Below are positions 1-42,189 of a DNA stretch of 42,189 nt, piece after piece (position 1 is the first letter of the stretch; the number at the start of each line of letters is the position of its first letter). The notes below the pieces were generated by a model that was not told the origin of the DNA, made no database searches, and saw nothing but the letters and a program-made list of their open reading frames with translations. This stretch comes from a virus (Duplodnaviria; Caudoviricetes): positions 1 through 42,189 of IMG/VR virus record IMGVR_UViG_3300037790_000136. The stretch is one strand, 5' to 3'. The translations under genes were made by a program, and so were the position numbers.

Positions 1-2484
1 GAATGTGACGGTGCCCACACGAATGTTCTGCAGCACCAGATCGCCCGCATCTGAACCAAAAACTGCAATCGGTGTGCCGTCAGGCTTCAGAATACGGAAT
101 TGATCCGAGAAGAAATTCCAGAACGCCTCGGTTGCCGTGATGTCGAGCGATGCGCCGCCATCACGATAGGTGCCGCCCGAGGTGGCCTTGCCGTAGATGC
201 TGAAGCGGGCCAGCACGCCCGACGGGGCTGCTGTCGCCTCCCACTTGATCAAGCCCCCTGCGCTGGCCTGGCCAGCCACTGCCTCAACCGCGGTGACATC
301 AGACGCCAATGCCGTGACGTCACCATCCAGAGCGGATACTGACGCTTGTGTTGCGCTTATGGCGCTGGCGTTGGCACTGATGTCTGTCTCGACATCGGTG
401 AGTGACGCCTCCAGATTGGTAATGTCGGCCGCCAGAGCGCCCGTTTCCGAAGCCCGGGTGATGATCTCGCTCTTGACCGTCGCCTCGGCAGTGCCGACGC
501 GGGTTTGAACCCGGCCCAGCGTCAACCGGTTCGAGAGCCCTGCGCCCGAAACCGTATCGGCCAGATCTGTCACCAGCGCACGCAGGCTATTGTGATCGGC
601 CCGCATACTCTCAAGCGTGCCGGCGACGTCTTGCGCTACCTCTCCGAGGATCACCTGCAGCGGCACGGTCGCCTCCGCCGTGGTCACCCAGGACGTGAAC
701 GTCTTCAGCCGGTCAGGCCGGATTGTGACCGTGGCGCGCGCCTCGTATTGCGTCGAGGATTGCACGCCCTCGCTCACGATCAGCGCGCCGGAGGGCACGT
801 CGGTGGCCGTTGCGGTCAACACCGGAGCGCTCGTGCCCGCCTTGCGGTACTCGATCCGAACCGCCGTGATGGTCGGGTCCTGAGGATCGTCCCACGTGAA
901 TTCAAGCGCCGGGATCTGCGCGCCATTGGTCCCGGTGATCAGCCCGGCAGCGACATTGAAATTTGCAACGGTGGAGATCAGCGAAGGATTGGCAGGAGAC
1001 GATCCGGGCACGACCACTGGCCCCGCGTCGATACCTTCCTCGTCATAGATGTCCGACCCAGTCTCGGACAGTTCCAGCGTGAACTGGAACTGCTCGTCAA
1101 AACCCCATTTGGTGATCAGCCAGTCGATGCCGTCATAGGTGACCCAGTCGCCCGGCTGCACCCGCGCGCCCACCTTGCGCGAGACGGGAAGCGATCGTTG
1201 CTTTGCCTTCCGGTTCTGGCGATATCGGATGTTGAGCAGATATTGCGCAATGTCAGGGTCGGTCACCTGCAGAAAGTCATTGCCCTTTGGCCGCTTGCGG
1301 CCGTCCGCAGCAATATCGGCGTTCACACTGACCGTCGTCAGGCTTTCCGGGTTCCACTGGCTTTCGATCGAGGTGAACTGACCGGACAGAATGTTGACCC
1401 CGTCAAAGCCGGAGCGCCGGTTCTTGCTCTTGCGCGGGGCATCTGCGCGAATGTCCGCGTCGGTGATTTCCAGAACCGGCGTCTGCGCTGCCCCGGCCAA
1501 CACCCCGTCGAGGCCAGCACGGTTGACGGCATAGCCAGCCATGGCATCTTCGAAGGTCTGAAGAACTGCAATGTGATCGTCTTCTGCGGAAACCCACTGG
1601 TTGCAGTGATAGGTCGGGATGGTGTTCCCGCCGACTGTCCGCTCGGCATCGCAGACATTCGCCGCCACCATGTGCATGGCAACATCGATCTGGTTGATTG
1701 ACTTGCCGACACCCACCAGCACGTCGCCCGACAGCGCGCCGCGAAGCCCGAGATGGAAGTTCAGCCGGTGAATTGCCGGATTGAGCGTATGTTCCCATGT
1801 CGAGGGGTCATCCAGGCGATGGTCGCCCTCGCCGCCCGAAACCGTGTCATCAAGGCGCGGATCGTACCAGCAATTGCCGCGCAAAACGAATTCGAACTCC
1901 GGGCGGCCCTTGCCGAAAAGCGATGCAGACCAGGTGCGTGAAACCACGACATAGGCATGCCCGGCAACCGTGCTTGTGGACTTCCATGGGTTGCCAAGCG
2001 CCGACGTCGCGGAAACCAGTTCGCTATCTGCAAGCTGCCCCGGCCGCCCGTCATAGAACTTGATCACCAGGGCCGCGCCGAAACCATCAACGGTGTATCG
2101 GGCATGCTCGTTGCCGACCGGCGTCTGACTGATCAGGTCATATTTCTCGCCGTAGAAATAGATGTAGGGTTCTAGCCCGTCGCATCGCCCGTTGGCGAGC
2201 ACGAACACTTCGTCATTGTTCTGGTTGCCCGCGCCCCATTTCGCGTAATAGATCCTATGTCCCTTGGTCTTGCCGGTACCGAAAAGCACTTGCGCGGCGA
2301 TATCGCCGCCAAGCTGCACCTGGCCCTGAACTGCCGTCGAGAGCGTCTTTTTCGGACGGTTGAGGTAAGACAGCGCGAGCTGAGTGCCCAGCGCCAGCGC
2401 GCCGCCGATCAGCGAAGCTGCAAGCGCAGACCCGCCAAATAGCGCACCTGCGATTGCCCCGCCAATGATCGTGAAAATCGCCAT
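1..2484 (-). CDS. Tail tip / host-specificity protein (lambda gpJ-like central fibre), 3' end truncated by window edge
   Basis: Absent from the ORF track because it has no stop in the window. Manual translation from ATG 2484: MAIFTIIGGAIAGALFGG...YDPRLDDTVSGGEGDHRLDDPSTWEHTLNPA..., then an FNIII-like segment, a heptad-rich segment (ALAADITNLEASLTDVETDISANASAIS) and ...FGSDAGDLVLQNIRVGTVTF at the edge; at least 828 codons. Confidence 0.88.
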   Translation of the reverse strand, partial: MAIFTIIGGAIAGALFGGSALAASLIGGALALGTQLALSYLNRPKKTLSTAVQGQVQLGGDIAAQVLFGTGKTKGHRIYYAKWGAGNQNNDEVFVLANGRCDGLEPYIYFYGEKYDLISQTPVGNEHARYTVDGFGAALVIKFYDGRPGQLADSELVSATSALGNPWKSTSTVAGHAYVVVSRTWSASLFGKGRPEFEFVLRGNCWYDPRLDDTVSGGEGDHRLDDPSTWEHTLNPAIHRLNFHLGLRGALSGDVLVGVGKSINQIDVAMHMVAANVCDAERTVGGNTIPTYHCNQWVSAEDDHIAVLQTFEDAMAGYAVNRAGLDGVLAGAAQTPVLEITDADIRADAPRKSKNRRSGFDGVNILSGQFTSIESQWNPESLTTVSVNADIAADGRKRPKGNDFLQVTDPDIAQYLLNIRYRQNRKAKQRSLPVSRKVGARVQPGDWVTYDGIDWLITKWGFDEQFQFTLELSETGSDIYDEEGIDAGPVVVPGSSPANPSLISTVANFNVAAGLITGTNGAQIPALEFTWDDPQDPTITAVRIEYRKAGTSAPVLTATATDVPSGALIVSEGVQSSTQYEARATVTIRPDRLKTFTSWVTTAEATVPLQVILGEVAQDVAGTLESMRADHNSLRALVTDLADTVSGAGLSNRLTLGRVQTRVGTAEATVKSEIITRASETGALAADITNLEASLTDVETDISANASAISATQASVSALDGDVTALASDVTAVEAVAGQASAGGLIKWEATAAPSGVLARFSIYGKATSGGTYRDGGASLDITATEAFWNFFSDQFRILKPDGTPIAVFGSDAGDLVLQNIRVGTVTF

Positions 2485-2490
2485 GCTTGA

Positions 2491-2883
2491 TCAGACCTTG
2501 AACGCGGCTTTCGCCATGTGAAGCGGCCATGTCACCGGCCCGCCTTCGGTGATCGACATCCATGCCTGCCCGCCATGGACGGCTACGTGCTCGGCGCCGT
2601 CGATCTCGACCACCGCCAGATCCCCAAGCGCCGCACGGCCCCAGGCAATGGGCTTGACCAGTTCGGCGTAGAAGGTCACCAGCGACGTGTGCTTGCGCTT
2701 CCTCAGCGCCCGCTGCGCGCCCTTCAGTGTCTTGTAGGCACCGGCATAGGTCTTGACGTGCGACGTGCCTTGCAGCGCATCGATAACCTTGAGCCCGAGA
2801 AAGAAGCAATCGTTCACGCCATAGGCATAGGGCTCCGCCCGCGCGGTCTTGATAATCTCCGAGACAACCGCCGCCCTGTTCAT
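2491..2883 (-). CDS. NlpC/P60-like tail assembly protein (gpK-like, DUF6950-type)
   Basis: PYAYGVNDCF Cys motif, GDLAVV...HVAV His motif; lies between hub and tip genes; ATG 2883 overlaps upstream stop (ATGA). Confidence 0.8.
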   Translation of the reverse strand: MNRAAVVSEIIKTARAEPYAYGVNDCFFLGLKVIDALQGTSHVKTYAGAYKTLKGAQRALRKRKHTSLVTFYAELVKPIAWGRAALGDLAVVEIDGAEHVAVHGGQAWMSITEGGPVTWPLHMAKAAFKV

Positions 2884-3488
2884 CGCTGGCCCCATTCCTC
2901 GGGCCATGTCGGCGACGTGGCCACATATTCGAACGCCGTGTCGGTCGCGGAATTGTGCCGTGCCTGATCCTCGGCCGAGCGCTTCACATAAGTCTGGTCA
3001 CGGTAGCGCCGCGACAGCGTTTCAAGCTCGATGTCGAGTGTCACGGTCGCGATGCCGTTTTCATCGATGGCACCGGTCAGGAACTCGACGTCATTGATCT
3101 CATAGAAATGCGTGACCAGAACGCCCCGAACCTCGTCGGTCTCAGGATCTCCGCAAAGGTAGGACACGGTGACAGCCGCGTTGATGTAATCGTAGCTCTC
3201 GATGGCCGCTATTGCGTCATCCGCATTATTGGTCGGCACGTCGGAGAACGAAATCATCACGCTGGAGATCTGGTTTCCGAGCGCGGCCATGAGGCCATCC
3301 GAATTCAGGAACCGGTTCGGCAGGTACTCTTGTCCGGAATAGGTGAACGGCCTTCCGCCGATGTGATAGCCCACGGTCTTGTCCGGCGTTTCGCCTTTCC
3401 CCGGCAATTCGATCTTGATCAGCGGAATGACCTTGATCGCCCCGCTGTCGACTTGGTTGGCAACATCCGTGTCAAGCGATACGGGCAT
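2880..3488 (-). CDS. Minor tail / tail hub protein (gpL-like)
   Basis: Position between Dit-like and NlpC-like genes; C-terminal KRSAEDQ...DTAFEYVA...WG pattern; start chosen at MPVSLD. Confidence 0.7.
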   Translation of the reverse strand: MPVSLDTDVANQVDSGAIKVIPLIKIELPGKGETPDKTVGYHIGGRPFTYSGQEYLPNRFLNSDGLMAALGNQISSVMISFSDVPTNNADDAIAAIESYDYINAAVTVSYLCGDPETDEVRGVLVTHFYEINDVEFLTGAIDENGIATVTLDIELETLSRRYRDQTYVKRSAEDQARHNSATDTAFEYVATSPTWPEEWGQR

Positions 3489-3545
3489 GACTGGAAACCT
3501 CTCTGGATGAGAGTTGAAACGCGACAATCGTCTTCGGATTTGGCC

Positions 3546-3797
3546 TTAGAAAAGCCTCAGAGTGCCTGCCCCCAGATCGAGGACACTCCTGCCATCAGGG
3601 CTGGAGATACTACCTAAAGTGACCGAATGAACCACGGGCGCATTGATGTAGAGGTTCCCGTCATCACCTAAAGAAAAGGGATCGTAGGCGATGCCATCGA
3701 CCGACGGCAGCGCCTTTCCTTCAATCCCACTCAAGGAAGCCGCCACGGCAACAGATGGTGCCATTCCGAGCAGGGCAAGAAATGATCGTCTCTTCAT
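3546..3797 (-). CDS. Small protein with twin-arginine (Tat) signal, inserted in tail operon
   Basis: GGAGA RBS before ATG 3797; MKRRSFLALLGMAPSVAVAA has RRxFL, a hydrophobic stretch and AxA; 83 aa. Confidence 0.7.
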   Translation of the reverse strand: MKRRSFLALLGMAPSVAVAASLSGIEGKALPSVDGIAYDPFSLGDDGNLYINAPVVHSVTLGSISSPDGRSVLDLGAGTLRLF

Positions 3798-3833
3798 TGG
3801 TTTGTCTCCATAGGTTGAGAGCAGAGGCATGGT

Positions 3834-4484
3834 TCAGAAAAACACCTCTGTTGCCGAAAACGAGGCCGTGCGCGATCCCCATGCCTTAGGCATCGACCAG
3901 CCCGGATCGAGCAGCATCAGGCAGGACGGCTTTTCGAACTGGATTGTCGAATTCGCTGCCGTGAACACAGTTGTGTTGAGCGGGAAATCGATGGTGAGCG
4001 TGACCACGCCCGATCCATTGGCCGTCGCATCCGCCATCGCCATGTGAAGCGAGCGCACCGTCGAGGACTTGTTGATCTCGACCAGGCACCCCCGATTGAC
4101 CGCAAACGATGCCGGCAAGCCCGAAACCACAATGGTCCGGCTGTCCGTCACGGTGTCGAGAACCGCAGATCCGGTAAAGCTCCCGCCCCCTGCCTTCGTG
4201 CCCGAGAGCGGTGTCGATCCATATGCGCGAGGACGCTTCCGATAATAGTCGTGGCAGGCAAACACGTTGCCCCCCTTGGACGCCTCCGCAAAGAACGCAC
4301 TGACATCATCGATATGGGAATTGGTCAATTCAGCTGCTTGCGCAGCGTAGAGCCGCCAATAAGGCGTTCCGAAATCCGCAGTCTCAGTCGAACGGCCAAG
4401 CATCGCATTGCTGACCCTCGTATTGACCGGGCGCATGTCGAATTCAGCAAACGTCAGTTCGGGAAGCGTGAGAACGGCCATCAC
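3834..4484 (-). CDS. Distal tail protein (Dit-like)
   Basis: Directly after tape measure gene, overlapping its stop; beta-rich 216 aa; GTPYWR motif typical of this position. Confidence 0.7.
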   Translation of the reverse strand: MMAVLTLPELTFAEFDMRPVNTRVSNAMLGRSTETADFGTPYWRLYAAQAAELTNSHIDDVSAFFAEASKGGNVFACHDYYRKRPRAYGSTPLSGTKAGGGSFTGSAVLDTVTDSRTIVVSGLPASFAVNRGCLVEINKSSTVRSLHMAMADATANGSGVVTLTIDFPLNTTVFTAANSTIQFEKPSCLMLLDPGWSMPKAWGSRTASFSATEVFF

Positions 4485-6340
4485 AAATTCCCCACCCGGT
4501 TGTTGCGCTCATAGGTCTTGGCAAACTTTCCTTCGATCTCCGCCTTGGTTTCCGCAGCCTGTTGACGGATCGCGGACTTGATTTCCTCCGAAGAGACCGC
4601 TCCGGAGATGTGAAAGTGCTGCTCAACCTTGACTGATTGGCTAGTGGAGCCCTGCCCTCTTGAATGATCAATCACGGTTTCTTGCGGGTGCATCATGGCG
4701 AGAAATCCGCCTTTGCCGTCCAAGCCGCCGGAACGCGATCCGGAGCCGGTGTAACCGCCACCATCCATTGAGGGGAGCCCAATGAACGAACCGAAGGTCG
4801 TGTTTGGCTTGAACCCGCCACCGAGCAAACCACCGAACAGCGATCCAAAAATCCCACCTCCGCCGCCTTGGGCGAAAGGACCGGAGCCGAACAAAGCCGC
4901 TTCAAGCGCCGCCTTGGCGATGGACTTGGCGAGGTCCTCGAAGACATCGGCAAGGTTCTCGCCCTCGACAATCGCGTCAAGAATGCCGTTCTTCAGATCT
5001 TCGCTGATCTCGTTGAAGAACTGACCCGCCTCGCTGGCGTTGCGGTATTCTTCATCAATCTTGGCTACGGCGCGTGAATAGGTCTCGGCCGACAGATACC
5101 CCATTTCGTGCAGCTGCTGGAGATCGTCGATCTCGTCAGCATAGCGCTCAGCGGCGGAGCGTGTTTCCTCGTAGATCCTGGCGGCTTCGCGCATTTCGTC
5201 GGTGATGGTGTCTGTGGGCCGGGATGATCGCGACCGGGCCGCCCTCGGCTTTCTGGCGGGCTTCTCAGGATCGGGGAAATACCGTCCCGACCAGTAAGGA
5301 TCGTCCTCGAAATCGCGGGGATCACCTCGCACACCGTCGCCGCCCCAATTCATTCCGCCTGACAGTGAAGCCATACGGGCCATTTGGTCAGCAGTCGCAG
5401 CCGCGTTGCCTGCGGCCGCGCCCAAGGATTCCGCGAACCTAGCCGCGTCAAGCGCAGCGTTCAGGGCAGCCTTTTGCGCCTCCCTGAGTTCAGGTGGAAG
5501 ATCGGCCCCTTCTTCTGTAGCTCTTGCCAACTCGTCGGCGAGAGCTTCAGCGGCGTTCGCCACTTCCAATGGGCCATTTGCTTCCCGCATGTCTTCAAGC
5601 GCGTCACTGATCCGTGTCGCCTGAATGAGGGTCAAGCCGAACTGGTTTTCCAGAACCTGGACTTCGGACGCGATGGCCTGAACCGCGTCTGCCTGCTCGT
5701 AGTAGAGCGAAGCGAGATTGTAGCGATCAATGGATTCGGAAATGCCGTCCAGAGATCCCGCAATTGCCTCGCGAGTGGCTTCAAGAGATTCCTGAAACTC
5801 CAATTCGCGGATCTGGCGCATGATTTCATAGAGCCGCTGCGCCTGCTCAGCCTGAAGCCCAAACTCTTCGCGGAGATCGAGCATGGACAGCTTCGTGTTC
5901 TCGACCGTCTCCGCGTATGCCTTCAGGGATCCGCCGAGATCGCTGATCAGGTCGTCAAGTTCTTCGGCCCCCTCGCCCGATGAAATCATGTTGGCGATCA
6001 GAGGAAGCAGTGCACCGGCAGCAACACCGGCCGCGATTCCAATTGTCCCAAAGCCAAGCGTCAAATCCGGCAACTGAATTGCAAGCGCCTGCACCCAATT
6101 GCCTGTTGCGCTGGCCTGCTGAGCGACCTGCGAAAGCTGCATAGCCATCATGCGGGACTGCTGCCCGGCATAAATCGACTGCTTGCCGACCGCCTGATAT
6201 CCTTTGGCAAGTCCGCCGGTCGCCTTATTGGATCGCTGTTCCGTCCTTTCCGCCGTCGAGGCGAGACTATCGAGCGCAGCTTCGCCGGATTTCAGGCCAC
6301 GGCTATCTGCGGCAAGGACAAGGGTTGCAAAGTCAGACAA
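4481..6340 (-). CDS. Tail tape measure protein
   Basis: About 620 aa, Ala/Glu-rich and helical; N-terminal QLSQVAQQ...ALAIQLPDL lambda-type TMP motif; Gly-rich C-terminus GGGYTGSGSRSGGLDGKGGFLAMMHPQE; probable TTG start 6340 (track extends to 6358). Confidence 0.92.
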   Translation of the reverse strand: MSDFATLVLAADSRGLKSGEAALDSLASTAERTEQRSNKATGGLAKGYQAVGKQSIYAGQQSRMMAMQLSQVAQQASATGNWVQALAIQLPDLTLGFGTIGIAAGVAAGALLPLIANMISSGEGAEELDDLISDLGGSLKAYAETVENTKLSMLDLREEFGLQAEQAQRLYEIMRQIRELEFQESLEATREAIAGSLDGISESIDRYNLASLYYEQADAVQAIASEVQVLENQFGLTLIQATRISDALEDMREANGPLEVANAAEALADELARATEEGADLPPELREAQKAALNAALDAARFAESLGAAAGNAAATADQMARMASLSGGMNWGGDGVRGDPRDFEDDPYWSGRYFPDPEKPARKPRAARSRSSRPTDTITDEMREAARIYEETRSAAERYADEIDDLQQLHEMGYLSAETYSRAVAKIDEEYRNASEAGQFFNEISEDLKNGILDAIVEGENLADVFEDLAKSIAKAALEAALFGSGPFAQGGGGGIFGSLFGGLLGGGFKPNTTFGSFIGLPSMDGGGYTGSGSRSGGLDGKGGFLAMMHPQETVIDHSRGQGSTSQSVKVEQHFHISGAVSSEEIKSAIRQQAAETKAEIEGKFAKTYERNNRVGNL

Positions 6341-6392
6341 TGGACATTTCCCATCCAAGATGGTTCATTGCTGCCCCGAAACGAGGTGACAG

Positions 6393-6833
6393 ATGAACGT
6401 TTTCCTGAAATTCATGGTTGGACTGACATGCGCCGCAGTGCTGGCCTATGTCGGGTATTTCTTCTATGGCGAGCGCCAAGCAACAATTGAGGCAAAGCGC
6501 CAACAAGAGATTGCTGATCGCCTCCGCGACCAACGCATTGAACGTGAACAGGCCCGTAAAGCAGCCATAGCCGCCGAGAGATCGCGACTAGAAGCCATCA
6601 GCGAGTTCGGATGCATTCGATCCGCAAACGCCGCTGTCGAAGCGCTTGATGATGGCAGCAGCGTTGACAGTGAAGCCCGATCCGACCTCAAGATTTGCGC
6701 CAAGTATCGGCTGATCACGAACTATCAGATATCGCGGCTTCTCGATGTCGGCGTTCTCGATCCGAAAGACCCTGTTCTGAGCGAGGAAGACGCCGCAAAG
6801 CAAATCGAAGCAGCGGGCGTCTCACTGCTCTGA
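6393..6833 (+). CDS. Membrane-anchored hypothetical protein (moron) on strand opposite the tail operon
   Basis: GAGGTG RBS; N-terminal TM segment (FMVGLTCAAVLAYVGYFF), coiled coil, two Cys; fills the chaperone-TMP gap. Confidence 0.75.
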   Translation: MNVFLKFMVGLTCAAVLAYVGYFFYGERQATIEAKRQQEIADRLRDQRIEREQARKAAIAAERSRLEAISEFGCIRSANAAVEALDDGSSVDSEARSDLKICAKYRLITNYQISRLLDVGVLDPKDPVLSEEDAAKQIEAAGVSLL

Positions 6834-7193
6834 TCCCCGCTCAATTGGCGGAATGCTCAACGGCTCTTTGCCCGTATTCAGCCCTGACAGATAAGCCTTG
6901 CACATGGCCCGCAGTGTCCGCGCTTCCCATGGTTCCGGCCTGACCCCGTTGGCTATCATAAAGGCCATGATTTCCGACCAGTCCGGGATGCTAAGACCCA
7001 TCCCGTTCGATCGAACCGGGCCAAGTTGATGCATCCAGTTGACCAGGTATTGCCCGGCATCGACTTCAACCAATGGCGGGGCCAGCCCGGCCGCAATGTA
7101 CCTCTGCGCCCGGCTTGTTTTTTCGTGCTCGATTGTCGCGGAAAGCCAGCCAGTCTGTTCCGCCGCAAGGACTAGCTGGCTTTCGAGTTTCCC
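6822..7193 (-). CDS. Tail assembly chaperone gpT part (expressed by -1 frameshift as gpGT)
   Basis: The -1 frame from the slippery site reads GKLESQLVLAAEQTGWLSATIEHEK...PPLVEVDAGQYLVNWMHQLG and is continuous with track ORF 6822..7073; PDWSEIMAF...PWEARTLRAMCKAY motif. Confidence 0.85.
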   Translation of the reverse strand, partial: GKLESQLVLAAEQTGWLSATIEHEKTSRAQRYIAAGLAPPLVEVDAGQYLVNWMHQLGPVRSNGMGLSIPDWSEIMAFMIANGVRPEPWEARTLRAMCKAYLSGLNTGKEPLSIPPIERGSEQ

Positions 7194-7633
7194 AAAATGG
7201 CGGCCCGGTCAGAAGCGAAAGCTCTGATCTGTTCCGCAAACGTCAACTGGCCTCGCTGCCCGGTGATCACCTGAAGGTTCAGAAACCACTCGACATCATC
7301 CGGGACCTTAGCCGGCCGATCCCCTCGACTGATGTTTTCGAACCCGACGATCAGAGGGGATATTTCGTTCACAATGTTCCGGTGGATCTCCGAAACCGTC
7401 AGCGGGTTATCAGGGTCACGCTTTTCGCTCACGCGGGCTCGCTGAGACGCAAGGATGGCTTTCTGACCCGCTTCCCCCTCAATACCCAATACGAGCACCT
7501 TGCAAGGCTTGTCGAGGTCTGGCGCGCCCTCCTCATCGATGTCGAAAATGGGCTTGCCGGTTCCAGGGTGCTTGAGATGCAGCGCGCGAGGTTTGTCGGA
7601 CGCTGCGCGGCTGTCGAACTGTGAGAAATCCAT
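7172..7633 (-). CDS. Tail assembly chaperone gpG
   Basis: Between tail tube and TMP; LHLKHPGTG motif; ends ...ILGNSKAS over a slippery heptamer. Confidence 0.85.
   Translation of the reverse strand: MDFSQFDSRAASDKPRALHLKHPGTGKPIFDIDEEGAPDLDKPCKVLVLGIEGEAGQKAILASQRARVSEKRDPDNPLTVSEIHRNIVNEISPLIVGFENISRGDRPAKVPDDVEWFLNLQVITGQRGQLTFAEQIRAFASDRAAILGNSKAS
7187..7193 (-). other. -1 programmed ribosomal frameshift site G GGA AAC
   Basis: X XXY YYZ heptamer in correct phase four codons before the gpG stop; -1 frame open into the downstream ORF. Confidence 0.88.
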
Positions 7634-7642
7634 GATCGGGCC

Positions 7643-8095
7643 TTACGATGGAGTCGCGACGACGACGGAAGGATAGTTTGAGCGTATATTCGCCGTGAAT
7701 CCGGCGTAGGCCGTAGTCGAGCGCTCATTCCGCAACCAGTCGTGGGGAAGGCCGGAGATGTACTCAACCTCGTCGGCCGCGGTCGGCTCCAGAACCTTGA
7801 ACGAGTATTCTGTGAAAGCCTCGCACGCTGTCTTGAGCGCAGCCTGACCAGCGTCAGACTTGATCTCACGCATGGCAACCGGGATCACGGTTCCGACGCG
7901 CGCGCCCTTGACGCTCTTGGTGAACCCTGTTTCGAGGTCCGGCACATCGATGATGCTATCGGTGACGCCGATCGATCCAACTGAAACGATCCCCTTTACC
8001 TGAACCCATGTGAGCGCCTCATATCCAGCCTTATCGAACGTGGCGGGGACGCCAGTGGCGATATAGAGTTTCGTGGTGATATCAGAAGTCGACAT
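7643..8095 (-). CDS. Major tail (tube) protein
   Basis: PATFDKAGYEALTW...KSVKG...DAGQAALKTA pattern of lambda-like tail tubes; lies upstream of chaperones. Confidence 0.85.
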   Translation of the reverse strand: MSTSDITTKLYIATGVPATFDKAGYEALTWVQVKGIVSVGSIGVTDSIIDVPDLETGFTKSVKGARVGTVIPVAMREIKSDAGQAALKTACEAFTEYSFKVLEPTAADEVEYISGLPHDWLRNERSTTAYAGFTANIRSNYPSVVVATPS

Positions 8096-8109
8096 TGCGA
8101 GCCCCTTTC

Positions 8110-8451
8110 TTAGAAGCGCAGAAGCGAGATGACGGCATCATCGGCGCCGGTCATGGTGATCGTGCCCTGGAGATAGGCCCGGATGGTGTCCAGCGGGATC
8201 GCCACCACCGCGCCGTTGGCAATGGATGCGAGGGTCAGGCCGCCGGACACATCGACATTCCCAAGGCCGGGAACCGGGAACGTGGACCCGCCATCGCCAT
8301 CGATAAGCGGCGTGATAGCGCCGCCGCTGGCGTTGCGGATCACAAGCACGTCGCCGGCCTGGTAGGTGAATGTGTCGGAAGCGCTGGCCGTGGTTTCCGC
8401 CACGACCCTTGCCCCCGAGCCCGTCATTGCGGTCGCGGTTATTGCAGCCAT
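8110..8451 (-). CDS. Virion structural protein (probable tail-associated/decoration)
   Basis: Ala/Thr/Gly-rich beta protein between tail terminator and tube genes. Confidence 0.55.
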   Translation of the reverse strand: MAAITATAMTGSGARVVAETTASASDTFTYQAGDVLVIRNASGGAITPLIDGDGGSTFPVPGLGNVDVSGGLTLASIANGAVVAIPLDTIRAYLQGTITMTGADDAVISLLRF

Positions 8452-8469
8452 TTCGATTGTCCTTTGTGG

Positions 8470-8868
8470 TTAGGAAGCCTCGTACTGGGCGATGACTGGC
8501 ACTCGCCAGTCGGCCCCGTCGGGAAAGCCCTCTTGGATGTCAGCCGGCTTTGTGAACACGATCTGCCCGCCCGTGACCGGGATCGCCTTGCCCATTGGGA
8601 ACAACTCGGCAAACGCATCGGCATGGCGGGTCGCTTCCTTGCTGCCCTTGCCTGTCGGAGTGACGATGGTTCCAATCACCCGACCAAGTGAGATGGTGTT
8701 TTCGCCGTTCAACGTGTCGTCGCGCCGGTTTACCCGCACGATCTGGACCACGATGTAAGGCTTTTCTCCGGGCGCATCTTGGTTTGGGAACCAGATCGGC
8801 AGCGTGAATGCAGCGCCTTCGATTTCGGCAAAGAGCGCAAGCTCGATATCAGCTTCCCGAGTTGCCAT
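8470..8868 (-). CDS. Tail terminator protein (DUF4128-like)
   Basis: IWFPN...PTGKG...ADAFAELFPMG...WRVPV pattern; position after gp10-like gene. Confidence 0.8.
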   Translation of the reverse strand: MATREADIELALFAEIEGAAFTLPIWFPNQDAPGEKPYIVVQIVRVNRRDDTLNGENTISLGRVIGTIVTPTGKGSKEATRHADAFAELFPMGKAIPVTGGQIVFTKPADIQEGFPDGADWRVPVIAQYEAS

Positions 8869-9289
8869 TGCTTACCCTGCCTGCCCATTTCGCCACGATC
8901 TGCGGCCATTGCGCTGCGGCCGAACCGACGTAGAAGTTGCCGGACTGCTCATAGGTTCGGCCAAGAGCGTCAGAGCCGCTGAAACCCATCTCCATTCGCC
9001 TGGCATATGGTGCAGTCCATGCAAATCGCGCAATATCACCCAATTCCAGTCCTGTGAGCGTCACCGAGTAGCTGTCCGCCCCAACATTGCCGAATGAGCC
9101 GTTCAAGCCACTGGCGAGGCTGTTGCGCAGATTTCCGGTATCGACCGGCATGCGCCCGCCCTTGGCCTTTGGCGCCTGGGCAATCTCGACAACGTCCTGC
9201 ACGCTCTCGACGAACACCTCACGCATCTGCCCCTTGGTCTTGCCGGCGAAAGCGCTGACCGAGGCGGAGAAGGACTTGGCGGCCATCAT
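8849..9289 (-). CDS. HK97 gp10-family tail completion / neck protein
   Basis: MPVDTGNLRNS and APYARRMEMG motifs. Confidence 0.85.
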   Translation of the reverse strand: MMAAKSFSASVSAFAGKTKGQMREVFVESVQDVVEIAQAPKAKGGRMPVDTGNLRNSLASGLNGSFGNVGADSYSVTLTGLELGDIARFAWTAPYARRMEMGFSGSDALGRTYEQSGNFYVGSAAAQWPQIVAKWAGRVSNGNSGS

Positions 9290-10328
9290 CGGATATACCT
9301 GATCCTGATGCTCTCAAAACACCGGCACTGCACCGTCTCGGATGCCGGAGCCCCGAGGCTGGTATCGCCGGGATACATCATCTGAGCCCCAGTCAATGGC
9401 GAGATGAACGGTAGCGACATGCCCTTGACCATCTGTTTGTCGAGAAGCGCATGGGATGGACGTTCGCGGCCATCGCCAGTGTCCGACCAGGTGCGCTCGA
9501 TTTGATCCTCGGTCACCTTGCCGCCATCGAGAAGCTGCTTGAACCCCTCATGCCGCCCGGCCCGGAGCGCGGTGATTGACTGGTCCCTTGCAATGGTCTT
9601 GCCGCGGAGCTGCAGATTGCGATCACGAAGCCGCTCAATGGCCCGTGTGGTCGTCTCAGATGGCAACGCTTTGCCGCTCTCGATTGCTTTCCTGATCGTG
9701 GCGTCAAACCGCTTGTCGCGGGTCGTGAGTCGGAAGTATTCGCGCATCAACGCCGGGTCACCGGAGCGAAGTTTTTCCTCGGCATCAATGATGAATTCGA
9801 CCTGTCGCGCGTTGAGGCCGATCACGCCGCCTTTGCGCCTTCCTGTCGTCTGGGTCCTGGTCCCGATCAGTGACCTAGCGATCTGATCAGGCGTATTGTT
9901 GGCTACCATCCCGGCAAGGATATGCATCCGGGACGCTTCGCGGATATCTTCGACGATGCCGGTCGGGCCTGTGATCAGTCTTCCGACGTGTTGCTCTGCC
10001 CATTCGAGGGCTCGCGGGTGCCGTCCGTCGAAACCAAAGACTGCAGTGCCGCCCGGTAAAAAGGGTCCGGTAGCTTCGGAAGTGAAGCCAGCGCGAGCAC
10101 CCCTCCCCTGTAGTAAGCGTCCGTGATGGCCCGGTCTAACGGCCGGAAGAACGCCGGGTCGATCCGGAGCGCCATCAAAGCAGCCTCGATGTTGCCCGCC
10201 TCGATATGCCCGGCCACAGCTTTCAACTGCGCCTGAGACGTGATGCCTTGAATTGCATCGAGAAAGGCCTTGCGGATTTCCGGCTCGAGTTTGTCGAGAA
10301 GGGCCTGAATATCGCGGGGGAGCGCCAT
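9286..10328 (-). CDS. Minor head / head morphogenesis protein (MuF-like), encoded in two frames joined by a -1 shift at about 10062
   Basis: N-part 9975..10328 and C-part 9286..9927. The -1 frame bridges them (PGGTAVFGFDGRHPRALEWAEQHVGRLIT); C-part has MuF motifs WSDTGDGRERPSH and MYPGD...QCRC. Confidence 0.8.
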
Positions 10329-10463
10329 CTAGGTCCGCACCTCGACGCTCTTGCCGTCCTTGATGCTGATCTTGTTGCGCGGCGATTCAGTAGCTTCGGG
10401 GCGATCCTCATCCTTCGCGAGAACGGTAGGCGCCGGGTTTGGAGATGCTTTGCGCTTCGCCAT
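10329..10463 (-). CDS. Small charged hypothetical protein (44 aa)
   Basis: Manual translation MAKRKASPNPAPTVLAKDEDRPEATESPRNKISIKDGKSVEVRT; GAGGA RBS; stop abuts MuF ATG. Confidence 0.5.
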   Translation of the reverse strand: MAKRKASPNPAPTVLAKDEDRPEATESPRNKISIKDGKSVEVRT

Positions 10464-10473
10464 GGTTAGATCC

Positions 10474-10833
10474 TCATACCGTGAAGACAATTTCGTGCAT
10501 GATCACCGCGCCGTTCGGATCGGGCTGCAATGGTCGCACGCTCTTGATCGCATATTCCCTGCCGTCCAGCACCCACTTGTCAGCCGTGGTCGGTGTGATC
10601 ATGAGCCCGGAAGCCGCAACATAGACGCGGCGGTCATTCACCTCGATCAGTGTTCCGGTCATCTTGGTCAGCTCGACCATGTCCTGGAACACGGTGCAAG
10701 GATAGTCGGTGGGCGTCAATGTCGGATCGTAGCTGGGCCCGCTCTTGGTGTATCGCCGAATGATGCCAGCGCCGCCGACCTCGCCAAGGGCGCCAGCGAC
10801 TTCCGCTGCGACCGCTGCCCAATCCTCGCTCAT
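10474..10833 (-). CDS. Head-closure / head-tail joining protein
   Basis: GTLIEVNDRRVYV...PTTADK...IKSVRPLQP pattern; ATG 10833 overlaps upstream stop. Confidence 0.75.
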   Translation of the reverse strand: MSEDWAAVAAEVAGALGEVGGAGIIRRYTKSGPSYDPTLTPTDYPCTVFQDMVELTKMTGTLIEVNDRRVYVAASGLMITPTTADKWVLDGREYAIKSVRPLQPDPNGAVIMHEIVFTV

Positions 10834-11027
10834 GCCATCATCCAAATGATTGGCGCGGCCATCACCAAAAAGATCGCCGCAAGCACCAAATAATCCGACC
10901 AATCGCCGCCGTCGACGGTTCGGGGCGCGGCAATTGACTGAAGGTAGGCACGACGTTCCATCATGGCCTTCCTGCGCTTATCAAGATCTTTTGGCCAAAC
11001 AGGCGGTTGAATAGGCGGTGCGGCCAT
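10830..11027 (-). CDS. Small protein with C-terminal transmembrane helix
   Basis: Coupled on both sides (TGATG / ATGA); C-terminal YLVLAAIFLVMAAPIIWMMA. Confidence 0.6.
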   Translation of the reverse strand: MAAPPIQPPVWPKDLDKRRKAMMERRAYLQSIAAPRTVDGGDWSDYLVLAAIFLVMAAPIIWMMA

Positions 11028-11476
11028 CAGGCGCACTGCCCGCCGATGCTCTTGAAAAAGAACCCGTCCGCGTCCCGATCAATCACATATGGCTCAAACA
11101 GCGCATCGATCAGGCTGGACGTCGGCATGTAGGCATAGGTTCCGCCGGCATTGCCGGTGACGGCCCATTTGATTGACCCGACGCCGGTCAGCACCTTGCT
11201 TTCCGCCTCGGTATAGGTCTTGGAGAAGAACCCCGGCGTGGCCAGTTCGAGATTGGCGGCGATATAGGCCGCTTCCTCGGTCAACGGCAGTGTTGAGCCG
11301 GATGGGGTGAAGGTCACGGCATCATAGCTCGGCAACAGGTTCGCAGTATAGCGCAGGCGGATGTAATCCGAGGCACGGGTCAGCGCAGCCGTGGCGAGCG
11401 CGTCCGTCGCGTCGGCCGGAGCACTGTTGCCCCGTGCCGTTGCATAGGCTCGCCAGTCGGCAATCGACCCGTACAT
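11027..11476 (-). CDS. Head-tail adaptor (DnaT-like family)
   Basis: YATARG...ALTRASDYI motif; position after capsid. Confidence 0.78.
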   Translation of the reverse strand: MYGSIADWRAYATARGNSAPADATDALATAALTRASDYIRLRYTANLLPSYDAVTFTPSGSTLPLTEEAAYIAANLELATPGFFSKTYTEAESKVLTGVGSIKWAVTGNAGGTYAYMPTSSLIDALFEPYVIDRDADGFFFKSIGGQCA

Positions 11477-11479
11477 CGA

Positions 11480-11827
11480 TCAGGCCTCAGCCTTCTGCAG
11501 CTCGACGAACGCGGCCTTGTCCTCTTCGGACATGGCGTCGAAGCCTTCGAGATCGCCCTTACGCATGGCCTTGGTCACGGCAACCCCGTCCTTGTTGACC
11601 ACAAACCAGCCCGGCGACTTCTCGACCACTGCATAACCAACGACAGGCTCATTGACCGGATCCTTGGCCGGATTGGTCACGGCAGCCTTGCCCTTGCCGC
11701 CGACGACGCGGCACTTGTTGACCAGCCATGCCGGCACCTCATCACCCTTGACGTCGATGACGGACCCAACCTCGGCCTCCTTGCCGTTCTGATCGAAGAT
11801 GCCCTTCTCTGTGATTTCAAGCTTCAT
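11480..11827 (-). CDS. Hypothetical head-module protein
   Basis: ORF MKLEITEKG... between capsid and adaptor; phage-like codon use. Confidence 0.65.
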   Translation of the reverse strand: MKLEITEKGIFDQNGKEAEVGSVIDVKGDEVPAWLVNKCRVVGGKGKAAVTNPAKDPVNEPVVGYAVVEKSPGWFVVNKDGVAVTKAMRKGDLEGFDAMSEEDKAAFVELQKAEA

Positions 11828-11863
11828 GATCCTGATCCTTTCAGGGTTTGCGAATGGTCTCAC

Positions 11864-11888
11864 AAAGCGGGCCGATCGCGCGGCCCGC
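11864..11888 (-). terminator. Hairpin / weak intrinsic terminator after major capsid gene
   Basis: GCGGGCCG / CGGCCCGC 8-bp stem followed by UUUG on - strand. Confidence 0.5.
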
Positions 11889-11896
11889 CATAGAGA

Positions 11897-12898
11897 TCAT
11901 CCGGCGATGGTGGAAACCGCCACGCCGCACTGGTTTTCGGCGTCGTATTTGATCTCGACGGCCGAAGCCGCCATCGTGAGGAAGTTGTAATCGTCTTCCG
12001 GATTGGCGCGGAACTGCGCACGGGTCGCCATCGGCATCCCGTTGAGCACCTGGACCACGTCGCGGCGCTTGACCACGGCGATGATCTGGCTTGCGGCCAC
12101 ACCGGACGCCGGCACCACGTTCTCGATACCGCCGATCTCGCGAACGCGCTGCGCAATGGTTTTGTTGGGATACTGCGACGAGTAGTCGGTGTTGCTGGCG
12201 TAGAACCAGTCATCCCAGTTGACATACAGCGTGGCGGGAACCCGGAAGTTCTTGGCATGCAGGAGCTTCAGCGTTGCCGTGACATCAGCGACCCACTGCG
12301 GACCGGTTGCACTGATCAGAGCCTGGCCGGTATTGCGGGTCGCGCGCTTCGGATGATTGCGCAGCCCGTAGAGTGTGGACGTGCCAACCACGATCTTGGC
12401 GTCACCATCGAGCGAGATGCTTTCAAGCTTTTCAGCCGTCTTGCGCATCGCGTTCATGCGACCAGCCGCGTCGAGCTGGAAGCCCTCGGTCTGAGCCGCT
12501 GCGACCTGACGCCAGCCGTAGGAGAACGGGCTGTCGATGATCGGGAGCGGAGTGCCGTGGTAATCGATGACCGGCTGATCGGTGCGGCCCTTGGACCGGC
12601 CGTCCAGCGAGATGTTCACTTCGCCGCTGTCGGAGACAGTCTGGAAGTGGTGAACGATCTTGCCGATCGGCATCGGGGTCGCAACGCTCGCCGCAAGGTC
12701 ATTGAAGACTGCGAGAACCGAGCGCTGGATTTCAACAGCCTCCCGATCCCACAATCCCCAGACATCACGGGGAAGCGTGGCAGCGTTGCCAAGCATGACG
12801 CCACCACCCATTTCGGCGGCCATGGCAGCCTGCCGCGCGTTGAACGCGCGACGGCTGTTGAGCAGGAGTTCCTGCTGTGCAGGGGTAAAGGTCAGCAT
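11897..12898 (-). CDS. Major capsid protein (HK97 fold, linocin/encapsulin-like branch)
   Basis: 333 aa; GNAATLPRDVW, TPLPIIDSPFSYGWR and LYGLRNHP motifs; follows protease/scaffold and decoration genes; strong codon bias. Confidence 0.9.
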   Translation of the reverse strand: MLTFTPAQQELLLNSRRAFNARQAAMAAEMGGGVMLGNAATLPRDVWGLWDREAVEIQRSVLAVFNDLAASVATPMPIGKIVHHFQTVSDSGEVNISLDGRSKGRTDQPVIDYHGTPLPIIDSPFSYGWRQVAAAQTEGFQLDAAGRMNAMRKTAEKLESISLDGDAKIVVGTSTLYGLRNHPKRATRNTGQALISATGPQWVADVTATLKLLHAKNFRVPATLYVNWDDWFYASNTDYSSQYPNKTIAQRVREIGGIENVVPASGVAASQIIAVVKRRDVVQVLNGMPMATRAQFRANPEDDYNFLTMAASAVEIKYDAENQCGVAVSTIAG

Positions 12899-12910
12899 AT
12901 CAGGATCTCC

Positions 12911-13357
12911 TTATGCGCCGGCCGGAGTGGTGGACTGGTTCGCCCAACGCACGTCAGCGAGATCGCCCGCGCTGTATGCGCCAGGCGTGTCATCGAAATA
13001 GGCGTAGATGACCTCAGCATCGCCAACGGCGGTGAGATAGCCAGATGCACCGATGGTGAGGGCTGCGCCCTTGGCATACGTCGCCGCTGCCAAGCGGATC
13101 TGGTAGACCTCGTTGGGACGAGGCCGGTAGGCAACGCCGGTATTGCCGGAGACGTAGGCCGTGGCCACGTCCTGACCGGCAAAGCGGGTGTTGCTGAGGA
13201 CAAGCAGCTCTTCCTGCATGTCCGAAGCCGTTGCGACGGTGAGCGCCGTGGCGCTTTCCGTGACCAGGATGCCGGGCAGATATGCGCCGGCAACCGGGAG
13301 GTTGATCGTTTCCGGTTCGTCCTTGATCGGACCCCGGTAAATGACGTTGCCGGCCAT
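12911..13357 (-). CDS. Capsid decoration / cement protein
   Basis: 148 aa, Ala/Gly/Thr-rich, between scaffold and MCP. Confidence 0.7.
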   Translation of the reverse strand: MAGNVIYRGPIKDEPETINLPVAGAYLPGILVTESATALTVATASDMQEELLVLSNTRFAGQDVATAYVSGNTGVAYRPRPNEVYQIRLAAATYAKGAALTIGASGYLTAVGDAEVIYAYFDDTPGAYSAGDLADVRWANQSTTPAGA

Positions 13358-14496
13358 TAGGCTGCTCCCTTCTCAGGGTTGATGTTGGCGTTGAGGTCGT
13401 AGCCGGCCCACTCGTCATTGTCGGCGCCCGGCTTGAACGCCCCGTTGACCGCAGCCGCCTTGCCGGGCTTGGCCTTCTCCGCCAAGGCGCGGGCGGCGTT
13501 GAGCGTCAGCTCCTTGGCAGCCTCCTCGTCGAGGATATTCGCCTTGACGATCTTGGCCACCAGCTCGGCCTTTTCGGCGTCGTCCTTTGCCTTCTGGTTG
13601 GCGACCATTTCAGCCTGCGCATCAACCAGCGGCTTGACGGCAGCGGTCACGGCGTTGGCGATGGTTTCGCCGATCTTGTCGAAGCCTTCCGAGAGGGTGT
13701 TCACCTTCGCGGAAAGCTCTTCCAGCTTCTTTTCATCAGCCATTTCGAGTTCCTTTTCGTTGGCTTGAGGTTCCCGCTCGGATCGCATGGCGTCCAAAAT
13801 CGCGGTCTTGATGCGCTCGTAGAAGGATGCCTTCTGGATCTTCTCGGCTGCGCGAACGGCCATATCGACCGCCCAGTCAAGGTCACGATCCGCCTCGGAA
13901 AGAGCGGAATTGATGACCTCGATTTCTTCTGTCTCACCGGAGGCATTGACCAGCATGCCGACGCCCTGTTCGGGCGTGGCCGCGCCGTCCTCGTTCAGGA
14001 GAATGGCGTCGTGATCGAACATGATGTTCATGGCGGTGTGCTTGTGATCGTCGCCATTGGCAGCACCAAGCTCACACAAGAGCCCGGTCGATGTGTGGAC
14101 CGGATCGCCCTTGTCGATGGCCTCGAGCACGGCCTTGCCGTTTTCGGACTGGTTGGCCACAGCGACATCAATGACCTTGTCGAGAAGCACGCGACCGCCT
14201 TCTTGCCGGACATTCTCATTCCATGCCCCGACATAGGAGACGTTGATGCCCTCCGGATCACGGGCAGAGACAAACTTGCCGTTAACCTTCGGATGGCCGA
14301 ACGGCGCCGGGGTGCGGTTGAGCGTCATGTAAGACTTGGCGATCTCGTCGGCAGGGTACTTGATCCCGTTCATGACGATGTCGTCGGGCAGCGTGGCCGA
14401 GGGCACGATCACCACGTCCCGGCCGTTGCGCTTTTCCTTGCGGACGGCGGCGACATTCGCCAGCGACCGCACATTGACGCGGATTTTCTTGGTCAT
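13357..14496 (-). CDS. Prohead protease / scaffold (DUF2213-like)
   Basis: APFGHP, HTSTG and DHDAILLNEDGAATPEQGVG motifs, then helical scaffold-like C-terminus. Confidence 0.82.
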   Translation of the reverse strand: MTKKIRVNVRSLANVAAVRKEKRNGRDVVIVPSATLPDDIVMNGIKYPADEIAKSYMTLNRTPAPFGHPKVNGKFVSARDPEGINVSYVGAWNENVRQEGGRVLLDKVIDVAVANQSENGKAVLEAIDKGDPVHTSTGLLCELGAANGDDHKHTAMNIMFDHDAILLNEDGAATPEQGVGMLVNASGETEEIEVINSALSEADRDLDWAVDMAVRAAEKIQKASFYERIKTAILDAMRSEREPQANEKELEMADEKKLEELSAKVNTLSEGFDKIGETIANAVTAAVKPLVDAQAEMVANQKAKDDAEKAELVAKIVKANILDEEAAKELTLNAARALAEKAKPGKAAAVNGAFKPGADNDEWAGYDLNANINPEKGAA

Positions 14497-14505
14497 GATG
14501 ACTTC

Positions 14506-15867
14506 CTAATTTTCGGGAGGTCGTGGCGCGTTGGCAGCGGCGGCCTTTTCATCGTCGCCGGTGTCATCGATGAGCCGATCTGCTCCAGAGAGAGGATCAA
14601 ACCCGACGGTTTCTCGGATCTCATCCTCGGTGAAGACAACTTCCATACTGCCGGCCTGGGCCTGTTTCTGGTTGATACCGGCCATCTTGTCGGCTCGGTC
14701 GATCTTCTCGGCCATACTGGCCTCGGTCAGGTCAGGCCAGTAGAGCGACCACTCCAGATCCTTCAGGATCCCGAAGCCTTTCAACCGATCGACCACAGCC
14801 ATAATGTTGGGAATGACCGAGTTGTTTCGGCGCGCCATGTTGGTCTGCGACCATTCATCGGCGTCTTCCTTGCTGGCCCGCTCACCGGTCTGCATACCAA
14901 CGAGGATCTTGATCGGGATGCCCCATGATGCGGCGAAGCTCTGAAGCGGCCCCTCGACGAATTCTTTGGGCTGGGGAAGCGTGACGCCCAGCGTCTTGGC
15001 CTCCATGCCCTGCAGCATGAGCAGAGCGTCAAAGCCTTTCTGGTAATCCTCGACCTGGTCATTCATCGCGTCGGCGATTTTGTCGGGCGCAACACCCATC
15101 GCCTTGGCCATGTCGGCGACTTTGGCATCCTTGTCGAGCTGCAGGACAGGCGCGCTTTTGGCGTTCTTCCAGAACCCCTCGCCGCCGGCGCCCATGACTT
15201 TCTCGATGGTAACAAGGTCGTTGTAACCGGCCAGCAAAGCGGATTCGCCATAAACGGTTCCGTCCTCGGACCAGACCACAACGCGATCGGGATGCACTTC
15301 GAACGAACGGGTCTGACCCTGCTTGGCATCAACCGCCGTCTCGTTGAACTGGAACATCTTCGGCTTGCCGTAGTCTTCCGACATCTCGTCGGTGTCCCAC
15401 TCGGCAACCTTCAGCTGGCCAGCCCATGCCGGGATGATCTCGACCAGGGCGTCAAGGCCGGGCAGATTGCCCACGACCGGTTCCCTCATCCGCTTATTGT
15501 CGGCAAAGCGAAAGATCACGCCGGAGTAAGCTCCAACCAGAGAGCGGCGATCCGCGGTGGCGAGTTTCTGCCAGAACCGGAGATCCGCGAATTTGTCTTG
15601 CACCTCCTGCTCGACCGGGTTCAGTTCGTCGGGCTTGTCGTCGGTCTGCAAGATCGGATGATCCTGCCATGTCTTGAGGATCGTCTTGCTGACTGCGGCC
15701 CGGGCAATGCCGTTGCGGGTGTACATCTGCCAGAGCTGCTCGAACGTGACGCTCTCAGGATACCCGAAATCAATGTAGTGATTGCGCTTGGTCGTGGTGG
15801 CGAAGTAACCCGGAAACATCGTGTCGAGCCGACGCAATGCGTTCGCGATGATCGAATGAACGGTCAT
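14506..15867 (-). CDS. Portal protein (DUF1073 family)
   Basis: Directly after TerL (ATGA overlap at 15864-15867); YGKPKMF, VHPDRV and IPIKILVGMQTGERAS motifs. Confidence 0.9.
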   Translation of the reverse strand: MTVHSIIANALRRLDTMFPGYFATTTKRNHYIDFGYPESVTFEQLWQMYTRNGIARAAVSKTILKTWQDHPILQTDDKPDELNPVEQEVQDKFADLRFWQKLATADRRSLVGAYSGVIFRFADNKRMREPVVGNLPGLDALVEIIPAWAGQLKVAEWDTDEMSEDYGKPKMFQFNETAVDAKQGQTRSFEVHPDRVVVWSEDGTVYGESALLAGYNDLVTIEKVMGAGGEGFWKNAKSAPVLQLDKDAKVADMAKAMGVAPDKIADAMNDQVEDYQKGFDALLMLQGMEAKTLGVTLPQPKEFVEGPLQSFAASWGIPIKILVGMQTGERASKEDADEWSQTNMARRNNSVIPNIMAVVDRLKGFGILKDLEWSLYWPDLTEASMAEKIDRADKMAGINQKQAQAGSMEVVFTEDEIRETVGFDPLSGADRLIDDTGDDEKAAAANAPRPPEN

Positions 15868-17312
15868 TGGTGGCGGTTCCTCAGGAACATGGCGACGGCA
15901 GTGCTGACCACATTGACGTTGTCGGCCGCGATCACGGCGTCGGCCAGGTTGTGCGACTTGACGCCAAGATCCTTCTTGAGTTTGACCTTGGGCACGACGC
16001 GCTTCTTGCCCTCGGTCTCGACCCACCAGGGCACGCACATCTCGGTGAAAAGGGCATCCAGCTTTTCGGCGCCGATATCAGCCGAGAACGAAAGAACGTC
16101 TTCTGGCTTGATGGATTGCCCACGAACAACGGCGTTGAACGTCAGCATTGCCTTGCGCGCCGTGTTCGCCCACCCTTGTGCTTTGAGGTTCAGATACTCG
16201 TTTCGGTTCAGAGGGCTGTTGGAATTATCCGGATCGCTCGGCTTGTCCGGATCCATGACAGCGCCGCCGGCATGGAAAGCATAGTGCTCGACAGATGCGC
16301 CGTTCGCCTCGTTTTGCTCATCGATATAACCACCGACAAAAGCGCCGATGCCGATCGTGTCATAGGAGACCAGCGCGCCGCGATGCCGCGCCTTGGCCCA
16401 AACCTTCTTTGCGTTCTGAACCAGCTCATCCTTGCCGGATGACCAGTCCTCGACATCAGCAAACACGCCGTCGATCTTGTCGGCCGTGGCGCTCTTGTCC
16501 TCGCCATCGTCGGCCGGGTCGAAGCCTATGACGTTCCGGCCCGTGATCGAGACGTCCAAGATCCTGTCAGCGTCCACGCAGGCGTCCAGCCAACGGCGCT
16601 TGAAGATCGAGAGCTCGCCGTCACCGAGCGGAACGCCCTCATAGATGTGCTGGAAAGTCTCAGGATCGCGGTCCCGCATCAAAGCGATGTCGCGCAATGC
16701 CTTTTGAGACAGAAACGGATTTTCGGTGTAGTCGATCTTCCTGACCAGGCAGTGGTCCGGTGTGTTGATGACGAAGTTCTTCCAGACGTAATCGGTGACG
16801 AGCTTCGGGTTGAAAAGCAGGATCGCCAGGCTGTCCTCTTTGCGGATGGTCGGCGCGATGACAATCCACTGGTCTTCTGTGAGTTTTTCGGCTTCCTCGA
16901 CCCATAGAATGTCGATGTCCGAGGTGCCCTTGATGTCCTCAAGGTTTCGCTCGATGCCGTAGAAGATGAATTCCGAGCCGGTTGCCCGGTGAATGATCGT
17001 GGTCTTCTGAACCTCGTACCGATCGGAAAGACCCAGATGAGCGATTGCCCATTTCAGTTCGGTGTAGACCGATTCCTGAATTCGGTTCTGAAAGCGCCGG
17101 ATGCAAAGAACCCGCATGCGGACCGGAACATGGTCAATCAGCCGGATCAGCTGGCAAGCGGTGTCACGCGTCTTTGAGCTTGAGCGGCCACCATGCAGGA
17201 CGGCAGTGTCGACCTCGCCGAGAAACACCTGTTCCCAGAAATCGAACAATGCCGGGTTTGTGAGATGCGTCGATGCGTCTAGCTCTTTTCGCTGCGCAGC
17301 GCTTCTCGCCAT
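15864..17312 (-). CDS. terL: Terminase large subunit (PBSX-type)
   Basis: Walker A GGRSSSKT, Walker B ILWVEEAE, FNP motif, nuclease GFDPADDGED and SHNLADA. Confidence 0.95.
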   Translation of the reverse strand: MARSAAQRKELDASTHLTNPALFDFWEQVFLGEVDTAVLHGGRSSSKTRDTACQLIRLIDHVPVRMRVLCIRRFQNRIQESVYTELKWAIAHLGLSDRYEVQKTTIIHRATGSEFIFYGIERNLEDIKGTSDIDILWVEEAEKLTEDQWIVIAPTIRKEDSLAILLFNPKLVTDYVWKNFVINTPDHCLVRKIDYTENPFLSQKALRDIALMRDRDPETFQHIYEGVPLGDGELSIFKRRWLDACVDADRILDVSITGRNVIGFDPADDGEDKSATADKIDGVFADVEDWSSGKDELVQNAKKVWAKARHRGALVSYDTIGIGAFVGGYIDEQNEANGASVEHYAFHAGGAVMDPDKPSDPDNSNSPLNRNEYLNLKAQGWANTARKAMLTFNAVVRGQSIKPEDVLSFSADIGAEKLDALFTEMCVPWWVETEGKKRVVPKVKLKKDLGVKSHNLADAVIAADNVNVVSTAVAMFLRNRHQ

Positions 17313-17815
17313 GTCCTCGTTTCCGTCTGGATCGGGCCGCCGTCAGGGCCGCCATGGCCAACCTGATCGCGGAAAGCCTGCACGCCGACATGCTTGCCGA
17401 TCAGCTCGATGCGCTTGATACGGTCGGACAGCTTCAGCTTCTTGACCTGCCCGATTGTGCGGCCATCCTCGCGGATTTCCTCGACATCAATTCCGCCGAC
17501 AAGGCCCTGCCGCCAGATCAGCGGCCATTCCGAAATGGGCTTGAGCGAGCCGTCTTCGTCATACAGATCGGCAATATCGGCATCGGCTTCGGCAGCTAGT
17601 CTGCGCAAGACCCAATCGGCATCGACCTCGACGCGTTCGGCACGCTTGGTCTGTGCCTCGGCAAGGGCGGCCTGAATTTCAACATTCTTCAACAAGCGCT
17701 GGCCTTGGGAATAGGCGGTCTTTTCGCTGTACCCTGCCCTGATTGCGGCCTGCGTGGCGTTGAGATCGACCAGATACTCCTTGACGAAGAGAGCTTGTTT
17801 CGGTGTTAGCGCCAT
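17279..17815 (-). CDS. terS: Terminase small subunit
   Basis: LTPKQALFVKEYLVDLNATQAAIRAGYS motif; GAGGTG RBS before ATG 17815. Confidence 0.95.
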   Translation of the reverse strand: MALTPKQALFVKEYLVDLNATQAAIRAGYSEKTAYSQGQRLLKNVEIQAALAEAQTKRAERVEVDADWVLRRLAAEADADIADLYDEDGSLKPISEWPLIWRQGLVGGIDVEEIREDGRTIGQVKKLKLSDRIKRIELIGKHVGVQAFRDQVGHGGPDGGPIQTETRTWREALRSEKS

Positions 17816-18064
17816 GACTGACACCTCGCGAGATTGATCCGGCTTCCCATGATTGGCCCGGCAGCATGAACCACCAACGCAAACGGGCTGAGATCCATAA
17901 TCGATGGGCAATCCCTCGCGCCGGTTGGCGAAGGTCAGGAGCTTGCGCTGGTTTGGAAATGCAGTAGCACCGGCGCTCAGAGAGCCCGGTGCGTGCAGGT
18001 GGTGAGTTCCTGCCATACTGGCGGGGGAAAAGCCCTCGTCGCCAAATCACCTATGACGCGAAAG
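17816..18064 (-). promoter_or_regulatory. Structured leader of the late (packaging/morphogenesis) operon
   Basis: About 250 nt between nusG-like gene and terS with several hairpins (17827-17920, 17967-17992, 17995-18013, 18019-18044). Confidence 0.45.
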
Positions 18065-18682
18065 CTACGCCGCTTCGCCCAAGTCGTCAACATCAGTCGG
18101 AGAAAAATCAAGGCGGCCAAGTTTGTCGGCGATGGCCTTGATCCGGTTGCGATTGCTGACCGAGAGGACCGTGACAGCCATGACGGTGTCGGTTGCCTTG
18201 TGGCGGATCATGCGGCGCGAACCCTCGATCCATTGGCGTCGTGTTCTGTCTTTCGGCGGATCGACATACTCACACCACGCGTCCCATTCGATCATTCTGA
18301 GAACGTGAATGTCTGTGTTGGGCACCCGGACCAGGACGTTGTCGAGGTCCCGTATCGCTTGCATCACGCCGGCAGCTTCCTCAAGGGCGCGCCAGTCACG
18401 GACGCAACGGACAAAGGCGTACCCTGGCAAGACGGGACGACGTAGCGTGACCATGACGCCGCGCTTTCGCCTGTCCTCGTGCTCCGAGATTGTGAACGGA
18501 ATGAAGTATTCCAGATCAAGCTTGTCGAGTTCGATCTCGATATTCGTCTTCTGGTCAATGTCCGGAACGATGAACTGATGAGTGCCGCCCCTCGGACCAG
18601 CGAATACGATCCGGCGGCGGGAAACGCGGGTGGCGTGTCCAGAAATACGGACGACGTACCAGTGGTGATCTGTGTGTTCCAA
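18065..18682 (-). CDS. NusG-family transcription antiterminator (late gene regulator)
   Basis: WYVVR N-terminus and RPVLPGYAFV NGN-domain motif; occupies the lambda Q position upstream of terS. Confidence 0.85.
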   Translation of the reverse strand: MEHTDHHWYVVRISGHATRVSRRRIVFAGPRGGTHQFIVPDIDQKTNIEIELDKLDLEYFIPFTISEHEDRRKRGVMVTLRRPVLPGYAFVRCVRDWRALEEAAGVMQAIRDLDNVLVRVPNTDIHVLRMIEWDAWCEYVDPPKDRTRRQWIEGSRRMIRHKATDTVMAVTVLSVSNRNRIKAIADKLGRLDFSPTDVDDLGEAA

Positions 18683-18785
18683 GATTGCCGATCTCCGTTG
18701 AATGAGACCGGACGGGCCGTGCCAGGCTGTTCTGAAGATGCCGTTATTCGGTCGCGGCGGTCAAGTGGTAGCAGGGCGAAAATCG

Positions 18786-19061
18786 ATAATCGTTCCCTAA
18801 CCCATAATGCACAAAAAACGTAACCCGGAAAAATACAACCTTATATAGAAAAAGTACCCCGACATGCGAATATAGGAAAAAAGGAACTATTATTATTATA
18901 TGTATGATTTTATTTTATTTTCTCTAACGATAACCGTTCCTCTCTTATCATAATAGGGGGGAACGGTTATGGGAAATATTCCTACTTGATAGGAATTTAT
19001 GCCGCATAACCGTTCCTTTTTCATAACCGTTCCCTAGACAAAAAGGAACGGTTATGCGGCA
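18786..19061. repeat. AT-rich iteron/inverted-repeat region, candidate replication origin
   Basis: ATAACCGTTCC at 18930, 19006, 19023 (direct) and 18960, 19045 (inverted); variants at 18786 and 18883; perfect 22-bp IR 19000-19021/19040-19061; very AT-rich 18830-18930. Confidence 0.75.
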
Positions 19062-19063
19062 CT

Positions 19064-19095
19064 AAAAAAGGCCTCCCGAACAGGTCGGAAGGCCT
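19064..19095 (-). terminator. Intrinsic terminator closing the early replication operon
   Basis: - strand AGGCCUUCCGA-CCUGU-UCGGGAGGCCU followed by a U run. Confidence 0.7.
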
Positions 19096-19118
19096 CAGGA
19101 TTACGACTGCAATCGACG

Positions 19119-19316
19119 TCAATTCGCGCGATAAACAACAGTGACGGCGAAGGCCTGATAGAATTCATCATCTTGATTTCCCACGGCGCATAGGGCCGGA
19201 GTGACCGATATCACAGCCGTGTCGTCTAGGGTTTTGAGGAAGGCGTTGGCATCAGCCTCAACCCGCGCGTATCCGCTCTGCATCGTCGATTCAAATACCT
19301 TGATTTGCACTCTCAT
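19119..19316 (-). CDS. Small hypothetical protein
   Basis: AAGGAA RBS; 65 aa; last gene before terminator. Confidence 0.6.
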   Translation of the reverse strand: MRVQIKVFESTMQSGYARVEADANAFLKTLDDTAVISVTPALCAVGNQDDEFYQAFAVTVVYRAN

Positions 19317-19340
19317 CAATTTTCCTTTCCGGCTTCGGTT

Positions 19341-21602
19341 TCATTCACATATCCAATAGGTAAAGGTTGATTTCCCCTTTGGGTTCTTGTCTTCCTGTAC
19401 CCCAAGCTGACCGCCCTCCGACAGGGATTTAAGCAGGTCTCCCAGATCACGATATCGAATGCTGTTCTTGAGAGATTGAACAATCTGTCGATGGGTTGCT
19501 TTCCCGCCGCGCTTGGCGATGCACCGCATGATTTTCTGTGCATTGGCCTGGTTCTCGTTTTCGGACATCCATTCGGCTGCGCCGTGGGCCATGAGGCGTG
19601 AAGACTGGCGAGCAAGGTTAATCCCGTACCGAACATCTGACAGTCGAACCTGATGATCTTCCATTCGGCCTATGGCGACAATCGAGGCAATGCGCAAAGC
19701 CATCTCGGCTGTGCGGACAAACAACTCAGCCTGATCGGGATTTTCCGACATGTAATCCTCAATCTCGTCGCGGAACGCCTTCCATGCGGCCATCGCGCCG
19801 TCCGGGCACCACCGCATTTCAATGATGTTGTTGTGCTCGGCAGGATTCATCCCGACATCGTTGCGATACGGCGTCGACATCTCGCCTTTCTGGAAATAGA
19901 TCGCGCGAAGCCCATCCTTGATTGATTGTGGCACTTCGAACTTGTTGGCGTCTGCCTCATCTCGCATGCGAACACGCTTCTCGCCCTCGATGAGCAGGAA
20001 CCGGTTCAATGTGCCGTCGCCAATCGCGCCGCCCTCAACCGCGGTATAGAACTGCTCATGGGTCGATCCCGCCAGAATCGACAGCGACGGCGCGTAAATC
20101 ACCTTCGTCTCGTCTTGAGCGTATTCCGGCGTGTCGAAGCGGCCAAAGCCTTTACCCCAGATCGCGCGCAGGACTTTCGGAATTGCCCGGCTATGAGGGC
20201 TGGAATTCTTGGCGAAAATCTTGCGCAGAACATCGCCGAATTCATCCTGTGGCGAAAGGCAAAGCGGCTGGCGCAAAAGCACCTTGATCAATCCCGTGCG
20301 GCTTTCAAACTCCTCCGGACCCAGATGAACGCCAAGGCCGGCAGCCGTCATGATCGTCTTCGGAATGTCGTTGATGGCCTCCTTTCCCTGTCCAGTCGGC
20401 GCCAGGCAGAGCACATAGAGCGCAAGGCCGCCGAAGTTCACGGGCGTTGAGAACTGCCGACCGGCAGCAGTACCGACAATCGCGAGAGCGCCTCCGATCG
20501 CCAGCGCCTTTTGCGGTTTGATGCTGGCCGACACCATCCATCGCGCGATCTCTCCTACCAGTCCGGGTGGATAGTCAATCGTCGTCACTTGTTCGACCGG
20601 ATTGTATGGTGCGACCACCTCCCCCGTCTCTGCATCGGCCAGCGTGCCGTCATGATGCTCGATCAGCCGCCGTGCAGCTTCCGCAGCCTCGACCGGATCG
20701 TAATCATGCTCATGGCCGCGATGCTTGATGGCAATGGCCGATAGGTCCGCGCCGTTCTCGCGCGCAAGCGCTGCCAGCGTGGCCAGGTTGACGCCCTGCC
20801 CCTTGAAGGATCTCCACTTGGATGCAAGCTCTTTCGTGCCCTTGTATTTCGAGCCCTGTGCGGACCAGTCATCGGCCACAGCAAGACCTGCAGAGGATCC
20901 GCCCGTAGCGGCATGGACGGCCATGAGGGCAGCAAGCCAGTCCTGATAGCCGGAGTCGGGGCTGATGTAGCTCAACAGCTCCGCGATCTCGTCAATTTCG
21001 ACTTGACTATGGCTGCCGGTATCAATTTTCTCGCGCACCGGCTCCAACGGCGTGGTGATCAGCGCGTGCAGCCAGTGCGGAATGACCGCCGCTTCCGACA
21101 GATCGCCCCATAACTCATAGATGCGGCCATCCGCCATGACCGTGCCGGGTGCGATGACATAGCCGCCATGGCCGCGGACGTTGATGCCCTTACCCCGCAA
21201 CAGGCCTTCCGAGTTGCCAAGGGTCTCGCCGTCACGCTGTCGGAAATAGTGATGATTGCCGGCCGATGGTGTTGCGACCAATGGCGCACTATCCGGGTTG
21301 AAACCATGATCGGCCATGATCTGGCCGAACGCTTCGACACCATCCGCGCTTTCATCGTGCCGGTCCGCATCGATGACAATCAGGCCCGACTTGGCGAGAT
21401 CGAGCCCGATGGCCGCATCCGGCCACTTCTGCCACCATTGCAGGATCTGCCGCTCACTGGTCGTGCTGGCCTCGCGCCATTTGATGAACGGCATGGGCCG
21501 CTTGGCCTTCTCACCGCCTGGCTGGCACGGAAAGACCGAGAAGCCAGCTGCCGCAAGGGCAAGGGCCGTCTCACGATTGGACGCCATTGTATCGGACATC
21601 AA
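19341..21602 (-). CDS. Bifunctional primase/polymerase (Prim-Pol + PriCT-2 + DUF3987-type helicase)
   Basis: VFPC...WWQKWPDAAIG...IVIDAD...TPSAGNHHYF...INVRGHGGYVIAPGT; PriCT YQDWLAALMA...WS..GSKY...KWRSF; P-loop APTGQGKE; DEFG. Confidence 0.9.
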   Translation of the reverse strand: MMSDTMASNRETALALAAAGFSVFPCQPGGEKAKRPMPFIKWREASTTSERQILQWWQKWPDAAIGLDLAKSGLIVIDADRHDESADGVEAFGQIMADHGFNPDSAPLVATPSAGNHHYFRQRDGETLGNSEGLLRGKGINVRGHGGYVIAPGTVMADGRIYELWGDLSEAAVIPHWLHALITTPLEPVREKIDTGSHSQVEIDEIAELLSYISPDSGYQDWLAALMAVHAATGGSSAGLAVADDWSAQGSKYKGTKELASKWRSFKGQGVNLATLAALARENGADLSAIAIKHRGHEHDYDPVEAAEAARRLIEHHDGTLADAETGEVVAPYNPVEQVTTIDYPPGLVGEIARWMVSASIKPQKALAIGGALAIVGTAAGRQFSTPVNFGGLALYVLCLAPTGQGKEAINDIPKTIMTAAGLGVHLGPEEFESRTGLIKVLLRQPLCLSPQDEFGDVLRKIFAKNSSPHSRAIPKVLRAIWGKGFGRFDTPEYAQDETKVIYAPSLSILAGSTHEQFYTAVEGGAIGDGTLNRFLLIEGEKRVRMRDEADANKFEVPQSIKDGLRAIYFQKGEMSTPYRNDVGMNPAEHNNIIEMRWCPDGAMAAWKAFRDEIEDYMSENPDQAELFVRTAEMALRIASIVAIGRMEDHQVRLSDVRYGINLARQSSRLMAHGAAEWMSENENQANAQKIMRCIAKRGGKATHRQIVQSLKNSIRYRDLGDLLKSLSEGGQLGVQEDKNPKGKSTFTYWICE

Positions 21603-22216
21603 AGCGTCACCTTCCCGGCGCCATCCAAATCCATCATGAAGGCGTTGTATTCAGCATCAAGCTCCCTTTGCTCATATGGCCGCCCATGATTCTGGTGAAA
21701 CCCGCGATCTGCTTCAGCTTGCCTTCTAGCTTTCACCGCCGATTGAAAATCTTCGAAAGACCCAATCCGGGCATACCTGCCATTCACATCAATTCGAGCT
21801 ATCCATTTTTTCTCTTTTTTCGAGTAGCTTACTCCGGTCACGCCGCTTGAATTGTTTTTCCGGATGGGCTGATTCCGCATATTTTCTTGGTGCGTGACTG
21901 CCCTCAGATTGGATATTCGATTGTTGGAAGGGTCTTGATCTATATGATCAATGACGAGATCGGACGACACAATTTCCCCATAGTAGATAGCCCAAGCGAT
22001 GCGATGTGAGGGGTACCTGACGCCGTCGATGGCAATTCGATAGTATCCATCTGGTTTGAGATATCCCGCGACTTTGCCGGCATGTTTGGCATTCCATGAA
22101 TTGCAAACCCTGGCGCTGGAAAAATGGCTTTCTGGACGCCTTAGCCATGTCAGCGTTCCGCTTTCGGCGCAGTAGGATAGAACGGATTTGAGGTAGCTTA
22201 CGGACAGCATTTTCAT
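21599..22216 (-). CDS. HNH endonuclease with AP2-like domain
   Basis: HRIAW...IDHIDQDPSNNRISNLR..T..EN..N and NSSGVTGVSY...KWIARI...IGSF; lower GC than flanks. Confidence 0.9.
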   Translation of the reverse strand: MKMLSVSYLKSVLSYCAESGTLTWLRRPESHFSSARVCNSWNAKHAGKVAGYLKPDGYYRIAIDGVRYPSHRIAWAIYYGEIVSSDLVIDHIDQDPSNNRISNLRAVTHQENMRNQPIRKNNSSGVTGVSYSKKEKKWIARIDVNGRYARIGSFEDFQSAVKARRQAEADRGFHQNHGRPYEQRELDAEYNAFMMDLDGAGKVTL

Positions 22217-22608
22217 TCACCTCTCATGTCGGCAGCTAGCGCGCGTCGATATCCGGCAATGATGCGTCTATTGAACTCAAACCATTGGTCAGGAGTGAGC
22301 GCCGCGAAGTCGGTCTTGCCGATGGTTTCCAGAAGCTCGATCCCGGCATCCCCGCCCTTGGCGGCGGCCATGCTCTCGATCCGGCTGAATTCATCCTGCT
22401 TCATGGAGTAGATTGCCTTCGCGGCTTGAATGCATTTCGGGTCATCGCAAACCCACAGGATTTTGCTTGCGCCGCGGGATGAGTATCCGAAGCCACAAGC
22501 CGCACGGGCGCAGACGCCGCAGATGGCGGGATCGAACTGGTCAATCACAAATGTCCGCCAGTGCTCGTGGCTGCCTGATGGGCGCGCTGGTGTGATGGAT
22601 TGTTTCAA
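22213..22608 (-). CDS. Hypothetical protein (DUF6511-like, Cys-containing)
   Basis: CGVC...C....C N-part; GKTDFAALTPDQW C-part common upstream of primases in such prophages; start uncertain. Confidence 0.6.
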   Translation of the reverse strand: MKQSITPARPSGSHEHWRTFVIDQFDPAICGVCARAACGFGYSSRGASKILWVCDDPKCIQAAKAIYSMKQDEFSRIESMAAAKGGDAGIELLETIGKTDFAALTPDQWFEFNRRIIAGYRRALAADMRGE

Positions 22609-22744
22609 TGGTCGTCACGCGAAAGTCGCACGACGTGCATTGCTTGCGCCTCTTGACCCCGCCACGCGTCGGCCGACTATCGATCGTCTTGAACGATCTT
22701 TTCCCGCACGCCGGGCAGTGCAGGCCTTTTGGCTTCTCGCTCAT
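22541..22744 (-). CDS. NrdR-type zinc-ribbon protein
   Basis: CPACG...TIDSR...KRRKQCTSCDFRVTTIE matches the NrdR N-terminal Zn ribbon; no ATP-cone. Confidence 0.75.
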   Translation of the reverse strand: MSEKPKGLHCPACGKRSFKTIDSRPTRGGVKRRKQCTSCDFRVTTIETIHHTSAPIRQPRALADICD

Positions 22745-23073
22745 GACCTGACCTCCTGACATCGAGCCATATCGCGGCGCTTCTGGTTGGTCTTGTGAGT
22801 GACGATCTCGGTGTGATCTGGATTGACGCACATTCGATTGCGGCAAAGGTGGTCGAGCTGCTTCTTGCCGGGGATGAAGCCATAGACATGCGTGGCTGCG
22901 ACCCGATGAACTGCGACGGTCTGGCCGCCAAGCTTCATCCGCGGATAGCCGCCGCCGCGTCCAGTGCCGGAATGTGTCCCATTCCATAGCCAGCAAGGTG
23001 TCTCAAGCGGCCCTGGCGTGATCGTCACGTTCTCCTTGATACGTGACCAGATTTCAGATCGCCGCTCGCTCAT
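22741..23073 (-). CDS. HNH endonuclease
   Basis: CWLWNG...GYP...VHRV...LDHLCRNRMCVNPDH..VT...N. Confidence 0.88.
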   Translation of the reverse strand: MSERRSEIWSRIKENVTITPGPLETPCWLWNGTHSGTGRGGGYPRMKLGGQTVAVHRVAATHVYGFIPGKKQLDHLCRNRMCVNPDHTEIVTHKTNQKRRDMARCQEVRS

Positions 23074-23582
23074 GACTGCACCGACATCTGCCGATGAAAC
23101 TCGCAATAGGGTTTTCCAGGCGCATGGGCCTGGCACCCGCAAAAACGGGCATGCTCGCCGAAACCCTCGACCGGCCATTTGCACTCGTCGCGACCTAGGT
23201 CGAGAAGTCCGATCAGGCGAAATTCGGGTTTGGCGATCGGCTCTGACGCGGGCTTGACCTCTTTTGGCGCCTGTGGACGCGATTTTGGTCGACGCGGTGA
23301 AATTGCCGCCTTGATGGTTGAAGTGCGGACAATCCGAGGCGACCTGGCGCTTGGCGATCTTGGCGGTCTTGGCTGACGTGATCCACGCGACGGACCTCTC
23401 GGGAGCGGGCATGAGGTCAACTGGTCAGCCTTGCGGTGATAAATGCTTATGATGCCGTTACGCACCGCGCCGGGGATCAATGACGCAATCTGAGCCGATG
23501 AATAGCCGGGCTCGTAGACCTTCTTGATTGCCTCGATCTTCTCGGCAGAATTCATGAGCCGCCAGTCCTTTCGAACGGTCAT
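23070..23582 (-). CDS. GcrA-family regulator
   Basis: N-terminal GYSSAQIA...RNGIISIYHR and C-terminal LLDL...CKWPV...FCG...PYCEFH, both hallmark GcrA motifs. Confidence 0.85.
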   Translation of the reverse strand: MTVRKDWRLMNSAEKIEAIKKVYEPGYSSAQIASLIPGAVRNGIISIYHRKADQLTSCPLPRGPSRGSRQPRPPRSPSARSPRIVRTSTIKAAISPRRPKSRPQAPKEVKPASEPIAKPEFRLIGLLDLGRDECKWPVEGFGEHARFCGCQAHAPGKPYCEFHRQMSVQS

Positions 23583-23920
23583 AGCTGCATTCCCTTGTAG
23601 AGGGCCGGATTGGTGACCCGTTTGCTGATGTCGTAGCTGGTCAGCGGCGGGTTGCCCGTGATGGCGGAATAGCGAGCCAATCCGCTGAGGACGGTAGTGT
23701 GGTCGCGATCGAAAATATCCCCGATCTGCGGAGCGGACAGCGACGGATTTCCGGCTTTGGTCCGGTACATCGCGGCCCATCGCGCCATGATCACATCGCT
23801 GCGCTTGCGACGGCTGAAAATCAGATGGATCGGAACATCGTGGCGTTGCGCTTCCTCAATGACGATCTGACGAACACGCGACGGCAGTGCGCTCATGACT
23901 TTCTGCTCATAGGCGTTCAT
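23579..23920 (-). CDS. DnaA C-terminal (domain IV)-like HTH protein
   Basis: ARWAAMY...SAPQIGDIFDRDHTTVLSG matches the DnaA domain IV signature; no AAA+ domain. Confidence 0.82.
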   Translation of the reverse strand: MNAYEQKVMSALPSRVRQIVIEEAQRHDVPIHLIFSRRKRSDVIMARWAAMYRTKAGNPSLSAPQIGDIFDRDHTTVLSGLARYSAITGNPPLTSYDISKRVTNPALYKGMQL

Positions 23921-26085
23921 TCCGCAGCCTCCCGCGCCTGGGCCAGATGCGGCACGTTGGCAGCCGTGATTGCGGCGGCGAGCGGCGGGCACACGCTGTT
24001 GCCTGCCCGGCCCACCTGGTCCGATTTCGAAAACACGTTGCCGTCCGCATCCCGGTCGATCTCGTAATCTGCGGGAAACCCTTGTGCGTTGAACAGCTCG
24101 CGCGGGGTCAGCATCCGCATGCCGATATCCACCATCACCAGCGTGACTGACACGCCTGTTTCGAGCGCCACGTCCAGCGTCACGAATTCGCGGTCATCCC
24201 AGAAGCCATGGGCGCGCAGGAAGTCCGCCACCTCGCGGGCCCGGGCGTGGTGCTCCGGCGCGAATGGCGGTGCGGAAAGCGCCGCGGTGGCGATGCAGAA
24301 CCGGTCCTTCGTGGTCACGGTGTGGAGCGGATCGCCCGGCTCCTGCCCGTCCCCTGTGCCGTAATATTTGGTCAAGGCTCCGGCCACGAGGGCCGATTGC
24401 CCGCCGCCCGTGCAGGCCACGCGCGAAGGTTCGTCGGCAGGGCTCGCACGCCGTGCGCTGCCCTTCATCGAAAGCATGCTGGCCGCCACAACGCCCTGCT
24501 GCGCCCCGGATGCCGTGACGGTCGAGGCTGGTTCGTTCGCACCCCGGCCAGGGTTCACGCCACCGATGCGTCGGCTGTCGTTGTTGTGCTGGGCCATGAA
24601 CGCCGCGATCGGAGCATGTTTCACACCGCCCGCCACAACCGTGCCCAACGGCGCGTCCGGATCAAGCGAACGCGGCGCCTGCCCTTCCCTCTCGCCATAA
24701 CCCGTCTGCGCCAACGAGGCCGCAACACACGTCAACCCGGCCCCGCCGGCGGTCACCGTGTGGGCAGGCTGATCGGCACCCTGAAACGGCTTTCCGGCGT
24801 TGCGCATGGTCATCAGGTGCGGCGCGATCACCGCGTTCTGGTCCTTGGCCGATGCCGTCACGGTGTGCAACGGGTCGGCAGGATCTCGCACCGCCCCGCC
24901 CTGCTGGGCATAGGTCATCACCGGCGATACAACCCCGAGAGGCGCAGCGCCGCCAGGCCGCTCCTTGAAACTGTTCGCCGTCACGGTCGGGGAAGGCTCA
25001 TCCATACCCGAACCTGTTGCGCCGGAGTTGAACCGGGTCAGTGATGGCGCAATGACGGCGTGGCGGTTTTCGGTCACCACCGTCTTGAGTGGGTCGCGCG
25101 CATCGGCGCTGCGGTCTTCGCCGCCATTGCCCTTGCCGTAATAGGCAGCGAGCGACGGGGCGATCACCGCTTTCTCACCCCGGTTCGCGCCGGTCACGGT
25201 CCGCATCGGTTCGCCCGCATCTTCCAGCCGGGCCCCGTGGGTGAGGTTCACCAGGAACGGTCGCATCGCGTCCAGCACATAGCGCCGGATGCCCCGCGCC
25301 ACTCGCGCCTGTGTCGCGCTGGCCAATGGCCGCACGGCCCTCAAATTGTGCTTGAGCAGGATCTCCGCCTTGGTGTCGAAGATCGAGGGGCACGGCAAGG
25401 ACCAGTCGATCACGTCGCGCCCGGCAGTCAGCCACGGCTTCAGCTTGCCGGTCTTCACTTCGTCGCTGTCGGGCGCCCCGTGCGTCGGCTCCGGCCAAAC
25501 GATTCTTTTGCCGTCGAACCGGATGATGATGAACACGCGGCGGCGGATCGTCGGCGCGCCATAGTCGCAGGCGCGCAATTCCTTCCATTCCATCCTGCCG
25601 CCGAGCTTTTTCAGCTTCCGGCACCAAAGCTCGAAGGTCTCGCCGCGCCGCTCCGGATCGGGCACCAGCCCCTTCTCCGTCGTGATCAGCGGCCCCCAGG
25701 TGCGGAACTCCTCAACATTCTCGATCGCCACCACATCGACACGCCCGCCCGATTTCTGGATCCGCTCGATCCAGCCCGGAATGATCCATGCAAGGTCGCG
25801 GATGTTCCGCTGCACCGGCGCGCCGCCCTTGGCCTTGGAGAAGTGCTTGCAGTCGGGCGAGAACCAGGCAAAGCCGATATGGGCGCGATTGAAATGGTCG
25901 AGAGGGTCGACCTTGTAGACGTTCTGGCACAGATGCACGGACTCCGGATGGTTGACCGAATGCATGGCCACCGCCACCGGATCGTGATTGATCGCGAAAT
26001 CCGGCGAGCGCCCAAGTGCCATTTCAATTCCGGTCGAGGCTCCACCACCTCCGGCAAAGCAGTCGATTATGATTGGCATTTTCAT
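23917..26085 (-). CDS. DNA (cytosine-5) methyltransferase with repeat-expanded variable region
   Basis: Motif I FAGGGG, IV SPDC, VI ENV, VIII RRR, IX RMLTPREL..AQGFP, X GNSV. Confidence 0.93.
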   Translation of the reverse strand: MKMPIIIDCFAGGGGASTGIEMALGRSPDFAINHDPVAVAMHSVNHPESVHLCQNVYKVDPLDHFNRAHIGFAWFSPDCKHFSKAKGGAPVQRNIRDLAWIIPGWIERIQKSGGRVDVVAIENVEEFRTWGPLITTEKGLVPDPERRGETFELWCRKLKKLGGRMEWKELRACDYGAPTIRRRVFIIIRFDGKRIVWPEPTHGAPDSDEVKTGKLKPWLTAGRDVIDWSLPCPSIFDTKAEILLKHNLRAVRPLASATQARVARGIRRYVLDAMRPFLVNLTHGARLEDAGEPMRTVTGANRGEKAVIAPSLAAYYGKGNGGEDRSADARDPLKTVVTENRHAVIAPSLTRFNSGATGSGMDEPSPTVTANSFKERPGGAAPLGVVSPVMTYAQQGGAVRDPADPLHTVTASAKDQNAVIAPHLMTMRNAGKPFQGADQPAHTVTAGGAGLTCVAASLAQTGYGEREGQAPRSLDPDAPLGTVVAGGVKHAPIAAFMAQHNNDSRRIGGVNPGRGANEPASTVTASGAQQGVVAASMLSMKGSARRASPADEPSRVACTGGGQSALVAGALTKYYGTGDGQEPGDPLHTVTTKDRFCIATAALSAPPFAPEHHARAREVADFLRAHGFWDDREFVTLDVALETGVSVTLVMVDIGMRMLTPRELFNAQGFPADYEIDRDADGNVFSKSDQVGRAGNSVCPPLAAAITAANVPHLAQAREAAE

Positions 26086-27722
26086 TCCGCGGCCTCCAAT
26101 TCCTTTCGCGCCGGGAATGACCGGCCGACGATGTCGATGTGTTTGCGATTCTTCTTGTTCGGTTCGACGCTGATCGTGACGGGCATGATCAGTTCATCGA
26201 CACGATGCAGGGCTTCGTCAGTTGATTTGGGATAGGGCGAGGATCCGCCATGGGTTGCCCACCACTGCATTGCAGCCTGGCAGCGGGTCATGCCGTGCTC
26301 GAACGCGATCCATTCGCGGTATTCGGAAATGCCCGCGATGAAGGTGACCTTGATGCTGTCTGGCATGCCTATTTTCTGATATCGATCGAGACGCCAATCC
26401 ACGACCGGGATCTGTTGCGGCGCGACCTTCTCACCGGACAGGATGCCGACCGACTTTTCGGCCTCGGCTTCATGCTTGGGCTTTTCCTCGCGTGGGAACT
26501 CGTGACCGCAAATCTTGCAGGTGATCGAGTTGATGGCGATCAGTTCCTGACAGCCCGGGCATTCCTTGGCTCGGACGCTGTCGACCGGAACCTTGCCCGT
26601 CTCGCTATCCGGGTTGAAGGTCTTGCTTTCAGCTCCTACCGAGTCGACCGGGCCGTGACGACGGATGTTGCCGGCATAGTCGAGCACAAGGCAGTTTTCC
26701 TTGCCTGACGACAGGCGAGTGCCGCGGCCGACGATCTGCACGTAGAGCGATGTCGAGAGCGTTGGGCGGAGCATCACGACCAGATCAACGGCAGGCGCAT
26801 CGAAACCGGTTGTGAGAACCTGCGCATTGGTCAGGCATTTGATTTCGCCTGCCTTGAACCGTCGCAGTATGCTGTCACGCTCGCCGGATGGCGTGTCGCC
26901 GGTCACTGTCTCGCATGATATGCCCTGTCCGCGCATGGCATCTCGGACATTAAACGCGTGTTTGACGCCCGCGCAGAAGACGAGCCACGAGCGGCGCGAC
27001 TTTCCAAAGTCACAGATCTCGGCCACGGCTTGCGCAGTGATCTTGTCGGAGGCCTTTTCAAGCTGTGCCGGGACGAACTCACCGCCCCGACGCTGGACGG
27101 CAGACACGTCGATCTCGGTCAATCCTGCCTTTGACACCAGCGGCGAGAGAAAGCCGTCCTCGATGCCACGGGCGATGCCGTAGGTGTAGACCGTCTCGTC
27201 AAAGAGCCGTGACGTTCCCGCATCGAGCCGTCCGGTGTCGAGCCGGTAGGGCGTGGCCGTGAAGCCGCAGACCCGGGCATGGGGTGACCGGGCATGAATG
27301 TCGTCGAGAAGCTGGCGATACATGCCCTCGCCCTTGGCCGGGACCAGGTGCGCCTCGTCGATGTGGATCAGGTCGCGATCGCCAAGCAGATCGGCGCGGC
27401 GAAACACCGACTGGATCGAGGCGAACGTGATGCGATGGTGCGCGTCACGCTTCCCGAGGCCTGCCGAGTAGATCCCGGCCGGAGCATCCGGCCAGACCTT
27501 AAGGAGTGCTGCGAAGTTCTGGCCGACAAGCTCGCGGACATGGACCAGCATGAGGATCCGCATCCGCGGATATTCTTCCATGAGCGATCGGGTCAGTTCG
27601 GCGATCACCATGCTCTTGCCGGTGCCGGTGGCCATCTCGACCAACGGGTTGCCGCCGCCCTTGGCCCAGTAATCGGTCACCGCCTTGATTGCATCTTGCT
27701 GATATGAGCGAAGGGCGATCAT
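26082..27722 (-). CDS. SF2 DEAH helicase (RadD/YejH-like) with C-terminal Zn ribbon
   Basis: LRSYQ, ATGTGKS, DEAH, TATP, TTGFD, QIVGRGTR, CPGC...CKICG. Confidence 0.92.
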   Translation of the reverse strand: MIALRSYQQDAIKAVTDYWAKGGGNPLVEMATGTGKSMVIAELTRSLMEEYPRMRILMLVHVRELVGQNFAALLKVWPDAPAGIYSAGLGKRDAHHRITFASIQSVFRRADLLGDRDLIHIDEAHLVPAKGEGMYRQLLDDIHARSPHARVCGFTATPYRLDTGRLDAGTSRLFDETVYTYGIARGIEDGFLSPLVSKAGLTEIDVSAVQRRGGEFVPAQLEKASDKITAQAVAEICDFGKSRRSWLVFCAGVKHAFNVRDAMRGQGISCETVTGDTPSGERDSILRRFKAGEIKCLTNAQVLTTGFDAPAVDLVVMLRPTLSTSLYVQIVGRGTRLSSGKENCLVLDYAGNIRRHGPVDSVGAESKTFNPDSETGKVPVDSVRAKECPGCQELIAINSITCKICGHEFPREEKPKHEAEAEKSVGILSGEKVAPQQIPVVDWRLDRYQKIGMPDSIKVTFIAGISEYREWIAFEHGMTRCQAAMQWWATHGGSSPYPKSTDEALHRVDELIMPVTISVEPNKKNRKHIDIVGRSFPARKELEAAE

Positions 27723-27913
27723 CCCAACACCTCCCGCACAGCGCTTTGCAGCGCCTTGGCGACGGCGAGCTGGTTCTCGATCTGCCAGCGGCGTTTCCAG
27801 TAGCCATCGCCGATCTGCTTTGCGGCCATGGCAGTTTCGATGAGCTGGTTTTCGCGCGCCAGTTCCGCCTCGATCGTCGAGACCTTGGCGTCGATTGGAT
27901 CGGTGATTTTCAT
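27719..27913 (-). CDS. Small hypothetical protein
   Basis: MKITDPIDAK..., overlapping both neighbours. Confidence 0.6.
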   Translation of the reverse strand: MKITDPIDAKVSTIEAELARENQLIETAMAAKQIGDGYWKRRWQIENQLAVAKALQSAVREVLG

Positions 27914-28818
27914 GCCGCGTCTCCCGAAAATGTGTCGAGAAGATCGCCGCCGAATTGGGTGTCGGACATGTGCGACAAGTTCTTGATGGCCTGCCGGAAA
28001 TAGGCCTCTTTCAACTCGAACCCGACGAACTTGCGACCCGCCTTGAGCGCGCCCCATCCTTCCGAGCCGATGCCCATGAATGGCGAGAGCACGATGTCGT
28101 TCGGATTGGACCAGAGCCGGATTGCGCGCTCGATCAGATCAAGCTGCAGCGGGCAAAGGTGCTTCTCGTCCTTGTCGTCTTTCGCGGTACGGACGTTGAG
28201 GACATTGGTCTGGTTGATGTCCATCCAGACAGGCGACGCCCATTGCTGCCACTGCGAGACCGGAAATTCGCGTGCATCCTTGCCGACCGGGTCGATCAGC
28301 TTCTCGTCGGACGGCGTCTTGCGGAAAACCAGCAGGTAATCGGGCAGGCCCTGGCGCGATCGCGCGCTGTCCTTGCGCAGCGTCTTGTACAGAAGCCCAT
28401 GCGCCTTGGTGCGCTGCATCTCGACGACAGGGTCTTTCCAGATCGTGATCCGGCTGTGATAGGTCCATCCTGCCTCGGCATGGGCGCGGATGATATCGCC
28501 CGGCATATCCCAGAGCCCGCCAACGCCGTGACTGACCTTCGTGCGCGGCATATCAGTGCAGTGAACAGCAGTCAGCCGGCCCGACTTTGTGACCCGAAAC
28601 AGATCGCGGACTAGAAAGCCGTAATGCTCAAGGAATTCGGCATCATTTGCCGCATTGCCCATGTCTCGCTCGCTGTCCGAATAGATGAACAGGTGCGAGA
28701 ACGGCGGGGAGTAGATCGAGAAGCCTACGCTTTCGGACGGGATTTCGCGGATGCCTTCGACGCAATCAGCATTGTATGCCGTGAAGTTGTCGCCGTGATG
28801 GGAATCAAGCACTTTCAT
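27910..28818 (-). CDS. N4-cytosine/N6-adenine DNA methyltransferase (beta-type order)
   Basis: Catalytic SPPF near N-terminus; H.CP and SPFMGIGS AdoMet motif near C-terminus. Confidence 0.9.
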   Translation of the reverse strand: MKVLDSHHGDNFTAYNADCVEGIREIPSESVGFSIYSPPFSHLFIYSDSERDMGNAANDAEFLEHYGFLVRDLFRVTKSGRLTAVHCTDMPRTKVSHGVGGLWDMPGDIIRAHAEAGWTYHSRITIWKDPVVEMQRTKAHGLLYKTLRKDSARSRQGLPDYLLVFRKTPSDEKLIDPVGKDAREFPVSQWQQWASPVWMDINQTNVLNVRTAKDDKDEKHLCPLQLDLIERAIRLWSNPNDIVLSPFMGIGSEGWGALKAGRKFVGFELKEAYFRQAIKNLSHMSDTQFGGDLLDTFSGDAA

Positions 28819-30232
28819 GGATCAACCACGCCGGAAGGCGCGCCTCTGATTTCGGTTGATAGGATGTCTTGCGGATGTGGGATTGGTGAGCGTTGCGCAT
28901 CGCGATCTGCATCTCGCGCTTCATGGCCAGATGGTCGCCAGCCTTGCGGTCGATAACGCGCTTGATGGCCGCCTCGGTGTCAGCCATGGCGATATGCACC
29001 TCGACTTCGCGCTTTTGCCCGAAGCGCCATGCTCGCCTTATCGCCTGGTAATAGTTCTCATAGGAGAAGCTGAGCCCGGCAAAGGCCATGCGGGCGCATT
29101 GCTGCCAATTGAGGCCATACCCCGCGATTGAAGGCTTTGTGATGAGGACTCGCAGATCCCCACGGGTGAAGGCGTCCAGCCGTTCCTCTTTCAGGGAAAG
29201 CTGCATCGATCCGCGCACTTCCAATGCGTCCGGAATGCGTTCTACCACAGCATCGGCGTCGTAGTCGGTGTCGCACCAGATCAGCCACTGCTCTTCCGGA
29301 TCACTGTCGATGCACTCGGTGACAAGATCGGCCCGGTCTTCACTGGTCAGGCGCTTTTCTGCATGGATGGCCGTCGCGGACGTGTCGGGCATGCGGAACA
29401 GGCGCTGCTGTCCGATGAATTTGCCGTTCTTTTCCTCACCGGCATCGATGAACCTGTCCGCCTTGACGGTGTGCTCATAGGTCCGGATTTCGGGCAGAAC
29501 ATAGCCATCATCGGGAAAGCCAAGATCGGACGGCAGAGAAACGCACCGCGACCATGACGCCACCCAGCGCCAGAAATCGGAAACGGCATGGCCCTTGATC
29601 CGCCATGTTCCGGTGTTGGCCGTGTCATTGATAAACCATCGGGGCAGCATCTCGTCACGGCGCATCACGCCAAGGAACTCGGCATGCGTTCCAAGCTCGG
29701 TGTGATCGTTCGGTGCCGGCGTGGCGGTGCAGCAAAGCCGATAGGGCGTCTGCGAGAACAGTTGGATCAGCTTGCGCGTGGTGACGCCAGCAAAGCTCTT
29801 GAGGATCGAACTTTCATCCAGGATCACGCCGCCGAACCGATTGACGAGAAAGTTGTCGACCCGCTCGTAATTCGTGATGTAGATCCGGGCCGGACCTTCG
29901 ATCTCGTCGGCGGTGCGGATGTATTTGGCGTCGATGCCGAAGCGCCGGGCCTCGCGTTCGTGTTGCGGACCGACTGCGAGGGGCGCAAGCATCAGGACGG
30001 GCTTGTTTGTCTTCTCGACAACCACCCTGCCCCATTCCAGAGCCGAGAACGACTTGCCGAGTCCGGTGTCGAGAAACATGGCCGCGCACCCGGCATGCAG
30101 GGCGAACTCGGTTACGGCGCGCTGGTGCGGGAACAGATCGGGGTGCAGGTCGGGGATCTGATCGAAACCGCGCGGGGTGAAGGCCACGGCCTTGCGGGCG
30201 ATCAGATCTTCATAGGACGGGTGCGCGTTCAT
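28805..30232 (-). CDS. SNF2-like helicase paired with the methyltransferase
   Basis: DTGLGKS, LDESS, TATPAPND, GLNWQ, QAIRRAWRFGQ. Confidence 0.9.
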   Translation of the reverse strand: MNAHPSYEDLIARKAVAFTPRGFDQIPDLHPDLFPHQRAVTEFALHAGCAAMFLDTGLGKSFSALEWGRVVVEKTNKPVLMLAPLAVGPQHEREARRFGIDAKYIRTADEIEGPARIYITNYERVDNFLVNRFGGVILDESSILKSFAGVTTRKLIQLFSQTPYRLCCTATPAPNDHTELGTHAEFLGVMRRDEMLPRWFINDTANTGTWRIKGHAVSDFWRWVASWSRCVSLPSDLGFPDDGYVLPEIRTYEHTVKADRFIDAGEEKNGKFIGQQRLFRMPDTSATAIHAEKRLTSEDRADLVTECIDSDPEEQWLIWCDTDYDADAVVERIPDALEVRGSMQLSLKEERLDAFTRGDLRVLITKPSIAGYGLNWQQCARMAFAGLSFSYENYYQAIRRAWRFGQKREVEVHIAMADTEAAIKRVIDRKAGDHLAMKREMQIAMRNAHQSHIRKTSYQPKSEARLPAWLIHESA

Positions 30233-31374
30233 TCCGCCGCCTCCAGACGAGGCGACGGGGCGAGCAGGGTCAATGCTTCGACCGCGTTCTTGCTGTCAGA
30301 TATCCTCATTGGCATCTGGATTGAATTGAATCCGTCGCGCTCCGATGTGATGCGGATTGGAGCGCCCGGATCGACAAAGCGCATGGTCAATGATCCGGAG
30401 CCGCGATGCGCAGCTGCTATGTCTCGCAGATATCGGCCATTGACTGAGAAGATGAACGGATTATCGGAGACGCCGGATACGTCGGCCGGGACCAGTTCGC
30501 GGGACTTGCCGATGCCGGTGTTGCCGGAGGAAACAGCCACCCGGCCATCTGCCGATATCGCAAAGTCGGTCCATTTGGTGCGACTATCGATGACGGTCGC
30601 CGATACCCGCTTGATTGCGGCCACCAGTCGCTTCACATCGACCACCATCACGGGCGCATTGTCCGCAATCCTGGGAATGACGCGCTGATAGTCCGGATAG
30701 GTGCCGTCGATCAGCTTCGACCGGAGCACGACGCCCGGCAGATCGAATACGATGACGTTCTCGCCAAAGCTGATCTGCGACGGCCCACCGAGAGCAAGCA
30801 GCGCCTCGACAGCCATGCGGGGAATGATCGGTCTTGCCTTGGCCTCAATTGCGACCGCGACATAACCGAGACGATGCCCGTCAGTCGCGACCAGTCTGCC
30901 GTCATAGATGCAAACGCCGTTGAGATAGTACCGGGTTTCCTCGGTCGACATGAAATGCGACACGAAGCGGAGCTTGTCGAGAAAGCCTTCCGGAGCCTTG
31001 AAGGTGCGTTTGATCGGTCTGTTTACCGGGTCCGGGAAGTCCTCGGCAGGCAGCGTGTTGAGCGTGTAGAGCCCGCCCTCGAAAGCCAGCGTTGCGCCGC
31101 GATCCTTTTCCGAGGTGATCGTCACGACCATGTCTCTGGGCAAATTTCCCACGATTGCGGACAGGACACGATGATCGAGGCAGATCGAACCCTTGGCGGT
31201 CGATGTCGGGATTTTCGCCTTGATCTCGATATCCAGATCGGTGGCGGTCATGGTATCGCGACGGATCCGGACATGCGACAGGATCGGGACTGTGTAATAT
31301 CGGCGGATCGCTGGCTTGACGGCTTTCAGAGCGGCATGCAGCGCGCCCGCTGTGGTGGCGAGGTTGAATGTCAT
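30229..31374 (-). CDS. dnaN: Phage-encoded DNA polymerase III beta sliding clamp homologue
   Basis: ATDLD, STEETRYYLNGV, VATDGHRL, SKLIDGTYPDYQRVIP, C-terminal MPMR. Confidence 0.9.
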   Translation of the reverse strand: MTFNLATTAGALHAALKAVKPAIRRYYTVPILSHVRIRRDTMTATDLDIEIKAKIPTSTAKGSICLDHRVLSAIVGNLPRDMVVTITSEKDRGATLAFEGGLYTLNTLPAEDFPDPVNRPIKRTFKAPEGFLDKLRFVSHFMSTEETRYYLNGVCIYDGRLVATDGHRLGYVAVAIEAKARPIIPRMAVEALLALGGPSQISFGENVIVFDLPGVVLRSKLIDGTYPDYQRVIPRIADNAPVMVVDVKRLVAAIKRVSATVIDSRTKWTDFAISADGRVAVSSGNTGIGKSRELVPADVSGVSDNPFIFSVNGRYLRDIAAAHRGSGSLTMRFVDPGAPIRITSERDGFNSIQMPMRISDSKNAVEALTLLAPSPRLEAAE

Positions 31375-31760
31375 GCGACCTCCTCGGCGACAAAGCCGGG
31401 ATGCTTCGCGCTCATATGGTTTTTCAGGTTTTGGAAAGAGCGATTGCAGCATGGGCAGACCCCTGCGGCGGCTCGGTTTTTCAGTCTGGTGATCTGCCCC
31501 TTACGGGCCGATGCGGAGCGTTCGGCGGCTTCGCGAAGACTGCGCTCGCGGGCGGCATTTTCCTCAAGGCGCGCGGCCTCCTGCTTGAACCGGTCACGTT
31601 CGCGACGGATACGGTCGTGCTCGCTCTCGGTGTAGGATTGAGAGTGTCCGGCCGGGCAAAAGAAGCTCTTGCCATCGCGTCGGCGTGCGTCGTCGAACGA
31701 CTTCGGAACGGCGAAGCGAATGAAACATGCGCAGCATTCCTGAACGTAGAGGTCGCTCAT
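31371..31760 (-). CDS. Hypothetical Zn-finger / coiled-coil protein
   Basis: CC.C...FCPAGH, coiled coil, CPCC...H....H C2H2-like end. Confidence 0.7.
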   Translation of the reverse strand: MSDLYVQECCACFIRFAVPKSFDDARRRDGKSFFCPAGHSQSYTESEHDRIRRERDRFKQEAARLEENAARERSLREAAERSASARKGQITRLKNRAAAGVCPCCNRSFQNLKNHMSAKHPGFVAEEVA

Positions 31761-32698
31761 GCCGCCCTCCCGCGATCCGCGCCATCGATCCACTCGCCGC
31801 CGTCCGGCAGGCGATAGGTGACGGTCTCGGCTTCCGGATCTGCATCGATCTGTTCGCCGGGCACAAGGTCCGGCAAGTAGAGATGCGAGGGACAACCGGC
31901 CCGCTGATCGTCGCTGGTCAGCTCGCGGTCATAACGGACGCAATACCACTCGCCGTTCTGAACCGGGCCGCTATGCAAACAGGTGCGGCAATTGCGAGGC
32001 GAGAACTCGCCGCCATGGCAGACAGAATGCGCCGCGCATGTCTTGCAGTCGTAGTGATCGGGCTTGTCGGCAATCCTGACCGGAGCGCGCTGGGCAAACT
32101 TGATCCGCTCAAGCCGGGCCATGATCGCCATGGCGTGGGCCGCGTCGTACTTGATACGCTCGGCATGGATCGACCCGTCATTGCGGTCGCAACACACATA
32201 GATTGCCCGTACCTGACAGCGCATGTGCATCGCGAATTGAGCCTTGGCGACGTGATCCGGCCTTGCCTTCTCGACACCGAGCTTGGCCACTCGGCGGAAT
32301 GCTTGCGTGTTGAGCGCGGCGGAAATGACCAGGTGCGGCGTTTTCGGCGCTTCCTTGACACCGGACGCAATGCCATCGATCGGCGCATAGAAATGGCCGT
32401 CCAGCGCTTCGATGCCGTGATAGATGCCCGTTGCCATATCGAGCACTTCGACGGTCACGCCGCTATCGGTCAGCCATCGCAGCAAGAGCGGCTTGACGGT
32501 CATCGCGATATCGCCGGCACGTGACCAGCGAGCCGGGCGGCACTGCGGGTTTGAGGCCCAGCGGAAGCCGTACCAGATAGACCGCTCGCAAGCATTGCCG
32601 ACATCGGACAGCGAGAGCCGCGAGGGTCGCGACTGCGGACGGTCAAACACCTCGATGGCGTCGAGCGTCGGATTGATGGGTGCGGGGAGCGCGGTCAT
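31757..32698 (-). CDS. Cas4-like PD-(D/E)xK exonuclease homologue, active site apparently degenerate
   Basis: CERSIWYGFRW, DG...EAPKT.H, CKTC....VC, NCRTCLHS, GCPSHLYLP framework; expected E-x-K and Q-x-Q-x-Y motifs absent. Confidence 0.75.
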   Translation of the reverse strand: MTALPAPINPTLDAIEVFDRPQSRPSRLSLSDVGNACERSIWYGFRWASNPQCRPARWSRAGDIAMTVKPLLLRWLTDSGVTVEVLDMATGIYHGIEALDGHFYAPIDGIASGVKEAPKTPHLVISAALNTQAFRRVAKLGVEKARPDHVAKAQFAMHMRCQVRAIYVCCDRNDGSIHAERIKYDAAHAMAIMARLERIKFAQRAPVRIADKPDHYDCKTCAAHSVCHGGEFSPRNCRTCLHSGPVQNGEWYCVRYDRELTSDDQRAGCPSHLYLPDLVPGEQIDADPEAETVTYRLPDGGEWIDGADRGRAA

Positions 32699-33147
32699 GA
32701 CATGAAGTCCATGACCGGATCGGCTGGCTTGAATGGCGCATCGCCCTTGCCAGTCCATTGCTCGCCATAGAGAACGGCTTGGAACAGTGCGATACGGTCC
32801 TGCTTGTTGAGCAGATTGAGACGCTTGCAAAGCCATGTTGCAGTGCGATGGCGATCGGCGAAGCGCTTGTTAGCGGTCACGATCAGATTGACGTTGCCAC
32901 GACGCCACGACATGAAAGTGTCTGCTGCCATCTGGTAATGCTCGCCACCTTCCCAGTGGAAATGCAGCCCGCCAAGGCAGTTGACGACTTCGCCCACGTC
33001 CGTCTCTTTCGGCGAAATCTCGACAAGAAAGTCCTCGTCGGTATCGAGCGGTGCCGGGTCGCAGGTGACGCGCGAACCGCACGGCTCAATGCTGACGATC
33101 TCGCCACCGGTCAGGCGTGCCGCGACTTCTGTTTTCCAGTCCTCCAT
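32695..33147 (-). CDS. Small nucleotidyltransferase-fold protein
   Basis: GSR...DTDEDFLV resembles the pol-beta NTase hG[GS]x9-13DxD motif. Confidence 0.6.
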   Translation of the reverse strand: MEDWKTEVAARLTGGEIVSIEPCGSRVTCDPAPLDTDEDFLVEISPKETDVGEVVNCLGGLHFHWEGGEHYQMAADTFMSWRRGNVNLIVTANKRFADRHRTATWLCKRLNLLNKQDRIALFQAVLYGEQWTGKGDAPFKPADPVMDFMS

Positions 33148-33359
33148 CACGCCACCTCCCCACGCCGCATGACCTGCGCTGTCTTGCTGATCAATGCGCG
33201 AGCACGGGCACGATTGAAGGCATGGAAGCCCTCGACCTCGTTTGCAGCGACCAGATCGGCCGGAGCGAGAAGGAAGTCGGGCGTCTTGGTGAGGTTCGGA
33301 TTGGGCTGGTCAGGGCGCTCATAATCGCGCCTCTTGCAAGGCAAGGCTTCGCCGTTCAT
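33147..33359 (-). CDS. Small hypothetical protein
   Basis: AAGGA RBS; TGATG coupling to next gene. Confidence 0.55.
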   Translation of the reverse strand: MNGEALPCKRRDYERPDQPNPNLTKTPDFLLAPADLVAANEVEGFHAFNRARARALISKTAQVMRRGEVA

Positions 33360-33407
33360 TGTCGCGGTCCTTTCGCGGTCAATGTGAAAATCGTTGATGG
33401 TGAAGGT

Positions 33408-33447
33408 GCCGGGCGGGTCGGTTTACTAGGCCAGTTGCCCGCCCGGC
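33408..33447. other. GC-rich stem-loop after ssb gene
   Basis: Perfect 10-bp IR GCCGGGCGGG / CCCGCCCGGC; no U tract. Confidence 0.5.
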
Positions 33448-33454
33448 TGGATCA

Positions 33455-34042
33455 TCAGTATGGAATGTCGTCGTCGACCAGCTGCTGCTGCTGCGCGCCG
33501 GACTTCAGATGACCGAATGGGTTGGCGTTGCCTGCGGGCTTGCCGCCAGGTGCCGGGCCGCGCTGTTGCGTCGGAGCGGGACCGCGCGATGCTGGCGGAC
33601 CGGAGCGCTGTGCTGGGCCATTGTTGGCCGGCTTTACGCTTGTCACCTCGTTCTGTGGCGCATACTGCCCGTTCGGATCGGTCTTGACCTTGACCTTGAT
33701 GATGCACGGGATCTGCAGAAGCTCGTCGGTATCAGCCACATTCAACTTGCCGGTGGCTTCACGGACAGCGGCAAACTGAGAGTTGGCGATACTGATCACC
33801 TTCTCGAGGTTGTTCATGTTCTCGGCCCACATGTTGAGCCGCTGCCAGATCAGGCGCCCGTCATGCGTCGAGCCCTGAACTTTCCAAGTCAGAACCAGGC
33901 AACGGCCTTTTTCGGATTTGCTTGAAATCTCGGCAATCTCGGACTGCTCGATGATGGCAAGATATTCGCCGGCCGGGATCGGATCGAAATCGCCCGACGA
34001 TGGCTCGGCATTCTGGTCGTAGTGTCCTGCGATCTGTACCAT
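33455..34042 (-). CDS. Single-stranded DNA-binding protein (DUF669)
   Basis: FDPIPAGEY...GRLIW..LN pattern; Pro/Gly linker; acidic tip DDDIPY. Confidence 0.88.
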   Translation of the reverse strand: MVQIAGHYDQNAEPSSGDFDPIPAGEYLAIIEQSEIAEISSKSEKGRCLVLTWKVQGSTHDGRLIWQRLNMWAENMNNLEKVISIANSQFAAVREATGKLNVADTDELLQIPCIIKVKVKTDPNGQYAPQNEVTSVKPANNGPAQRSGPPASRGPAPTQQRGPAPGGKPAGNANPFGHLKSGAQQQQLVDDDIPY

Positions 34043-34914
34043 TACGCAGCATCCTTCTGTTCGACCGCGCCCACGGCTTCGGTCTGTGTTTCGTCAAATC
34101 CGGGGAGATAGGGAGAGAGGGCGGCGAAACCCTGCCCCTTGTCGTAGCGAACCGTCGCGGGAATGCCGTAGCGATTCTTGGCGTTGAGCGAGGGCTTGCC
34201 GACCGTGTTCATGGTCACGACTTCGCCACCGGCCGCGCGGACCCGGGCCGTGCTCTTGTCGTTCTTGGCAGCAACACCAGTCTTGTCGTCCTGCTTGATG
34301 ACGACGTTGCGCTTGAGCAGGATCACGGCATCAAGCCAGCGCTCGAAAAGCGCCCGGTGATCGGCCCTGCCCTGATCGCCTTTCTTCGGAGCGTGCAGGG
34401 AAATCTGGTGCTGATCATAGGCCGGAAGCTCAGGATCCTTGTGCTCCTGGACTGCAGAATGGGCGATCAGAATGATCGCCATGTTCCGGTCATTGCGCAG
34501 GGCGTCGAGATACGCGATGAACTCCTGCCAGACCGTAGTCGCGAACATGAAGCCCTTGGAATATGGGAAGTCCTCCATGCGGGCGTAGCTCACGCCATTC
34601 TCGTCGCCGCGCGTGCAGGTTTCCTCGTAGACGAGCTTCTGCATTTCGGTCACGCTGTCGATGACAACGGTCCTGTAAGCGTGATCACCCTCATAGAGAG
34701 CGGCCAGCGCCTCGACGACTTCGCCGTAGGTTCCGAGCTTGCCGAAGCTGGTCAGCTCGGCGTCACCTGGCGTCCCGTCCTCGACCTGCAGGAACACGGC
34801 GTTCGGAAATTCCGATGCGAGAGTAGTTTTCCCGATCCCGGGCGGGCCATAGATGAGCATGCGCGGCGGCTTGTCGGCGCGCACCTGTTTGAGATCAGCG
34901 AGTGAAATCGGCAT
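34042..34914 (-). CDS. Sak4-like AAA ATPase (single-strand annealing)
   Basis: IYGPPGIGKTT, VIDS, IAHS, AKNRYG; adjacent to SSB. Confidence 0.88.
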   Translation of the reverse strand: MPISLADLKQVRADKPPRMLIYGPPGIGKTTLASEFPNAVFLQVEDGTPGDAELTSFGKLGTYGEVVEALAALYEGDHAYRTVVIDSVTEMQKLVYEETCTRGDENGVSYARMEDFPYSKGFMFATTVWQEFIAYLDALRNDRNMAIILIAHSAVQEHKDPELPAYDQHQISLHAPKKGDQGRADHRALFERWLDAVILLKRNVVIKQDDKTGVAAKNDKSTARVRAAGGEVVTMNTVGKPSLNAKNRYGIPATVRYDKGQGFAALSPYLPGFDETQTEAVGAVEQKDAA

Positions 34915-35422
34915 GATCTTCTCCATTTTCGAGTTGTGGCGCGTCAACCACCAATGCCCCGCTTGCGCCATCGTGCGAGGGGTGGAACGTCAGCGTCATG
35001 CGCTGGCATGGGTAGATGGCGACGTGCGCCAAATGGTTGGCTTTCGGCGACCAGAAGGCGAAGGCCGCGGTCACGAACCGGTCATCATCGATGATGTCAG
35101 CTTTAACCAGCGCGTCCTGTGTCGCCTTGATCCTGTTGTCGATGTCGGCCTGCGATGAATGCCGCTCGACACCGATAAGGATGATGACCCGGCCCGCGAC
35201 CTTCTGGACGCATTGCATCCTGATTGCGGTCGCGGCCTGCATCTTCCAATCCTGATATTGCGCTGTCGGCGCCCTGCCCTTCACCGTGTCCTTGAACAAA
35301 GCATTGGTCGAAGGTGGCGCGGGCAGCGTGAATGTGACCGGGACGGGCTTGGGAACCTCATCCGCCCCGGTCGGGACGCCTGGCACGGTCGTCCGGTTCT
35401 TGATCGTGTTGCGGGCCAGCAT
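34895..35422 (-). CDS. rusA: RusA-family Holliday junction resolvase
   Basis: PPSTN...DIDNRIK...DAL...IIDDD motif. Confidence 0.9.
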   Translation of the reverse strand: MLARNTIKNRTTVPGVPTGADEVPKPVPVTFTLPAPPSTNALFKDTVKGRAPTAQYQDWKMQAATAIRMQCVQKVAGRVIILIGVERHSSQADIDNRIKATQDALVKADIIDDDRFVTAAFAFWSPKANHLAHVAIYPCQRMTLTFHPSHDGASGALVVDAPQLENGEDHADFTR

Positions 35423-35934
35423 CAGTCAGCCGCCTCGAAATTCGAGCCGCCCAAAGCAGCGTTGCGATCGCCTTGGCGCGCAGCGTTTCCGCTCGCCTTA
35501 TGAGCCGATCCGAGCGCCATTTCGCGAAGCGCTGCACGATGCTGGCTGTGAAATTCCGCATCTGTGGCCTCCATTCGCGAAAGTGTGTTTGAGATATGAG
35601 AGAGGAACTCGTTGTGGTCGGCGCGTGCCGCTCTCTCGGCTTCCCGACGCTTTCGCTCGATTTCGTTGATCACCTCCAGCTCGCGGATCTCGCGCCAGTC
35701 GATCTTTGCCGCTTCCTTGTGAAACAGGCCGCGCACGCGCCGATGTGTCCAGTGCGGATAAAACTCGGTGATCGCATCAAACACGCGATCGATCATGTCG
35801 CCCTTGCCCGACCAGCAATGCCCGGCGATCTTCTTGACCAGATCGTGAGCGACCTGTGACGAGTTGAATGATGGAACGGTTATGCCAGACATGCCGCGCT
35901 CCTTTGACGTCCGTGTTTGCGGGCAATTACCCAT
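35422..35934 (-). CDS. Hypothetical regulatory protein in CII position
   Basis: First gene after cro; WTHRRVRGLFH.EA..I...E pattern seen in this position in alphaproteobacterial prophages; GGAG RBS. Confidence 0.6.
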   Translation of the reverse strand: MGNCPQTRTSKERGMSGITVPSFNSSQVAHDLVKKIAGHCWSGKGDMIDRVFDAITEFYPHWTHRRVRGLFHKEAAKIDWREIRELEVINEIERKRREAERAARADHNEFLSHISNTLSRMEATDAEFHSQHRAALREMALGSAHKASGNAARQGDRNAALGGSNFEAAD

Positions 35935-36124
35935 GACCTTGTCTCCACTTCCTGAAATGTTGAGGGAGACGGAGACAAGGACGGTGAATTGAGCGATTGG
36001 CGCGGCGATGCTTGGCGGCTGGCGCGTTCAATCGAGGAAAATGCGCCGGACAGACCCCGAGGAAAAGCCTGTCCGGCTATCCGCGCACAAGCGGGTTGGG
36101 ACGGGAATGTGCGCGTGTTGGAAA

Positions 36125-36337
36125 TCATGCTGCGGCCTCGGAAATGGCTTTTGCCAATGCTTCGAGGGTGACGCCTTTGATGCCACGGACTTGAGCCCCG
36201 GCGACCATTGCGGGCCAGTATTTCGCATTGACCCGGTTCCGGGTCCGCATTTGCTTGGCCGTGTTCTCGCTCACGCCGATGTCGTCGGCGAAAGCTGCGA
36301 TTGAAGGCCAGAGGGAAATGATCTTTGCGTGTTCCAT
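36125..36337 (-). CDS. cro: Cro-like HTH protein
   Basis: 70 aa, IISLWPSIAAFADDIGV...MRTRN.V...YW; divergent from cI. Confidence 0.82.
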   Translation of the reverse strand: MEHAKIISLWPSIAAFADDIGVSENTAKQMRTRNRVNAKYWPAMVAGAQVRGIKGVTLEALAKAISEAAA

Positions 36338-36348
36338 GGCGCCAACAA

Positions 36349-36385
36349 AATACATTTCGTACCGCATGTCAACACAGATTGTACC
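36349..36385. promoter_or_regulatory. Right-operator-like region: two operator boxes around a - strand TTGACA
   Basis: - strand GGTACGAAATGTATT (36349-36363) and GGTACAATCTGTGTT (36371-36385); TTGACA at 36367-36372. Confidence 0.7.
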
Positions 36386-36409
36386 GCGCAAATGAATTAT
36401 TTTCCGGCC

Positions 36410-37054
36410 ATGGAAATTCACGACCGGCTAAAATTGGCGAGAGAGAACGCAGGCTTCAAGCAGCCTTCTGACGCTGCGCGCCGCTTTGGATGGTCGGAAC
36501 ACACCTACAAAAGCCATGAGAATGGCATTCGCGGAATCCGTCTCCCGGTCGCGCAAAAGTATGCAGAAGCCTTTGGTGTTTCAGTCGCCTGGTTGACCAC
36601 AGGAGCGAACGGGCCGGAGCGCGCGAAACAGACAGATGTCCTCAATGTCCCGGTCTATGGTGCGGCGGCCGGTGGCGTCTGGCTGGAGAATGCCGACGAC
36701 CCGGAAACGGATGAATTTGTGCCAATAAGCCCTGATCCGCGCTATCCGTCGCATGCGCAATACGCCCGACTGGTCAAGGGGACCAGTGTCAGCAACAGGA
36801 TCAAGAGCGGAGAATACGCGATCGTCGTCAGCTTCGACGCTTACCCGGGCGCAATTCCGAATGACACACTCGTCGATGTCGAGCGGATCCGCTCAGGCCT
36901 GCGTGAACATACGATCAAAGTGTTTCGACTAGGCAAACTCTACACTGATGACGCGGGATTGAACCAGCAATCCGAAATGCCTGTCGACCACAGCGACGGT
37001 GACACAGAGACGCGAATCGCGGGCATCGTGATCGGTGCGTTTCGTCCGCTCTGA
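36410..37054 (+). CDS. cI: CI-like repressor (XRE HTH + S24 peptidase domain)
   Basis: RLKLARE.AG...AARRFG....Y..HENG.R HTH; VPVYG.AAGG cleavage region; V.GTS catalytic Ser; TIK catalytic Lys. Confidence 0.9.
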   Translation: MEIHDRLKLARENAGFKQPSDAARRFGWSEHTYKSHENGIRGIRLPVAQKYAEAFGVSVAWLTTGANGPERAKQTDVLNVPVYGAAAGGVWLENADDPETDEFVPISPDPRYPSHAQYARLVKGTSVSNRIKSGEYAIVVSFDAYPGAIPNDTLVDVERIRSGLREHTIKVFRLGKLYTDDAGLNQQSEMPVDHSDGDTETRIAGIVIGAFRPL

Positions 37055-37073
37055 TATTTTTTTGGTCTTTTAC

Positions 37074-37114
37074 GGTACGTTTTGTATTGACGGTACATTT
37101 TGTATATGTATGCT
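37074..37114 (+). promoter_or_regulatory. Left-operator-like region with sigma70-type promoter
   Basis: GGTACGTTTTGTATT (37074-37088) and GGTACATTTTGTATA (37092-37106) overlapping TTGACG (37087) - 16 nt - TATGCT (37109). Confidence 0.72.
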
Positions 37115-37151
37115 TTGCTCCATAGCCAATCACGGCGAATGGAGCACGACT

Positions 37152-37727
37152 ATGGAACTCAATCAGGAACGCATTGAAGCGGCGATTGTCGCGGAAGTGG
37201 CAGACCGCATCATTGGTGAAGACGAGCTTTTCAGCCGTGTTCGCAGCGCTGTCGAAACGCGGATCGACAAGCTTTTCAAGGACAGTGCCGACGCGCAGAT
37301 CCGGGCCGCAATCGACAAGGCCATCACTGATGGCTTTGAGCGTGAATACACCCGCGTCAATTCATGGGGTGAGCGCGAAGGTGCGCCGACGACGATCCGC
37401 AAAGAGCTCGAAAAAGTCATCGGCGACTACTGGAATCAAAATGTCGACAGCAACGGCAAGCCGTCCAGCTACGCGAAGCTGACCCGCGCCGAATGGGTCA
37501 TGGCCAGGATGGTCGCCGACGACTTCGAAGGTCAGATGAAACAGCACGTCGTCAATGTCGGCGGCGCGCTCAAGGATCAGCTTCGCCTGTCGCTTCACGG
37601 GACGATCAACGAGCTCGTCTCTGGCGTCTTCAAGGTCAACAGTGCCGGGGACCGCGAAATCAAAAAGCAGGGCAGCAACCGTACCGGCAGCGCGATCATT
37701 GATCCGCCCGCCGCGCCCGGCGCCTAA
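37152..37727 (+). CDS. Hypothetical early protein
   Basis: GGAG RBS before MELNQ; helical 191 aa; first gene after the promoter. Confidence 0.75.
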   Translation: MELNQERIEAAIVAEVADRIIGEDELFSRVRSAVETRIDKLFKDSADAQIRAAIDKAITDGFEREYTRVNSWGEREGAPTTIRKELEKVIGDYWNQNVDSNGKPSSYAKLTRAEWVMARMVADDFEGQMKQHVVNVGGALKDQLRLSLHGTINELVSGVFKVNSAGDREIKKQGSNRTGSAIIDPPAAPGA

Positions 37728-37753
37728 CCCCTCACCTCACCGGAGATACGACC

Positions 37754-38497
37754 ATGCCAGCCACCGCAATCATCGACCCGCCAAAGACGCACAACCAATC
37801 GCCGTTCGACCTGATCAAGACACGGATCGAAGACCTGTACGACGAGGCCAAGCTGTGGCTCGACGGGGATCCGGTCACGACGCAGGAACAGGCCGACGCG
37901 CTCAATACGCTCGAAAATCGCATCCGCGAAGCGGCAAAGGAAGCCGAGGCGCTGCGCAAGGAGGAAGTGAAGCCGCTCGACGAGGCCAAGGCTGAAATTC
38001 AGGACCGCTACAACCCGCTGGTCGGCAAGACGACAAAGATCACCGGCAAGGCCCCGGCAGCCATTGAGGCCGTCAAGGCGGCGCTCCGGCCATATCTGCT
38101 CGAACTGGACCGGCAAAAACGTGAAGCGGCCGAAGCGGCTCGTCGGGAAGCCGAGGAAAAGCAACGCGCCGCCATGGAGGCGATGCGCGCCCGCGACAAG
38201 GCCAATCTTGAACAGGCCGAGGAAGCCGAGCGACTGGTGCAGGAAGCCAAGAGGGCGGAAGCCGAGGCCAAGCGTGCCGAGAATGCCAAGGCGCATGCAA
38301 AGGGCGATGGCCGCGCAACAGGCCTGCGATCTGTCTGGCGCCCGACCATGACCGATCAGGTCGCTGCCGCCCGCTGGGCATGGGAGCACCACAACGCCGA
38401 ACTGATCGCGGCTATTCAGGGATTTGCCGATGCCGACGTTCGCGCGGGTAAGCGGTCGATCCCCGGCTTCGATGTCGTCGAGCATCGTGAGGTGTAG
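37754..38497 (+). CDS. Coiled-coil phage early protein
   Basis: GGAGA RBS; long Ala/Glu/Lys coiled coil; C-terminal GLRSVW...IPGF.V. Confidence 0.8.
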   Translation: MPATAIIDPPKTHNQSPFDLIKTRIEDLYDEAKLWLDGDPVTTQEQADALNTLENRIREAAKEAEALRKEEVKPLDEAKAEIQDRYNPLVGKTTKITGKAPAAIEAVKAALRPYLLELDRQKREAAEAARREAEEKQRAAMEAMRARDKANLEQAEEAERLVQEAKRAEAEAKRAENAKAHAKGDGRATGLRSVWRPTMTDQVAAARWAWEHHNAELIAAIQGFADADVRAGKRSIPGFDVVEHREV

Positions 38498-38501
38498 GGC
38501 G

Positions 38502-38669
38502 ATGGGTGACGCAGCAGATGACGTCTGTCGTGACATGGAGCATGCAGTTGAAATGCGTGCCGCTCTGCGCAAGGCCTGCAATCAGAAGACGGCAGGCGCC
38601 TGCCGTTGGTTTGTCAACGACGACAGCCTCTATGAATGCCGTTCATGCGGAAAGGTCACCGACCTATGA
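38502..38669 (+). CDS. Small Cys-rich hypothetical protein
   Basis: MGDAADD...CRSCG; GAGGT RBS; ATGA coupling downstream. Confidence 0.55.
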   Translation: MGDAADDVCRDMEHAVEMRAALRKACNQKTAGACRWFVNDDSLYECRSCGKVTDL

Positions 38670-38830
38670 CCCGCATCATCCACCCGCCGTTTGAAGGCGA
38701 GAACCTGGCACGGGCAAATCGCCCCTGCCCGACCTATCCGAACAACCTTGTGCAGCTCGTCGCCGCCACCGTCCTAATTGGGTTGGCGTGGTTTGTGGCC
38801 TGCGCTGCAGATTGGAGTATGCCGGCATGA
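38666..38830 (+). CDS. Small membrane protein
   Basis: LVQLVAATVLIGLAWFVACAA TM segment; ATGA-coupled on both sides. Confidence 0.55.
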   Translation: MTRIIHPPFEGENLARANRPCPTYPNNLVQLVAATVLIGLAWFVACAADWSMPA

Positions 38831-39216
38831 CCTTCCTCGCCCCAAACCAGACCATCCTCGTCCTGACCGCGCTCCCACCGCTTGGATCACGTTCCGGCAT
38901 GGCGCGCTTTTTCGACCAGACCGAACACTTCGGATCGGAATTTGAAACAGCGGAGGAATGGTTGTGCGCATGGAATTGCGATCTGGACAACGTCGAGGCG
39001 GTCTATCGGCTTGACCTGTCGATGTCAGCCGCTCCGGTCAATGTGTCGGAAGCAGTGGCCGTGGCATGGCTCGATTTGAACCCCTACGCCCGACCTGCCG
39101 ATTTCCCGCCCATTGTCGAGAATTCTACCGCGGCGCGACCATCCCGGCTTGTGCTTGATCGTGACGGCGCGGCCGATCTGGCGAACGACATGCAGCGCGA
39201 CCGAGAGGTTGCGTGA
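38827..39216 (+). CDS. Hypothetical protein
   Basis: GGAG RBS; ATGA overlap; ends EVA like other genes in this phage. Confidence 0.65.
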   Translation: MTFLAPNQTILVLTALPPLGSRSGMARFFDQTEHFGSEFETAEEWLCAWNCDLDNVEAVYRLDLSMSAAPVNVSEAVAVAWLDLNPYARPADFPPIVENSTAARPSRLVLDRDGAADLANDMQRDREVA

Positions 39217-39220
39217 ATCA

Positions 39221-39490
39221 ATGGGTTTCCGTTTCCCCATCGATCCGCGAATGGTCCCTGCCCCGAAGGTTGCAAGACGCCTCGGGCTGACCGTTGCCGC
39301 GTTCGAGGAACGGCTTCCTGCGTTGATCGCCGCGGGGTTCCCGCGCGCCGACGACATCCTGGGGACATACTGTTTACAAGCTGTGGATAACTGGATTGAT
39401 GAACGCGCCGGATTGCAGCCCCGCGATCCTCAGATCAACCCTGTCGCTGACATGAAATCAGCGATCAGGGCCGGGGCATGGGGAAAGTGA
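39221..39490 (+). CDS. Excisionase-like wHTH protein
   Basis: VARRLG......LPAL...GFP..D...G.YCL.AVD.WID pattern; overlaps integrase start. Confidence 0.72.
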   Translation: MGFRFPIDPRMVPAPKVARRLGLTVAAFEERLPALIAAGFPRADDILGTYCLQAVDNWIDERAGLQPRDPQINPVADMKSAIRAGAWGK

Positions 39491-40623
39491 AGATCAGGCA
39501 CTACATCATCAGGCGAAACAATCGCGCCTTTTGGTCGCCTACGCCGAAGATGAAGAGGGCTGGTTTTTCGTCGCAGCCGCTCGGTCCGGACGGCCCGGAA
39601 GCATGGGCCAAGGCCGAACAACTCAATGCCGAATGGGACAAGGTTCGCGGATCAATAAAGCCCGTCACGCCTGAAAAAGTCGCACTCGCTGCCCGCGTCT
39701 ATTCTGCCGGATCGATCGGCGAGGCCATGCAGCGGTACCGGATGACGCACGAATGGGCCGCAAAGGCTCCCAGAACACGCGAGGATTGGGAGCGGGGGTG
39801 GAAGTACATCGAGCCCGTGTTCGCCCGCCACAAGCCCGCGTCCGTCACCTTGGAGGTGATTTCTGAATGGAGGTTGGCTGTCGAGGAAAGCAAGAGCCTG
39901 CGCGAGGCTCATCGCGCCATGAAGATCTGGCGAGCGCTGTGGAGAGTTTCCGCGGCCATGGGGTATTGCATCGCTGGCGCCGATCCATCATCGGCCGTGC
40001 GAAACAAGGAAGCCAAGGGCCGGAGCGCGATCTACTCGCAGCGGGAAGTCGCCACGCTGATCAAGGTCGCGATTCGGGCCGGCTTCCATGGATACGCCTG
40101 TATCGCTGCCATAATGTGGGATGGGGCCCTCTCCCCTGTCGATGGGCGCACAATAACAGCCGCACAGATGCGCAAGGACAGGCATGGGACGTGGTTCGAG
40201 TACCAGCGGGGCAAGACAGGCCGGAAGGGCGTCATCGCCCTCTCCAGGCCCGCGGAGAAGCTGATAAGCTGGTATCTGCTCAAGAACTACCACGGGCTCG
40301 ACATCGCGCCTGGCACAGCGCTCTTCAGAACCCGGCGCGGCGCGGCCTACACCAAGAACAGCCTAGCAGAAGATCACCGGGATATTCGAACGCTCGCATT
40401 CGGCCCCATGGAATCGCGCGTCTTGCTTGATGTACGGCGCTCCGCATCCACCGAGGCCATTGCCGGCGGCGTTGAGGAAACGCATCTCAGCGCCATGATG
40501 GCCAACTCGATTGGCCAGTCCAAGGCGCTCGAGCAGACATACGCGCCCATACAGGTGCAGACAGTCAGGGAAGCCGCAAAGGCGCGAAAGCTCGGCCGCG
40601 CTGCCTTGAGAGAGAACAAATAA
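39478..40623 (+). CDS. int: Tyrosine recombinase / integrase (atypical catalytic motifs)
   Basis: 381 aa after xis; arm-binding-like N-terminus; KTG, DVRRS and C-terminal TY; end of the phage gene run. Confidence 0.82.
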   Translation: MGKVKIRHYIIRRNNRAFWSPTPKMKRAGFSSQPLGPDGPEAWAKAEQLNAEWDKVRGSIKPVTPEKVALAARVYSAGSIGEAMQRYRMTHEWAAKAPRTREDWERGWKYIEPVFARHKPASVTLEVISEWRLAVEESKSLREAHRAMKIWRALWRVSAAMGYCIAGADPSSAVRNKEAKGRSAIYSQREVATLIKVAIRAGFHGYACIAAIMWDGALSPVDGRTITAAQMRKDRHGTWFEYQRGKTGRKGVIALSRPAEKLISWYLLKNYHGLDIAPGTALFRTRRGAAYTKNSLAEDHRDIRTLAFGPMESRVLLDVRRSASTEAIAGGVEETHLSAMMANSIGQSKALEQTYAPIQVQTVREAAKARKLGRAALRENK

Positions 40624-40655
40624 GGCGCGTGTTTGTGGGCCTAACCAAGTGATCG

Positions 40656-40678
40656 GGACGCTCTATCGCCGAGCGTCC
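40656..40678. terminator. Hairpin between convergent integrase and dGTPase genes
   Basis: GGACGCTC / GAGCGTCC perfect 8-bp stem; no clear U tract. Confidence 0.4.
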
Positions 40679-40687
40679 GTGCATCGC

Positions 40688-41989
40688 TTATCTCACGATA
40701 GGATCAAGAACCGATCCTGTTGTAACGCCCATCAAGCGTCGATGAAGCGAGATCGCCTCAGCCTCCGAGAGGCTAGCAATGCAATCAGCCACGAATCTTG
40801 CTCTGCTGATTTTGGGATCGAATAGGTAGCGAAGCCTTGTGGGCAGGATTTTCGGGACACCGCCGCCGCCGCCGGTCTGGGCGTCTTCGCCTCGATATAA
40901 GCATTCGTATAGCTCTTCAATTATCTTCTGCTGGCCGTGCTGCTGAGCTGCCAATGTCGGGCTTCCAATGATGTAGTCTCGAGTAATCTGCTTCAAAATC
41001 AGGACTTCATCACGGCGCTTTTCGTCGAACTTCACGGCGACTTCTGACTCAGGGTCTGGGTTGATTTTTACCGCTTTTATATACGTGCCGATCAGGTGAG
41101 AGGTCATCCTTCGAAGCTGTTCGCGCTGCTCTCGCTCACCTGTGTAGGCTTCGGAGAGCAATGTCGAGTAGGTGCCATTGAACATATCACTGAGGCGCTC
41201 GTAAGCAGCCTCGAGTTGCCTGCGCCTTGTCTCATTGCGTTTGTTGTCACCCAACGCATGATCGATAATCAGATCACGTTCGTTGAAGACTCGTTGCCAT
41301 GGCAAGGCGTTGCACCGGTGGAAGTCTTCAAGGTCGTGCACGGAATAGGCCACATCATCGGCCCAATCCATCAACTCTGCCTCTAGCGTCTTATGATCAT
41401 GATTGTGGAATTCCCGCGCGAAATCGAAATCATCCTTCTCAGAAAGATAGACGGACCACTTCCTTTGCTTGACGCCTTCGTGATTACGATACCAAGGGTA
41501 TTTCAGGCACGCTGCTAAGGTCGCCCTGGTCAAATTGATGCCGGGAAAATCTGGAAAACGAACCGCCAGCTTTGTCACGATCCGGAATGACTGGGCGTTA
41601 CCTTCAAAGCCATCTGAGTCGTGTTCGGTGACAAGTCTATCCAATACCGATTCGCCGATGTGACCAAAGGGAGGATGACCCAAATCGTGAGCAAGGCACG
41701 CTGCCTCTACGACCTCTGGGTGCAGCCCTCTCGCTTCGGCGAATTCAGGCTGCTCGGCAATCAGCTTTTGCGCTATCCGACGGCCAACCTGCGCCACCTT
41801 GATTGTGTGTTGGTACCGAGTATGAAACACACTCGCTTCGCCAGCTCGTACAATCTGGGTTATGCCGGCGAGCCTATGAAACGCTGAGGAATATAGAAGT
41901 CGGTCCCGATCACGCTCAAACTCAGAACGTTGATCTTTGGTACCGCGGGGGTCTCGGCGGGACTCCCGATCCGCTTGGGTCCAAGCCAC
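40688..41989 (-). CDS. dgt: Deoxyguanosinetriphosphate triphosphohydrolase (HD-domain dGTPase)
   Basis: FERDRDR, HDLGHPPFGH.GE, FEGNAQ, KYP, ADDVAYSVHDLED, C-terminal D.IAS; probable GTG start 41989. Confidence 0.93.
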   Translation of the reverse strand: MAWTQADRESRRDPRGTKDQRSEFERDRDRLLYSSAFHRLAGITQIVRAGEASVFHTRYQHTIKVAQVGRRIAQKLIAEQPEFAEARGLHPEVVEAACLAHDLGHPPFGHIGESVLDRLVTEHDSDGFEGNAQSFRIVTKLAVRFPDFPGINLTRATLAACLKYPWYRNHEGVKQRKWSVYLSEKDDFDFAREFHNHDHKTLEAELMDWADDVAYSVHDLEDFHRCNALPWQRVFNERDLIIDHALGDNKRNETRRRQLEAAYERLSDMFNGTYSTLLSEAYTGEREQREQLRRMTSHLIGTYIKAVKINPDPESEVAVKFDEKRRDEVLILKQITRDYIIGSPTLAAQQHGQQKIIEELYECLYRGEDAQTGGGGGVPKILPTRLRYLFDPKISRARFVADCIASLSEAEAISLHRRLMGVTTGSVLDPIVR

Positions 41990-41994
41990 CTCGA

Positions 41995-42189
41995 TCAGGC
42001 AGCCACCACTTCTTTGGTAATGGTTAGGGCCCAATCATGCTCCCATTGAAGACGCCCACGCTCAGCCGCCCTCTGTATAGCCAGCTGGCAATCTCGGCGC
42101 GGGTGATCCTGCGCCAAACGATCACACAGAACAGCAGCTGTGGCACGACCTCCAAGCTCGTCCAGCGCGCTCACCACTTCATCATCTGA
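41995..42189 (-). CDS. Small hypothetical protein upstream of dGTPase (5' end possibly beyond window)
   Basis: Frame open to the window edge (SDDEVVSALDELGG...); stop 5 nt before the dGTPase start. Confidence 0.55.
   Translation of the reverse strand, partial: SDDEVVSALDELGGRATAAVLCDRLAQDHPRRDCQLAIQRAAERGRLQWEHDWALTITKEVVAA

Follow-up and report, generated by a model that had tools for sequence, protein, structure and literature searches.

A phage mini-protein joining a predicted twin-arginine leader to a tail-fibre end, with a possible role as exported bait

The mini-gene P0001 fuses a predicted twin-arginine (Tat) leader to a short homologue of the central tail fibre's C-terminal end, here called the tip. 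This combination had been proposed from the DNA of a single phage; it holds for P0001 and is also the trait of a family. In this unnamed family a Tat leader is joined to pieces of virion proteins, and we found no description of such a protein in the open-licence literature. At the core of its function probably lies the use of the payload as bait, followed by removal through Tat.

The mini-gene and its insertion site

The stretch of DNA that was analysed (the window) is a whole 42-kb virus record of 42,189 nt, whose minus strand encodes the late operon of a siphophage (Table 1). The named relatives of the window phage are Rhizobiales prophages, and a weak integrase match of the ORF at 39478-40620 (E = 0.012) suggests that the phage is temperate. 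The original prediction of a separate gene with its own ribosome-binding site was borne out by an 83-aa ORF starting with MKRRSFL and a GGAG motif 8 nt before the ATG. In the homologues of P0001 the equivalent methionine is the start, according to a comparison of homologue starts; we therefore regard the longer 94-aa ORF and the 72-aa database call P0002 as using other starts. The gene also interrupts the Dit-hub junction, as had been claimed, with a gap of 345 nt versus overlaps of 8, 8, 8 and 1 nt in four of four relatives. The GC3 of the mini-gene was 0.57 and that of six late genes 0.65-0.78, a difference that a more recent insertion would produce. Between Dit and hub there is no room for a partner gene in the layout of a defence/counter-defence pair.

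Table 1. Positions of the mini-gene, its parts and its neighbours in the window.
Feature	Position	Strand	Basis
Mini-gene P0001, 83 aa: twin-arginine leader, linker and tail-tip C-terminal homology	3546..3797	-	ORF, profile matches
Ribosome-binding site GGAG, 8 nt 5' of ATG	3806..3809	-	Sequence
Predicted Tat leader, P0001 residues 1-19: K-R-R-S-F-L, uncharged stretch, A-V-A	3741..3797	-	TatFind-like rule
Variable linker, P0001 residues 20-39	3681..3740	-	Poorly conserved columns; lower model confidence
Payload, P0001 residues 40-83, homologous to last ~45 residues of central tail fibre, common Rhizobiales type	3549..3680	-	Profile comparisons
345-bp insert between Dit and hub	3489..3833	.	GC3 and comparison with relatives
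Distal tail protein (Dit), upstream neighbour	3834..4484	-	PHROG 1302, E 1.6e-29
Hub-like tail protein, downstream neighbour	2880..3488	-	PHROG 11779 and 2048
Central tail fibre (tip), cut by contig end	1..2484	-	PHROG 5616 and 31

Several other features of the window were recorded. A 146-aa gene on the opposite strand (6393-6833, +), with a hydrophobic N-terminus and located just upstream of the tape measure gene, is a possible moron; it had no significant Pfam, PHROG or PADLOC family. A replication region at 19341-34971 (-) encodes a primase-polymerase, a C5 methylase, two helicases, a DNA polymerase III beta clamp and an AAA protein, and an HD-domain gene lies at 40688-42034.

The twin-arginine leader

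The twin-arginine signal claimed for P0001 was recovered. The leader has K-R-R-S-F-L at residues 2-7, 21 uncharged residues and A-V-A at residues 17-19, and export was predicted by a TatFind-like rule. By its R-R-x-F-L motif, uncharged h-region and A-x-A site, P0001 is a predicted Tat substrate. The same rule was passed by 121 of 124 minis with twin arginines (RR minis), and A-x-A was present in 70 of 94 minis. Conservation of the arginines, on which the earlier claim depended, was complete within a set chosen with a leader-bearing profile: all 75 aligned members have R3 and R4. The P0001 leader matched neither TIGR01409 nor PF10518. The TIGR01409 cut-off was passed by 3 of 10 minis, and PF10518 was matched by only 10 of 75 members at E 0.05. 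P0001 has no cysteine and hence no lipobox cysteine.

The payload and the ends of tail fibres

The original prediction had aligned the mature part of P0001 with the tip of its own phage. The register of this alignment was right, but the comparison limited to the window was not significant, with a local score of 26 that was matched by 1,723 of 5,000 shuffles. Another record of the same phage, L001, supplies 25 further residues of the tip fibre, which brings it to 853 aa in total. Against this completed tip the resemblance was modest (score 44, reached by 15 of 5,000 shuffles). The claim that P0001 resembles the phage's own tip in particular was not supported, as the own tip ranked only 44th of 61 and 58th of 84 among tip ends. 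The window phage's own fibre ends in a rarer type, the FDQL type, and nt 1-60 of the window contain the segment that had been compared.

A much clearer result was obtained when 61 tip ends, without any minis, were made into a profile: the mature part of P0001 scored 16.6 bits versus 6.6 for the best shuffle, and none of the 5,000 shuffles reached 16.6. A profile of six tips missed P0001. The real signal of the payload is that of the family of tip ends and not of the own tip, and the payload resembles the common Rhizobiales tip type. A comparison of 75 minis with 20 tip ends gave 99.1% (E = 1e-18). Among 24,131 ORFs there were 35 short matches to the tip profile (E < 1); apart from two fragments of tips and two tip-end duplicates without a leader, these were twin-arginine minis. 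A Gly/hydrophobic core is kept across the 75 members, of which the last ~30 residues are best retained, and the payload surface carries family-specific charged substitutions (R in 67% at column 53, D in 80% at column 62). As a separate gene, P0001 does not belong to a full-length virion fibre, of which the phage has one already, the 853-aa fibre completed above.

A comparison of L005 (5929-8442) with positions 1-270 of the window showed two different phages, with tips that are 44% identical, sharing an identical tip C-terminal protein sequence. The L005 record breaks at the same residue as the window, and the records L001-L003, too, come to an end no more than 39 nt from the stop codon of the tip. 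This points to a tip-end module that is shared and swappable and that causes assemblies to break.

Resemblance to the own tip and origin of the mini-genes

The position of the own tip among 84 tip ends was determined for the carriers in a panel from which L168 and the truncated L120 were left out and in which L001 served as a proxy for the cut L005 tip. All six copies adjacent to a tip gene, from three lineages, ranked their own tip high (1, 2, 5, 3, 4 and 2). Ranks of the 17 copies located away from the tip gene were spread from 4 to 80 with a median of 38; five distal copies ranked their own tip 4-9, and the window gene 58. Statistical avoidance of the own tip was looked for and not shown (median 38 of 84, in a panel with an excess of common-type tips). 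In each of the four phages whose tip is of the FDQL type, the own tip ranked 58-69 of 84, in one of them via the proxy tip. The one mini of the FDQL type, in L069, had the window's tip type as its best match; the L069 phage's own fibre has a built-in C-terminal domain and no such tip end.

The stop of the tip gene nearly always overlaps the downstream gene, which often encodes a protein of ~500 residues (PHROG 21060). Minis next to the tip gene take over this overlap, and they are similar to the tip of their own phage. Tip-end duplicates that lack a leader follow the tip gene directly in L143 (10218-10286, 22 aa), L100 (10231-10350, 39 aa) and L014 (6204-6422); in HMSP1 gp46 the duplicate is fused to a module that stands alone in L009. 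We infer from these arrangements that mini-genes may be born by duplication of the 3' end of a tip gene, followed by capture of a leader and then by spread as a mobile gene.

A family of mini-proteins and their payloads

P0001 was assigned to no Pfam, PHROG, NCBIfam or PADLOC family. A word-index search with P0001 returned only P0001 itself, and a search with a 3-member alignment returned four proteins. A profile of five minis, which biases the search towards the leader, found 154 proteins at E 0.001 among representatives at 50% identity. Of 149 that were analysed, 131 were short and 124 had the twin arginines, and 80 of these 124 scored at least 10 bits on the tip-only profile. A DNA pattern of the leader alone retrieved 69 viral loci with 65 distinct ORFs, of which 18 carry a tip end. 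Altogether, 94 of 183 distinct RR minis carry a tip end and five carry the C-terminal motif of the tape measure, while none of 3,660 shuffles reached the bar.

A further 46 payloads were long enough to test, and nine of them matched a long ORF (0 of 230 shuffles). Six of the nine correspond to the point where the shaft predicted for the fibre begins, 246 residues from the fibre end, two to the tape-measure C-terminus (one annotated, one by position and length) and one to a 455-aa ORF on the same contig, read as the large subunit of terminase. The remaining 37 matched nothing in a database that, for this test, was rich in late genes. By sequence, then, all nine identifiable other payloads would be pieces of virion-assembly proteins, and the payloads are apparently not random. 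The mini in L075 has its own tape measure as its best match.

Some members deserve separate mention. In L062 (7616-8041, -) the leader is fused to a piece of ~95 residues of the same 455-aa ORF (E 2.6e-8). Leader ORFs in L033, L050 and L065 (7781-8041, -) end in a Y-D-E-N-G-x-L-R motif, which presumably recalls another class of J-like fibre end. L048 has two twin-arginine leader genes in tandem (692-943 and 1083-1334).

The mini-gene is optional: six of 64 tip loci have one within 10 kb (four of the six being seeds), as does one of another 50 complete records. In Sinorhizobium an orthologous set is frequent, with a cluster of 14 sequences, one of which occurs on 37 contigs. Cultured carriers are phi2LM21 (p49) and BiPBO1 (gp85), both proteins being annotated as hypothetical and both phages being temperate or prophage-derived; RHph Rhizobium phages have the tip only, in one place each. 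The available text of PMC4729917 does not mention BiPBO1 gp85, and PMC12429752 does not mention twin-arginine or Tat. The term 16-3 immB was not met among the matches listed in the literature search, and the fibre end could not be resolved from the available text of PMC12724387 or PMC11945409.

Gene placement, expression and selection

Minis occupy at least eight junctions: before the small terminase gene, before the major tail gene, between chaperone and tape measure, tape measure and Dit, Dit and hub, hub and DUF6950, DUF6950 and tip, and tip and downstream gene. A named late gene lies on the same strand in 24 of 26 leader genes examined (the other two were not annotated), and the stop codon overlaps the next start in 13 of 28. 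Many terminase-side minis have their stop overlapped by a 65-aa gene (PHROG 37208; L049 8261-8458 and relatives), a possible partner. A scan for sigma-70-type sites revealed no promoter or terminator at 3300-4600. This result, together with late-strand placement and the stop/start overlaps, implies that the mini-genes are likely expressed with the late genes, in the lytic phase. The L179 homologue was present in 13 RNA runs; the contigs of four runs fill all 30 bins and speak neither for nor against expression. In each of the runs X1 and X3, L179 7300-13300 is present as two sequence variants, one with a mini-gene that is 9 nt shorter, which suggests two related prophages in one sample.

Among five Sinorhizobium-type orthologues, dN/dS was 0.26-0.48 for the whole gene and 0-0.23 for the leader, and for the payload it was 0.33-0.56 in nine pairs and 1.21 in one (few sites, and pairs that are not independent). 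Terminase-side payload pairs also had dN below dS. The leader is far more constrained than the payload. These substitution rates show purifying selection in one orthologous set and in the terminase-side pairs, with weak selection on the payload.

Fold of the payload and the downstream tip protein

Tip ends of 100 residues matched PDB chains of J-like fibres (23gd, 7z4b, 9l9p and 25vf) with E values from 8e-12 to 8e-4; the last 48 residues alone gave a PDB match only at E 0.37. The monomer model of P0001 had a pLDDT of 78 and a pTM of 0.31, without a viral fold match at E 0.001. In the ESM Atlas, a feature match of 0.83 and a top structure row in the PF09327 cluster were both below the tool's bars. 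The corresponding region of the F7 pyocin is described in the available text of PMC12874032 as a beta-prism and an intertwined beta-helix, predicted to dock two downstream proteins.

When P0001 residues 36-83 were modelled in three copies together with L179's downstream tip protein, the complex scored 0.44 and the best control 0.00. Among solved pairs, 116 of 157 reached the mark, as did 2 of 215 mismatched ones; at 0.60 or below these were only 18 solved pairs and both mismatches. The runs agreed in at least 89% of contacts, with a partner pLDDT of at least 84. The alignment held 49 real tip ends, and the pass may reflect the tip rather than the P0001 copy. The models thus lend weak support to the idea that the payload forms a trimer and retains a docking face.

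In these phages the tip end seems to be a docking site for the separate downstream protein and not the receptor-binding part. The PHROG 21060 protein (~500 aa; L179 10225-11739 and 39 other loci) is coupled to the tip gene and shows three short motif repeats by eye; in other phages its place is taken by relatives of 120-160 aa that have one such motif. The L179 protein was modelled with confidence (pLDDT 88, pTM 0.90), and had no PDB sequence match and no Foldseek match at E 0.001. All VIA-align Z scores were below 8, with weak matches to T5 pb5 (Z 5.6, rmsd 5.2, 277 aligned) and to the Pam1 receptor-binding domain (Z 6.1, rmsd 2.4, 64 aligned). We consider it a candidate receptor-binding cap.

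Discussion

How might such a fusion serve a phage? Every plausible partner of the payload, be it the nascent fibre, the downstream tip protein or an inhibitor of the fibre end, is cytoplasmic, and hence the leader most likely removes a complex. P0001 would be made with the late genes and would bind cytoplasmic proteins that recognise the fibre end. An anti-tail defence protein bound in this way would be carried by the Tat leader to the membrane or periplasm, and real tails could assemble; the leader might also keep the copy out of the phage's own tails. The presumed partner, which has no signal of its own, could be exported by the hitchhiker route. In PaoABC a signal-bearing subunit carries signal-less folded partners in this manner, according to the available text of PMC4273604 and of a review of Tat (PMC6708511). 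The known hitchhiker cases are host enzymes exported for use, whereas the purpose proposed for P0001 is the removal of a captured protein.

That the prey are anti-tail defence proteins is possible, and we favour it tentatively, because self-copies are tolerated under selection, expression seems to be late and the Tai tail-assembly inhibitors act on the tip region. Self-copies are indeed common, as the tip-adjacent copies and the tape-measure mini of L075 illustrate. The available text of PMC11364771 places the action of Tai at the fibre-end region and describes the Ati counter-defence as lytic-only. Neither an export leader nor fibre homology is described there for Tai and Ati, which form a defence/counter-defence pair in a non-contiguous operon; P0001, in contrast, is itself a fibre-end homologue on the late strand, without a fixed antisense partner or paired layout. 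P0001 had no match in PADLOC 2023, a library older than PMC11364771, and it is by these descriptions that Tai/Ati is set apart. P0001 is also distinct from the C-terminus of J-like central fibres (PHROG 5616; PF09327), in that the homologous segment stands alone as a 45-residue piece behind a leader.

Several results speak against the bait explanation. None of 25 minis and neighbours matched PADLOC 2023, so no defence partner was found. A decoy of the phage's own tip would not predict that P0001 mimics a different tip type from that of its phage, nor the wide spread of own-tip ranks among distal copies. Export could take the bait away from where it is needed, and the leader lacks the TIGR01409 and PF10518 matches, as do most members for PF10518. 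Finally, selection on the payload is weak, 37 of 46 other payloads are without a match and the modelled complex may owe its pass to the tip. The identifiable payloads of other members are also pieces of virion-assembly proteins (fibre end, shaft, tape measure and terminase). Avs, CapRel and DSR2 have terminase, capsid and tail tube as their triggers. It is conceivable, though still doubtful, that the family forms a modular system in which one mobile leader is combined with short pieces of virion-assembly proteins, such that Tat expels bound immune proteins or rival tail parts.

The same machinery could instead be aimed at other phages, which is the main rival explanation and the one to which the mimicry of a foreign tip by P0001 points. 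As a trimer, the payload would dock the receptor-binding protein of a competing phage or be built into the fibre that this competitor is making, and the complex would be taken to Tat by the leader. Phages induced at the same time or infecting the same cell would be left with tails that lack a tip, and a mismatched own tip would be spared. The low own-tip ranks of all four phages with FDQL-type tips (one via the proxy) agree with this, as does the FDQL-type mini of L069 in a phage whose fibre lacks such an end. So do the weak pass of the complex with a foreign downstream protein, the retention of the last ~30 payload residues, the tip-end and shaft payloads, which would form trimers, and the temperate or prophage-derived nature of the cultured carriers. 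Tip-adjacent copies, however, are like their own tip and overlap the phage's own gene downstream, so that self-poisoning would be expected. Five distal copies also rank their own tip highly, statistical avoidance of the own tip is not seen in a panel enriched for the common type, and no lysogen promoter was seen, which makes a trap for rivals rather unlikely. Nevertheless, a mimic that acts on tail assembly, the second idea of the original prediction, remains a live rival. We find it improbable that the payload is a mere passenger, either of a leader that does the work by occupying Tat or the membrane or of genes that are tolerated by-products of tip-end duplication. Leaderless duplications in L143, L100 and HMSP1 gp46, the stronger constraint on the leader, the 47 of 65 leader ORFs without a tip end and the presence of the gene in only 1 of 50 further records would fit a passenger. 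Such a payload would not be expected to have a dN lower than its dS in 9 of 10 orthologous pairs as well as in the terminase-side ones, to keep its Gly/hydrophobic core across 75 members or, where identifiable elsewhere, to come from probable assembly proteins, nor would the family be expected to have spread to at least eight junctions.

Superinfection exclusion from the periplasm, in which the exported mature peptide would block a receptor or DNA entry, is quite improbable. The leader is of an export type, and tip-adjacent copies stand directly before a putative receptor-binding gene; the genes of Llp and Rtp45 likewise lie beside receptor-binding genes, and Cor is another superinfection-exclusion lipoprotein. 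A periplasmic peptide cannot reach the outer face, though, and the payload seems to be a docking end rather than a receptor-binding part, by analogy with F-pyocins, which weakens the original proposal of an exported receptor-tip decoy. Moreover, shaft and terminase pieces would not be expected in the periplasm, and no promoter of its own was found. In the available text of 10.1101/2025.07.07.663478, Llp of T5 and Rtp45 are small periplasmic exclusion factors, exported phage lipoproteins whose binding to the receptor takes place from the periplasm. P0001 lacks the cysteine to which a lipid could be anchored, has its origin in a virion protein and is not a member of this group.

If the explanation by bait and export is true, phages in conflict would be disposing of captured proteins through an export machine, a mode for which we found no description in the open-licence literature. 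The payloads would then map the virion surfaces that are attacked, and their partners would name unknown anti-tail defences in rhizobia.
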